Source: Lepidodermella squamata
Taxonomy: Eukaryota; Animalia; Gastrotricha
Assembly: GCA_047495785.1 (NCBI GenBank)
Contig: JBLDXI010000032.1
Span: 1,116,001 to 1,180,000 of the forward strand
Length of the DNA stretch: 64,000 nucleotides
Direction of reading: 5' to 3'
Shown: piece by piece, positions 1-64,000 of the stretch
Numbering within the stretch: the stretch's first letter is position 1
Layout: every line of letters starts with the position of its first letter
The notes under the pieces: model-generated
What the model saw: only the letters and a program-made list of their open reading frames with translations
What the model was told of the DNA's origin: nothing
The model's database searches: none
Position numbers and translations under genes: made by a program

Positions 1-280
1 AGGTTAAAGACAAACCTCTACGAGTAAGTTCAGCGATGTAAATGGAAAATTTAGTGATAACTTGCGCCTACCACAGTTACTGGAGTGCTACAAGTGAAGA
101 ACAAGCCGAAGTCTCACAACAGATCTTGCAAATGAAATCAAAATAAAAGCTTTAAAACGATTTCGAGGCAAATCTTCGGCGAAAATGAAAATGAAATTTC
201 CCACGCATGAATGCAATGAGAGAGACTTCTTTATTATTTTGTTTCGTTCGACGACGTCAACTGAGTCTTTTTTGTTGAAA

Positions 281-445
281 TGTATGTATGTATGTATGTA
301 TGTATATTAGCGTTGGATTCGCACTAAGGCGGTCTTCCATCCAACGGACGCAGATGGGCGCGTCGAGGTAAGGTGGCGAGTTACATCTTCTTTGTGTAGA
401 CGAAATCGTCCACGTATTCTGCTTTCAGCAGTACTTTCAGGAGTT
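281..445 (-). mobile_element. 3' end of a 5'-truncated LINE-like retroelement with (TACA)n tail, copy 1
   Basis: About 160 bp nearly identical to 5725-5884. On the minus strand a reading frame ends ...AEYVDDFVYTK(K), followed by a short UTR and a (TACA)n microsatellite tail. Confidence 0.55.
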
Positions 446-847
446 AGCGAAACTCCTAAACTTGAAAATAACCCGCCAAAAGACGTTCTTGGTTTTCAAA
501 TGAAATAAAATAAACAAGAATTTTTTAATTACGTTATATTATAATGCTAAAATTAATTGAATAATGAAAAAAGCACAGCCTAGCACGCCGACGGCCAGCA
601 CGACCGAGCACGCCGATCGCCGAGCAAAAAAAAACGTGCTAGCAAGCTTGCCTTCTTTCACTTTCATCAACTTGATCTTGCGAAGCATACTTGCGTGGAA
701 AAGTCTTTGTAGTCTGAAATCTGAATAATTTGAAATTTTCTATTGGTTAAAATAAGTTATTTTTTCCAACAATATGGCTTTTATTGCATAGGTTTTTCAT
801 TTGTATTTTGTACTTTTGTACTTTTGTACTTTTGTACTTTTGTTGTA

Positions 848-2898
848 ATGGCTGAATTTTTCCGTGGTGTTTTGCCGCCGGCCGTTGGATCGCGTGCTCT
901 CGCCAACGATGGCGTGGTCAACGACGGTGTGGCCATCAGCGGCCATCAGCGGCAATCAGACGATTTGGCCACCATCAGCGGTGTGGTCATCAGCAGGGAA
1001 CAGCACAACTCCAACAGCACAACGCTTGTAGGTTTCATTTACATTTTTTTATTTTTGTTACCATTTCGAATGCTCTTGATCATGCATTAAACAACTTTTG
1101 ATACTGTTTCCTTCAATTGAGCCTTTTCCATTCATCTGTTACATAATACTGTAAAGCCATGAATTTCTTGTTTAGCGAATTTAATTTCTGCGTGACCGAT
1201 TTTTACACCCATTTGCAAAAAGTCCTCGTAGGACATATGATTTTACATTATTTGTATTGCATTTATTTGGAGTTTATTTGTATTTTCAGGAGCATCAGTA
1301 TTTCTACATAGCGATAATCGCCGTCACCAGCGTAACCGGAGCTATTGTGATTTGTTGTTGTTGTCTTTACATATTCACAAAAACCAGAGCTCTACGTGCT
1401 CGAATCGTCGGTAAGCTGTAATTAATTTGCTTATTTTTTCATTCATGCTTTCTACTTCAGGCTGCCTCCGAGAGCGCGCCTTTGTTAGCGTTGACATTGG
1501 TTTGTTTGTTTTTGGTTGCTAGATTCTTGTAATATTTTTTTCAACTCTAGAAACGATTCGCGGCGCGGTTTCGCCTTTGCTGGATAGGGTAGCAACGCCG
1601 TTTCGGCGTGCGTTCGCTCACCTGAGAGATGCTGGGCCATCCGTTGCTGCTGCCTCACCGGATGGAAACATTGGTAAAAGCTGAAACCCGAAATCGTAAT
1701 TATCATGATTATTCGTTTTTGCAGAATCTTGCGAATTTAAGGAGCCTGATCATCCTCAAGTGCCAGGTTTTGATTTGATTATCACACATTTCATTTGGCT
1801 AACATTGTTTTACCTAGGATCTTCTGAGATTGGGCCAACTCCTCGTGTCCCCGTGAAGCATGCTCGGGTCTGCGATGCCGATGCGAATGCCGCTGAACTC
1901 CGCGCCGCTAATGCCATGCGGCTCTTTCACATGGCGGAAGAACAGCGTGCCCGCCAAGAGGCGGCTACGCATGAAGCTGTACATTACGCTCGCGCGGCAG
2001 AGGCCCGTGCGGAGGTTGCCAATGCGCGAGCTGCGGCTGCCGAAGCACGGGTCGCTGCTGCAGAGGCGCAAGTTGCCGAGGCGATGGGCCTTCTACATGC
2101 CATCGAAAATGCGATTACCGCTGAGCAGCAGCGGCTGGCTCAGTTACATGCTCAGTTACATCCGCCCAATTTCCATCTAACGCCTGGTTAGTTAACAATA
2201 TTTTACACCCTGTTTTTATAATTTATATATTTTTACAGGAGAGGAGGTTTCGGTCGATACAAATTTGTTCTCTACCCCAACGGCTCGCTCGCTCACTGGA
2301 AACAACGGTATCAACGATTTGTTATACTTGTTAATTTTGTTTTAAAGTCTGAATTGGTTTTATAGACCCTACTAATGCTGCGCTGCCACCATCTTCATCT
2401 TCATCATCTTCAACTTCATCTTTACCGGAATGGCGACCCGACTCGTCAGGTTCAGAGTCTGATCATGCTCCGGCTGGTTCGACTGCTTCGACTGGTTCGA
2501 CTGCTCCGGCTGGTTCGACGGCTCCGGCTGGTTCGACTGCTCCGGCTCCGGCTGGTTCGACTGCTCCGGCTCCGGCTGGTTCGACTGCTCCGGCTCCGGC
2601 TGGTTCGACTGCTCCGGCTGGTTCGACTGCTCCGGCTGGTTCGACTGCTCCGGCTCCGGCTGGTTCGACTGCTCCGGCTCCGGCTGGTTCGACTGCTCCG
2701 GCTGGTTCGACTGCTCCGACCGACCAGAAAAACATGCAGGACGCTACAGCCGTTCGTTGCTACTGCAAAACCGGCTGTTTAGCCCAGTGCGGCTGCCGCA
2801 AAAATAACCGGCGTTGTAGCCCGGCGTGCTTCTGCGTAAGGTGGTTTAACTGTCAAAACACTGTGACAGTTAAACCACCTTGCGCAGAGGGCAATTAG
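848..2898 (+). CDS. Multi-exon orphan single-pass membrane protein: TM + Cys cluster, Ala-rich coiled coil, APAGST repeats, C-terminal CXC (tesmin/TSO1-like) motif
   Basis: Exons approx. 848-1027, 1290-1410 (EHQYFYIAIIAVTSVTGAIVICCCCLYIF), 1461-, 1551-, 1724-, 1819-2186, 2239-2307, 2366-2898 with GT-AG introns. It ends RCYCKTGCLAQCGCRKNNRRCSPACFCVRWFNCQN...*. Confidence 0.65.
2467..2718 (+). repeat. Coding minisatellite, about 12 units of 18/24 bp (gctccg[gctccg]gctggttcgact = AP[AP]AGST)
   Basis: Directly visible tandem repeat, in frame with the last exon of the 848-2898 gene. Confidence 0.9.
2831..2888. repeat. 25-bp near-perfect hairpin with 8-nt loop
   Basis: tctgcgtaaggtggtttaactgtca / tgacagttaaaccaccttgcgcaga, one T-G mismatch. 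Confidence 0.9.
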
Positions 2899-3304
2899 AT
2901 TGGTTTGATCTTTGCTCTCAGATCGCGTGCTCTTCAGTCACAGAACCATTAGATTTGTCAATTAAATTGCTGCGACATTCATAAAGTTGAGCATGCTGCT
3001 CAGTTTCAAAAATTGATTTGCTCCTCAATCTTATTTTTGATTGTAGATTTTCGATTTTTTGAACGATCATCTTCTTCTTATTTCTTATTTTTCTTCTTAC
3101 TCGCTGCGTTAATAAATCTTCAGCATTCTTCGCATTCTTCAGCGTTAAAAAACGCTGCGTTTGCTTATTATTTCTTATTTTTCGATGGTTTTAACTCTTG
3201 ATCATTTGATACTCGCGCCTGAAAAACTATTGTTTTTGACCGGTTTCGACTCTTACTTACCGTGATGCGGATAAATAAATACTACAAAATATAACTGCTC
3301 AAAT

Positions 3305-3450
3305 GAGACGTGGCAAGCGATTTCGGCCCTATCTCTATCTTCGCAGTCATTTGAAAATTGGGTGTTGCGCAATAATGATTATGCGTCAGCTGTTGCCTTT
3401 TCAAATGCCTGTGAAGATAGAGATAGGGCCGAAATCGCTTGCCACGTCTC
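3305..3450. mobile_element. Sola-like non-autonomous MITE (GAG...CTC termini, AAAT target-site duplication)
   Basis: About 38-bp perfect TIRs gagacgtggcaagcgatttcggccctatctctatcttc. AAAT occurs at 3301-3304 and 3451-3454. A 4-bp TSD with GRG/CYC ends is typical of Sola. Confidence 0.8.
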
Positions 3451-4320
3451 AAATGAATAATATCATAATATGTCGCCTAGTTGTTTCGCAACGATTATAA
3501 CTCTTACGCCTGTTATACAACTTTTTCATCTTCTTCCTTCGTCTTCGTGGCTGCCTTTTCCTTCGTGCCTTTTTCGTCGTGCCTGCCCTAATTTGATATT
3601 TTTTCATCTTTTTGACTCTTGCTCGTATTTTTGTTACTGCTTCGAATCAAAACTCTTGCTGTTACGAGTTACGAGTTAGTTGTTGTTAGAGTACTCTTAC
3701 TACTCCTGTTATTGCTTGACACTGTTTTGGCTCATACCTTACATCAAATTGCTCAAATTGAATATTTAGTCAAATATTTGGAATATGAATAATATTTAGT
3801 CAATAAATAGTACGATTTGGTAATTTGATAATTGATCTTTTCATTGTTTTTCATTCGAGAATCGGCGACTTTGCTGCCACAGGATGTACCATATATGCCG
3901 CAATAACATGCCATATATGCGCGGGGAAGTCGAATTTTCCTCATGAAAATGACCCGCGCGATTGTTCAAGTCAAGTTCTTAACATGAGCTGTCGATCGGT
4001 TCACTAAAGTGTGCCATCTTTCAAATATTGGCACTGATCGTTCTATTCATTTTGGCAATGCGAACATCAAATTCAAATCGAAAAATAAGTTCTCCCACGG
4101 AGCCGTCTGAGTCATCCCATCATTATCGAACAAGAAAATGAACCTTTCTAGCTGCAAACAGTGAATTTATTCTCAACTCCTCAACACTTCATCAACACTA
4201 TAATTTTAACATAACATAACTATATAATTTCAACACTGTAATTATTGTTCTAAAATATTATAATAATGAATGCTCTGGAACAGCGCATAAATCTAACGTT
4301 TAGGTAGAGCAAAATAATAA

Positions 4321-5127
4321 TCAAGTTTTCGAGTTACAATAACAGCAAAACCACTTCAGCTTTACGATTGACTGAAATTGCGAGAACTCGCGATTGGTCA
4401 GCAATGAACAAGTTTTGTGAAAATACATATGGCAACAAGAGCACTCAATAGACAATTGTTCTTTTCGCGAATTAGGGTGGCTAAGATCTGAGAGACAGGC
4501 TCCGCAAGGCCATTGATATTTCAACTTTTTTGAGATAGATACAGGAAAATGCCGACATGACCGTTTGGTGAAATTTTGAAGAACGTTTGATGACGCTGGA
4601 CGGCGCCTATTGAAGGAGCCTAGGTCTCGATGTAGCAGCTGCCTTATGAAATCCTGAATCCGATCAAGGCTTGGAGTCGTTAAGAACGGGTTGTTTTCAT
4701 TCATGGCTGACAACTCTTCGTGTATTTTCGAAGCTGTTTTTAGCCTGAAGTTTTCTTCTATAAACGCCTTACTGCCAACTGACATTCGAGAGATTTGGTA
4801 TGGTAATGGATGAGTTGGATGGCTATTAGCAGAGCGTTGGAATATCATTTCTCCGTTATCATAAATCGTCAATAAGGCCGTAGATCGACACTTCTCACTC
4901 GTTGTTTCGGCTAAGAACCTCCCATACCCCCTACAGCGAAAATAAAAAGAACGTCTTCCAGAACCTGAAAAAGACTTATTATAATTAATCGAATATATCA
5001 CATGTCCTGATTCCCACCAAGTTTTCTGGAATAGGTGAATTGAAGTTCTGGATAATTATCTTGTATATACTTCTTAGCAGCTAGAATTGAAGCACCAGCA
5101 GCAAATTTTACTTGGATTACATGCATT
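4321..5127 (-). pseudogene. Transposon-derived FLYWCH/WRKY-like Zn finger + PHD finger ORF, probably frameshifted at the 5' end
   Basis: YFRC...KCRSTA...HPTH (FLYWCH/WRKY-like) and CGAC...IECSCCHMYFHKTC...WFCCYC (PHD). The upstream ATG at about 5125 is in another frame. No DDE core is present. Confidence 0.55.
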
Positions 5128-5469
5128 TCGATTTAAGTAGTATTAATCATCCCTAGAAACTAAGAAGATGTGACAGGCGCAAAGAAGCCGTGCGCAAAAA
5201 GCATTAGCAAAAAAATCAGCAAAAAAATCAGGAAAGTTGGAGGGCGCCACAACAGCCTATAATCAGTGGCTTTTCCACTCACTCAGCGAAGCCTACAAAC
5301 GCCGTCGTAGCAAGAAAGCTACCAGAAGACTTATTTGGAGAATGATTTACAAAAGTAGAGAATATTTACATGAGGTAATTCCACGGAGCCAAAAATAGAG
5401 TATTATTTAACGCCGGAACTATAAGACACTACTATACTTCCAGAACTATAAGAAAATAAAGTGTATTAT

Positions 5470-5724
5470 CATCGGCTTGACTAGCGACGAGGGTGCCTCG
5501 TGCCTCGGGGTCTCAGGATCCCTGCTGCACGTCCACATGGTTTTAGCCGGGTGGACCAGTCGTTTGCCTGGCACATTCACCCATCGCAATCGCAGGAGAA
5601 CTTCATCAGGACTGACGTCGAGAACGGCACGAACGGCTTCGTTTTGCGCGTGTTGAAGACGATCCAGCTGGGTCTTGCAACCTTGATCGATGACGGCGTC
5701 GCAGTAGTTGAACTTCGACCCATC
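5470..5724 (-). mobile_element. CR1/L2-like LINE ORF2 C-terminal fragment
   Basis: NYCDAV...DRLQHAQNEAVRAVL...LLRLRW...RLVH...MW matches the post-RT region of CR1/L2/Jockey-group ORF2. Confidence 0.65.
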
Positions 5725-5884
5725 ATGTATGTATGTATGTATGTATGTACGTTGGATTCGCACTAAGGCGGTCTTCCATCCAACGGACGCAGATGGGCGC
5801 GTCGAGGTAAGGTGGCGAGTTACCTCTTCTTTGTGTAGACGAAATCGTCCACGTATTCTGCTTTCACTAATACTTTCAGGAGTT
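5725..5884 (-). mobile_element. 3' end of LINE-like element with (TACA)n tail, copy 2
   Basis: Near-identical to 281-445. The minus-strand frame ends ...DELLKVLVKAEYVDDFVYTKKR*. Confidence 0.55.
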
Positions 5885-6173
5885 CATCTCTGAGGATCTT
5901 CGGGTTCTTCGGATTCTAGCAGCACGAAATCGAAAGCTGAGATGGTGAGCTTGTCGAGGGATCAATTCATTTTTAGAAGCTTTTTAATCTTGAAGTTTAT
6001 AATTTCTCTTTCAAAATGAATATCAAAATCTTTCAAGTTATGAATGTAAAATTACATTTTACCAGATTTTTATTCTCTAATAAGGGCCTTGACAGAACAA
6101 AAGCTTCCTTTGTCAATCATCCACTTTTGGCGCGCTTCGTCTTGCGTTCATTTTTTCGACTCCTTGTTGCAAA

Positions 6174-7848
6174 ATGAATGCTACGACATATTATCTGATA
6201 ACAATTATCGCCATCTATGCTCATGTCGATGGAAAAATTGAAAAACGCACGGTGAAACTATCTCCTGTTTTGGAGAACCCTCTTGCTGATGCGCCAGATA
6301 TCGACTGGGAAAATGTGACGGATGGGTTTTTTACCGGGCCAGTAAATACCGAGTGTGAGACAGTAGCTTACATTTGGGGTAAGTATTTGGATTCATTTTC
6401 GAACATTGATCGCTAAAAAACATGTTTTTCTCTAAAGAGGGGCATTACTATCTTGGAAAACTTATGGCTGTAAAAACGGGCAAAGATAAACGAGACTGTG
6501 GAGATAAGGTGAGCCCTTTAACCTGACTTAAACATCATTGGGTTCGTTTTCATGACTCAGATCATCAAAGATATGAAGGAGGTTGTCAAAAAAACATTTC
6601 CTCTCACTGCAGATGATTTGGTGAGCAAATTATTTTAGTGAACATGAGTTAACTCAAGTGAATTTTATTGTTAGAAATCCTACACTTTCCGGATTCTTGT
6701 ATGTATCAATCCCTCTTATGAAACTGCCTGCAAAGAGGGAGCTGATATTTTGGCTTGTATGAAGGTTATTTAATTGCTTAATCTTTCAATTTGATGAATT
6801 TCTATTAAAAGGCCTTTGACGAGAAGAATACTGGAAACTTACTCCCTGGATTGGTATGTAATAAGCATTTTTCCAGAGCAGTTTGCTCATTTGATTTATT
6901 CTCAGATATCCATAGCTTACTTTATCGACTTCGCTGAGGACACAAGCTGCATGCTGCGTAGCTATTCGAAGGTGTGGCTTACTCAAACGCTATGGGATCT
7001 CAGTGTTTCCGTTCCGGTGAGAGAAATGTTCACAAACTGGATACCAAGTTTAGTCAGGGCCATTTCTCTGGCTTATACCCCTATTCAATCCACGCTTGAA
7101 TATTTTGCGAAAAAATCCACCCTGGTCCGGGAAGTTTTAGCTCAGGTACGTTTCTGGCAAACGATGATCATAATTTTGACTTTAATTGTCTTAGATTTCA
7201 ATTTTTATCATCAGAAGTCCGAATTTTTCAGCCTATCAGTGCTATTTCTACATCGTGGTAGCTTTGTATCTATTATACCAATATTACTACTCGGGATCAG
7301 ATTCTATGCGAAACAGGCTACTAATGCAACTAATGCTACTGGCGGTCTGCGGTGCCTTGGAATTAGTTGTAACAAGCTATGCAACCGAGATAAAGATTTA
7401 TGACACGGTCATAGTAACCCAATTTGTCGCTCTATCGCTGCGTTATTTATATGTGAGCGAGCTATATCTTAACCGACCTCTGATGTGGTATTTATCTCTC
7501 ATTTACATCTTATCTTTTTTGGCTGTTGCGCGCATGATTGAGAAATACATGAATAGAGAAGATGGTGGTGGTGGTGGTGTGACAAACGATTCAGACCGTG
7601 AGGTTATTGCTACTAATAAAATTGAGCCCATAGTTAATTTGAAAACTACTGAAACAAGTAGCAGACTAGCCTCCGATCCATCTTCGTCTGTCTTGCGATC
7701 TGGAAGAAGAATCGTCCATAGCGAAAGCAGTCGTGTCATTGCCGAAGAAAAACGTGACGTGGGCAACAATGAATCGTCATCTAAGAGCGAAGAAAGTCGT
7801 TCAAGTATTATTCAGCCTTTGATCAATCGCTTTCGGCCATTTCGATAG
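6174..7848 (+). CDS. Orphan signal-peptide, multi-pass membrane protein (about 7 exons)
   Basis: Signal peptide MNATTYYLITIIAIYAHVDG. Exons 6174-6378, 6438-6508, 6561-6620, 6675-6764, 6812-6853, 6906-7145, 7195-7848 can be joined in frame. About 4 hydrophobic helices precede a Ser-rich tail. Confidence 0.6.
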
Positions 7849-8221
7849 TATAGATCTTGCTACTTTAACCAGCAACAAGGAACTCTTTAGCAAGGAACTC
7901 TAGCATGTTGTAGGTAACCTAAGGAAATCTCCGCCTCTGGCTTTTTATTGATAATTGATATTGATATTTGATATTGCAAAATATTGCGTTTTATTAGTAG
8001 TCCTTTAACTCTTGTGCGCGAATCTAGCCAATTAATTATTATTTTGTGGTTATCATCTTCATTTTTCCTTTTTGCACGCCTTCTAAGAATGTAAATTCAC
8101 TGTCAATTATAATAAAATACAAGTGTGATCTATTATTTGATAATTATAGCTACCCACAACTAAGAAATAAATGTTTAATTTTCTAAATTTCTCTCACATT
8201 TTAGTCAGTTTTATTTATCGT

Positions 8222-9726
8222 ATGGCATACCGCAAATTTCACGCAGAGTTTAATGTTCTAACGATAATTTGGAGCTCAGCAATTCTATCTGAGGCATTCT
8301 GTTTAACAACCAACAACTGCGAAAATTTCGAAGAAATTAGTGTTCCGCCGTGGGCCCTCGTTGAGGATGGGGCATACCAGATTTCCTTTTCAGACTATTC
8401 GCCGCCGATCCCTTCTCAAGTGTGCTTAACTAAGTCGGAATTATGGCAACTTAATTATTTATTTTGGATAAACAAGGTAAGGTTTTGGTTTGCCTTTTGG
8501 ATATTTAATGAAAAACTTTATGCCAGTACCGAATAATACCAGCATCAATACAAGATGTGGCTAAATTGGAGATTTATACTGGCAACGATTGCTCTGAAAA
8601 GCTCGCTGCTAGATGCTGTGCAGTAACTGCAAACCGTCGTTCGCCCGGCATTCTTCAGATTATGTCACTATTTCTACCAAGCTTATTTGATGCATCAGAC
8701 GAGGACGATAAAGATGCCTTCGAGACGGCGCTTGTGTCGGCCTTTGATTACTACAGCATTGCTATATGCCCCTTGAATTCGACTGTCGATCTGCAATTGG
8801 CTGAAAGTTATTTTGATTTTAATAATTTCATTGTCACGCTAACAGGTGTTCTAATGGTTGTAGCATCGAAATGGCTAACTGAAACGAATCTAGCTTATTA
8901 TAGTTTTTGTTCGATGAGCGGAAGTTTAGCGGGGATAGCTGCTGCGTTTTATTTTATATCACAATTGTACAATACTAAAAGGCCTGTTGCCTATGTGTTG
9001 CTGTCATTTATCGCTGGATCATATGCCTCTTTTGAATACCTAAATTATACGATTGATAATGCACATAATATTTTATACGCCTTAATATTTTTGTGTTCTT
9101 GCTCTGCGTTTGTTATTTCTTGGATAAACGGTCCTTTGGTCTCGAGTAGGCCGAAAATGGCGATAAACGTTGTTTTGATCATAACGGGCTTTTTTTTAAT
9201 ATATTACGGAACCTCATTCAAGCCACAACATACAGCGTTATTTTTCGTGCCAAGTTTTACCTTTTTAGTTTATTCCAGCTTAAAGAATACAATTTATATG
9301 AGCCTAGCCCTAATAACTGGAAAAAAATCCGTGGAGACTGGCCCTGGAGTTGCCGTAGTTGGGAATGGTCTTGACGATGCGACAGTTGGCGCTAGCCCCA
9401 AATCTAAAGCCCCTACAGCTGTAGAGACTGAACAAGTTCCCAGCGTGGTAGCTGTAGGTCTTGCAGGAGAAGGCAGAATAGATACGCCGCCTACCAGACT
9501 CATTGCTTTTCCTTATATTTCTGAAGCAGAATTTGAGTATCAAAGTATACAATATACCGCTGAACAGCTAACTGCCTTGCGCAATTTTGCTACCGCTAAT
9601 ATGGCAACCGTAGTTGCTAGGATAACCCATCTTCGTCAATTTATGGCATTTCTAACCGGAGTTAATTTATATGTAGTTAGACAGGAAGCCCAGCCGTCCG
9701 CCCAGGCAAATGATGTTGTGCAATGA
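8222..9726 (+). CDS. Divergent NEMP/TMEM194-like nuclear envelope integral membrane protein
   Basis: Exons 8222-8476 and 8527-9726 are in frame. The TM block AYYSFCSMSG...GPLVSSR...FLIYYG and C-terminal YISEAEFEYQSIQYTAEQLTALRNF...VARITHLRQFMAFLTG resemble NEMP1 LLTEEEY..QGEVET..AL.ELREF...VSRI..PKRFADFVEG. Confidence 0.7.
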
Positions 9727-9857
9727 CGAACATTATTATAATCTCACATGAATATGATTTATAATGCCATTATGATGAAGGTCCCGCAATATTTTTTGCA
9801 TGCAATCTTTGGACTTTCTCAATGTTCTTGCGTTACCTATAAAACCGAAAACAACTA

Positions 9858-10024
9858 CAGTGCAAGTCGTCTAAATCGGACTCGGGTCGCGCTCGGGTCG
9901 CTCGGGTCGCTCGGGTTGCGAATTCCAGACTCCCAAAATCCGTCAGGTTTATACCACCAGACCGGTTGAGAATGAAGTCCACACTTTTGGACTCAAAAAC
10001 TTCCGGTTTAGACAACTTTCACTG
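9858..10024. mobile_element. Tc1/pogo-type MITE (CAGTG termini, TA TSD)
   Basis: ta|cagtgcaagtcgtctaaatcgga ... tccggtttagacaactttcactg|ta imperfect TIRs, with internal ctcgggtcg repeats. Confidence 0.75.
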
Positions 10025-10258
10025 TATATTATAAATATTATACCGATCTCATCTCACAATAAAATTATATTGTATAAGCTAGAAAGTATTTTTTATAAAA
10101 GTTTTCTTATATTTCTTATTGCTTCTTTGTTTATTTCTCCGTTTTCCGCACATTAACCAACAATTAAACCGTTAAACAACTCCGTTAAAAAGTGTGATGT
10201 GCATTTCAGCTATTTAAATTTATTCTAACTTTAGTCGATTAATTTTTTGAGAATATTT

Positions 10259-10597
10259 ATGGCCACAACGACTTGTCGGGAGGCAACGATTGAGGAGATT
10301 GAACGTTGCCGTTTATTCAATCTCGATTGTTCGGGTCTATGCCCCGCCTTTAACCCGACAACGTCGCCAGCCAACAATGTGCCGCCTGGCCTTTCAACCC
10401 CGATGTTGATTGGTCTAATATGCGGGGGGTTAGTGCTTTTGTTAGCAGTCGTGGCCGCGACAGGGGCTGTAATCGTCATTTGTCGGCGCAGGCGTCGTTA
10501 TGCCCCTATCGATCAACATCATCAATCTACAATTCAATTGTGCTTGTTCGCGTCGAACGAACAAGGCGCTGCCGATGAGAATGCTGTAACAGCCTGA
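10259..10597 (+). CDS. Small Cys-rich type III membrane protein, family A copy 1
   Basis: 4-Cys N-terminus, S/T/P stalk, TM helix, RRRRRY, LCLFASNE tail. Paralogous to 12224-12562. Confidence 0.7.
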   Translation: MATTTCREATIEEIERCRLFNLDCSGLCPAFNPTTSPANNVPPGLSTPMLIGLICGGLVLLLAVVAATGAVIVICRRRRRYAPIDQHHQSTIQLCLFASNEQGAADENAVTA

Positions 10598-10810
10598 TCA
10601 AAACATCGACTTTGTTTTTACCTAGTTTTTTATGGCCTTGCCTGTTACTTGCCTGTAACTTAACAATAATTTTTCGAAGAATTGTTCCTTAATTCGTGCA
10701 AAAAATGATATATATTATTGAAATATTATTATAAATATTATTAAACCATAAATAATTGAATTATTTTCGTTTTTTTAGATATTACATTCAATCTCGTATT
10801 ACATTCTCAA

Positions 10811-11021
10811 ATGCCTTGCGTGTCATTTAGTTTTGACGACCTGGTAAAATGCCGCCTTGAATTGTGAGACAACTGTGATAATTTCTGCAATGGGGCGACT
10901 CCCATCACAGAGCCTGGTGTTTCCACCACGTCCGGCGCAGTAACCTCGCCTAGCCTGACTTCTAGCCTGGTTTCTACCACAACACCCACCACACCCGCTG
11001 CCGATACGCCGAAAACTGACG
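10811..11021 (+). pseudogene. Small Cys-rich membrane protein, family B copy 1, pseudogene
   Basis: MPCVSFSFDDLVKCRLEL* with in-frame TGA at 10865. Homology to 12762-13112 ends at ...DTPKTD (11021), before the TM. Confidence 0.75.
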
Positions 11022-12223
11022 AAAAATCTATTGGTCGTTTTTGTCGTTTCAACTTCCACTGCTACTTCCCCTGCAATTGTAAACTTTGGTTACCTGAGTC
11101 AACAGAGATGAAATCTCTCTCTCTCGTTTTTATCGAAATCATTCAACTCCTGGGAGTTCCTGTTCTACTAGTCAAATTGAAAATCGCACAGAGAGCGTAA
11201 AATGCGAGCTTGGGTTCAATCACCACGCTTCATCGAATCAAGAAGAGAGTTCCTGTTCAAGTCTGACTGATAGTCACACATGCCGTAAAAGGCGAGCTTG
11301 GTTTTTGTATCAGTATTAGTCTGATTTAGTCTTCCTCATTGTGTTGGAAAAGAAAAAAAAATTAGTCGGTATAATCGAATTCAGAAACTCAGATGTACTC
11401 GATGTGTTAGATAAACGGAATTTCCATGGCCAATCGGAGACATTTCCGCAATCCGATATACTACAGGATTTGTGCCCAATTTTCAGATTTCTTCACCGGG
11501 GCCAGTGATGCGCGAAAACATTAGCGGCTGATGTGGAGAAAACGTCTTTTCTTTGCGCTTATAAAGCCCCGCTTGAATTCCTCAACTGCTTCGACAACTG
11601 TCGCGTTTCATGACAACTGTCATGTGGAGAACCAGGCCAGACTATTCCAAGTCCTGACTTCGGCCGGACTTCGGAATTTTTAGTAGTCCAGTCAGTAGCT
11701 TCGTCCAAAACGCGTCTGCATATTACGCGTCAGCTTCGTCCTTTTCGTCCGGCTACGAGAAGTTCAGTAGTTCAGCTTGCCAGGAGTTTGCCAAGGTTTC
11801 GATTCTCTAAACGAAAAATCGATTCCATGTGACAAGCATCACAGGTCTGGATATGCTTTTGTATGCAATTTTGATGGTAGAATTGTTTCCGCATTTTTGA
11901 AAATGGAATAAGTTCGCGCAGTTGATTTATAACATGCGAGAACAACGGCCGTGAATACACATACACTTCTCAAAGATTGAAATAGCGGACGGAACCCAGC
12001 TCAATTTGGAGCTTAAGAATTTATAGAAAAATAGCTTATATAGAAAAATGTAAGGGCCGAAAAGTGTGCACTTGGAGAATGCGAGGGACTAGAAAATCGA
12101 ATGGACTGAGTGATCGTGATTTACGAAAAATTGAAATTGCTTGCATATTTAAATTTATCGAATCGAATCAAATTTGTGTTAAATAATTGCATTTATTAAA
12201 TTTTAGTGTTCAATTTTTATTAA

Positions 12224-12562
12224 ATGACTTGCATTCCACCGTCCGCTGAAGCCTATGAGCGATGTCGATTGTTGCATGTCGACTGCAACATATGTCCGCC
12301 ATCAACAACGAGCTCGGTTACAACCTCAAACCCCTTGCCGCCTTCTCCAGCTGAGACGGGATTGTCTAAGCTGGAAATTGGTCTGATCTCAGCGGGGATC
12401 ATTATCATTGTTATCATTGTTATCGTTGTTATCATTTCTGTCGTATATATTCGCCGTCGAAGGCGTTATTCTCGGCTTGAGCAAAGCCTTCCGCTTTGCT
12501 TGTTCGCCTCTAACGAAGAGGCCGAGGGGAATGCCGAGGGGAATGCCGAAGTTACGGCATAA
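12224..12562 (+). CDS. Small Cys-rich type III membrane protein, family A copy 2
   Basis: MTC..ERCRL..DC..C, TM, RRRRRYSRL, LCLFASNE...VTA, all shared with 10259-10597. Confidence 0.75.
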   Translation: MTCIPPSAEAYERCRLLHVDCNICPPSTTSSVTTSNPLPPSPAETGLSKLEIGLISAGIIIIVIIVIVVIISVVYIRRRRRYSRLEQSLPLCLFASNEEAEGNAEGNAEVTA

Positions 12563-12761
12563 TATTATTCTTAGTTTATTACTTTGTATCTTGTATCTTG
12601 CCATATAATAAAGTATTGCCATAATATTATAATCTTGCCATATTACTTGCCATGTTATTTGCCGCAGTATATAATGTTAATTTTATTATTTCATTCGGTA
12701 TTAAATGATCTATCGATAAAATTCCTGCCTGTTTCCTTTTAGAAATTAAAAAATTATTATT

Positions 12762-13112
12762 ATGGCCGATTGTGTCCCGTTTAGCGAGGATGCTGTAATA
12801 AAATGCCGCCTTGAATTGAGTGCCAGCAGTTGTGTATTCTGCGACACGACTTCTACGACAGGCACCTCCATTACTACTTCCACCACGCACGCTAGCGATA
12901 CGCCGAAAACTGACGTTTTGATTATAGTTTCAGTTGTCCTATCGGTCATCGCCATTGTTGGTGTCGCTATTCTGGGATTCAAGTTCCAGAAGGTGATACG
13001 CTGGCTCCAAAATGTAATTAGCCGAAGTCGGCGAGGTTTGGAACGGCTGCACATATACCGACTTGACGGGCGTATAATTGACACAATCGAGCTACCTGAA
13101 GATAGCTTGTAG
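12762..13112 (+). CDS. Small Cys-rich type III membrane protein, family B copy 2
   Basis: C-x10-CRL-x6-C-x2-C, Thr-rich stalk, TM, basic tail. Confidence 0.7.
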   Translation: MADCVPFSEDAVIKCRLELSASSCVFCDTTSTTGTSITTSTTHASDTPKTDVLIIVSVVLSVIAIVGVAILGFKFQKVIRWLQNVISRSRRGLERLHIYRLDGRIIDTIELPEDSL

Positions 13113-13242
13113 AATTTTTTAAAATTATTCTGCTCATATCTGCATAATATTTCTTGATCATTCGATTCATTTAATGATACATCTTGGTTATTTCAAATGC
13201 TGTAGCAAAATCATTAAAATATTGGCGATTTAACTGATTATT

Positions 13243-15910
13243 ATGAGCCTTCCATCAACATCGGCTGCGACTAATGTCGCCGATATGGAAATTCCAGTGT
13301 TCCCCAATGATAAATTGAAGAAACCGATTCGGCGAGTAAAAACAGCTTGGGTCGATGAGGAGAAGCGGATGAGAAATTCTGGAGAATCGTACGTGAGGAG
13401 GGAAATTGTTGTTAAAGACCGTGATACTGGCGTGCTGCGAAAGAAACGAAAGTTATCTGTTGTTCGGAAACGCGAGGGCAAGCGGCTGTTGAACTGCTGC
13501 AAAGAAAAGCGATGTTGGGAAAAATACACGGACATGAAAATAGCAGAACTGAGTCAACAGTTTAGGTCGACTGGGTCCATCTTTGACCAACGTCAGTTTG
13601 TTGGGAGATTTGTCTCAAAGGATTTTGTCAAGTTTCGAAGTCGAATTACCTACACACTACCCGCAATTTATGCTACGGAGAAATTCCGAGGGAAAGCGGC
13701 AAAAATTCAGCGGATTACTGTTTGTCGCAGGTTTTTCGAGTCTGCCTTGGATGTTACGAATCGCTTTGTGTCTTATACTTTGGAGAACAAGCTTAGTCCC
13801 GACCAGTTGACTGTTTATCCGGATTTTCGGCGTGCGAAGAAAGAAGGGGGCAGAAATACCTTGAACGAGTTGACGAGAAATTCTGTTATCAATTTTGTGA
13901 AACCTCGTTTGAAAGCGTAAATTTTGATAACCTCTGGTGTAAAATGGGTCAATAAGTCGATTTTGTTTTCTGACATTTCAGCAAATTAAGCCATTACCGA
14001 AGAAAGTATTCTAAGCGCTTTTATGTGTCTACGAGCATCACAATCGGAAGCCTTTACCGCGATTGGGTTTCCTATATTAAATCTGAACCTCTGCTTGGCA
14101 TCCGGCGATGCAGCTATGTCTCTTTCCGTCAACTTTTCCGCACCCATTTCAGGTATATTTTACGTAACTGATATCTCTTTGTTGTGTTCTTAGCTTGATA
14201 TTATTATTATAAAGGTCAGTCTCATTCCAAGAACCACGAAATGACAGGTGCAAAGTGAGCACAAGGCAAAATAGATATTATTAGCAAGCTGTCAACTGTC
14301 ATTTTAATTACAGGTATGTGCTCGTTGGAATTTCATGACAGAGGCTCAGAAAAATCAGAACCGTGCCAAGCACCAACAGCACTTGGATGAGAAGGACGCT
14401 AGCCGCGCTTTTCGGCGTTTGCGTCGCGAAAGAGCCGAAATGTCGCGACAAGCAGATTTTTTTGGGCGAAAAAGCGCCGTCATCGAGGTAAAATCGGCCG
14501 AAATGCAATTTTTGAAAAGATAGCCTTGTTGCCGCTTTGTTCAAGGTTGACGCACAATCCAAATTACGCACACCCTGCTGCGCTTTTCCCTACAAGCGAA
14601 AGCTCATAACGACCAATTTTACGATTTTCGACCTCACTGAACGGACAACCTACAATTATGTGTTTGAAGAGTTTAACGGTGAGTTGAAAAAATATATTAT
14701 TCATGCAAAATCACCCCTAGTCCGCTTTTTCCGTTTCAGGGTCATTGGGCGCGGCCGAAATTGGATCGATTCTCAACCACTACGTCTTGAATCATCTCGA
14801 CAACGATATTGAAGAATTGACTATCGTCTCAGATTCGACAGTTGGAGCTGGGAAAAATCGGTAATGAATTTAAATGAAAAATAATTTTTTTTAGATCAAT
14901 AAACTCGCGGCTTTTTTTCATTTTCAGCTTCATCCCTAACGCAATTTACCACTTGTTGAGAGAGGTCAATAGCCGGCGTGTTAGGGCTGGCCAAGCACGG
15001 CTGAAATTTATTGATTGGATGTTTCTAGTTCCTGGTAAGTGGCGATGATTTTTTTTAAATTTTGAGGATCTGACGCTTTTTTCTGCTCCAGGTCACACTC
15101 AGGTAAATTTGATCAAATTTATGCGTGACTCGCGTTTTTTAGCTGTTTTCAATAGATGAATGTTGATAATTCTCATTTTTTAATTGAGAGATCGCGCCGA
15201 AGATATGGTTCAGTTACCGATCCACTTGAATGGCGGCAAATTATTAAAAGTGCTCGGCGACAGGGAACCGAAAAGGAAATGTTCCGCGTCGTTGAACGCA
15301 CTTGGGAGGACTTCAAAGACTTTCGCAGGAAGCCAAATTATTGGACGACTTTGCAAAACAGCAGCAAATTTCGCGTAACCGAGTACCAATTTTATCGATT
15401 CAAGATAAACATAGGACAGCATGAACTTTGGGCCCGCAAAAGCTATGTCAATATTGCGACTGATGGCAACAACCCGGGCGCTCTCACCCGAGCTCAGCGA
15501 TTACTGATTGATTCCGATGAAGACGAGAAGATTCGCTTCGATGTGCATCTTACACCTAAGAAAAATGAAGGTCCCTTTGCTTATAACAATGGTAATTTTA
15601 GCCTTAGTCTTATCTTAAAGTAGAAAGGTAATTTTTAATTATCACAGCCCAACCGGAACCCGCATACACTGGACCACGAAACCTTACGTTCGATAAAAAG
15701 ATGGATTTGCTGTCGTGGATTGCTGATGGTGTCACTCCACCTAGAATGCTCGAGTACATCAAGGCGTTGCCATGTGACATTTCTTCAGCCGAAAAGCGGC
15801 AGGCTTATGAAAATCGACTAGCCTTGATTCAAGAAAAATATAAAGATAACGAATGGACCGCTGATGATGAAGATATGGCAGACGAAGAGCCGCTTGTTGA
15901 CAGGCTTTAA
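13243..15910 (+). mobile_element. Sola-superfamily DDD transposase gene with about 10 introns
   Basis: Spliced motifs: VCRRFF, SHYRR, FQEPRNDRCKVC, EV-D-AQ, YKRKL..TNFTIFD, G..EIGS, VS-D-STVGAGKN, FLVPGHTQMNV-D-NSHFLIE. Poly(A) signal near 16077. Confidence 0.8.
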
Positions 15911-16634
15911 ACGTTCATTTTACCCACATTGTTTATAACATTATATGATTTTTTCGTGGTGTGAACCTCTTTTTCTATTATCTTATCTTAGCTCCTTTGT
16001 GCCACAAAAAACAACTGTTATCGTGTTAACGATTGTTGCTTTTATTTATTCGTGATGATGATCATAACGAAGAATTAATAAATCAAGTGTTTTGAGCTAA
16101 AAAAATAGCACTTTTTGCCGCTCCGAAATACCTCTTAATTGAACAGCTCGAAAAGAAGCGAAGCCAAAAAGAAATGGAGTAACTTCAGCAATGGTGATCG
16201 GCCTTTTGAGTAATTGAAACATCATGAACATTGCTTTTGGTCATAGGAGACGTCCTGGTTTGCAAGAAACAAAATTACTTTGGAAGGTAAAAACAGAAGA
16301 ATTACGTGAAAGCAAAAATCTCAATAAATAAACAATGAGCGCGAAATTGGCGCTTGCGAAAGAGGCCATTATTTGTATATGCGCATACTACATACTACTA
16401 ATAATGATAGGAGTACTTCGGCTAAAAACTCGTTTCAACTCTTTTAACTTTGCATTGAACTGTCAAAATGCCACAAGTTATACATATTCTCGCTCATCTC
16501 ATCAAGGCGGTCATTTTGATACTGGTTTCGAGGCAAAATTCGTCAAATTAAGAAAATTTATTTCTTTATGTGCGTATAGCATGGTTAAGCTACATTACTG
16601 CAGAACACAAACGACTTTTATATGTGCCGAAATG

Positions 16635-17707
16635 ATTCATCAAGAGTTTTTGCTTTCTTGGTCGCGTGACCAGTTTTTCACTTGTCAAGAGCTCTATAAG
16701 AAGTACGGCCAAATCAGCGCATCTGACAAGTGATTTTGGGCTTCTATTTCAACCTAATTTATCTCAAATGACCTGTCCTTCAATTTCGACGGGAAAAATA
16801 GGGCATAGAGGTCCTACCTTCAGCTCGGCGCAAAAGTTAAGTGTTTTGATCACACGTTTTGATCACGTGTGCACGTGTGACCTTTGACCTGCAAAACGGG
16901 AGTATAATGTACATTCACAGTGTAAATCCAATATAATATAATTGCTCTTATGTCATCTTGCTCTTATCTCGTTGCTTTTATTTTGTTTTGCTCTCATGTC
17001 ATTGCTCTTATATCATTGCTCTTATTTCGCTTGCTCTTTTCGCACACAACCGTAATAACCCTGTTGGCCTGCTGATTTATAAAATATGATGTCTTTTTCG
17101 TAATCCTAAGTGTATCGTGTTATGGCTACTTCAACATTGAGATGATTGAATAAATTGTGTTTTCTGTCTATAGAGGACGGACCCTGGGCTGAGCCAATTT
17201 TTTCCAGAAGATGGAAAAGGCATTGAGAACACGATTATAATGAGGCGGAAAAATATGACACAGTGGTCCAACCTCCAGCTCGGCGCTCATCACGTGGGAA
17301 TTTCTGGCCTGTGTACGTTTTCAGGTGGAAAAAATTCATAGGTAAAAGACACATTTTCGCACAGTGTTAATCGAAAATTTTGAAAAAAAAATTCGCCTGA
17401 AAAATCAAAATGTCAGGTGTACAATTTATGATTCATCCCACCAAAAAAACCAGCAATCAGGTCTGTGCCAAAAAAAAATCATTAATTTTGGAGGATTTTG
17501 TGAAAATTCCAGAAAATGAAAGCGAAGCTGGCCGGAAATTCAGATGAGAAACACCTGCGTGGCCTATGCTTGATACTGTATGGCAAACAGAATTTCAAGA
17601 AAACTGACGGACAGGTCATTTGAGATTGAAACTGAGGCGCGAAAGTAGATGCCCGTTTTCACTTGTCAATTGCGTTGATTTGGAGAAAGCATAAACTCGT
17701 GATGAAT
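16635..17707. repeat. Degenerate inverted-repeat pair (16635-16778 / 17609-17707), probably an old non-autonomous DNA element
   Basis: tctcaaatgacctgtcc vs ggacaggtcatttgaga; attcatcaagagtttttgctttct vs agaaagcataaactcgtgatgaat. Internal ttgctctta minisatellite at about 16940-17040. Confidence 0.55.
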
Positions 17708-18100
17708 TCTGCCTATTTGCAGACAAAACGATCATGTTGATCGGTTAAAAAGGGTCGTTAATTGGTTTGATTATTATAGAGATGGAGCTCAGATTTTTCT
17801 AGAAATTTCTAGAGGTTTTTCTCTGACCTCACCGTAAATTCCTGCATAAAAATAACCCTTATCTGCGTTTTGTTTTATTTTGAATATGAATCATACTTCG
17901 TTGATAACATTTTTGTGTAGCCTAGAGCGGCAAGTGACGCACGAGTAACATTAGTACTAAACAGCCGCCTTGAGGTATTTACTTGTGTTATTTTTCTCTT
18001 ATAAATCGTAACATCCAAATTAGAAAGCTCTGCTTTTATACCGGGAGGGACATATTATTTAATAAATCAGCTGAGCATTATTGGACGTCTCTGACTCTTG

Positions 18101-19958
18101 ATGGCTTACTTTAAACCGACTAACGCTTCGCTGGCCTCGCCTGAAGAACTTCGAAGCATCCAGCCTGCAGCCACTCAGGAAGCGATGCAGCAACTTATCT
18201 ACCCGATGAGTCCCTTTCGCTTATTATTTGGTGACGATGCGGTAAGTGGTAAACATTGCCGGAACCATACGAAAAATACGCACCAAATTTCAGCGAATTT
18301 AGGCTACTAACTACTAACAAATAGGTAGTGATCCTCTAAAGATGATCATTGGTCTACTATAAAATTTTGAATTAGCCGAAAAAAACCCGGAAAATCACAG
18401 TCGGATCGAATTGATAACAATTTAAAAATTCGATTTTCAATTTCGGTGTTCAGGCTTCATCATTGTTGGCTAGAATTTCATAATAAATTTCAAAAACAAA
18501 GCTGTTTTTTCATTTTATCAGGTTTATTTTTCGGATATTCCGGTCCTCACTTATTGTTCTGAGCCCGGCGACTTGGAACCAACTATTCCCATGAATCAAG
18601 ATTTCAGCCCTTATGATATGGTCGCATCACCGTTTACTAACCTTGATTTAAAAAATCAAGTGATCACTGCGAAGCATGGCTTAGATGATCAGCAGCACGC
18701 TTACGGTGTTATGCAAACTTATCATAGCTGCCCGCGAAAAAGCCAGGCGATCTACATGGATCAAATGGACGGGCTGTATTCGGTAAGTGACTTGGTTGAA
18801 AATCATGCTTCTCTCAAAGCATAATCTTTTCAAAAGATGAAGGTTTCGAGTGATTCTGATGGATGTGATAGTCGATGCTTCCAGGTCAGTGCGGCTATGT
18901 CCGTGTTTTGCGCAAGAGGTTATTGGAACTAAATTTGCAAGTTATTATGATTACTGAAATTGACCAGATCTTGGATCATGCTATTTGAGTGCTCAAATCG
19001 AGGCTGGTATTCCGATGCTAGATTTCGCCAAGGCAGTAGTTCGGTGTCTTCATTCCAAGCGATGCGTTTATAATGTGAGAATATGGCACGCTTCTTCATT
19101 CAACAATTTATTTACATTTATTTACAGCTTCCAGAAAATTTAGCTGCACACTTGAGGGATGGACTGGGCTGTCGAGAAGTAGATACTTACATCCATCACG
19201 CTTTCGGGGTTTTCATTGAGACAGCGAGCGGCGACATACTGATCGGGATGGTTTTCGCTCAGCTGTATGACCAGCATTCGATTGTGAGCAATCGAAGTCG
19301 CGTGAACTTCCAGTTTTTATACTGTGCCCAGGCTGCTGATCTGTCGCAAGAGCTCAAAGAATACGCCTGCAAAGTTTTTGATCGTTCGATCATAACCTTC
19401 TTCGCTCTTCTTAAATCTTGCAATTACAAAACTGCGCATTTTCGAGCCGACGACGAAATGAGCGCATTGTGGTGTCGTGGAATTATTGACCAGGCTGTTG
19501 ACTGGGCGATCGTTATCGATTATAAGGCCTTGGGTTATGGCTCTCGTATTTACAATTTCTGGGATTTTTTGAAGCGGGAAGGCTCTCAGAGACGAATTGC
19601 GAAAATTCCTATTTTCCACGGCGACATTATTCAGCAAGCAATAGAAGATAAAATTATTAGACTCTTGAGGTCGAAGGCGGGGCTGTTCGACGAAAGGAAG
19701 ATGTGGCTCTCCGTTAACGAAACGGCAAAGGCTGAAAATAGCCGTAATTTCGTAGCTGTACTTTGCCACACAAATACAGAGCTCGTGCCTATATGCAGCC
19801 ATTTTGAAGCACCCCAAGTCAATCAAAATCAGGGCTCTATTTTTGACAGTTTGGAAATTTTCGCATCGTTTTGCGCGACTCGATCGCTGTCCTTCAACAC
19901 CGTAGCTGAGGCGATGACTTCAACAGCTCACATCATCCGCCTGGCTTGGGCAGGCTGA
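18101..19958 (+). CDS. p300/CBP HAT (KAT11)-domain-only paralog 1, predicted catalytically dead
   Basis: Last two exons align with the CBP HAT domain: VVRCLHS~VTVRVVHA, FAQLYD..SNRSRVNFQFL~HVQEY..PNTRRVYISYL, YKTAHF~YTTGHI, IPIFHGD~LPYFEGD, LSFNTVAEAMTST~LEFSSLRRAQWST. Confidence 0.75.
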
Positions 19959-20511
19959 GCACTCCGTCGGAAATTGTCGGAAGTTGGAACCGTCTAAAAC
20001 TCTGAGACAACCGCTTGGCTTGCTGATTTTTAATTTTTAATTTAAATGATTCTTTTTGTATTATTATTGTATTATTGTATTCTTATTGTATTATTGGCAG
20101 TTCAAAGGGCGCACTGCTTGCACTGCACTTCACTGGGGCACTTGAAGGCTTTTGCACTGCCAAACTCCCAGTAAAACGCTGATTAACCACTTTTCGAGTT
20201 GAAAATGAAATATTCGTACGATATTCCGTCCCCGTGAAAAGTTATTGCCGGCCGTTAAGCTACAAGCTTTTTGTATTCTTGTCAATGGACAAGACACAAG
20301 GCAAGAAAATTTGGCATTCGATTGCTCTCGCATTGATTTTCTCGCTACGATTAACCGTTAATAAAATGTGCACGCGCTGCGCTCTCACTCTCTGATCGCG
20401 TGCCACTTTTAGCATGCCTTTTGGCGGTCTGTATTACTAGCCATTTATAAATCTTTATTTCCAGTGTTTTCAGGAGGCAAGGCATTACGAGGAATTCTAT
20501 GATATCATTCG

Positions 20512-22588
20512 ATGGATGTATTTGATCCGTATGACGCTTCGCTGGCCTCACCGCTACCAGACTACTGGCGTGCGGAAGACGCCTCAACTCCGGTTCAGGT
20601 AAAGCGGATGGTTCGCGGCAACGAGCTGAGCAGGCAGCACGGCTTGATATCTTCGCCAGACCGAGGTCACAACGAGGTCATACATTTTGATCTTATATTT
20701 TCTTTTGACTTTTTCTTTCATTTCAGACTGAACTTGATGAAATTTTGCATGACGCGTCTTTCCACTTGGGCCCGGTCGCAAACAATGCGGAGAATGATTA
20801 CTCTTCTGTTGACCATCTTACCGATTTGCATGAAGCAGCCACTCGCGAACATCAGCAAGTTACTGAAAAAGAATGCGTAGATGATGTCCGAAAACGTGGA
20901 ATGCAAGATGAGCAAAGCGATTCGGCGAACACTGCAAACCCGTCCATGTTACAGGAGCAAATGGGCACTTCGGTAAGTGAATAGGTCGAAAAATCTGGCT
21001 AACAAATACGGTATTTTGTCAAAAGATGAACGATTCGAACTGCCCGAATGGATGTGAGATCGGCCCTGTACAAAATGTTCAACGTTACACGCCTAACGAT
21101 ACAAACGTGGTGCTCTACCATCAGGGCCAAGTTGTTGGATATAATTCGATAAGTAAAATAAATGATAATGAAATTTGTTCCAGACCGGCTCTTCCACTGA
21201 TACCGGGGGATACGTTATCAATGGCATGCAAAATGATCTTGGGCATTATCCGAGTTACGTTCTGGTGTTCTACCAGGGTCAAATAGGCTGGAATATCGTA
21301 AGTAACAAAAAAGTAACCAGCAAACAAATACATTGAAATATTGCCAGGTGAGCATGCCCACTATGCAATTTTATCAAAGCCATCCGCCAACAAATCAAAA
21401 CCCTTGTTTGTCGAGAATCTATCTGTCGCTCCGGTAAGTAAATTGGTTTAAAATCTGCTTACTATAACGGCATTATGTCAAAAGATGAACGATTCGAATT
21501 CGAATGATGACAATCAACTTTCCCAGGCAGCTGCAACTTCGCAGCTTCGCGCAAGAGGTAATTCAGAGCCGCATTTAATAGTATGTAACTCAATGCGTGA
21601 TGAACAGATATTGAATCATGTCCTGTGTCTGAACACATCCAGTCTGGCCTTGCAATGCTGCATTTCGCCAAGGCGGTATTTCGTTGTCTTCGTTCCAAGC
21701 GAGTCATTTACAAAGTGAGTAAATGACGAGTTTCTTCATTCAAAATGTGTTACATATTTCTTAACAGCTTCCAGGCAATATCGCTAGTTGCTTTGAGGTT
21801 GAACTGAACGGTGCGAAATTCGATGTTTACACCCATCACGTTTTTGGAGTTTTTTTGGAGAGCTCCAAAACGCCGAATTCCGCCGCCGGTGACCTACTGG
21901 TCGGCATGATCTTCGCACAGTTTTATGACCGGCAATCCATTGTGAGCAATCGACGCCGGGTGAATTTCCAGCTCATGTTCCGTGCTGATCTGCCTCAGGA
22001 CTACAAAGAAGACGCAAAGACGGTTTTTGATCGTTCGATCGTCATCTTCTTGGAATTTCTTCGCTGCTGCAATTACCAAACTGCACATTTTCAAGCCAAC
22101 AACGAAATTGACATGTCGCGGTGCCGTTCGATTATTGACGAGGCTATCAAAGCGGGGAAAATTCTGGAAAAAAGCTGGAAAGCGCTCGTATTTACAATTT
22201 CTGGGATTTTTGCAGGGCGATATCCACTCGAAGAGACATTGCGAAAATTCCCATCTTCCACAGGCATATTGTTCAGCAAGCAATAGAAGATGAAATTAAA
22301 CGCTTTAGGTCGAAAGCGGGGAAGTTCGAGGAAAAGGAAATGAACAAGATGTGGGTCTCCGTGAACAAAACTGCAAAGGCTGAGGACAATTTCGTCGCTG
22401 TGCTTAACAACAAAGATGAAGAGCTTCAACCTTTATGCAGCCATTTTCGAACATCTCACGCCAGTCAGGATCAGCAGGAATCTATTTTTGACAGTATTGA
22501 GATTTTCGCAGCTCGATCGCTGGCTTTCAACACCGTAGCTCAGGCGATGTCTTCGACAGCTTATTTAATCAATCAAGTAACGAGTTGA
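20512..22588 (+). pseudogene. p300/CBP HAT-like paralog 2, frameshift in last exon (about 22170-22185)
   Basis: Same exon set as the other copies. The conserved RIYNFWDF block is out of frame with upstream KILEK, and homology resumes in the frame of ORF 22340-22588. Confidence 0.7.
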
Positions 22589-23724
22589 ACTTTGAAAGGT
22601 GACACATAATTAACACTTTTTGCTCCTGACTATTTGAAACTAAGTGAGCCTATGAAATAACGAAAGTTATTGCAATTTTGCATTTTTCTGTCTTTGCGTG
22701 ATTCTTTGTGCAGTTGGCTGGGTTGTCATACATAACTAAGTATGAATAAACAATAAACAAATATTTGTATTCAACCGTTCTTATATGGGCACCGCCACTG
22801 ACAAATGCTTTGTTTTTAGGCTTCATCCTCATCTAAAAATTGCTAGCGTCGCGGTATTAAGAACCATTTAGACGGTAACAGGGCCGGATTAACGTTCGTT
22901 AGACCCCAGGGCACTATTGGTGGCCCTCATTTACATTTTCCTGCGAATTTAAAAAGGTTGTTATACCGAGTGCTGTTTGCATCATGACCTAATTCTTGAC
23001 TCAATTTTCCGCAAGACAATTTTGAATGACAGTTGCTATGAGGTGGAACTTCAAAATCCAACAAAACCAAACAGAAACTTGTCAATATTTCGCCTAAAGC
23101 ATGCCTAAGGAATCACAAAAATTTTTCAAATTAAACCCCTTCTGTTCCTCGGAAATGAATTCTGCAGTACGCATACCTACCGTCAAGGCATAGCGTGCGA
23201 GTTTGAAACCGCTACCCAACGCTACGGCGAGCGAACTTTTGCCGTAGAACTCGATGTTCTCGATATATCGAGCAAATTGCTAAATTAAGCTTTACAGACA
23301 ATATCGCGACAGAAGAGTAAACACGCTGCCCAGCGCGGCATACCAGGTGGCTGCCAAAGCCAGACAGCCGCCTTCGATTGAACACGAGAACTTGGCTGAT
23401 CGCTTATCATTGAATCGAAATGAATCGAAATAACAAACGTTGAACTTTAAACATGATCTTTTTTTATACACTCTATACTATACCTACACACTATGTATTC
23501 GCTTTTTTCACACACATTTCATAGGAAACATATCATGTCACTGAAGCTGCTTGGCATTAAGTTATCGCACCAAAAGCGCTGCGGGGCGTTTGGGAGATAA
23601 TAAATTCCCAAAGTGGGTCGAATATATTTAGACTTACTGTATTAAAGCAACATTTCTTATCTCATTTTCTTATCTCATTCTCAAACGCAAAAAACGTCGC
23701 TCCTTCGAATAATCCAATCTGTTA

Positions 23725-24003
23725 AGTGAGTGCGAAATAACGAGGTGTTTTTCTCTGAAATTCCGCTTTTGAGGTGAGCACGGTAACACTCATTTATTAT
23801 TATTATTATTATTTATTATAACATTTCAATTTTTTGGAATATTCAAAACAACAGTAAGCATCATTGGAAATTCTCCGCCGTCTAATATAGCTAAGAATAA
23901 TTCGGCTAAAACTCTTCGCTGGCCTCGCCAGACGATGGCCTCAGCTTCCTAGCAGCTGCTATAGAGTCCACGCATGGATCAGTTTCTCGATTTGGGCGAC
24001 CAC
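23725..24003 (+). pseudogene. 5' relic (upstream region and first exon) of a fifth HAT-like paralog
   Basis: Matches 34900-35200 (ctggcctcgccagacga; atggatcagtttctcga). The start codon appears lost (ATA). Confidence 0.65.
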
Positions 24004-24599
24004 GCGCCACGCGGCGAGACGTCTAGCTTTTGCCCAACTTCTAATAAATGTAGGTAACACTTTTCAACGCTGTTATGTCGCTTTTCCGTCGCGCGCTGCT
24101 ACGTCACAGATGGTAGTTATGCTGGTTTGTTGCGATCCCTGTTTCGTGACCGCTGTTTTGTCGGTCCGCCACTTTTTATCGTAGCGGATAATAAATCAGG
24201 CATACATGCAAGATACGGGATGCCTACTGAATCACTACTGAGGGCACACAGCACGACTAGCAACGTCATTTGATGTATTCTCTATTTACAAAGCCAACAT
24301 ATTTCGAGCTTCGACAATTTAATGAAGTCCCATGCAGGTGTAAGGAACCAACTTGAAGAGATAAATACGTCCCTATGGAGAGACTTCCAGATGAACTGGA
24401 TTTTTACATAGAGACATCAGCCCCTGCAAGTTATCAAGTATTGGGTTACAGTTTTTAGCTCACATTTTTAACCTTAAGAAACCGGCGTTTCTAATGGGGG
24501 GTTTTATGACTGGCATTTTCACTCACCTTCATTTGTTATTTTATAGCTTCAAGTTTTAACATTGAAAATAGCCTCAACTCATATCGGGTTGTAATTGTA

Positions 24600-27500
24600 A
24601 TGCTGCCTGACAAGGTGCACAAGTTCAATGGAATCGGCGGCGGCCTGAAGCGGTCTGAAATTTTGAAAAGCAATGCCTATCAAGACACAGAGTTAACGGC
24701 AAACCCGCAGTTGCATAGAGAGGTAGAAGAGGCTAATTGCCCAGCATTAAACGACGTTGATTGTGCCACAACGATGTCATCAATGAGCATTTCCGAGCTC
24801 TACGTGCCTTGCGGCCTTGCAGCCATATCCTGCTCGAGTTTTGAAAATGCAAAGCTGGCGATTGACGAGCAGCGCGTGGCGATTCCTCCACCTCCATCCA
24901 CCTCCAGTTCCAAGTAAGAAATTTTGGAGATTTACGAAATTTTGTTTAAAATCAAATTCTAAGCACCTCCCAAGAGTAGCCTCGTATTGAAGTATATCCC
25001 CGCTATCAACTATCATCTCTGATCAAAAGGCTTTTCTAATTTTCCCTTATAATCCCTCTTAATAGAAGAATCCAGATGTTTGAAAAATTCTCTGAGTTCA
25101 CAAAAATCAAATGCTTGGGCAGTGGCTGCTGTGGATCAGTTTGGCACTGCAAAGCTGTGGACGATTTCGCGTACTACGCTGTCAAGGTGGTCAATCTTCG
25201 CGCGACTCGATGGAAGTATCGAAAGAACCCGGATATGGCTGACAGACTAGTCAACTTGGGCAGAAAAGAGGTATACACCAACTATATTATAACGCTATAG
25301 TTAAAATACTGACCTTATTGAATCTGTTTAACAGCATGAAAAGCTGTTGCATTTGAGGCACGCCAACATAGTTTCATTTTACGACGCTTTTGAAGGTCGG
25401 GTAAAACTCTGAGCCCGCTTGTGATATCAATTACTAGTAAAAATTATTTTAGAACCTTTGGTGGAACTAGATGATACGAACCAACATGAGTTACCATGGT
25501 ATCTTGCAGATGAGATGTACTTTCTCGTCATGGAATTTTGTCCCGGCGGAGATTTACAAGAATACATTAATCGAGCTAACGCACCCATTCCAGAAGATTT
25601 GATTCGTGATTGGGCTCGACAACTTGTTTCGGCAATAGCATGGCTTCATAAATGTTGTGCACTCCATCGCGATATCAAGCCGAGGAATATTTTCCTCCTA
25701 GCCGATGGAAAAACTGTTAAGCTAGGTGATTTTGGATTCGCCAAAATCTATCATGAGTGAGCCTTATTAACAGTTGACGGGTTGATAGCTAACATTCTTC
25801 TATTTTTCAGGTCACAAAGCACCACAACCCTGGGACTCGGAACCACTCTCTACGCCGCGCCTGAAATTTTTAACGATGAGCAGCACTCGCCAGCCAGTGA
25901 TTGGTGGTCCTTTGGAGTGACGCTGTTTGAGTTGGCTAACTTTCGCCTTCCTGTAAATGACATTCTGATATAATTCAGCTATTGTTTTTACAAGTACCTA
26001 TTTTACTTCTTGCAGTTCAAAACAACATTCGAGATCATTTCGTAAGTTTAAGACCTTTCACTGCTTGCATTTGGCCAGATGGCTGCCCCAAGGCTAAACA
26101 TAAAAGTTTGCTCGTATTCAGGCGCGAGACGCTGCCACAATTTGACGATGGTCGCCCGTTGTCTTCTGAGTTTCGTGACTTCGTGTTATCTATGCTCCAA
26201 AAAGAGATATTGCAACGAGCTAAGGCAGATGATTTGCGGAAGAGTTCTTTTTTGACGCTAAAACCGCGGGCCAGCAGCGTTACTATAACCAACCCAACGA
26301 GCGATACCAATTCTGTACTTAATCCAGCAGCGACTTTGAAGGCAAGCCGGTGCATTCGTAGGAATTTCAGTACACCTTTTATGTCTTTACTTACAGCTGC
26401 TATTCCAATACTCGAGTCAACGAATGTTGCCGGAAATTGAGAAATTGCTGGAGGATGGGCGGTTGAATTTGAACGCGAACTGTCGGGACGAAGCCGGCTT
26501 CACGCCATTGATGATTGCAGCTCAGGAGGGATTCGATGAATTCATGCAGCCCTTGGTAGAAAAGTATGGAGCCGACGTTGAATTAAGGGACGAGCAAGGC
26601 AGAACAGCAGTGCACATTGCTGCTGAAAATGGGCATATCAAAGCTGTGCAAGTTCTTGCAAATCGTTTCGGGGCGGATATAGAGGCAGCTCGAAACGTCA
26701 AGGCGACGCCGTTATGGATCGCTGCTCAGAATGGTCACCTGGAAATAGTCAAGCTTCTTGCTGAAGACTTCAAGGCAGAAGTGAATATAGCAAAAAACGA
26801 TGGCGCCACGCCGTTATACATCGCTGCTGAGAATGGGCACCTGCAAATCGTAAAGCTTCTCGCCGGAGACTTCAAAGCTGATGTGAATGCAGCGAAATTA
26901 GATGGCGCTACGCCGTTATTTATCGCTGCACAGAATGGTCACTTTGAAATCGTGAAGCTTCTTGCTGGAAAGTTCAAAGCCGATGTGAATGCAGCGACGA
27001 ATTGTGGTGTTACGCCGTTATATACCGCTGCTGAGAAAGGTCATGTGGAAATTGTGAGGCTTCTCGCTGGGGACTTCGAAGCCGATATCAATGCAGCGAC
27101 TAACGATGGTGCTTCACCGTTATTCATTGCTGCTCAGAAAGGTCACTTGGACGTCGTGAAGCTGCTCGCCGGAAACGTTAAAGCCAATGTGAATGCAGCG
27201 AGGTATACCGGTGCTACGCCGTTATACATCGCTGCTCAGAATAATCACTTCGAAATCGTTAAAACTCTTGCTGAAGACTTCAAAGCCGATGTCAATGCAG
27301 CCAAAAACGATGGGGCTACGCCGTTATTCATCGCTGCGCAGAATGGTAACTTGGAAATCGCGAAGCTTCTTGCTGTAGACTTCGAAGCTGATGTAAATGC
27401 AGCGAGGAATACCGGTACTACGCCGCTTTGGATCGCCGCTCAAAACGGTCACTTGCAAATCGTGAAGCTTCTTGTTGAAGAATTAAATTCCGATGTGAAT

Positions 27501-28067
27501 GCAGCTAAAAACGATGGTGCTACACCGCTATTCATCGCCGCTCGTAATGGTCACATAGAAATCGTAAAGCTTCTTGCTGGAAACTGGAAATCCGACGTTA
27601 ATTCTGCGACGAAAGATGGTACTACGCCGTTATTTATGGCTGCTGAGAATGGGCATCTACAAATCGTGAAGCTTCTCGCTGGCGACTTCGAAGCCGATTT
27701 GAATGCAGCGACGAATGATGGAGCTACACCGTTATTCATCGCTGCACAGCAAGGCCACCTGGATATTGTTAATGCTTTGACTCGCTTATTCAATGCGGAT
27801 GTAAATAAGGCGCGAGATGGCGGCTCCACACCGTTGATTGTCGCTTCATATCACGGTCGTCACTCTGTTGTAGATTTTTTACTGCAGGTGCCTGGCATCA
27901 GCGTAAATGCTCGAATGCGTTCTATGGGATGGACGGCTCTATCTGCAGCCATGAACTGTGACTCAGATGTGGCGCCTGATGACAAACAGAAAACAATCGA
28001 TATCCTGTGGAAGGCTGGAGCTGAGGCGCCCAGAATAGTCACAAGAAAGTTCAACATTCGCATTTAA
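24600..28067 (+). CDS. Ser/Thr protein kinase (NEK-like) fused to about 14-15 ankyrin repeats
   Basis: GSGCCGSV, YAVK, HRDIKPRN, DFG, YAAPE, SDWWSFG across short-intron exons. The last exon has tandem 34-aa TPLxIAAxNGHxxIVKLL repeats. Start codon uncertain. Confidence 0.85.
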
Positions 28068-28208
28068 TAATTACGCGTAGTAGATGAGTCAAATTTACAA
28101 CAATGATATTCGAATTATTTTTGCTTACTGAATTCTATGGCGCTTCCTATTTTTGCAAACGCCTTGCGAATTCATGTCGCACTTTGAATAAATTCTATAC
28201 TGTCACAC

Positions 28209-28347
28209 TATATATGCAGCTATTCCGAAGCACCATAAAAGTCCATCAGGATCAGGAAGCTACTTTTTGCATTTGAAAATTTGATCGACGATTTTCGACA
28301 CCGTAGCTGAGGTGAAGTCTTCGGCAGATTGTATATTCATGATGTGA
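28209..28347 (+). pseudogene. 3' relic of a fifth HAT-like paralog
   Basis: tatatgcagctattccgaagcacc...ttcgacaccgtagctgagg...tcttcggcagatt matches the 3' end of copies 1-4 (e.g. 19790-19935). Confidence 0.65.
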
Positions 28348-29638
28348 TTATTCAGTTCTGTCATATTGGATGTTGGACGATTCCAGTTCTGTGAACGTGG
28401 CGCATAATAACCACTCGGCAACGCATAAGAAAATTGGATTCCTTGCCAAACGCTCACCTGTGAATGGTCGCGGGGTTGAAACTTGTTTTCTCACTTATGG
28501 ATTTTCCTTAACGTAATGCCGAATGTGCGAGGGTGGGCGTTTTTTCTTAAATTTGGCCTTCCTTCGCCATCCACGAAACCCGAAATACACACAGTCACGT
28601 GGAAGAAAAATAAAATCATCGTATTCTTTTTCGTATAATGCCGAAAAAAATATCGGTGGATTGTGATTCAGCTGTGAGAACGTTTTACTTTCTTTAAAGA
28701 GAAATGATCAAAAAACTTTCTATTGTCCAATTTCTAATTCTTCCAAAAAGCACGCAATGAGCTTTGCGCTAAGCATAAGTATATTGTTTATAGTGAGCAG
28801 TACCATGTATAGATTTTTGTCTTCCCTATCTGCGCATTTTAGGGTAGAACGATCGATTTCGGAGGGTGTTTATAATATTCGCACTGATCGAGAGAGCTAC
28901 GCGCTTTGTTGTTGATTTGCTATTAGCATCACCTAGCTGCGGCTTTGTTGCTCAGCTACGCCTAGCGATGATCCGCTGGGTTGTAAAATTTGTGTTCCTC
29001 GCGCTGGGTGCATAATAGGATGTCGCATATCATTCAACTACATTCATTTTCAGCAATTCCCTTTCCATTTTCAATTTTGCTGAGAAATTCTTGCCAAGAA
29101 AATGTTTTTCAGCAGGAATAGCTTTGCAGTATTTTCTGCGGAAAGAAGACTATTTTCTACGGAGAAGGGCGTGGTCCACATACCGTCAAAGAATAGATTT
29201 AGGAAATTTGGACAGCGGAACATGTCTATACGGACCATATCTTGGATTGATAACAGGAGGAACTCGGAGCCATCTTCTGGACAACATTAATTTTGGATGC
29301 TAATTATTTGTCCATGCTTGTGGATTTGCATGGTGCTTATACCAGAATTGCGAAGGAAGGAAGGAGTGTTCAACACCAAAACTCCGAGGACGATGACATG
29401 AGCCCGGAATTATTTAAAAATTAACTAAAACCATTTTTGCGGCGTGTATCGAATATTGCCTGTGTGTTTTGCCAAAAAGATGCAAACGTAATCACTGCGC
29501 AAACGTAATCGCCGCGTACTGTCTCAACTAGTACCCCGTTTTGGGGTGTAAGAAGGTCGTAACCCTGTCAAAATAGCATTATAATATAAAATTATAATTA
29601 AAAAATCCGCCTTAATCGCTTTCCATGGAGAAATATTA

Positions 29639-29938
29639 TACAATATCTGGAAGCTTTGTAGCGGATAGTATACCATATGCGGGTGGCTATCATTGGTGGA
29701 TAGCACGATGGATATTGGCCTGAAGGCTTGCTATGTAGGCTCGAGGCGCAGCCGAAGGCCGGAATAGTGATCTGAAGGATGAATATCCATCGCTGTCCAC
29801 CGATGACACCCGGATATGGTTGTTATCATCAAATCTGGAAAATATTCGCCTGAAGACCAGCTACTATGCAGCCGAGGGTCGGAATAGCGGCCTGAAGACC
29901 TATTTGACCTATCCGCTACAGAGCTTCTAGATATTATA
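29639..29938. mobile_element. MITE-like element with nested inverted repeats
   Basis: aatatctggaagctttgtagcggatag / ctatccgctacagagcttctagatatt, an inner IR (accatat..gatggatatt / aatatccatc..atatggt), and two gcagccgaRgg motifs. Confidence 0.6.
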
Positions 29939-29947
29939 TCTAGATAT

Positions 29948-30158
29948 CATATGTTGACTCGGAAAATTCAATTATATGACCACAGTTTTGCGACCTCGAG
30001 TCATTTTATTCGGATAATGTGTGGAAATTCAGCGACGTTTCGGTTACCACGTGCGCTGAATTCACCTACGTCGCTGAATTTGCACACATTATCCGAATAA
30101 AATGACTCGAGGTCGCAAAACTGTGGTCATATAATTGAATTTTCCGAGTCAACATATG
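29948..30158. mobile_element. Near-perfect palindromic MITE (about 91-bp arms, TA-flanked)
   Basis: Arms 29948-30038 and 30068-30158 are reverse complements with one mismatch. Confidence 0.85.
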
Positions 30159-31285
30159 GAAAACTAAAGCCTTAGTGGTTTCATCGCTTCTAGATATATT
30201 TGCAATACAGGTACCAATCTCAGTTGAATTTAGCGAAAATATTGAAATTAAAAAATTGTGATAAAATTTGCAAAACCATATATAGTAAAAGCGAATGATT
30301 TTCAAACGCCGATCATTGTTCGTTTTTTCGCAGCGATTTGAAATGACTTTTTATTCACGCCCTTCTGCATCAACATGGGTCGCATCAATTTCGGTAAAAC
30401 GAAAAAGTCCATCTCAGCACTAGGTCGTTCTTAGAAGTCGAGCTTCCAATGCGCAAGAAGAATTTCCAGTCAACCAGCCAGTACTGGCCGATCAGGCTCA
30501 GCGATGGCAGCGAAATGTCTCGGCGCACTTGTTTGCTGTTACATCCTCTCTTGGCGCCAAACCGATTGACGAGTTGATCTGAGCCAGCTCTAGATATCAG
30601 GCTTGGCCCGCTTGTTCCCGTGTATTTGCGGCAAATCCTTCTATCTTGTTAATTTTCTCGTAATTACGGAATAATAAAATGGTGGGGGGTCGCGGGGATT
30701 TTGCCGCCTCAGTAGTTTCGTGACTTTATTCAAATTGTTTCCGTGATTGAATAAATTCAAAATGGGGGTGACTGCTGCCAAAATTTCGACCCATGACCTG
30801 AGATTAAATCAGCCCGGTATAGCAGAAAATATTCCGGGCTATTTTACAGCATATTTCACACTATAATACTTAACTTGCCATAGAGAATCATGTGTTTCTC
30901 CACGGCAAACAATATACCTGCAGGTGATACGGCACATCCTATTGTGCATTTGTGCACAAACAGGCTAACATTAGTCCGAAGGTCCAGGAAAACGGTTACC
31001 TTGAACCTGGTGTCGCCTATCTTTGACATGTACAAAAAGTCAAAAAGTGGCTTGCATAGAAAATGTGGAATCCACAGTGGTGATAATATCGCTTTCGTCG
31101 CGTCAAAATTCTTCATGATGGGCCATAATTCTCTATAATGATCGGCTACCCTATATGATGCATAGTGGCTGTTCGGGATGAGCCTCGAAAATAGTTTTAA
31201 TGCACCGCTGTAGCTATGAAATTTTTGCTAGGGCTAAACTTGGTGGAAAATCTCCACAGTCCTAAATGTCTCTAATTCATCCGAC

Positions 31286-33424
31286 ATGCTCGACGTTACT
31301 CACTTCAGGCGATCATCGCAGTTTCCCAGATTCACCCTAGAAGAGGTTGAGCGACTGCTAAAATCAATCGACTGCGGTAAGCCATTGCTATTGCTTTGCG
31401 CTTGATTTTCATGGCATGCATATGAATGCAGGAAACTCAGCAAGTTAGCCGCTAACATCAGTGGAAAATCTCCGAATTCTCAAAAGCTTGATTCGACCAA
31501 CTCTCTGTTGGCCAACCGTGGCTTCTTCCTAGTTAAAGCTCCAGAAGATTTGAAGCCGTTGATGCAATCAATCGACGAAGATACGGTAAGTCATGTGTAT
31601 AAATATGAATGCAGCAAAATCTAAAAATTGACAATTTTGATCGAGATTTTGCAATAATACTTCAGATGTTTGCTGGTCTTCTGGATTTCTTGCCCGATGA
31701 GAATTCTGATTTTAACATTTGCGATAGTCCCCTGCTGCCAGGCCAACCTGATTTTGTAAAGCCCCCGCCCCCTACCATATTTCTTGAAAAAACAGCAACT
31801 GAAATAGATCAATCAGCCGCTGTTTTCCAACAAAATTCAGATGAAAATGATAAAATCCAACTGCCTAATCATGTCAATGCGGTGATCTACCAAGATCAAG
31901 CGGGCGCCAGCGCGAATGCGGTATGAAGAGAAAGCAATAGCTAATAGCTAATAGCAAAAAGGTGAGGTTTTCCTAGATGTACTTTGCCACTAATACCAAT
32001 GGATGCGAGATGGGTTACATGCAAAACGACTGTAGCTATCCGCCTAGTAATGCAAACTCGTCGATTTACCAGCAACAACCGGGCGCCTTGAATCATGTAA
32101 GTAAAGAAAATAAGAGCTTTTGGCAATAACTGAGAATGGGTGAACCGAAATCTGGAATTTTTGCCAGGTGTGCATCCCCTGTGATACCAGCGGATGCGCT
32201 ATCGGTTTCATGCAAACAGCTGATCAAAACTATCTGTCAAATGATGCTAACTTGGCCTGGAATTCGGTAATTAAATTAGTTGAAATCTGGCTCATCTAAA
32301 CTGTATGACGTTTAATAGGCGGCCGCTTCGAACTTTTATGATAGAGATGAAAATCAATCCATTCGAATGCTCCGTGCAAGAGGTAATAGGAGTTGCACTT
32401 ACGAATCAGACTTACATGATGCCGATATGATATATGTTGACCAGAACTTGCACCATGTAACCTGAGTGCTCGAATCCAGTCGGGCATTTCAGAGCACGGC
32501 TTTGCAAAGCCGGTAGTTCGATGTCTTCATTCCAGCCGATGCGTTTATGATGTGAGTAAATGACAAACCTTTGATCCAACAATTACCTATTTTTATTACC
32601 AGCTTCCAAACAATCTAGCCTGGCAATTCAGCGCTGAGTTGGAAGGTCGAAAGCAAGATGCTTACATTCATCACGTTTTTGGGGTTTTCATGGAGACAGC
32701 GACCGGCGACATACTGATTGGCATGATCTTTGCACAGTTGTATGATCAGCAATCGATTGTGAGCAATCGAAGCCGCGCGACTTTCCAGCTCCTGTACCGT
32801 GCTGATTTGCCTCAACAGCTTACAGGATATGCCGACCTGGTTTATAATCTGTCTACAATGAACTTCTTCAAACTTCTTGGCTCTTGCAATTACAAAACTG
32901 CGCATTTTCGAGCCAGCAACGAAACTAACGAGCTGCAATGCCGTGGAATTATTGACCAGGCTGCCAACTCGGGGATCATCATTGATTTTAAGGACTTGGG
33001 TTCTGGCTCTCGTATTTACAATTTCTGGGATTTTTGCAAGCGGGGAAGCTCTCGAAGACAACTTGCAAATATCCCCATCTTCCGCGGCGACACTATGCAA
33101 CGAGCACTAGATGATAAAATCGGCAAGTTCTTGAAGTCGAACACGGGGCAAATAGACGAAGATAAGATGTGGCTCTCCGTGAACAATACTGCAAAGGCTG
33201 ATAACAGCCACAACTTCGTCGCCGTTTTTCGTCGCGATAATGCAGATCTTCGATCTATATGCGCCCATTTTGGAGCATCCCAAGCCAATCCGGCGCAAGG
33301 ATCAATTTTTGACAGTTTGGATATTTTCCAATCGGCTTGCGCAACACAATCACTGGCATTCAACACCGTAGATCAGGCGATGTCTTCAACAGCTCACATA
33401 ATCCGCCTGGCTTGTGCAGGTTGA
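31286..33424 (+). CDS. p300/CBP HAT-like paralog 3, predicted catalytically dead
   Basis: Same exon modules and HAT-like last exon (ORF 32639-33424). The first exon is duplicated and the start is uncertain. Confidence 0.72.
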
Positions 33425-33887
33425 CGTCTCATTCGGAAACTGCTGGGAATTGGAAACCTTCAAAAATGATAGCGATCTTGATGAGTGGAAACATTTATTC
33501 GATTTCTGAACATTTAGATTTTAGATATCCTCTTATCGCCTGGAAACAGCTGGAAAACAAGTCAGCTGGAAAGAGGTGGCAAATTTTAAAATGTGCCAGG
33601 TATTTCCAGCAAACTATTTCCAGCTATTTCCATCAGTATTTCTCCACGTTATTCCATGTGATTCTGATACCTCGTGTTTTCGTTCTAGCTTCAATTAATC
33701 AAAAAGAGACGAATAAACATTAATCAGTATTTTAAATAAATAAGTGCCAGAGACGTGTCAAAAAGTAACGCATAAAGATACGAAGTTGAGGAATTTATAT
33801 GAGTAGGCACCAGGCACAGCCAGAATTCCGTTTCCATTGCTTCCGCAGCAGCGGCAGGGTCTTCACAGGCCTTTTCATCGCCTATCG

Positions 33888-34215
33888 CTTCTTCTTCTTC
33901 TTCTTCTTGTTTTTCCAAGCCGAGCCACTCGCAGCTAGGCTCGATGCACGATGACTTTCATCTTCACCATATTATAAACTTCACTCGATTCGAGCACCAT
34001 ACCAGCTCCAAGGATTATACCTGAAAAACAATAAGAATGTTTAGCAGCAGACAAATAACATAACTCTTACCGTAATTTTTACTGCTTGCCAAGTTTTATG
34101 ATTTAAGGGACGGCGTCGGCTGAGGTATCGAACCCTCCGCCTCTCACAAATCGGCAGCCCAAACGTTTTCTTTGCCCACCCTTACCTCTCCTCTTACCTG
34201 CTGAGCCAGCTATGG
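33888..34215 (-). mobile_element. Candidate tRNA-derived SINE with (AAG)n tail
   Basis: Minus strand has an A-box-like tggctcagcagg (34197-34208), a B-box-like ggttcgatacc (34124-34134) and an (AAG)7 tail at 33888-33908. Single copy in this window. Confidence 0.35.
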
Positions 34216-34313
34216 CGAGTATCGCCATTAATGTTATATTGTTACGTTAATCGTCAATTGTCAATAGCGAAAACACTACAACCACGCGATCTCAAAAATC
34301 AAAAATTCTTTAG

Positions 34314-34711
34314 GTGCCAAATATTTGCACCACTAAACATGAGGTTCCAGCACTAAGTTTGAACGTCCTGGCACACAATTTGTTCAGATGTTGTGCGATT
34401 TGTGAGATTTTTTGCAATTTTTGCGATTCTTTTGGAAAGTTGGATTTTTATTATAGCTACCTGGCGCCCTAAGCTAAGTAGAAAAATTATCCAGGTTTGC
34501 TTCCAAGACGGCTGATAGGTATCGAAAATCGGAAAAATCACTGATTTGTAAATTCGCACAAAATGCGCGTAATATTAAGATCTAACGGTTAGGCGTTTTA
34601 GCAAAAAACTTAGATTCTAGTGAAACTCGAAAAACCAAATTTAGTGGAATTCAAGTGTTGAAGTCTCAAAAATAATGCTCGAACCCTAAATTTAGGGTGC
34701 ACAATTGGCAC
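34314..34711. mobile_element. Degenerate MITE
   Basis: gtgccaa..tgcaccactaaa..ggttccagca vs the reverse complement of tgctcgaaccctaaatttagggtgcacaattggcac. Confidence 0.5.
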
Positions 34712-35057
34712 AGCCATAATATTTAAGTTGGCAACATCAAACGATTTTGTATCCTTTTCATTATCTTGAAGAAAAAGAAGTCTTTATTGCCGTTATCTCC
34801 TTTCAATTTGAATCATCCAATGCGATAATTTGTGCGATAGCGACCCAATGGGATGATTCAAATTTAAAAAAGGAGATAACGAGGAGATTATTGTGAGTGA
34901 AATCTCAAAAGATGAGCAACCGATTATGTCTATACATTTCCACTTTTGAGGTTGGCGCGGTATTAATTATATCTCATATCATTTCAATTTGCTCCAAAAA
35001 ATATAATTATAACAACATCAGCGAGTATCAGTGGAAATTATCCACTGCCTCTATAAA

Positions 35058-38000
35058 ATGGCTGAAACTGATCCGACTATTAACTATTTGCTGGCCTCGC
35101 CAGACGACACCCGCAGACTCCTGGTTAAAACTCCCGAGTTACAGGAACTGCTACAATCATACGATCCGATGGATCAATTTCTCGACTTTGGCGACGGCGT
35201 AGTAAGCTATTTAGCTATTGCCTAACGTACTGTTTCCGTATTGTTGCAAATCAATGTACATACATTCATTTAAATTTTTGGGAAGTAGCGAGTCTCCACA
35301 TTTGTTAGATGGAAAAAATTGAAGTAATTCATTTTTCTTGTACCTGGATGCCGGGTGGTTTGCACCCAGAGGAAGACCCCGGACCAGGTGGATCAACGGA
35401 GTGCACAGGAGTTTGATTAAAGTAGGAATCACTAAAGAAATACGCCGGAAAAAGAAATCTAACACTACGAAAGGCAAAAAGAATAAGGGTACTAAGAAAA
35501 AAGGTGATAAGAAAAAACCCGGCAAAAATAAGTTTGAAACCAAAATTATTCCTGATTTACAATTAGCTGAACTCGCATCCTTTGAAAAAGATGAATGGCG
35601 CATGATTGTTAACTCAATTGATAATTATGAATTTTTCGGAAAAAGCAGAATCTTCAACTGTGGGGGTGGGTAAGGATCAATTTTCAATCTTTGCCTGCCT
35701 TCGCCCTCTTCAAAACCGGAAACGGTATAATGACGTGCAGTCTAGGAGAGGCTAAATAAAACTATTATTATTATATTATTATCATTTTTCTTCTTAAAAG
35801 AGGGCAGTTTTGGGTTTCTAAATCTTGTAGAGTATTCGGCAAGTTGAAATGCGATAAATTCCTGAACATTTCGCGTTCACGTGGCTTACCATCGACGTCC
35901 AATGTGAAATTTATCGATTTTTGGTGATTTTTTCACCACAAGTTGAGCAGGAGTTTATTTGGGACCCCTATATAGTCGTTAGGTGCGCGTTAAAACAGAA
36001 AGTCTTGACCGAGATTTTTTAATTTCAGACCACTCCTTTTCCGGCCGATAATAATTCTGATTTTATCATTTGCGATATGGTAACCACGCTGCCCGGCCAA
36101 CCTGATGTTCCAGTGCCCCCCATATTGGTTGAAACAGCCACTAGAAAGGATCAATCGGTCATTGATTTTCAAAAAAACTCAACTGAAAATGATCAACATT
36201 TCCTGCTTAACGATGCAAACATGGCGAACTACAAGGGCCAAGTTGGCGATTGTAATAATTTGGTTGGTGAAATAATTGAGAACATGCTCATAAAAAATGA
36301 AATTTTGCCAGATGTTCTACCCCAATGGTACCAGTGGATACGACATCGGTTCAATGCAAAACGATCAAAGCTATGTGCCCTATGACGCTAACTCGCTGAT
36401 TTACCAGGACCAAGCTGGTCCATCCTATAATGCAAATGTAGCGATCTACCAGGAGCAATGTGCCTCGAATCCGGTAAGTAAGGAGAAGAAGAGCTTGATA
36501 ACAACAACTGAAAGATTTTTGGACCGGTTACGTCGCATTGTGTGTAACAATTCGAAATCTTGATCGAGATTTTCAATGTTTCAGACTCCGGCCGATTATT
36601 CTGATTTTCTGGCCGATACGCATTCTGACTTTACGACTTTCGATACGGCTCCCATGCTTCTTGGCCAACCTAGCGTTCCAGTGCCTCCCATGTTTGTTCA
36701 AACAGCCACTGGAAACAATCAATCTGTCGCTGATTTTCAAAAACGCCCGTTTGAAATTGATCAACCTTTTCTGCCTAATGATGCAACCTACCAGGGCCAA
36801 GTGCACTACTCGGTAAGGAAGGAATATAAGTAACTTCTAACAAAAATCGAAATTTCCCCAGACGTGCTTTATTCCAACCAATACCAGTGGATACGATATC
36901 GGTTGCATGCAAAATGGGTACGGCTATCCGCCCAATATTGCAAATCCGTTGATTAACCAGCAACAACCGAGCGGCTGGAACCAGGTAAGTAAAGAAAGTA
37001 AGAACCTGATATTAACAAGTGAAATTCTGCCAGATGGGCATCCTCAATGTTGCCAGCGGCTCTGATGCACTCGACTTCTTGCAAAATGATCAAATCCATC
37101 TGCCCAATGCAAGCGCGGACTGCCGCTATCAAGTGGGTGCCTGGTACCCGGTAAGTAGTTCAAGTTTGAAAATCTGGCGTGTTTAAACCGAATGATGTGC
37201 AAAAGGCGAACGATGCGAATTTTTATGATGCATATGAAAACCATTTCCTCCGAAAGCTCCGTGCAAGAGGTAATTTGAGCCACCCTTATAGGAATCAGGC
37301 TTATACTCTGTCGATTTATGTTGACCAGATCTGGCAGACTGCAACCTGAGTAAAAAAATCGAGTCTGGTATTTCAATGCACGGCTTTGCTAATCCGGTAG
37401 TTCGGTGTCTTCATTCCGGGCGATGCGTTTATGACGTGAGTCTTGACTCTGACCAGTGTCTTCATTCAAATTTCAGCAAACATTTTTATCAGCTTCCGGA
37501 AAGTCTAGCCGTGCACTTCAGCGCTGAGTTGGAAGGTCAAAGACAAGATGCTTACATCCATCACGTTTTCGGGGTTTTTATGGAGACAGCGATCGGCGAC
37601 ATTCTGGCCGGCTTGATCTTTGCGCAGTTGTATGATCAGTATTCGATTGTGAGCAATCGAAGCCGCGCGAACTTTCGGTTCCTCTACCGTGCTGCTGATC
37701 TGCCTCAAGAGATCAAAGAACACGCAGAGCCGCTTTTTAATTGCTCGATCCTGAACTTCTTGGATCTTCTTCGCCTCTGTAATTACATTACTGCGCATTT
37801 TCGAGTCGACAACGAAATGAAGGAGCTGCGTTGCCGTTGGATTATTGACGAGGCCATAAGAACAGGGAGAATTCTCCCTAAAACAAACAGGAATGGCGCT
37901 CGTATTTACTATTTCTGGGATTATTGCAAGTGGATAAGCTCTCAACGACAACTTGCGAAGATTCCCATCTTTCACGGCGCCACTATGCAACGAGCACTAG

Positions 38001-38338
38001 ATAGTCAAATTGCCGAGCTCCTGAATTCGAACCAGGGGCAAATCGACAAAGACAGCGAAAATAATATGTGGCTCACCGTGAACAGAAATGTAATATCCGA
38101 AAACAATCAGAACTTTGTTGCTGCTCTTCGTCACACAACTGCAGAGCTTCAACCTATATGCGCCCATTTTAAAGCAGCCCAGGCCAATGCGATTCAACGG
38201 GGATCAATTTTTGACAGTTTGGAGACTTTCGAATCGACTTGCACAAATCAATCGCTGGCTTTCAATACCGAAGCTCTGGCTATGTCTTCTGCAGATTACA
38301 TAGTACACCAAGGACTTTTGAAGCCTCCATTAATGTGA
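35058..38338 (+). CDS. p300/CBP HAT-like paralog 4 with duplicated N-terminal exon modules
   Basis: MAETDPTINYLLASPDD first exon, then ENHFLRKLRAR/DLADCNLSKKIE (~ENKFSAKRLPSTRLGTFLE) and a HAT-like last exon ending at 38338. Confidence 0.75.
35338..35673 (+). mobile_element. RTE-like LINE ORF2 C-terminal fragment in intron 1 of paralog 4
   Basis: PRGRPRTRW..V...L...G...A...KDEWRMIV is the typical RTE C-terminus. Confidence 0.55.
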
Positions 38339-38850
38339 ACAGTGAGACATCGTTGGTATACTGCAAGGAAAAGTTCCATCCCAAAACAAAAAGTTAATAT
38401 TTTTCGGCCCAATTCGAAAGCACTTGGTAAATCAATTTCTAGATATCTAGATGGGGAGGGATTGCTTAAACAGACCTTAAAACTGTGACGCTAACGCCAT
38501 GAAAACTAGCTCAAATGGAGAAAATAGCGATAGAACTTCCGTAATAGAATTTGCGGTTTTTAAAGATTATTCTAATCGGTATAATTTGTATATTCGGATT
38601 AACTGAAAAGGCGTGTATCAAAAAGTGTTATCTCAAAATTGATAAAAAATGGAAAGAGAGTTTTCCGAGCGGCGAGGCTCCGAGCCGAATACCCCAGGGG
38701 ATTAGGGGGGATTAGATAGAAGTTTTTCTCGCAGTACCGCCAGCAAATTAACCACTTGGCTTGCTGATATTTATTCAAGAGAAAGATTCAAATAAAATAA
38801 GAAAATTGATCATGAGATGTCTTGTTTTCGCGATTTTTTGCACGACCTAC

Positions 38851-40700
38851 ATGAAGCTCGATGATGGAAGTGTCCTGCCGCCTTCTACTGCCCTTGCTGA
38901 TGCACTGCTTGATCATTTCGTCAAACCGATGTCGCCCTACGTCGACCCCGATGCGGACGCTGCCACTCGCCAGTGGTGGCAACAAGTCGAGGACGATGTC
39001 GTTGCAGATCCTGACCTTCGTGCTTCCGATGTGATCCGCTTGCCCGCTCTCGGCGAGTTTTCTGTCAGTCAACGGATGCTCGCTGATGCTGTTAGCCGTT
39101 TGAAGTCCTTCAAGGCCCCTGGCTTGGATGGTATTCAAAACATCTACCTGAAGTGGGGTGGCCCCGTCCTGCAAACCCACCTTCGTCGGCTGTTCAACAT
39201 GTCTCTTGGCAGTCGCTACGTGCCTCAAGCGTGGAAAGCAGCGGTTGTTGTGCCTATCCCAAAGGCCGGCAAGCCGCAGAACCATGTCTCGTCACAGCGT
39301 CCTATCTCCTTGCTGCCGACTGACGCCAAGCTCCTGGAGTCGATCGTGGCTCGGTGGATGACCCAGTTTCTCGAAAGTCAACACCTTCTCCCTGAGAATC
39401 AGTTTGCATTCCGTCCGCACCATTCCGCGCCAGATGTCCCACTTCGCATCGTTCATCGCGTCCACGTCAACCGCTCCCTGCGCAAGAAGACTGTCGTGGC
39501 CGGCTTGGATGTTCAGGCGGCCTACGATTCCGTGTGGCACGCCGGGCTGATCCATAAGCTGGCCCAACTGCCTCTCCCGCGAAATTTGGTCGGCTGGCTG
39601 GCCGACTATCTTCGCGACCGTCGTCTGCAAGCTCGCGTGGCGGGCTCGCTGAGTCGTCAAGTCGTCGTCCATTGCGGGGTGCCGCAGGGTTCCCCGTTGT
39701 CGCCGCTTCTCTACATTCTGTACTACGCCGATTTGCTGTCCGCCCCAAGCGTGGATGGCACGTTGCTGCAGGCCTACGCGGACGATCTAACTGTCGTCGG
39801 CGAGGGTGGCACGTTCCCTGCTGCTCAGCGTCGCCTCCAATTGGAGCTCACTCGTATTTCCGACTGGGCCAAGAAGTGGCGCCAGAAGTTTAATCCCGCG
39901 AAGAGCGAAGTTATGCCCTTTGGTAACGCGTCCGTTGATGTTAGGCTCAACGGAGCCGTAATTCCGCAAGTCGAGTCGTTACGAGTTCTCGGTGTTCACT
40001 TGGACCCTAAACTGACGTGGAAAGTTCATGTGGACAAGGTCTCTGACCGTTGCCGCAGAAATCTGGGTTTTTTCAAACATCTCATGTTCACCCCTGGGCT
40101 GTCGCGCCGCTGGCGCCGCACCCTTTACTTGACTCTGGTCCGTTCGTGCTGGTCTTATGGGACCATTTGTCTGGCTACCGCCTCGAAGCAACAGCTTAAT
40201 CGTCTCGCAGTCATCCAAAATGATAGCCTGCGTGCAATGCTCCACATTCGTCGGGACGACAGGGTCCGCGTGTCGGAGTTGGAATCTCGTTGCCGCATCC
40301 CGAGTGTCCCTCGGTTTCTGGAACAGTGCCAGCGCCGTTATGTCGCCAAAGCCGCTCAGTTTGTCCTGCCGCTGCGCGAGGACCTCGAGAGCGTCCGCCT
40401 GATGGCCCGCCCCCCTCCGCGCTCGCCCTTCGTGCTGTTGAGCAACAGACTTCCTCGTGGTCCTCTGCCCGACTTCATAGGCTAGGCTGTTATTCTCTTT
40501 TCTCCCATCTTCTCTCCCATATCTTCCCTCTTTTTTCTTCACCTCTTCTTTCATGTTGTTTTTCTTTCCTCTACAGGCTGCCTTGCTTTTTATAAAATTC
40601 CTCCGTTAGCTACCGTTGTCTCCGCCATATTTTCTCCTTTTTACTCTTACCGCAATTCTCTGTAATGTGTTTCTCTCTGCTATCGATAACTACCCTGCAA
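38851..40700 (+). mobile_element. 5'-truncated LINE (Jockey/I-group-like) with intact RT domain
   Basis: ORF to 40485 has KAPGLDGI, RPISLL, QFAFR, GVPQGSPLSPLLY, YADD, LGVHLD. It is GC-rich relative to the host, lacks the endonuclease and has a pyrimidine-rich 3' UTR. Ends approximate. Confidence 0.9.
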
Positions 40701-40899
40701 CTGATAAAACCCTCGCCATCTCCCTCTCCGTCTCTTACGTGCCCCATCAATATGATGAGCATGGATACATCTTACTAGCACGCGCCTCTTGTTCCATAGT
40801 ATTATTAGAGAGTTATTTTGCGTATTTTGTTATTTGGAAAGAGGACAACAATAAAGATTTTTATGTTTATGTTTATGTTTGCATTCTGGTGTTGGTACT

Positions 40900-41389
40900 T
40901 CAAAGAGCGCAGTACTTGTAAGCTGATCCGCCTTTGCCCTTGCAGCGTTGGTGGCGACTCATGGCGTAGTCATCACCCCCTCGCTTCCGCAGGTAAGCCA
41001 TCCCGCCAGACCGCAAAAATCGCCCACCGCGACGCTTTTCAGGCGCAAAAATGTCCGCTAAATCTTCCTGATGGACATGCCGGTTGTGATGCGTAGCCTG
41101 GTGGGGATGCTTGCTTGTCAAAACAGCTATTTGACCTATGAAAAAAGTGGAATGCTCAAAAGCTTGTAGCGGAAGAGCTTATACCTGATGGTAAAAGACG
41201 CAATTCTTCGACCTCGTCGGCCTTCGGCTGAGTGTGGTGCGGTTTTGAAGCGCCGAGTAGGAACTCGTCAACAGCATTGCGCTTGAACTTCTCCGAGCTT
41301 TCCTCGTCAAGCTCACTTCGGCGAATTTGCGCATTAGCAAAGGTGCTAGCAAAAAGCACACAGGCTCCGGTAAGAACCAAAGCTCGCAT
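40900..41389 (-). CDS. Prepropeptide P1 (C-terminal disulfide-ring peptide)
   Basis: Exons 41389-41185 and 41135-40900: signal MRALVLTGACVLFASTFANA ...FKR...EKRR GGRFLRSGGMAYL RKR GGDDYAMSRHQRCKGKGGSAYKYCAL*. Confidence 0.85.
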
Positions 41390-41556
41390 ATTTAGAAATA
41401 AATGAAAATGAAATGAAATTATAAATGGTGTTGCAGAGCTTATAAGATGTCAGACATCTGTCTTGCTGACAAGGCGCCGACGTTAATTCGAACATTAATA
41501 AAATTCAGATCTACAGCATGATTGATTTTTTATTTCACGTCTACTTTACACTGATT

Positions 41557-41850
41557 TCAGCCAGGTCTCTCAAGTTTGAAGCCACTGTTACTCCTTTTTA
41601 CACGATGGCGGTAGGCAATTTGAGGCATAAAAGCTATATCATCTGAAGAAAGGACCAGACATTATAGAGGAGTTTTCATGCGATTTTTCAAATTACCCGC
41701 ATAATCCCATTCAGCTTGTTTAAGCGGCCGTAATTCTTGAGCATTAGCCATCCAATCGGTGTCGTATTCGGTGTGATCGCCATCTGCTCGGATGAAAGAT
41801 GTGAGCAAAAGGGCGGTTGCACAGCAGATCAGCGACAGCTTATAAATCAT
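41557..41850 (-). CDS. Prepropeptide P2 (SNSGFKLERP-amide)
   Basis: Exons 41850-41697 and 41642-41557: MIYKLSLICCATALLLTSFIRA DGDHTEYDTDW...RHRVKR SNSGFKLERPG*. Confidence 0.8.
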
Positions 41851-42074
41851 TTTAGATAGAATTTCAATGAAGGAATCACTAACTTTATTTTCATTATAAA
41901 AAGCCTGATTTTTCTCTTTTTCGGACAAAGTCAATTCACAACTTCTCAAGTTTTACTACCAAGAATACGCAAGCAACAAAAATAAATTCATTGATAAAAT
42001 CGATAGCGTGGAAAACCATTGAAATAGTGGAATTTCTAGTCATATTTCAGATTCTAGGCATAAAAGCTGATTGT

Positions 42075-42438
42075 TTAGCTGCAGAACTTGTAGGCCGATC
42101 CTGACTTTCCACACTTGGCCTTCCGCGCAGTGTTAACCAGCAATGGATTGCCATTGACACGTTTGCCGAATTCGATGCTTGACTGCCTATTGGCCGGTGG
42201 GAAGCGCCTCTTGGCAAACCAATTGCCAAAGTCCCGCTTGCTCAGATCTCTGATTAGCTCTTTCAACTGTTCATCCTCATCTAAGGAAATTACTTGATAA
42301 TCAGAGAATCTGGGTAAGTATATAACACGTACCTTCGTTTACTTCGCTAGCTTCGTTGTTATCATCGTCGATGTATTGAGCAGCAATCATGCTTGCAAAA
42401 ATAACAAGCAGAAATGCGAAAAGGTAAAATTTGGCCAT
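42075..42438 (-). CDS. Prepropeptide P3 (multi-peptide, C-terminal ring)
   Basis: Exons 42438-42333 and 42280-42075: MAKFYLFAFLLVIFASMIAA, acidic pro-region, KR DFGNWFA KR RFPPANRQSSIEF GKR VNGNPLLVNTA RK AKCGKSGSAYKFCS*. Confidence 0.85.
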
Positions 42439-42873
42439 TTTCGGAATATAATCGATTGACTAAATGGGAAATCACAAGAAGTGTAAAATAATTATTTTTA
42501 ATCGCGTCAATCGAAAGCCGGATATCGTTATCAGATTTTAAGAAAAAATGTCCGAAAGCAGATTTTACGAGGAAAACATATGTTCAGTATCGTTTTTCGC
42601 TGTATAAGTGCGAAAGGGAAAATTTCAGGAATTAAGAATTTCACAATATGTATAGGACCGTGAAGTGGATCAATCACAAAAGTGGAACGCTAGTTAAGAA
42701 ACTAAAAAGAAATATCCGGCCTCAGTTTGACAGTTTGTTGATGGGCTGATAAATAACAGAGCAAGCTATTTCAAACCATAAACTGCGCAGCTTTTTTGAC
42801 AGCGACACTGATGAGTGCAGCACTAAAGCTAAATAAAGTCATCTCAAAGGACGCAAACCAGGGCCGGCAGAGG

Positions 42874-43376
42874 TCACTTGCCAAACGCGGCTTTCATAGC
42901 CGAACCTCTAGCGGCAGGATGGTCTTGTTTCCTGGCCACTCTACGCATGCCACCATGGCGGTAAGCTGCAGGAATGGCGTATCGTTTGCCGCGTGCTAAT
43001 ACTCCAGGTGGATCCCAGGGTCGTTTTCCTTTAATCCGCATACGAGTCATTGGTGCGGCAAAACGCTTCCCAGCTCCGAAATGATGCGTATCTTCTTCTT
43101 CCTCACCACCAACGTATTCTAAAGGACATTATAAAACTAAATGAAAGAAAAAGAATGCATTGCTAGCTCACCACCAATGTCCTGCTCATCTGGGTCGTCT
43201 ACAACAACTTCAGCGTAATCTGCATCCTGTTGTTGAACTGGCACGTAAGCTTCATCAGCCCGGCGTTCGATTCCGTCGTAATTCAGCGAGCCATCTCTCA
43301 TCCAGCTATCATCGCCGCGGCGTGCCGAACAACAGCATGTGGCAATTGCGAGAACGGCAAACAGTTGCGAGTACAT
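42874..43376 (-). CDS. Prepropeptide P4 (four amidated peptides)
   Basis: Exons 43376-43172 and 43118-42874: ...THHFGA GKR FAAPMTRMRIK GKR PWDPPGVLAR GKR YAIPAAYRHGGMRRVA RK QDHPAARGSAMKAAF GK*. Confidence 0.85.
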
Positions 43377-43952
43377 CCTGATTTTTCAGCTTTCGTGACT
43401 TGAACGAAAAAATGAGTTCGCATAGCTCGTGGGTAAGAACAATTACAAGAAAACATATGTTAAGGTAGCTATACGCCTGTTTTCCTGTCACGCGATGTAG
43501 ATGCGTGACAATTCTGCGATCTTTGATAAGAAAAAGGCCCGTGATACATACGCATATGTCGATTGAACTAGCTTAGCTGGCGGCTGATGAATATCACTCC
43601 GCGGCAGGTTTTTCCAATAAAAAACAGGATATTTACCTAAGATTATTTTATTAGTAAGGCGACAAAACGTGTGGGTGATGGATGATTATCAAGGGCCGCT
43701 AAAATATTCGGAATTTGAAGAGGAAACAGCCGAAATTAGGAGAGTCCAGATATTGATTGATGGTATGTGTGGGTGTGCCAACAGAAAGTAATTAATCGGA
43801 CAAAACATACACAGATGTCCACTGAGAAATGCGTTATCGCTCGCCAGGAACGCCTTGTAATGTATGATCTATCTATAACAATAATAGCTATGGCCTATAC
43901 GAATCATGCACGGGATGGAGATTTCCGCTTTCCGCTAGTAATCGGCGATAAA

Positions 43953-44258
43953 TCATTTCCAATTCCAGTTTGATGGGGACCAATATCGGTTGAAGCGCTC
44001 TGAGAAACTCGCCGGAGACGGCTTGTATTGGCGTGAGTTCAACAGCTCCATGAAAGGGTCATCCCCAGCTAAAATAACGACAGATTAATCGACCTGAAAA
44101 ATGATCCAAAAACTAAGCCACTCACTGTAGACGTTTTCTGGCGGTATGTATGGAGTTTCTTCAACCGCGTTAGGTGCCCAGTCGTCTTCCTCTGCGACGA
44201 GACCATTGATCGTGATGACATGGGCTGCAAGTAAAGCGAGGGCGAAATAGCGAATCAT
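43953..44258 (-). CDS. Prepropeptide P5 (ends WNWK)
   Basis: Exons 44258-44126 and 44068-43953: MIRYFALALLAAHVITING LVAEEDDWAP...GDDPFMELL...RFNR YWSPSNWNWK*. Absent from the ORF track. Confidence 0.8.
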
Positions 44259-44689
44259 TTTTTGGCTCGACTGAAACGCGGTTTCAGGATTCAGTTTTCT
44301 ATGCGCGTGCGATCACTCGGATCAAAAGGTCGTTATGCTCCTTCAGTTCGTTTGCATGACAGCTAAAGCGACTGTGCTCTAATAGGATGACGTTGAATTA
44401 ATCTGATCGCCGATCGAAAGATGCAATACTGCAATGCATACAGAAAATTCCAAAGCACGTGAAGATGCAGAGTTAAAGCTGACGAAAGTTGACAATTTTA
44501 AGTGAATCGATTTTAATCAATTAGGCTTTGTCGCAAGGAAGCATTAATCAATTCGCCGTCCGTCACTATGATTGATAACTCATGCTCTTTAAAGGAATCG
44601 TTGAATTTATTATGCATTAGTTGCATCGTCGAAACAAATAATTTTCTTAAAATTGAGATTCAATTCCAAATTTTGCGGCCATTTCTATG

Positions 44690-44989
44690 TCATTTCCAAT
44701 CCCATTTTCGGGGAATCCGATACTGCGATTCTCTTGAACGGTAGGTTTCAGATGGTTGGAACCCAGCTGCGAGCAAGTCTTTCAGTGGATCATTGCCCTC
44801 TAAAGAAAGAAAACTTGAATTGCATTATTGAAAGGCTTCCTTAAAAAGCTCACTGTAAATAATCGCCAAGTTTATCGGCGGACTGTCGTAAGCTTCGGGT
44901 GGTATCCAGTCATCTTCTTCGGCAACTGAGCTAGGTATAGCTAAAGCCTTTCCGATAAGAGCCAAAAACAGCAGATAATGTGTAATCAT
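44690..44989 (-). CDS. Prepropeptide P6 (ends WDWK)
   Basis: Exons 44989-44854 and 44799-44690: ...VAEEDDWIP...GNDPLKDLL...YRSR ESQYRIPRKWDWK*. Confidence 0.8.
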
Positions 44990-45294
44990 CACTCCGCTGA
45001 AATGAAAAATGATGTATGCAATTTCTTTGTTCGGCAAATTTTACAAAACAACTACGATGTTGTTTTTATTCTGGTGGTCATCATGAAAAAATGAATCAAT
45101 GAAATGATGTGGGCAGCAAGCCCACGAGAGATGATGTGATGAAATCTCATTTTTGTGACGAACATGAAATGTAATATATTTTGTTGTTTATTTGTTAGTC
45201 ATTTATTTATCATTCATTTAGATATTATTAGCCAAAAATTCTATTTTTGAATTCGATAATGATCAATAAATACTATTTGTAGCGTTTCGGACGT

Positions 45295-45676
45295 TCATCC
45301 GCGATAAAAACGCCCTGAATCCCTTACGGGAGGCGATTTTTCGGGGGCTTCGTTGTCTATTTGATGGAAGTATTTCGACCAGGCCCAGGGCCGCATGTCC
45401 GTCGCCCTTTTGCCTCTGATTCGGCCTCTGTGAACGTAGAAAGGTCGTTTGACAAGCTGGTAAGGCACCTCGATATCGGAGGAAAGGAATTCTGGCATTA
45501 ACATTGAAAAATATCATTGGTCAGAGTTATGGTGTGTAAAAAGGTTAAAGACCTTCACGATCATTGCTAAGAGTAGCCGGTTCTTCATCAGGTGACCAGG
45601 AATCTTCATAATTAGGTCTGACATGTGCGATCACGTGAGAAGTAAGAACTGTCGCACAAAGAATAATGCCAATCAT
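45295..45676 (-). CDS. Prepropeptide P7 (PFYVHRGRIR-amide; ...GRFYR-amide)
   Basis: Exons 45676-45553 and 45491-45295: MIGIILCATVLTSHVIA...EDSWSP...KR PFYVHRGRIR GKR ...SPPVRDSGRFYRG*. Confidence 0.8.
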
Positions 45677-46576
45677 ACTACTTGCCATGTTTTGGCTCTC
45701 CTAAAAATTGTTATTTTGCACAATAAAAGACAATCGCAGACGAAAAACGGCGATAAAGTGATTCTTGAATGCCCATCATTGTGACAGTTGCAGGGCAATG
45801 CTCGACATTTCGGCATTGCGCCAACTAAAACGATTTTTGTTGTTGTTTTATGAAGTCTCTGCTGATTCATTTTGAGTTGCTTGTCTTGTCCACTCACTAA
45901 ACTCAATTAACGATCGATTGCTTTATTCGGATGGGAATGATGTTTTCTGCGACTAAACAATGAAAAACGAGTTTCTATGCTCCTCAGGATTCTTATTGTT
46001 AACATACTTGTTAACATATGGAACTTGAAAGAAAATAAACAACATTGTTATCAATTATCTGGGAACCGGAAACCGGGGCGGATGAATGCGCGCTGGCTCC
46101 AATGTACGAAAATCGACATTACTCTGAGCTGTCACACTAATGACGGCATATGCGTTCTTCCTCAAGCAATGTACCTTGCGTCGTGCCATGTGCTATAAAT
46201 ACCGTAAATACCGAATTACATGGCAGGAAAGAAATGAAGGGCAGGGGCAGACCTATCCTAAGAACTTAGGGCCTGGTTTGCATTGATCTTGGGCATGCGA
46301 GCAATTCAATTTTCTGGAAATACCCTCGGCTGAGAAAAAAATAGAAGGCGCTGCCTTATAGTTTAGTATTTACGGTAGACGCCAAATTTCATGGCAGACC
46401 CTTTATAATTCATGGCAGACACAATTCGAGGGACTAATAACCGATTTATTTGCAAGGAAAAATTGAGCTTTATGCGCATTTCGCTGCATGCATTACATAG
46501 GGAAATGAATTGTATGGCGATTGTTCGCAAATAAAATACTATGGAGTCTACTTTCAAGTTTGTCATAGCGTTCTCA

Positions 46577-46853
46577 TCAAAATGTGGGACGAATTCCGCG
46601 ATTTCTGTAAATGTAAATCGGCCGCTTAGCAAGAATTAATGGTTGCAAGTTGTAGCTTGTCTCATATTCTGTTGAAGCAAACAGATTGAATCATCTTTAT
46701 TCTATTTGTAATGCTCATACCTCCGGGATTGTACGGGGTCTGTGCAAGTGAGCTTGCTGGTATCCAGTCATCCTCTTCCGCATGTTCTCCGTAAGCGATT
46801 ACGGTGCATGACACCATAGAAATAGCCAAGAAAATAGCCAAAAGCTTGGTCAT
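46577..46853 (-). CDS. Prepropeptide P8 (PIYIYRNRGIRPTF)
   Basis: Exons 46853-46721 and 46668-46577: MTKLLAIFLAISMVSC...AEEDDWIP...LILA KR PIYIYRNRGIRPTF*. Confidence 0.8.
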
Positions 46854-47736
46854 ATCCAGTATTCCTTGCTAAGAAATAAGTTTTATTCAAATTGTGATTC
46901 TGCGACGATACGAGCTTAATATAACGTCGGTGTGACATGTCTGCGGGGCAAATATTAGAAATATTCGAATAAATAATGACAATAAAAACTTGTTAATTGT
47001 TGGTGGTGTGATTGCTTGTTTTCATGCATTTTGTTGTTGTTGCTGCTGTCATTTCAGCATTATCAAATCGTTAGATCGATCCCAATATTAGCAGCTCTTT
47101 CGATCGACAAGTTAAATTACCACTTAGGGGCAAAACAAGGCTTAACAGGAGATCGTTAGCGTTTCGGTATAACTCTCAATTTGACGGTAACTCCATCTTG
47201 TCATTGTTCTCTAGTTGCGGTAAATAGTTTACCGTAAACGGCACTACACTGCGACACTAAAGCGTAAAATACTCGCGTGCGGTAAAATTAATTTCTCTGC
47301 GGTAATTTCAGCTCAAACTATCTTGTAGGAACAGTAGGAATTACAAGCATATTATGGAGGAATAGAAATGGAGTTGGAACTGCGCTCAGGTTATATGATG
47401 GTGTGCGCGCGCGGCCGCTCGCGTACTTACAATACAGCGTGTTACAGCAGTTTCATTGATAACAAATTCGTCCTTGAATTCGTATTCGTAGCGTTGTATT
47501 TCATTTCATTTCAATTTGCAGACCATTTCATCAAATTTGATATCAGATATTTGAAAGATAGCAAAAGTCGATAAGAAATAAAGTACCTATATAGTTTATT
47601 TCCATCCTTCATCTTTAAACATTTTCATCGTAAAATCTTAGGTGTCATGCATGTTTATGTTATTTCGGCGTCGAATAATCTTAGCGGCAAGTGAGCTCCG
47701 TGCTCCGTTGACGTGATTATCACAAGAAATACCACG

Positions 47737-48082
47737 TCATCCGCGTCCTTTCCGGTTAACTTGTGGCCGGTACGAGGCGCGGTAAAAACCTCCCGGAATC
47801 GGGTACCTTTTACCGACCACATAGGGTTCTGTTGGATTCACATTGTACCATTCCAGAACGGGATCATCAAAAGGCTCTGAAACAGAGAATGTTTGACGTA
47901 TAGTATTCAACGGTGAATGGTACCGACTTACTGACTGACTCCATAGGGGCAAGTTCGCTTTCTGGGATTTCATCACGTCCATAGACATACGGCGGGACAG
48001 TTGGTTTGCCCAGAAACGAGAAAAGGGCAGACGAGGCGGCAAAGCACGTTGCCAAACAGCATAGCGTAGCCAACTTGAGCAT
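47737..48082 (-). CDS. Prepropeptide P9 (four amidated peptides)
   Basis: Exons 48082-47932 and 47876-47737: signal, LFSFL GK PTVPPYVY GR acidic...NPTEPYVV GKR YPIPGGFYRASYRPQVNRKGRG*. Confidence 0.82.
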
Positions 48083-48351
48083 TTCCTTCGTGTTCTCGAT
48101 TATATAGACGGAGATTTCAAGGAGTGAAAATATGAAGCGTTTTATGCCTTAAATATGCCTCGATTTTCCTCATGGCAATGAATTAAAATCAACAACAACA
48201 GATAAACATTTCCGCTAGTTGATGGCTGTCAAGTCAAATGCAACAATGGCCGTATAATTTTATCGATCCAACAATCATTTAACCCAAATAACCCAAAGAG
48301 TTGAATTAGCATGTGATCGTCTATTTTTTTATTCAAAGTATTACAGCGACT

Positions 48352-50249
48352 TTAATAAAAATTAACAAAATATACTAGAGACAACAACGACAGAAAATAT
48401 GTCCGCGATTTGCTAAAATTGGGCGAAAAACTGTTAGCATTTTCTGAATCGGCATCTTCTTGCGCGTTCATCGAGGATCGCTTCATGCGAAACTGAAGAA
48501 CAAGCTGAGATACCTCGTTATCATAGTGAAGCACCAGGGTGTATATGCCTATGTATTTCTTGAGAGCCCCTTCCGTTGCCAGCTCAGTCACAATATTGAG
48601 GTGAAACTGTCCGGATGACTCCATGTAATTAGCCTGTAACGTGAACTCAGGCGGCGCTGAAACAGCTTCAGTTTTATCCCACCGAACAACGCTGTACATA
48701 AGCGTCGAATTGACATCGCCACTCGCGGGTAAATTGAGTCGTTGCTTCACGTGGCAGGTTATCTTAGCTCGGGACGGAAGGCCGGGTGTGATTGTCATAA
48801 TTGAATTACGTTGACCTTTTGTTTGACCACTGCTCGGAGGACCGCCGTTAACGTAAAATCGGCACGAATCCGTGTAAACAACACCGCTGTTGTATTCGAA
48901 GTAAATTTCTTTCACAGGTCGGCCATTTCCGGACTCGACACATTGGTAAGCTCTTCTTGTAATTGAAGACTCTAAAGAGGCCGTAAACCATAAGCAACTG
49001 GTGTCGGATCCTCTCCAGCCTAAGAAAAAATTGAATTAATAGCAATTTGATGATCGATGTCCGAATTCATACCTTTTAGAGGGAAATCGTCGTAAACTTT
49101 GCTGGTTTCGTTGTACCATTTCCACCTCAACGCCCTGGCGTCGCGAAAACGAGCTTCAGAGCAGTAAACCAGGTAATCTCCCAGAGCTACAGTAACGTTT
49201 GATTTTTGCACGCCTGATTCAATGAACTTGGGTTGCATATTTGTGCTAGAAGACGTGATGACCTGTCTGCCGTAGTCCATGCACCTCCACCACTCAAGCA
49301 CGTCTTCGCTTGGGCTTGGTCTACATCCGAATTCTGACAAGTTTCCCACACCAGGCTCGCCAGTTGCTATTACTGTTGTCGCAACCGTCCGGTCGTCGAA
49401 GAAAACAGGCACACAGCGAGAGTCGACAGGGCATCGGTGTTCAATCCTATTCTGAGCGTAGTAACTACTGACATCGACAATCGTATCGGCGTGAGCGAAA
49501 ACTTTTGGCACATGGCCAACTTTTGAACTCAGCTCGAATTCTCCGCTGATTTCGACGGTCAATACTCGCGATAGGTCCTCGTTAACAGGTTTAGCCGTGC
49601 ATTTCATACTGATACCTTCAGATAACGGAAATGAGCTAAATGACCGGCCGTGGTAGGTCATCATAACCGGCGGGTAAAAGAGCCGCGTTTTCGGGAAAGA
49701 CGTCCAGTTGTGAAGGCCGAAAATAACGGCTTTAGTCGTTGGTGGCAGGCGAAATTTGTGAACAAATATTTCAGACTCAAACTGGCCAACGGTTCCAGCG
49801 GCGCAATCTACACTGAATGACTGCAGGAACTTTTGATCAACAGAATACGTCAAATCTTCATTTTCGATCTGTAACGAAATTCTGCTAGTCGATAAGCGGC
49901 GAGTTAAAGAATTGTAAATTGTGACGTAAACTTCGAGGTTCACGTAAATTTGTTCGTTAGCTTGCCATAAAACTGCGACAGATTTAACTTGGTGCTCGTT
50001 GCTTATCCTGTAGTAAGGCAGTGCGGAGATGTTCTGGCTGTTGGGGTAGGGATTGCCTAGTGAAGTTCGAAGGGTGACAGGGCCGACTTTCCGGAAGTGG
50101 ACCTCCCCGTAGCTGAAGTCGAGCAGTGGTCCGCGTCCGCCGTCGACCAGCAGTAAGTCTGGTCGAATGATGAGAAATAACGAAGCTGTAGCTAGTGCGT
50201 GGGTGAGTAATTGATAGCACTTGACGCGGCGTTTAGCTGACGACCTCAT
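48352..50249 (-). CDS. Cell-surface protein with two Ig-like domains and a probable GPI-anchor signal
   Basis: Exons 50249-49073 and 49019-48352 join in frame. N-terminal hydrophobic signal, Ig patterns (LVYC..RWKW..AYQC; ITC..VRWDK..GIYT) and a hydrophobic C-terminus with no cytoplasmic tail. Confidence 0.6.
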
Positions 50250-51988
50250 TTCGTTGTTGTCATGAGGAGGAGCGGCCGTGATTTTTCAAGAGCAAATAAC
50301 AGCAGCAGAAATCATGGCACATCGATGATTGATGACGAATTACGATATCAGAAGCGCAGCGATTCGGCGGCAAATTTTGTAAGAAGACGCTGCGTGTACA
50401 TAATATCCTCCTCCCCGGCGCGCGGGATGTTGTCGTTGCCTAGTTGTGCGTGTAAGTTTTGTATAACTCTGTGGGGCGGCGAGCTGTGTGTGTGCGATAG
50501 ATACGATACACGACGGAGATTTGTAACTAGTAGTTGTTTTTATTGTGCGTATTACAGACGAAGGGAGATGGCGGAAATGCCGAACCAAATAAAGTAGAAA
50601 AAAGGCAAAGCCAAATAGCATACGCGCCGACAGTGAGGCGCGGTACTAACTCAGAAGACCCTTAGCATCATTATCATTTTATTACTATTATTATTTCTTC
50701 GTTCGTTCATTCGTCGCGGAGCCGCTGTTGCCGACTGCTGGCTGCGGAGAGGAAGTGAGTGATATCACTTTGGGCCTATTTTCTACACGCGCACATTATT
50801 AGCGCAGACAGTAGGGCGCCGCGTGCTGTTTGTGTGCGCGGTGACCTTGTGCGCGGCTGCGGAACGCGCGTGCTCACATACATAGCGTACTTTTTGTTAT
50901 TAGGGCCACTCGCGCGCGCGCCAAATTATGTCATTTTCAAAAAGCTGACTAGTAATAATTTCGTGTAGCGGCACGCGGCTTTAATAGCACCCTTTCGTTC
51001 GTTTGTTAGCTTGTTCCAGTCTGCAGTAATATCTGTGCGGCTGAAATTGGATTTTTGCTCTTTCAGCCCGTGTTGCTACCATTATTACGGATTCGCGACT
51101 CGACTGCTAATATTGGCTAGCCATCACGTACGAACGCCCGTGCTACGTACTATCGGTTGCTCTGGCGCGATTCGGTGCGACGGCGCTTGGTTCCGAGTCT
51201 CTCATCATCACAAAGCATGACACTACATGATCAGCATGTTATAAACTTACGCATTATTCTAATTCAACACATCAGCTCGCCGCCTACTCAATCACTGCAA
51301 TATGCAACACACATAAGATTTAACACACAAAACCCGAAAAAACGAGTCAGCAAAATATTGAGCAAATTTGGGGATAAATATGTTAAGGCCGCAATGTCCT
51401 CGTAGCTGGTGCCCGGCTTTTTCGCCATTGGCTTCCGGCACGCGATCCCACAGCTGTCATAAATGTGAATACAAAAAGCGAAATAATTGCTTTGAGACCG
51501 ATGCATCGATACATATTTGTTAGTTCTCCCCGATCATTATATCACCTGATAAAAAAACATGTGCACTTTATAATGGGACGACGCTGTAAAATCGATATAT
51601 ATTCCTTTCAGGCCATCTTTGTTTGTTTAAGACGCTAGAAGCCGATGGAAGTCACGCCTTCGCGCACCGAGAGTATCGATCTTGATGGCGAGGGCATCGA
51701 GGGCAAAATCAGACAATTGAGCGTGTTTAATGATTAAGGCTGTTTAGAATAGGTAAGAAAACAATCTTACGCTAAAGATGTAATTAATTATTTAAACCTT
51801 CGTGATATAATTTGCATCGCTCGAAGCAGCTCAAACTATATTACGCTGTCCGACGGTTAGATTTGGTTTTAGATCGCCAAATGCATTATCGGAAATTGGT
51901 TCATTTCAAAAACACTCTGGCTTGACTGGTAGATTACGCTTCGAATTTTGTACAGGATCTTCTGCAGAAGCTGTAAGACCAAATTAAA

Positions 51989-52644
51989 ATGGTCACGGTA
52001 GAAGCTGAATCAACATTTTCTGAGGAAGAAATTGAAGCTGTGACTGTTACTTTCAATAGGTTTTCGGCTAATCCCAAGGAACATATGGTAAATTGCATCA
52101 GGATATTTCTTCCTACTATACTATGCTTTCCTAAATACAGATCCTGTTTTACCAGACGTAAGTCCGAATGGTTAAAAAATAAGTTCAGGTTGCTTGCATG
52201 ATTTTAGCAGATTCTTCCAGATGTATCCCTCCTATTATGCAATGTTCCCGAGACTGGCTGGCGTGCCGGTGTCCCAAATTTCAAATAATAACTGGATGCG
52301 TCACATTCAGGGTCCGAAGAACCTATCAATAGTGGGGGAATTAGTGAGCAAAATCGCAGATCCCGCCGCTCTCCGGCCAAGTGTTCGTAAACTCGTTGCA
52401 GCCCCACATCACACTAAAATCAATCTGAAGACCAAAGACTACGAGGTTAGACATCTTCATTGCCTCTAAGGCACGCTTTTCATCATTGCCTTTCTAGAAT
52501 GCATTCAAAGCTCTTCTTGCTGCAATGAAGAAAGCTCTTGGCCGCGGGTTTCTGGATTCCGATTACGCGGCATGGGCAAAGTTTATTGCTTACTTGGTTC
52601 CCATGATTGAAGAAGAGCATGTAAAACTGGCATCTAAAGTTTGA
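51989..52644 (+). CDS. Single-domain globin
   Basis: Exons 51989-52087, 52141-52157, 52211-52445, 52498-52644. FFQMYP..MF (CD1 Phe), proximal His in APHH, AAWAKF. Introns fall at the classical B12.2 and G7.0 positions. Confidence 0.85.
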
Positions 52645-52854
52645 ACAGCTACTAAAATGCTGTACATACCGTATTGAATGCTACAAATAAACGAATTTTA
52701 TACATCATCACTATATATCATTTTACAGTCGACATTAGCAGCTGAAAACATAACAAATTCACCCGCACGTGCGATAGAGGCTTGGTTTTTTCATTCATTC
52801 TCTAAATTCTCTAGCTCGTAAATTTAACATCAAGCTGCTATACGAAAGACTGAA

Positions 52855-54102
52855 ATGGACAGCGATTTTGTGCCCCTGAAATGGGGAATAGTTGGCTCGG
52901 GCCATATTAGCCATGCATTTTGCCTATCGCTGCTTCGACTTGGCTCTCCCAAACATCAGCTGGCTGCGGTTGCTTCTCGAATGTCAGCAGATCGGGCTGC
53001 TGAATTCGCGAAGAAATTTAAAATGCCGAAATCCTACGGCAATTACGAGGATCTTTTTGCTGATCCTGAAATCAGTAAAGACCTTAATTTATGTAATCAA
53101 TTACATAATGAGACATTTTAGATGCTGTCTACATCGGAAACCTCTCGTCTGATCATTGCGAGGCCGCCATTATGGCAATCGAGTCTGGCAAAGCAGTTCT
53201 CGTGGAAAAGCCGATGACAATGACGAGTGTGGGTGCTCGCCGAGTTGTCGAGGCTAGTCGAAAGCACGGTGTCCTCTGTATGGAAGCTCTGTGGAGCCGA
53301 TTCATGCCGCCTTTCGAACGGATACGCCAACTGTTGAAACAAGGCAATGAGCCCTCTTCTCTTATTGTAAGCTCCGTTATAGTGAACCATGGCTTTTTCA
53401 TTTGATTTCGAATTTTTAAACAGGCGAATTTTTGCTTGCCCATTAACACAATTGACCGCCTTGCTAAGCCTGAGATGGGGTAAATTTACCAACATTTTAG
53501 ATAATGAAAAATTTTAAATTTCTGCTTTTTTTAGTGGCGGACTTCTGCGTGACATTGGTCTATATGGCATTCAATTGGCGTCAATGCTTTTTGGTGGATC
53601 TCCGAGTCAAATATGTGCGACCGGCCAGGCTAATGAGTACGGTGCAGACATTGCAGATTCGGTGTCCCTCCGCTATGATAACGGTGGACTAGCCTCAATC
53701 CTAATTGACAGTCGAGCTGGGGCTCGTGATCTTACCGAGGCTCGGATATTTTTCAAACCAGGCGGCGAATTTACGTCAGTCAAACTATGCGCCCCGTTTT
53801 ATGTCACCACTCGGTTAGAGCTGACGCGTCAGGACGGCTCTGTTCAGGTTGAAGACTATCCTATATACCCTAATTTGCCTCCTCCACCGGAAGGATTGTC
53901 TTTTCGAAACGCCGCGAGTCAAGCTTTAGCCTACGAGGCTGAGGCTTTTGCAGAGATATTTCAGCAATGGCTGAGAACCCGAGGAACTCCTAAAGTAATC
54001 CTTGAACACCCACTGCGAACTCACGCTGAGACTATCATCGACCTGGAAACGATTGAGAAAGCAACCGGCCAATGGCTACCTCCTTCTGATTTGAAAAATT
54101 AA
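52855..54102 (+). CDS. DHDH: Trans-1,2-dihydrobenzene-1,2-diol dehydrogenase / D-xylose dehydrogenase (Gfo/Idh/MocA family)
   Basis: LKWGIVGSGHIS, YGNYEDL, GKAVLVEKP, MEALWSRF, GG..DIGLY, LAYEAE over 4 exons. Confidence 0.8.
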
Positions 54103-54326
54103 CAATCCTCTATTGTTTCTGATGAAATAAATTTGGCGTGGGAATGTACCTGTGGTTCGTTTTTTATATACAGACACTACCTCGTCTGGTGCAAAGCTTG
54201 TTGCCTAGTGCTGCTTAGCCATTCAGCACTCACGCATTGTTACCAAGCAAAAATTGATTTTCGCTATCTTTTTTGCGCTGTACTGAAAATGTATACCAAT
54301 GTTTCATTTCATGCAACTTCAGAGCT

Positions 54327-57300
54327 ATGCAACTTACGCTAAATTCCCCAAACAGAGGATCATCAGAGGCTAATCAGGTAATACTTTGAAATTTCAGGCC
54401 AACTTCAGCTGAAAATCACTTTGTTTCAGCATGCTATCACTCATTTCGTAACTAATAACTTCACAATCCGACAATGTAGACGATATGTAAAAATTAACTG
54501 GTCAAAGGAGGAAGCTCATGGGTTCCACTCCGAAGATCTGAGGCGCCATTTTGCAGAGTAAATAAAAAAGCTTCACTTTTGCGATTCGAAACAGTGATTT
54601 TCTTTAGAGATGATTGCGCTTGTGGTCGATCGATCAATTGGCATCAAAGCCAAGGGCTGACGCTTCTTGCGAAAACTGAGCCATCAAGCAATTCCCCACG
54701 GAAGCCGATCAGCCTTCAAGAGGTTTTAGATGACTTTTCATCCGAGGAAGCCACGAATAATTACTGGGATCCTGGCAAAGATACCCTGCAAAAAATGTGC
54801 ATGAGCTGCTTCGGGGAGATAGACTTCTACCTGGTTGATGATCAGTTGGATACAGGTAATGAGTGGAATTCGGTCATGAGAAAAGCTCCTGCGAAATATC
54901 TCCGCCTCGAGGGTCGAATCGAAGAAGACTATTTGAAGAAAGTAGCCGCTATGATGACACTGGGAGCCTTCTGGAAGCTGCCTGAACCTGGGGTGATTTT
55001 TAGCATTTTTGGTACGCCGTTCTACAGCAGCCCTGAGAAAGAAAACCTTCTTATTGATGAAATTGCTGAGTTGCTCAAATCTTCCAACAGAGACAGTAAG
55101 TAGAAAACTTATTATGAAGCTTCAACCCTTTTTCTATGCTTCGCAGATATTTGGCTGGTGAGCCATGGCAAAAATATTGGTGTTGGTCAGCTGGTTGGTC
55201 AAGCGGTGGCTAAGGCTCGTTTCGAAAGACCTGAGCGGCATGTGACTTGCATTGGAATCGACTCTTGGTCCGCAACGTTGAATAGGAAAAGCCTAGATTC
55301 TGCGGAATTCACGACCCCGAACAGCAACGTCAAGTCTTTCGGCCGATGGCCTGCTCAATATGAAATAGACAATGTCACACCCCACAAGAGCCGGCCACGC
55401 GTCAGTAATTGTGGCCTTCATTACCTAGATCACAATCACGATTGCTTCCTACTTGTCGATACTGGGAAGGAAGTCAGTTTGGTTAATGGTATAACGTCTA
55501 ATCCTTCGCATTATCGTGAGGTCGTCGATTTCAGGCTAAAACTGGTAGACAGGCTTACAAATTTGGCCAGAATTAGCCTACCAGACACAACGTCTTCACA
55601 AGCATCTGTTCGGACTAATAAATCTGAACGTTCGTTGTCATCTTCGTTCTTCTCCGGCGAAACTTCTGTCGAAATGCTGTTGGAAAGGAGGGCTGGTTTT
55701 TATAACAGAACGCCTGGATTGATGATCATAGTAGGTGGTGGACTCGATGCTTTAGAGGCGGTGCGTGGAAACCTCGCTGAAGGGTCGCAATCTCCTAGTT
55801 TTGACAGCTTGACTCAAGTGAAGACGCAGCCGGTTTTGTTGATAACTGGCTTCGGGGGCCTTGCAGACTTGATGGCTTTCGCACTTCAATTACACGAACC
55901 AAAACACTCACTCCCTGGCACTAAAACCACAAAAAAGCAACGAGAGGATTATGCTCTCGAGAGGTAAGAGCCCCTAATAATACTTAGCATTTCTCAAATG
56001 AGCTAATTTCATATTATAGGGCAATTTACGAGAGAAAACTTATTTCGCACCCGGGTTTCCAACACATGCTCAAAGGAGTGGCGCCAGGAGACGAGAGGAC
56101 CAAGCAAGAAGCTGACGTTATCATAAAGCTTGGTCAGTGTCTAAACTCTGGTCGCCGCAACGTAAGTAGCTTTGTCCGTTCCGTTCTTTCTCACTCTCGA
56201 TTTATTCTGTTAATAGATATCTGCATTAGACATTCTTTCGAAGGAAAAATCTCTGAAGAGAGCTATTTTCGATGCGATATTTTCAAGTGAGATTTGAGGC
56301 TTTTTCTCATGTTACCATGTAAAATTCACTTTTATTCACAGCCAAGTTCTATTCAAGTAAGAAGATAATGGAGCTTTGTTTGCTGCTCAACGATTGCAAA
56401 GGTGCTTCGCTTTTGCTTGAGGAGGTCGAATCTCTTGGACTAGTAAGTCTGAAATTAAGTCTGAATTAAGGAAAGCAATCATGAAATTCACTTTTGCTTG
56501 ATTAGGATACGACGCTTTTCGATTTTAGTTCAAAACATGCCATTCTCTTGTTTGAGCATGGCCTGGTCGAGTTCTACAACGTTTTCAAGTCTTTTCGCTA
56601 CTTCAGTCTCAAGTCCATAATAGGAGCTCATTTCATGACATCGTTATACCGTGGTCTGCACCATCAATCAGCATATAACCCAGGCGTCCGTCTTCTCTTG
56701 AAGCTCGTTCTCAAAAGAAATTCCAGGAATTTTAGCAACATTGATGATCTACTTGGCAGCAGCGATGCTGCAGATTGTTTCAGTGAGCTTTTCGATTCGC
56801 TCTCGGGTAATGAAACTGCTAGACGAGAACTCTACTCGAAAGACGTGACAGACCACCGTCGTTTCACCCGGGACACTTTCTTGCTCCAAGTGTTGCTTAA
56901 CCACCACGAATTCGCCGTCCAGTTGTGGATCGATGGATCTGATCAGTTCTGTATGGCTATACTCTCTTCTATTATGCTGAAAAACCTGGCTAAAGCTTCT
57001 CATTCCTCGCCGTTGAATGAACAATATTCGAGCATGTGTAAAGAATGGGAAGAACGAGCCGGTAGGATTCTGCTAGCATGCGCTCAATCGAAGCAAGTCA
57101 ACTCGCTCGACGAATGGATGGACTGCGAGCGACTTATGTTGCATCAGAAGCCTCATGGGGATGAGAGGGTTTTTGACATGACAATGCGTTTCCGCATCGA
57201 TGAAATCACTGCTATGAACGCAACTAAGATGGAGCAAAGGCGAAAATGGTATGGCCATATTGATTGGGATACGTTATCGGGAATTGTAAGATTTCGCTTA

Positions 57301-59156
57301 TTCCTATTCGATCTAATAGTTGACTCAACGTTTTTCCAGATATGGGTTATTGCTATATTCCCCTTACTTTGGCCATTCATCAGATTTATCAAATTTGTTA
57401 TCGCTTCACACAATGGCGGCAAGCATTCTGATTTGGAGAATAACAACCACAACGATGAGGAAAAGATCTCTTCCCAACAAACAGGCAAGCTGGTTCAAGT
57501 TCAGCTTGTCAAGCCGATGTCTTGTTGTTACAAATCTGGCTTCGAGCCAGACCTTAGTGGACAGATCTCATTCTCTAAAGCGCTCAAGTACCTTTACAAG
57601 GCTCCAATCACTAAATACACGACTCATCTGGTAAGAATTTGACTCGACTAGTTTTTGTGCTTTAGCTTTACATTGCGGTAATTCCAGACTTCATGGATCT
57701 TTTTGGCGATGCTCATGACCCAAGTAGTGATTTCTGAAATGGCACCAGATAGATACAGCCCTAGCGAAATAGCAGTTTGGATTTGGTCCTTCTCACTTTT
57801 CAGCGAGTATCTGCGACCGTCTAAGATAGATCATTTTGGAAAGGCACTAAAGCGGTACCAACCGGATGATCCCTACTGGCTTTCAATCGGCCGCCATTTT
57901 CGACTGCGAATTGTTCAGACGGTTTTTCTAGTCGGTATGATTCTTCGATGGTGCAGTGTTAAAGACGTCATTTACGCCAGAACAATTTACTGTTTGGTCT
58001 GCGTCTATTACTGGATGCAGATCTTGGAGTTGGTGTGCAGAGCCAACTCATTTTTCGGTCCCAGGGCAATTGTTATGCTAAAATTAGTAAGCAAATTTGG
58101 CGCAAGATTTTAATTTAAACCGAATTTCCCTTTTCATTACAGGTGAAAGAACTACTCTTTTTTCTGGTCGTTTACGTCGTGGTTCTTTTGGCCTTCTCAA
58201 TTCCTATTTTTGCTATGCTTTTGCCTAACCAGCTATTTCCTCAAAAAGCGACTGAAGGGGAAAATTACTTCAGTTTGGTGATAAACATCGCTTATAGCCG
58301 TTGGTGGAATCTCTTCAACGTAATCGGTCTCGGCGAATTTGATGGCTCATGCTCGGCAGCTTTGTCAACGCCCGTCAATTCTACCAATCCCATTTGGCTG
58401 TTTGACGGACCTAACAAAAGACATGGATGTCCCCACCGAAATTTTGTGGCCGTGTTGCTATTCATTCTGTTTATCATATTTACGAATCTGTTTCTGCTCA
58501 ATGGTAAACATATTCGCTTGCCATAATAATTCTAACTAATATTCATTTCCCGGTATACAGTGCTCACGGCTTTTTTCACTGTCACTGTACAAGGAAAATG
58601 GAAAGAGGCTGAAGTTGATTGGATTTATCGATTTCATCGGACAATTCAAGAGTTCCACTTCAAAGCAGTGCTACCACCACCATTGAATATGTTACAACTT
58701 GTTTATGAATGGATCGCATACGCTGTCAGAAATCAAAGCCTAAACCGTAAGATTCACAGTACATCGAACAGCGAACGGGAACAAGATAATTCAACATTCT
58801 GCTGCGACGGATGCATTCTTCAGAACGATTGGCCGATAAGCGAATCGCAGAAGAGATATTTTACTGCTATTCAGCGAGCAGCAGCTAAGTTCATTGTTCA
58901 GGGTTCGAGGAAGCCTGATGCTCCACTTCAGATGGCCACAGCAAACCCGGATGACAAGGCTTTCACCCGGCAGATGTCGATGAAACTTGACGAAGAGATG
59001 GCTAAGCTGAACAGGCGCTTGGGAGAGCTGGAACGACAGCAGCAACGAGTTGCTACGAAGGTAACAAATACCACATCGGAGCTTCTGCTGATAAGCAAGA
59101 GTGATCCTACTGACTCTTATGGCTACGGCTGCCCTCAGTCTCAAAACTACGCTTGA
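54327..59156 (+). CDS. TRPM-like cation channel
   Basis: CACGR, FGEIDF, WKLPEPGVIFSI, CIGIDSW, LDHNHDCFLLVD (SLOG/MHR), APITKY, GPRAIV..K, LFLLNVLTAFF, TRP box W..RF + LPPPLN, C-terminal coiled coil. Confidence 0.85.
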
Positions 59157-59288
59157 TAATTCTCAATTTTAATGATCTAAATTGCAATGAATTCTGAATA
59201 AATTAATTATCTAAGGTCGTTTGAACATCGTCAATATTAAATTTCAGGAACATTGTCTCTTTTAAACATGCAGTTATTCATTCTGTGA

Positions 59289-60331
59289 TTAGTGGTCTGG
59301 CGAAATCAGCTCGGCTGGAGCATTCTTCGAAATGTAGTACTCAAATTTGGCCAATAAATCCTTGTCCGTGAAATGATTGCGCCAGTCACCGATTTGCCCC
59401 TTGCGGATAAAGTTGACTTTATCGCCCCAGACTCCACGCTTAAAATTGATGAGATGTTTAAAATACATTGAAAAATTACTTATTTTACCGCTTTCATGAA
59501 AGAAAAGTTGACATCGTCGTTTTGTTGCATCGATTCGAACTTGCTTCGTTCGATAATCTTGTCAATGATTTCTTCACTCAAGTCTTCGCCAAGAAATTCA
59601 GCCACTTTCTTTATCGTTGCTCGTGTATCTTTTTTCAGTTCCTCGTAGCTGACAAAGAGAATAGGTTTTCCTTTTTGCTTAAGCTCAAAAATTTCTTTCA
59701 GGTGATCAGGGTAAGGGCCCCAGAAAACTTCACCCTTCAGGAAATAGTCGTTGATGAATTGCTCAAATGTCATGTCAAAAGGGAAAGCGGTCATGCCGAT
59801 ATAGTGATGATACAGTGAGACGGCCACATCTTTCGGATTCCGGTAAACGTACACAACTTTGCTGTTAAAAACATGCCTGGGAAGCAAGGATCCAGGCATG
59901 TGAGTTAACAGGACCCTTGGCGACGGCAGCTGAGCATAAAACTTCGGTGAAGCGGGTGGATGACGAACGTCCAGCATGGGAAACTTCAAGTGGTTCGGAA
60001 TGCTGCCAAAATTCTTGGTTTTAATCATATACAGGATGTAGTACATCCAGTTGGTTCCTTTGGTAGATGTAAAAAAGGAATGATTCAACCATTATTATAC
60101 TATCTTACCACTCTTCGGGAATGTAAGTAGAGTCACGTCGTCTTCAACAAACGGAAAATTGTACAGCTCATTCCAAATGTACGGAATGTTAGGGAACAGC
60201 CAATGGCCATGGCATTGGATAAGACAGGGCCCTTGCTTTTGATTGCCCAGCAATTCCATACTTTGCACATAGCGAAGCATGTCTAGCTGCTCTATGGGTT
60301 TCTCTGTGATGAATTCTTCGCGCTGTTCCAT
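59289..60331 (-). CDS. Cytosolic sulfotransferase, copy 1
   Basis: TFPKSGTNW, THMP, RNPKDVAVS, RKGQIGDW over 3 exons. Confidence 0.9.
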
Positions 60332-61288
60332 TGTGTGATTGAAATTAAGCAGGCAGGATTGAAATGTGATTGACGCCAGGAACCTGGTGTTAGGGAACTC
60401 AACTTCAGTTAGAAAGTACGTACCTAATCTTATTTGCAAACGAAAAGGATTGTTGCCCCGTTATTTTTGCTGATAAAACCGCGAATCTCATTGAAAGGGA
60501 GGCCGCGTACAGCTACACCAGTTTTTAACTGCTTGACCCAGTATGCCGATGCGGCAACGGTGGAAACGATAACTAGTTTTGCAGCTGATAACAAATTTTG
60601 CTCTTCCTCCAAATAACCAAAAACTGACTGGCATAATCGCCGGTGTGGGTAAAAAGTGCAAGGCACGGCCATGTGGGGTGGGTTCGTTCACTCCCGAATA
60701 TAAAACGCACTGTGTTATGTCAGATAACGCCGTAATTGAACCGGTAAGGAACCCAAGCTTTTGGGGGTGTGGCAAGCACGTATACCGTGTAGTTTTTCAG
60801 GGGGTAACAAAACAAGGAAAGGTTTGTTTGGAAGGTTTTAAATCTGATTGGGTTGGCTCAAAAAACACGCAACACGCGATATTTGACATTTGGCGCGACA
60901 TTCAGGCGGTTTCCGCAAGCTCCATAGTTTGCGGACGGTCAGTTTCAGCAGTGAACCCTACAGGAAATTCACCGCAGGTTGCTTTAACGCAGGGTCGGGT
61001 TCAATGTTTGTCTTGGATCAGCCAAATTTGTAAATCTATGGTGAAGGTATCATTGCGATCGTTGTTTAAATAGCATGTAGAATAATTTTCGATCCGTGGC
61101 TTGAGCGAAATTTTTGGACTAGTGCGAAACGGAAATTTGAAACGCAAAAAAGCTGGCTGTTTGATTTTCAACTTAAATTTAAATTTGCAATATATTATCG
61201 ATTCAAGCACAACATTTCCTTGAAGGCCTTGCTTCAAAAAATAGCAATCATAAATAGATGGGTCACGCTCAGTTCCATCAAGGTGCTT

Positions 61289-62340
61289 TCAATGATCCAG
61301 TGCCAGCAGCTCTGCAGGCACACTTTTCGCTATGAATTCTTCGAACTTGGCCAGCAGTTCCTTGTCCGTAAAATGATTGCGCCAGTCACCGATCTGTCCC
61401 TTGCGGATGAAATTCACCTTGTCACCCCAGACTCCGAGCTGTAAATTAGAGCCTCATTTAACCATGCAGGCTAACACAAAAACGCATTGGTTACCGATTT
61501 CATGAAGGAAAAGTTGACATCGTCGTTTTGCTGCATCGATTCAAATTTGCTTCGCTCGATGATCTTGTCGATGATTTCTTCGCTCAATTCTTCGCCGAGA
61601 AACTCTGCCACTTTCTTGATCGTTCCTCGGGTGTCTTTTTTCAGTTCCTCGTAACTAACAAACAGAATAGGCTTCCCTTCTTTCTTTAGCTTCAAGATTT
61701 CTTGCAGGTGTTCAGGGTAAGGGCCCCAGAAGACTTCGCCCGTCATGAAATACTCCTTGATGAACTGTTCGAACGGCATGTCAAAAGGCCAAGCCGTCAT
61801 GCCGAGGTAATGGTGGTACAGTGATACGGCGACATCTTTTGGGTTTCGGTGCAGGTAAACCACCTTGCCGTTGAAGATGTGCCTGGGCAGTAATGAGCCA
61901 GGCATGTGCGAGCAAAGAACCCTAGGTGGTGGAAGTTGGGCGTAGAAGTTAGGTGAGGCAGGAGGATGTCGAATGTCCAAGAGTGGGAACTTCAAATGGT
62001 CGGGAATTTCGCCAAAATTCTTCGTCTTCATCATGTAAAGGATGTAGTACAGCCAGTTTGTTCCTTCGGAAAGAAAACACGTAGAAAAGGATGATGGATA
62101 TACACCGAATTGCTTACCACTCTTTGGAAAGGTCACTAGAGTAACGTCATCTTTAACGAATGGAAAATTGTAAAATTCATTCCAGATGTATGGAATGTTA
62201 GGAAACAGCCAGTGGCCACGGCATTTGATTAGGCAGGGCCCCTGCTTCTGATTGCCCAAAATATCCATACTCTGAGCATATTGAAGAACGTTCAACTCCT
62301 GTGGAGGCTTGTCAGTGATGTACTCCTCTCGCTGTTCCAT
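61289..62340 (-). CDS. Cytosolic sulfotransferase, copy 2
   Basis: Same PAPS-binding motifs and exon structure as copy 1. Confidence 0.9.
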
Positions 62341-62709
62341 TTTGCTGTGGGCCAAACTGTGTCGTGTCCTTAAAAACTCAAACGGAGAAAACGCAGTTTG
62401 CGCAGCTGTGCTAGGGCCTTTTTCTTATGTGAAAAGTGGTGATAAGAACGTGCTGCTGTCCGGTCTTTTTACTGATATAGCTCGAGTTTGAAAAAACATT
62501 CTTGAAAAAAACAGATTGATGGCAGCGATGAGGTCCCTAGGCAGAGCTCTAATATAAGGCAGATAACATGATACCCGAAACCAGGAAATTTTGAAGATAT
62601 GCGGGCAGAATTCATGATAGATAACGTGTCATATATTGTTTATTTCTACCACTTTTGCGTATGTATTATAACCTGGAAAGAAAGGGAAAGAAATTAGAAC
62701 GATCCATAA

Positions 62710-63757
62710 TTACTCGTCTTGTGAAATCAACTCAGCCGGAGCATTTCTTGCGATGTAATCTTCAAACTTAGCAAGCAAATCACGGTCAGTGAAGTAATTC
62801 CGCCAATCACCGATTTGGCCCTTGCGAATGAACTCAAACTTCTTACCATCAGGCTTAAATGAAAAGTAATTAGGAAGGCGGAGGTTATGATAGAACCGAA
62901 ACTATACTTACCCTCTTCATTAGAAATGAGTTGAAGTCATCATTTTGCTTCATTGATTCGAATTTGCTCCTCTCGATAATTTCGTCGATGATTTCTTCCT
63001 TCAAGTCTTCGCCGAGGAATTCGGCAACGCGTTTTATCGTCGACCGTGTCTCTTTCTTCAGCTCCTCGTACTTGACGAACAAAATAGGTCTGCCTTGTTG
63101 TTTCAGCTCCAATATCTCCCTCAAGTGGTTAGGATAAGGCCCCCAGAAAACTTCCCCCTTCAAAAAATATTCTTCGATAAATTGTTCGAACGAAGCATCG
63201 AAAGGCCATGCTGACATGCCGATGTAGTGATGGTACATTGACACGGCAACATCTTTCGGATTTCGCACCAAATATATCACTTTCCCGTTGAATATATTCC
63301 GCGGGAGTAAACACCCTGGCATATGCGAACAAAAAATTCTTGGCGAATCAAGTTGGGCGTAAAATTTCAGTGAATTAGGCGCATGCCGAGTTTCGAGGAG
63401 TGGAAATTTCATGTGGTCCGGAATGCTGCCGAAATTGCCGGTCTTAATCATGTAGATTATGTAATACAACCAGTTGGTACCTGTCGAAATTGATACATAA
63501 ACTGCCCTAGCTTCGATGATCGATTAAAGCTTACCGCTTTTAGGGAAGGTTAATAGGGTCACATCGTCCTTTGCGAAAGGGAAGTTGTACATTTCATTCC
63601 AAATCAATGGAATATTAGGCCAGAGCCAATGGCCTCGTATCAGAACAAGCGGTGGCCCATGTGATTGGTTGCCTAATAGGGCTAAACTCTTGAGGCACTC
63701 AAAATAAGTCATTTCTCGAGGATTTTTGTCCCTTAAGGAGTCTTCTTCCTTGTCCAT
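62710..63757 (-). CDS. Cytosolic sulfotransferase, copy 3
   Basis: Same PAPS-binding motifs and exon structure as copy 1. Confidence 0.9.
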
Positions 63758-64000
63758 TATCAGCGCTCGAGAAATATGAGATGAAAATTATGACTTCAGT
63801 AAAACCAACGTGTATTATCGCTTAGACAATAGATAAAGGACTAACATGATAGGACTCAAAAGCATTGATAACTTTGTTGCAGAAATTTCGAGCATTAATT
63901 TTCTGTTTTGTTTGCACCAATAGCCAGCTATTTTCTGGAATTCGGAATAGGAATTGTCGATATAATATTATTTTATTCTCGCTCATACAATAGATTTTCA

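Follow-up and report, generated by a model that had tools for sequence, protein, structure and literature searches.

Four paralogous genes (c1 to c4), located on the + strand of the window (the whole 64,000-nucleotide stretch analyzed), share a C-terminal domain of ~340 aa which profile comparison links to the HAT domain of p300/CBP (KAT11), and in which catalytic and cofactor-binding residues have been lost. The family appears to be real, KAT11-derived and, judged from the sequence, probably non-catalytic. Taken as a whole, the explanation regarded as probable is that c1-c4 form an animal gene family, lineage-specific and duplicated in tandem, of degenerate KAT11 pseudoenzymes, in which a disordered N-terminal half is joined to a C-terminal domain descending from the p300/CBP HAT domain.

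Gene array and exon structure

Exactly four last-exon copies, all on the + strand, were found at 19015-19955, 21723-22576, 32495-33421 and 37376-38335 upon searching the window by tblastn with the c4 open frame. The number and orientation of the paralogs reported in the first-pass annotation were thus recovered, its additional relic was not. No fifth copy reached significance, and the best extra match, at 28745-28864, was rejected because of an E value of 0.6; the sole candidate relic is the frameshifted c2 gene. The last-exon copies are 45-63% identical in protein, and 69-75% in DNA over ~1 kb; across the ~340-aa domain, 50-63% of the residues are shared. The array is surrounded by repeats and a reverse-transcriptase ORF. 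No matches resulted from the Rfam scan of the window.

The c4 gene (35058..38338, + strand) is described by a stop-free model of nine exons (35058-35201, 36029-36262, 36312-36473, 36585-36812, 36862-36984, 37034-37150, 37206-37269, 37329-37435 and 37493-38338), all introns being GT..AG. The product is 674 aa long, the N-terminal 336 aa made up of acidic Q/N/Y/P-rich repeats, the C-terminal 338 aa of the KAT11-like domain. A short intron (GTGAG..CAG; 37436..37492 in c4) is conserved in 4/4 copies, and measures 57 nt in c4, 51 in c3, 53 in both c1 and c2; the c4 copy, by chance, keeps the reading frame and contains no stop. The c1 gene (18101..19958, + strand) has a first exon starting at ATG 18101 (MAYFKPTNASLASP...), and domain exons at 18837-18918, 18968-19074 and 19128-19958, the latter including the stop. 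The c3 gene (about 31609..33424, + strand; 5' end undefined) features repeat-module exons within 31609-32300, and domain exons at 32319-32382, 32445-32551 and 32603-33424. Damage in c1 and c3 was considered and rejected, because the frame change in the former and the in-frame TGA in the latter (intron 32552-32602) both fall within the conserved GT..AG intron. The removal of GT..AG introns of 49-62 nt restores open frames in c1, c3 and c4, and all three are therefore intact once spliced. The c2 gene (20512..22588, + strand; first exon from ATG 20512, MDVFDPYDASLASP...; domain exons 21485-21557, 21608-21714 and 21768-22588) is interrupted by a single frameshift in an A-run near 22165-22181, the rest of the frame being open, and is either a recent pseudogene or the product of an assembly error.

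The N-terminal halves consist of repeated modules, acidic and Q/N/Y-rich, without known domain. No Pfam domain was detected in any upstream exon, KIX, bromo, PHD, ZZ and TAZ domains all being absent, in agreement with the initial description of the HAT-like domain as stand-alone, and no C2H2 or other zinc-finger pattern was found in the window. In contrast, in CBP/p300 (KAT3) the HAT domain is flanked by TAZ1, KIX, bromodomain, RING/PHD, ZZ and TAZ2 domains, where the present family carries acidic repeats.

Residues and loops of the KAT11-like domain

The best-conserved core of the domain, which in c4 spans 37493..37960 on the + strand (LPESL...GDILAGLIFAQLYDQYSIVSNRSRANFRFLY...CNYITAHFRVD...RWIIDEAI), corresponds by homology to about p300 1340-1480, and includes the altered D1399, R1410, W1436 and Y1467 positions as well as the L1-loop deletion. 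Across the copies the YLDS motif is replaced by FLYC, LMFR, LLYR and FLYR, HIWA by HFRA, HFQA, HFRA and HFRV, EWY by LWC, SRC, LQC and LRC, and the CPP..GDDYIF..HP..QK.P..KRLQ stretch is absent from c1-c4; every motif change listed in the first-pass annotation was accordingly found. The same losses mark P0001, a relative with 25% identity, found in another animal on contigs where ion-channel genes are its neighbours. Residues invariant in 18/18 KAT11 domains are changed in the family, D1399 to Y, F or E, S1400 to A, R or N, W1436 to R, Q or D, C1438 to D, S or N, and Y1467 to Cys in c1-c4 and to Trp in P0001. R1410, conserved in 17/18 KAT11 domains, is Ala in 5/5 family members, T1411 is variable, and W1466 is also replaced. 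The L1 loop (about p300 1436-1459) is deleted in c1-c4 and P0001, positions 1439-1464 being absent, and the lysine-rich autoinhibitory loop is missing, both being differences from CBP/p300. Residues N1389, R1392, Y1430 and H1434 and the PxFxGD motif are shared with CBP/p300; also kept are the N-terminal helix and central sheet, together with many structural residues.

In p300, Y1467 is catalytic, W1436 guides the lysine, R1410 binds phosphate and, with T1411, anchors CoA, and the L1 substrate/cofactor loop covers acetyl-CoA. In established p300 structures CoA is buried and anchored by the L1 loop and R1410. The changes observed suggest that the domain is most likely unable to bind acetyl-CoA as p300 does, and to acetylate. 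It is improbable that the domain is instead an active acyltransferase with a re-invented active site, in which the Cys at the Y1467 position acts as nucleophile, or another acyl donor is used. A Cys is found there in 4/4 window copies, H1434, Y1430, N1389 and R1392 are kept, and the family shows hardly any variation in the beta-hairpin GDIL.GMIFAQLYD..SIVSNRSR, as expected of an active or binding site; a precedent may be seen in the fungal KAT11-fold enzyme Rtt109, which has different catalytic residues and needs chaperones. Yet the Cys is not family-wide, since P0001 has Trp at this position, the entire L1 loop is gone, R1410 is Ala in all members, and we know of no KAT11-fold enzyme lacking an L1-type loop.

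Constraint, transcription and spread

Pairwise dN/dS values among c1-c4 range from 0.41 to 0.70, not near 1, and all bootstrap intervals lie below 1. The highest values (0.61-0.70) are found in pairs including c2. Values of 0.4-0.7 denote moderate constraint only. The c1, c3 and c4 frames are open across ~340 codons at dS 0.4-0.7, and in a neutral simulation with 0.2 or more substitutions per site, no more than 0.2% of the copies stay open. The earlier suggestion that open frames reflect selection is borne out by these figures.

Transcripts were monitored in the RNA run X2. One contig joins 36472 to 36584 with no mismatch, being spliced exactly at 36474-36584 of c4, other contigs cover 37507-38118 of c4, again without mismatch, and between genes the depth is close to zero. 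X2 also contains 55% of the words sampled from the c1 18960-19958 interval. Expression, proposed at first as a check, is clear for c4 only, which is both transcribed and spliced.

P0001 was the only match in a word-indexed protein search carried out with single sequence and profile, and no further family members were found in metagenome and viral contig scans. The tblastn search against phage records, an irrelevant set, gave no match. Public protein sets contain almost no members of the family, and the literature search retrieved no described family of this form, in line with the first-pass annotation.

That the four copies are decaying duplicates, either pseudogenes or transcribed junk with no present function, is distinctly improbable. 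The c2 frameshift, the fairly high dN/dS (0.41-0.70), the rarity in public protein sets and the setting among repeats and a reverse-transcriptase ORF may all be read as signs of decay, but these are countered by the three frames open well beyond what the neutral simulation allows, by splice sites conserved in all copies, by the spliced c4 transcript, and by the distant P0001, which shares with the family 54 invariant residues. Homology to KAT11, loss of catalytic and cofactor residues, a c4 transcript and dN/dS below 1 are together the features of a pseudoenzyme family, the inactivity being predicted from the residues replaced.

Relationship to p300/CBP and to known systems

The spliced family was compared by hhalign to 20 CBP/p300 domains, Pfam-verified for HAT_KAT11 and ZZ, which had been fetched by using a bait 100% identical to p300 in 4bhw_A. 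The match extends over 204 collinear columns (probability 96.3%, E 1.5e-9), with a score of 75.0, ~25 standard deviations above that of 40 column shuffles (16.2 +/- 2.3, maximum 22.2); the reversed alignment scored 16.3. Collinearity with the HAT_KAT11 domain of CBP/p300 (KAT3A/B; PF08214) runs from the N-terminal helix (RFSAKRL..IE.RVN) to the PYFEGDFW helix. Collinear alignments were also obtained with a custom KAT11 HMM built from the 20 verified domains (--max, filters off), c1 scoring 18.7 bits and P0001 17.1 bits, and the shared N..R, GY.T.H and P.F.GD motifs were aligned by MAFFT unguided. A comparison of the family to a single 67-aa p300 segment gave the expected register, but a weak E value (0.014). 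By profile similarity the domain is thus a remote member of the HAT_KAT11 superfamily.

Less sensitive searches did not reveal the relationship. HAT_KAT11 was not matched by Pfam hmmscan in any copy or in P0001, the gathering threshold not being reached; phmmer and hmmsearch against PDB gave no KAT11, only chance matches (ClpP; ribosomal protein L22, E 0.04); no KAT11 link emerged from 1.84 billion proteins searched exhaustively with a profile. The link to KAT11 rests therefore on profile-profile sensitivity. The C-terminal ~100 aa, corresponding to the KAT11 C-subdomain, scored alone no better than shuffles in hhalign, and homology is therefore demonstrated only for about p300 1290-1520, statistical support covering only the first two thirds of the HAT fold. 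The first-pass statement that the last exons align across the whole fold holds for this interval, not for the C-terminal ~100 aa. Compared with CBP/p300, the family lies below Pfam detection, and its C-subdomain is unrecognisable.

A model obtained by AlphaFold from a mixed alignment including KAT11 rows has a pTM of 0.65; its pLDDT reaches 80-92 in the core, and is below 50 in the C-terminal part (67 residues, or ~100 aa). The top 50 PDB matches found by Foldseek with this model are all p300 or CBP (TM about 0.55, E 3e-11), a structural match which is not independent because KAT11 sequences are in the alignment. The pLDDT dropped to 35 when AlphaFold was run with the four window copies alone, and is 0.29 in the P0001 model stored in the ESM Atlas. 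The GNAT-like neighbours of P0001 in the latter (TM 0.22-0.28) were not retained as evidence, none being confident. Of the tests initially advised, profile comparison gave a significant match, structure prediction a fold match only with KAT11 rows in the alignment. A convergent or chance resemblance of an unrelated orphan fold to KAT11, suggested by the negative HMMER-level searches (Pfam, PDB, 1.84 billion proteins), the unconfident family-only AlphaFold and ESM Atlas models and the unmatched C-subdomain, is highly improbable given the distance of the hhalign score from shuffles over 204 collinear columns, the same motifs found in the same order in the independent HMM alignment, and their unguided alignment by MAFFT.

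p300/CBP is the central metazoan co-activator, and its HAT domain is normally single-copy, extremely conserved, and set among reader and zinc-finger domains. The degenerate KAT11 domain described here would probably be a non-catalytic binding module, a putative pseudoenzyme involved in transcription or chromatin control, and the acidic, aromatic N-terminus, similar to transactivation domains, would recruit partners or compete for them, for example for the CBP of the same animal. The proteins may have a nuclear or regulatory role, and may act as decoy, scaffold or dominant-negative; role and partners are to be taken as inferred. It is possible, though rather unlikely, that the domain, joined to acidic repeats, serves a fast-evolving transcription-control system as an effector or partner module specific to the lineage. 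Such a module would correspond in function to the KRAB domain of KRAB zinc-finger proteins; it would bind, bridge or block the animal's own CBP/p300 or the substrates of the latter, without acetylation. If a dead domain is indeed kept by selection, the family would represent the first KAT11 pseudoenzymes found in nature, and would serve as a natural experiment on the uses of the HAT scaffold without catalysis, as in substrate or partner binding and in competition with CBP. It would also be a new domain family missed entirely by standard annotation (Pfam, HMMER).

A functional model for a decoy is provided by the KAT-dead CREBBP "zombie enzyme" mutants of lymphoma, which can be dominant because they occupy sites and block EP300 (10.1101/2023.09.05.556242; PMC12333230). 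These are however point mutants of full-length CBP with all the recruiting domains, the family has none, and the same mechanism is therefore not to be simply assumed.

Rtt109 is an active enzyme, which depends on Asf1 or Vps75 and has retained a loop covering CoA; by description, both the loop and the CoA-anchoring Arg are missing in the present family. The likeness lies in the architecture, Rtt109 being a stand-alone KAT11-fold H3K56 acetyltransferase of very low sequence similarity to p300 (10.1101/2021.11.30.470311), free of reader and zinc-finger domains.

Lineage-specific, linked and shortened CBP/p300 paralogs are found also in C. elegans, where cbp-1 has been duplicated in part to give cbp-2 and cbp-3; both are expressed, and their action may not depend on acetyltransferase activity (PMC10320766). 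Equivalence was rejected, as both genes lack the HAT domain. The partition is opposite, cbp-2 and cbp-3 having retained N-terminal zinc finger and KIX and no HAT, the present family only a degenerate HAT domain, and being far more diverged.

The array and its gene models

When the 320-aa open frame at 37376-38335 is searched against the window by tblastn, four copies of one last exon are found, all on the plus strand, at 19015-19955 (c1), 21723-22576 (c2), 32495-33421 (c3) and 37376-38335 (c4). The four proteins are 47-60% identical in the first alignment and 50-63% identical over the spliced domain, the DNAs 69-75% identical over about 1 kb. The relic placed beside the four paralogs by the first-pass annotation was not recovered: no fifth copy in the window is significant, the best extra match (28745-28864) having an E value of 0.6.

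At first sight two copies look damaged, c3 by an in-frame stop and c1 by a change of frame. Both lesions were rejected, as alignment of the four DNAs places them within a conserved short intron, which starts with GTGAG(T/A), ends with (T/C/A)CAG directly 5' of CTTCC, and measures 57 nt in c4, 51 nt in c3 and 53 nt in both c1 and c2. Directly upstream lies another intron that is conserved, 49-62 nt long. With both introns spliced out, c1, c3 and c4 run unbroken for about 330-340 codons up to the stop. A single frameshift, a 4-nt length difference in an A-run near 22165-22181, is found in c2, the frame being open on either side; the copy is either a young pseudogene or marked by an assembly error.

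The full c4 model (35058-38338) is made up of nine exons and encodes 674 aa free of stops; all eight introns are GT..AG, seven measuring 49-111 nt and one 827 nt. The models are predictions at the 5' end of c3 and for most of the introns upstream. A shared (A/L)LASP motif stands in the first exons of c1 (18101-18145), c2 (20512-20556) and c4 (35058-35105), and (A/L/I)LASP is also found at residues 48-56 of P0001, the distant relative described below; it could represent either a short linear motif or a site of phosphorylation. In c4, the N-terminal 336 aa comprise 12% D+E, 3% K+R, 17% Q+N, 11% aromatic and 9% proline residues, and consist of repeated modules, LPGQP.VPVPP... and SGYDIG.MQN.Q, which recur 5' of c3 and, in weak form, 5' of c2. 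The duplicated exon modules (LPGQP.VPVPP..T.T...QSV.DFQK and ..SGYDIG.MQN.Q..) span 36029-37150 in c4 and 31609-32300 in c3; within c4, the stretches 36037-36413 and 36605-36966 share about 70% identity. Neither a Pfam domain nor a C2H2 pattern occurs in the upstream exons of the copies, in line with the reported lack of KIX, bromo, PHD, ZZ and TAZ domains.

Relationship to the p300/CBP HAT domain

Neither the copies nor P0001 match HAT_KAT11 in Pfam, PDB sequence searches returned chance matches only, and no relatives were found among 5.8 billion proteins in a word-indexed search. When 1.84 billion representatives were searched exhaustively with a profile, only one protein was found, P0001 (386 aa; E 2e-22; identity about 25%), located on four metagenome-derived contigs. 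P0001 is from another animal, since genes for a K-channel and a Cys-loop receptor adjoin it. On contig L001 (1705-7607) the neighbours of P0001 are genes of Cys-loop receptor and Kv-type channel kind, whose open frames are long and uninterrupted. Its ESM features are nematode-protein-like (score 0.90, a lead only).

A reference set of KAT11 domains was collected with a 67-aa p300 segment that is 100% identical to residues 362-428 of 4bhw_A (p300 1394-1460). This bait retrieved 80 metagenomic loci, from which 27 HAT regions of 455 aa were cut, 20 of them unique; four examples checked by Pfam are HAT_KAT11 plus ZZ (E 1e-42 to 1e-79). Against an HMM of this set, run with all filters off, c1 reaches 18.7 bits and P0001 17.1 bits; both alignments are collinear, that of P0001 beginning at the HAT N-terminal helix. 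Aligned by hhalign to the same set, the family formed by the four copies and P0001 reaches a probability of 92% (E 6e-7) with unspliced frames, and 96.3% (E 1.5e-9, 204 aligned columns) with spliced proteins; the better score obtained without the intron-encoded residues is a consistency check. The profiles are shallow (five known members, Neff about 2). As the real hhalign score (75.0) is far above those of 40 column-shuffled family alignments (16.2 +/- 2.3, maximum 22.2) and of the reversed control (16.3), homology to KAT11 over about p300 1290-1520 is well supported at the level of sequence profiles. The copies had been said to align across the whole HAT fold, and this holds for that region only. 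The last 100 aa or so align by MAFFT with FFVIRL and DAFL...EFSSLRR; taken alone, they are not significant against KAT11 (13.0 vs. 11.7 +/- 2.3 shuffled).

The comparison with the p300 HAT by AlphaFold and Foldseek, proposed earlier as a check, was made with two alignments. From the four window copies alone the prediction failed (pLDDT 35). An alignment including P0001 and 18 KAT11 domains gave a model with a pTM of 0.65, and pLDDT of 80-92 at residues 60-180 and below 50 at residues 254-320. The best 50 Foldseek PDB matches of this model are all p300/CBP HAT (E down to 3e-11, TM about 0.55). Because KAT11 rows stood in the alignment, the predicted fold shows compatibility with KAT11, not independent proof.

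Catalytic residues, constraint and proposed role

In p300 structures (the Lys-CoA complex 3BIY and later ones) CoA is held by the L1 loop together with R1410, while W1436 serves to guide the lysine and Y1467 acts as general acid. Residues were numbered from the bait verified against 4bhw_A, in a joint alignment of 18 KAT11 domains with c1-c4 and P0001. Residues invariant in the KAT11 domains are replaced in the family at Y1394 (N/T/F), Y1397 (F/L/V), D1399 (Y/F/E), S1400 (A/R/N), W1436 (R/Q/D), C1438 (D/S/N), W1466 (R/W/Q or gap) and Y1467 (Cys in c1-c4, Trp in P0001). R1410, Arg in 17 of 18 KAT11 domains, is Ala in all five members; T1411, Thr in 17 of 18, is variable. The stretch 1439-1464 is deleted, and with it Y1446, H1451, R1462 and L1463, all invariant in the KAT11 set. 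Of the lysine-rich autoinhibitory loop about 20 residues are left. N1389, R1392, Y1430, H1434 and the P.F.GD motif are kept. The loss of D1399, W1436, the L1 loop and Y1467, noted at first reading in the window copies, is thus borne out, and extends to P0001. Catalysis of the p300 type appears very unlikely in the family, since the L1 loop, R1410, W1436 and Y1467 are all lost.

Nei-Gojobori dN/dS among the copies, a check suggested earlier, is not near 1: it ranges from 0.41 to 0.70 over the six pairs (dS 0.40-0.71), every 95% bootstrap interval lying below 1, with the highest values in pairs containing c2. When the c4 domain evolves neutrally in simulation, the share of frames still open is 0.2% after 0.2 substitutions per site and 0.01-0.02% after 0.3-0.35, in agreement with the earlier view that the open frames, intact in c1, c3 and c4, reflect selection. 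That three copies are intact, that splice sites are conserved and that 54 residues do not vary among P0001 and the window copies argues for a retained function; the constraint on it is moderate and rather relaxed.

The data are consistent with a pseudoenzyme of KAT11 origin, the scaffold being kept and the chemistry removed. Disordered regions of the transactivation type are typically acidic, aromatic and Q/N-rich, and in other animals their targets on CBP/p300 are the TAZ and KIX domains; the N-terminal half would, by its composition, be a region of this type. On the best reading, the c1-c4 proteins would be non-catalytic regulators of transcription or chromatin, and may bind proteins that the real CBP has as partners or substrates, a function that we infer. 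KAT-dead CREBBP mutants act dominantly, evidence that interference of this kind is possible in principle; these mutants, however, keep all the recruiting domains, which the c1-c4 proteins lack.

The literature search found no description of a stand-alone, degenerate p300/CBP HAT family, as the first-pass annotation had supposed. In a survey of eukaryotic chromatin proteins the KAT11 domain is mentioned only for CBP/p300 architectures and for Rtt109 (10.1101/2021.11.30.470311). The family has been filed as a new, degenerate variant of the known KAT11 domain family, invisible to standard annotation.

Expression and neighbourhood of the array

Two runs of reads were compared with the array, a DNA run (X1), which covers everything, and a single public run (X2) whose RNA label is a guess. 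X2 behaves like RNA, since its depth is near zero in several intergenic bins. It contains 62% of the words sampled from the last exon of c4 and 55% of those from c1. Among X2 contigs mapped onto 32400-38399, one links 36472 directly to 36584 with no mismatches, exactly removing the GT..AG intron 36474-36584; further contigs span 37507-38118, also with no mismatches. Given the spliced contig, the mismatch-free exon contigs and the RNA-like depth, c4 is transcribed and spliced. The evidence differs for the other copies: that for c1 is word presence in X2 only, and c3 is covered by contigs only 90-95% alike, one of which, at 32939-33327 in the last exon, has a depth of 255. For this reason a further, strongly expressed paralog probably resides elsewhere in the genome. 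The 90-95%-like variant of the c3 last exon is contained in X1 too.

The window is about 42% G+C and rich in long exons. Its open frames of the NEMP family (8557-9726, plus strand), of a TRPM channel (SLOG, TRPM2-like; 55158-57642, plus strand) and of a sulfotransferase (61471-62355, minus strand) confirm that the DNA is that of an animal. An unrelated plus-strand gene lies between c2 and c3 (25458-28067), with a Pkinase exon (E 2e-22) and, after it, a 547-aa open frame that encodes about 14 ankyrin repeats. A 574-aa reverse-transcriptase (RVT_1) open frame of a LINE-type element (38761-40485, plus strand) starts about 400 nt beyond the stop codon of c4; one X2 contig diverges from the window sequence at 38360. 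Very high-copy repeats, with an X1 word depth of 2,000-10,000, are found at 34200-34600 and 35400-35800, the latter within the 827-nt first intron of c4 and with a lysine-rich open frame at 35338-35673.

Follow-up and report, generated by a model that had tools for sequence, protein, structure and literature searches.

Nine two-exon genes lying in tandem on the minus strand of Lepidodermella squamata contig JBLDXI010000032.1 (40900-48082 of the 64,000-nt stretch analyzed, here called the window) are real and mostly expressed. On balance, we favor that they are a lineage-restricted family of old tandem paralogs encoding small secreted precursors of the prohormone type, predicted to yield extracellular signalling peptides, comparable to neuropeptides or peptide hormones, and not toxins or antimicrobials.

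Structure and expression of the gene array

Genes are numbered here in the order of transcription, with P1 (48082) first and P9 (40900) last; the initial annotation of this DNA numbered them by ascending coordinate, so that its P1 is our P9 and its P9 is our P1 (Table 1). The nine consecutive minus-strand precursor genes that it proposed could all be modeled, as paralogs within 7.2 kb coding for proteins of 74-149 aa. Every model has an ATG, is interrupted once, by a GT..AG phase-1 intron (49-61 nt), and continues in a second exon open to the stop codon, and every product has a hydrophobic leader and an acidic pro-part in exon 1, followed by a basic exon 2. Signal peptides were called heuristically, from simple hydrophobicity plus the -3/-1 rule: in all nine leaders the best 10-residue Kyte-Doolittle mean is 2.2-3.2, with the core within residues 4-17, and small amino acids occupy -1/-3 around positions 17-23. 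A scan of both strands of the whole window for ATG ORFs with such leaders retrieved 44 candidates, among which the nine are consecutive and on a single strand, and are nearly the only ones with an acidic stretch after the leader.

The donor previously chosen for P3, GTCTTT, maintains the reading frame (61-nt intron), as does the alternative GTGAAG (67-nt intron, 108 aa); the latter is the better fit, since the remaining eight donors are all GTA/GTG, and no read was found across the P3 junction. Only two intron models are possible for P8, and a TATATAA sequence occurs 24 nt upstream of the P1 ATG.

Table 1. Coordinates (positions in the window) and salient features of the nine genes and of the P7 transcript ends.
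Feature	Initial number	Coordinates	Strand	Exon 1	Intron	Exon 2	Product	Sequence features
P1	P9	47737..48082	-	47932-48082	55 nt, GTAAGT..TTTCAG	47737-47876, incl. stop	96 aa	GKR, then YPIPGGFYR...; C-terminus GRG
P2	P8	46577..46853	-	46721-46853	52 nt	46577-46668	74 aa	AEEDDW after leader; KR, then PIYIYRNRGIRPTF
P3	P7	45295..45688	-	45688 to 45553 (or 45559)	61 nt (or 67)	45295-45491	110 aa (or 108)	KR-PFYVHRGRIR-GKR, then 35-residue peptide ending RFYR-G
P4	P6	44690..44989	-	44854-44989	54 nt	44690-44799	81 aa	AEEDDW; C-terminal end RKWDWK
P5	P5	43953..44258	-	44126-44258	57 nt	43953-44068	82 aa	AEEDDW; no dibasic site; C-terminal end NWNWK
P6	P4	42874..43376	-	43172-43376	53 nt	42874-43118	149 aa	DDSW after leader; very acidic spacer; three GKR, one RR, terminal GK; about five peptides predicted
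P7	P3	42075..42438	-	42333-42438	52 nt	42075-42280	103 aa	KR, KRR, GKR and RK sites; C-terminal loop CGKSGSAYKFC (end ...ARK-AK-CGKSGSAYKFC-S)
P8	P2	41557..41850	-	41697-41850	54 nt	41557-41642	79 aa	DTDW; VKR, then SNSGFKLERP-G
P9	P1	40900..41389	-	41185-41389	49 nt	40900-41135	146 aa	KRR and RKR sites; C-terminal loop in ...HQR-CKGKGGSAYKYC-AL
P7 trans-splice acceptor		42459..42461	-					AG at 42461-42460; first mRNA base 42459, 21 nt before ATG
P7 poly(A) site		41868..41868	-					Poly(T) loose end in X1; 16 nt after AATAAA

Contigs from a public whole-animal run of cDNA type (X1) were compared with the eight genes P2-P9. Its zero depth in intergenic bins identifies the run as cDNA, as do the exact removal of introns, a poly(A) tail, a 5′ end tagged by a cap adaptor and a trans-spliced leader. 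Cover was solid in six of the eight genes (P3, P4, P5, P6, P7, and P9), and the predicted splice junctions were found, with the intron skipped exactly, in P4, P5, P7, and P9, whereas no junction was seen in P3 or P6 and P2 had no contig cover in this run. In P9, a 399-nt contig joins 41133/41135 to 41183/41185 with 49 nt removed and zero mismatches; in P7, the joint 42280>42333 removes 52 nt; in P5, a 635-nt contig extends across 43654-44343 minus exactly 44069-44125; and in P4, the joint 44799>44854 leaves out exactly 54 nt, which read CT..AC on the plus strand, the 5′ end of this gene being marked by a SMART-type adaptor at 45042. For P3, contig cover in exon 2 runs from 45318 to 45466, and a 3′ end tagged with adaptor was found at 45202, just after AATAAA; the P6 contig (42695-43050) comprises the 3′ UTR plus most of exon 2, and P8 has a single contig, weak (depth 3.35) and chimeric, with its parts joined from opposite strands.

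The P7 contig carries, beyond 42458, 27 unmatched letters whose reverse complement is a leader sequence, ...ATCTGCGAATTTGATTTGTGTCTAAG. This leader has 45 genomic copies, partly in about 680-bp tandem arrays, and at the one locus that was read a GT donor (GTATGT or similar) directly follows each copy. At the other end of the transcript, the poly(A) site is only 18 nt before the ATG of P8. Contig depth was high for P7, P6, and P5, and reached the top value of the cluster in P7 (208), an uncalibrated figure that may hint at abundant, gland-like expression.

Conservation, processing signals and polymorphism

Shared motifs mark the nine genes as old paralogs of one another; those listed in the initial annotation (EEDDW, GSA[YM]K, R.RI[KR]GKR, GKR-Y.IP, and W.WK) are all present. 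P4 is the closest paralog of P5 (z 16); P7 and P9 are paralogs at z 8.9, and P2 is related to P3, P4, and P5 at z 7-8. Neither AEEDDW nor GSAYK[FY]C occurs outside the cluster in a genome-wide scan (121 Mb). Contrary to the earlier proposal of a conserved pre-pro region with hypervariable mature peptides, the pattern is the reverse: identity between paralogs in exon 1 is just 17-37%, and motifs of the mature end are among the blocks conserved in DNA and protein. Outside D-[DS]-W, what is conserved (KRP[FI]Y, GKRY.IP, R.RI[KR]GKR, GSAYK[FY]C, and W.WK) corresponds to peptide cores adjoining cleavage sites, and the blocks shared by P1/P6, P2/P3, and P3/P6 begin directly after KR/GKR; GDDP..ELL and D-[DS]-W are conserved pieces inside the supposed spacer.

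Behind the leaders there are 21 K/R runs of at least two residues, present in eight of the nine genes and absent from P5. The signature G[KR][KR] was found six times, vs. 1.3 in shuffles (P 0.002), and four of the nine proteins end in G or GK (P 0.003). Amidation signals, that is, a Gly donor before a basic site or at the C-terminus, occur in P1, P3, P6, P7, and P8, which are precisely the five genes singled out before as P9, P7, P4, P3, and P2 of the ascending numbering. Net charge is split in every gene, from -3 to -10 in the exon-1 pro-part and from +1 to +10 in exon 2. The genome also contains a PAM-like gene (G000:C20, about 2.5925-2.5948 Mb), in which Cu2_monooxygen, Cu2_monoox_C and NHL exons follow one another on the same strand, and about ten loci with a convertase P-domain (P_proprotein). 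Together with the enrichment of amidation signals, these loci support the original view of secreted precursors with prohormone-type processing signals.

Variants were taken from two public runs. All nine coding variants are synonymous (one in P3, at 45400, four in P4, two in P5, and one each in P6 and P7), as against about 0.25-0.3 expected per random change (P about 1e-5), and all 10 indels are non-coding. For instance, the 3′ UTR of P5 accumulates seven substitutions and one indel, vs. its two coding variants, both synonymous. The synonymous nature of all coding variants and the non-coding location of all indels indicate purifying selection on the reading frames, and the former gives no sign of diversifying selection.

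Nature of the predicted peptides

Judging from the sequences and from what is established about regulated secretion, the leader would direct the precursor into the ER, and the acidic N-terminal pro-part with D-[DS]-W would serve as a spacer or sorting piece; cleavage by subtilisin-like convertases at the KR/RR/KRR sites would be followed by trimming of the basic residues by a carboxypeptidase, and the exposed C-terminal Gly would be converted to an amide by a PAM-type enzyme. The predicted output is some 14-18 short peptides, 7-35 residues long, including PFYVHRGRIR-amide, FAAPMTRMRIK-amide, PWDPPGVLAR-amide, FPPANRQSSIEF-amide and SNSGFKLERP-amide, as well as two C-terminal disulfide-loop peptides. 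A signalling role is favored by the conservation between paralogs on peptide cores and cleavage sites, as in neuropeptide families, and by predicted peptides that are short, with few Cys and a low hydrophobic moment. Conversely, P4 has one dibasic site and P5 none, and both are without an amidation Gly; to judge from this, these two genes may fall outside classic cleavage. Additionally, many precursors of host-defence peptides have the arrangement seen in all nine, with an acidic pro-part and a C-terminal part that is basic.

The initial annotation leaned toward a toxin or antimicrobial locus, and it is conceivable, but unlikely, that the genes encode exocrine host-defence, antimicrobial or toxin peptides, with the acidic pro-piece neutralizing cationic C-terminal peptides until their secretion by gland or epithelium, in a tandem family whose diversity would be directed at microbes, prey or predators. 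The opposite charges of pro-part and exon 2 in every gene would fit this role, as would a tandem, lineage-specific family with no homologs found in protein-library and metagenome searches, the contig depth of P7, P6, and P5, and the existence of cationic peptides with Arg and Pro, such as RPIYIYRNRGIRP and YPIPGGFYRASYRPQVNRKGR, which we take to be loosely reminiscent of proline/arginine-rich insect peptides. However, the cleavage sites themselves hold much of the positive charge, and naive processing leaves peptides mostly of 7-17 residues, with a charge of +1 to +4, a hydrophobic fraction of 0.2-0.55 and a hydrophobic moment mostly below 0.3. No predicted product combines the features of cationic amphipathic antimicrobial peptides of the helical type (at least 12 residues, charge of at least +2, about 40-60% hydrophobic residues and a high helical moment); GGRFLRSGGMAYL alone approaches this profile, with a charge of +2 and a moment of 0.46, while the other products of at least 12 residues mostly have moments of 0.02-0.30, the rest being anionic spacers, with hydrophobic fractions of 0.2-0.47. 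There is also no cysteine framework, a single disulfide being predicted in two peptides only, and the presence of several different GKR-flanked peptides per precursor is a neuropeptide layout. The toxin or antimicrobial leaning is thus not supported by the short peptides of low moment, the conserved peptide cores, the weakly conserved pre-pro part or the exclusively synonymous polymorphism.

We consider it quite improbable that the products are small secreted proteins that remain uncut or are cut once (reproductive or egg-associated, pheromone-like, or accessory to cuticle or adhesive gland), with dibasic and Gly motifs that would be partly incidental. P4 and P5, without usable dibasic sites, would suit such proteins, and the conservation of D-[DS]-W and GDDP..ELL suggests that the supposed spacer has a function of its own; against this, the frequencies of G[KR][KR] and of terminal G/GK are well above those in shuffles, conserved blocks in three gene pairs begin right at the basic sites, and these 74-149 aa proteins have no Pfam match. 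The least probable reading, for which we see very little likelihood, takes P7 and P9 as diverged precursors of cyclic peptides of the somatostatin/allatostatin-C/urotensin-II type, around which the cluster grew. Each of these two genes has a single disulfide loop, last in the precursor and behind a basic residue (C-x9-C in P7, C-x10-C in P9), with an ending, A-Y-K-[FY]-C, similar to the urotensin II core, F-W-K-Y-C; the ring of somatostatin-14 is C-x10-C. Nevertheless, a motif this short could have arisen by chance, the Lys register differs from that of somatostatin, the loop is absent from the other seven paralogs, and exon 2 of P7 and P9 has neither a Pfam family at E<=10 nor a match in 1.84 billion proteins.

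Relatives and comparison with known systems

Searches for relatives of the cluster yielded no Pfam match at E<=10, no matches of a HMMER profile against 1.84 billion representative proteins or in word-index searches of protein libraries, and no relatives in a metagenome scan or in full-text literature searches; the peptides belong to no named family, and the initial annotation had recognized none. Among the language-model neighbors of P9 exon 2 are six clusters of neuropeptide precursors (neuropeptide S, DH, PDH, galanin, NMU, and PYY) at 0.82-0.85, a weak lead, under the threshold of 0.9. As far as its sequences go, this is a new peptide family, without detectable relatives, but of a familiar gene type.

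Conotoxins and frog dermaseptin-type genes share with the cluster a tandem or multigene arrangement of small secreted precursors that pair an acidic pro-piece with a basic mature part, are cleaved at dibasic sites and are often amidated; in contrast, the cluster has a weakly conserved leader and pro-part, conserved mature cores, no Cys frameworks and synonymous-only polymorphism. A toxin superfamily with conserved prepro and hypervariable mature parts is ruled against by the low exon 1 identity, the conserved mature-end motifs and the nine synonymous variants. P7 and P9 share with the somatostatin, allatostatin-C and urotensin-II precursors a last-placed single-disulfide peptide with an aromatic-Lys-aromatic-Cys ending, but differ in ring content, with no Trp-Lys pair. 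MIP/allatostatin-B precursors are characterized by W(X6)W with a Gly behind it as amidation donor, as a rule in multiple copies. In P5, two of the Trp in the C-terminal WSPSNWNW are separated by six residues, at the very end of the precursor, but the protein ends in WK-stop without a Gly donor, P4 is without the first Trp and hence the spacing, and there are neither repeated copies nor a Pfam match; membership in this family was therefore rejected.

Restriction to a single phylum is common among families of neuropeptide-like precursors. Lineage-specific precursors of this kind, such as nlp in C. elegans and npp in flatworms (spiralian pro-neuropeptides are catalogued in PMC8557429), resemble the cluster in several respects: their genes are small and intron-poor, their products combine a signal peptide and acidic spacers with a number of different short peptides between KR/RR sites and with Gly as amidation donor, and their paralogs keep the peptide core. 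With no detectable sequence similarity to them, and known here from genes and whole-animal cDNA, the cluster differs in its organization as nine paralogs in one 7.2-kb array and in the shared phase-1 intron and the D-[DS]-W motif of the pro-region.

Gene models, transcripts and variation in the array

Listing all frame-keeping GT..AG introns on the minus strand of positions 40500–48500 of the window produced nine two-exon models, designated P1 to P9 in order of transcription (see the table below), with deduced proteins of 74–149 aa. In every model the intron is of phase 1, spans 49–61 nt and falls at the same point, where the acidic N-terminal part ends; likewise, all nine proteins start with a strong hydrophobic core followed by plausible signal-peptidase sites. 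A window-wide scan of both strands retrieved 44 such leaders, among which those of P1–P9 are consecutive and co-oriented, and the acidic stretch after the leader is nearly exclusive to them; no tenth member adjoins the array. The nine prepropeptide genes proposed in the initial annotation are confirmed, except for the donor of P3, for which GTGAAG (leading to a 67-nt intron) is more likely. We did not find any upstream k-mer shared above background among the array genes, and a strict TATA box occurs, among the nine, in P1 only.

The public cDNA-type run X1 behaves as cDNA, with contigs restricted to predicted exons and UTRs and zero depth in several intergenic bins. The transcript comparison took in P2–P9. 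In four contigs the missing sequence is precisely the modelled intron, of P9 (49 nt), P7 (52 nt), P5 (57 nt) and P4 (54 nt), with CT..AC termini on the plus strand in every case; the contigs for P3 and P6 spanned exon 2 and the 3′ UTR, and no junction is listed for these two genes. P8, barely seen in this run, was represented by a single weak chimeric contig and P2 by none, so that six of the nine models have solid cDNA cover. Transcript ends were also apparent, with a poly(T) contig end at 41868, 16 nt past an AATAAA, and SMART-type adaptor ends at 45042 (5′ end of P4) and 45202 (3′ end of P3).

X1 and the public DNA run X2 depart from the assembly at 37 listed sites by substitution and at 10 by indel. 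Around 40% of the compared stretch is coding, where roughly one random change in four would be silent; the nine coding substitutions (in P3, P4, P5, P6 and P7) were all synonymous, and the ten indels all mapped to introns, UTRs or spacers. Such a distribution would be very improbable if the modelled frames were not translated and under constraint, and, together with the exact splicing, it led us to reject both chance ORFs and a non-coding RNA. Within the species, the nine coding variants show no sign of diversifying selection. Incidentally, X2 contained two haplotype-like sets of contigs over P4 and P5, matching the assembly at 90–99%; their introns and spacers carry numerous substitutions and indels, and no amino-acid changes were seen. 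This segment is one of high local heterozygosity or strain divergence.

Coordinates of the array and of other features (window positions unless a stretch, L, or contig, C, of the whole genome assembly G000 is named)
Feature	Position	Predicted exon junction	Strand	Basis or content
P1	47737-48082	47876/47932	minus	gene model
P2	46577-46853	46668/46721	minus	gene model
P3	45295-45688	45491/45553 or 45491/45559	minus	gene model
P4	44690-44989		minus	gene model
P5	43953-44258		minus	gene model
P6	42874-43376	43118/43172	minus	gene model
P7	42075-42438		minus	gene model
P8	41557-41850	41642/41697	minus	gene model
P9	40900-41389		minus	gene model
P7 trans-splice acceptor AG	42459-42461		minus	21 nt before ATG
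P7–P8 gap with TTAG	41850-41890		minus	
Leader genes	L001-L008, e.g. L005:1500-1530			
PAM-like gene	L015 (G000:C20:2588000-2597999), about 4575-6764		minus	domain order
DBH-like gene	L013:2072-3865 (G000:C12)			DOMON domain
Copper monooxygenase arrays	G000:C13, about 1.99-2.36 Mb			large tandem arrays
Further copper monooxygenase loci	C7, C15, C19, C32 (about 2.18-2.20 Mb)			
Haplotype-like contig sets	44049-45247			X2
Dispersed repeat, P3–P2 spacer	about 46197-46326			X2 depth
Retroelement copy	38761-40485		plus	RVT_1, E 5e-35
Ankyrin-repeat protein	26424-28067		plus	547 aa, single exon
TRPM-type channel exons	55158-57642		plus	SLOG and TRPM2-like domains
Three sulfotransferase genes	59480-63469		minus	Sulfotransfer_1, E 1e-43 to 4e-48

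Paralogy and the search for relatives

Smith-Waterman scores against shuffles, expressed as z, tie P1–P9 together as one family: the highest values were for P4-P5 (16), P7-P9 (8.9), P2-P4 (8.2), P2-P3 (8.0) and P2-P5 (6.9), followed by P5-P8 (4.8), P2-P8 (4.5), P6-P7 (3.4), P1-P5 (3.1) and P1-P6 (2.9). In the alignments, a D-[DS]-W motif directly follows the leader in six of the nine genes, as AEEDDW in P2, P4 and P5, EDSW in P3, DDSW in P6 and DTDW in P8. The remaining likeness resides in blocks that begin at cleavage sites, namely KRP[FI]Y[IV] (P2, P3), R.RI[KR]GKR (P3, P6), GKRY.IP (P1, P6), R.GGM (P6, P9), GK.GSAYK[FY]C (P7, P9) and W.WK-stop (P4, P5), while the identity of exon 1 between paralogs is only 17–37%. 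The array had been described as a conserved pre-pro scaffold carrying hypervariable mature peptides; it is instead the peptide cores, and not the pre-pro part, that are conserved, and polymorphism is purely synonymous.

Among the five families of short DNA repeats, two fall on coding motifs (AEEDDW and W.WK-stop), one of them being the sole family with three copies, and we found no long stretch of non-coding similarity linking paralogs, which indicates that the duplications are old. Degenerate DNA patterns for AEEDDW and GSAYK[FY]C had no occurrence outside of the cluster in the 121-Mb genome; a protein search of the same genome with exon 1 of P4, too insensitive a search, retrieved only itself.

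The suggestion that these peptides belong to no named family was borne out. The exon 2 translations of all nine genes had no match in Pfam at E ≤ 10; a word-index search of 5.8 billion proteins with exon 2 of P7 and of P6 found no homologs; an HMMER profile of exon 2 from P9 and P7 had no match among 1.84 billion representatives; and a metagenome scan with the same profile gave 183 pattern matches, none of them confirmed. Six predicted peptide strings were not found in a full-text literature search, no gastrotrich peptide-precursor catalogue was found among searchable papers on gastrotrich or Lepidodermella neuropeptides, and P1–P9 had no annotation in any of the databases or literature searched. 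These homology nulls are weak, as the queries were exon translations and gastrotrich sequences are seemingly so scarce in the libraries that even the X1 cDNA version was unmatched. A language-model search returned sub-threshold neighbours only, six of which, for exon 2 of P9, were neuropeptide-precursor clusters; we take this as a weak lead on composition, not homology.

Predicted peptide processing, trans-splicing and genomic surroundings

Behind the leaders there are 21 basic runs of at least two residues, six of them preceded by Gly, versus 1.3 in shuffles (P 0.002), and G or GK forms the C-terminus of four of the nine proteins (P 0.003). Every precursor is split in net charge, from −3 to −10 in the pro-part of exon 1 and from +1 to +10 in exon 2. 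Naive cutting at all basic runs gives approximately 14–18 candidate peptides of 7–35 residues, about eight of them amidated; the predicted amidated products would include PFYVHRGRIR-amide, FPPANRQSSIEF-amide and SNSGFKLERP-amide, along with putative cyclic C-terminal peptides, as P7 and P9 each have a predicted single-disulfide loop at the C-terminal end. The classic processing scheme fits P4 and P5 least, because they contain one and no dibasic site, respectively.

Concerning the enzymes, a gene on contig 20 has Cu2_monooxygen, Cu2_monoox_C and lyase-like NHL-repeat exons in a row on one strand, which is the layout of PAM, and there are ten convertase P-domain loci in the genome. Judged by this gene content, the genome can perform the predicted peptide chemistry. 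The best copper-monooxygenase match was rejected as PAM since it contains a DOMON domain, and is DBH-like. Separately, about 40 loci show similarity to the N and C halves of the copper type II ascorbate-dependent monooxygenase fold; the majority are grouped in large tandem arrays on contig 13, and their number is far above the usual set of PAM, DBH and MOXD.

The X1 contig of P7 starts with 27 letters that are absent from the window and correspond to the end of a leader of roughly 26–30 nt, ending ...GATTTGTGTCTAAG, of which the genome contains 45 copies, some of them in ~680-bp tandem arrays; at the one locus read, a GT donor follows each leader copy. The leader end on the cDNA and the leader genes with a GT donor show that P7 is trans-spliced at the AG located 21 nt before its ATG, and are direct cDNA evidence that a spliced leader is joined to the P7 mRNA. 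The leader RNA genes had no match in Rfam, and the leader sequence was not found in a full-text literature search. Only 18 nt separate the poly(A) site of P7 (41868) from the ATG of P8, with a TTAG just upstream, and a separate promoter for P8 would not fit into this gap; expression of P8 may depend on read-through and trans-splicing, in an operon-like manner.

The genome comprises 121.2 Mb in 151 contigs, and the window, with a G+C content of about 42%, also contains NEMP, TRPM, ankyrin and sulfotransferase genes. A 574-aa open frame with an RT domain, directly downstream of P9, is a retroelement copy at the border of the cluster. The depth of X2 triples (236–259 vs. ~83) within the P3–P2 spacer, where nine X2 contigs converge and have loose ends on either side, indicating a short dispersed repeat. 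The three tandem sulfotransferase genes are of the cytosolic type; the TRPM-type channel and the ankyrin-repeat protein have no evident link to the peptide cluster.

Nature of the encoded peptides

The initial annotation was right that these are genuine prepropeptide genes and that their family has no name, although its leaning towards toxins or antimicrobials did not hold. We lean towards signalling peptides of the neuropeptide or hormone kind, a better fit than antimicrobials or toxins to the architecture, the enrichment in amidation signals, the conserved cores, the purely synonymous variants and the products, which are short and not amphipathic. Exocrine defence or toxin peptides are unlikely, though this reading retains some weight from the acid/base split of the precursor, the orphan status of the family and the high, uncalibrated X1 contig depth for some members. 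Other secreted roles without classic processing appear somewhat less likely still. It is quite improbable that the cyclic members P7 and P9 are somatostatin/urotensin-like, as the sequence test failed and the likeness is limited to the short A-Y-K-[FY]-C ending and its position in the precursor.

A broader proposal, that the array is no set of neuropeptides but a gastrotrich-specific exocrine arsenal made through neuropeptide-type processing, much as venom and skin-gland peptides originated from hormone-like genes, which might serve in defence, prey handling or mate/egg chemistry, or else that its cyclic members represent the phylum's first somatostatin/urotensin-like peptides, seems doubtful to us. 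If either were true, this would be the first testable secreted-peptide system for a phylum for which hardly any molecular physiology exists. The nine gene models, whose roughly 15 predicted peptides are open to synthesis, antibodies and mass spectrometry, are of use because no concrete, transcript-supported models of peptide precursors preceded them in this neglected phylum. With respect to known systems, the family is new, but orphan prohormone-like precursors are a familiar kind of gene, and its description is a useful annotation, unsurprising in kind.
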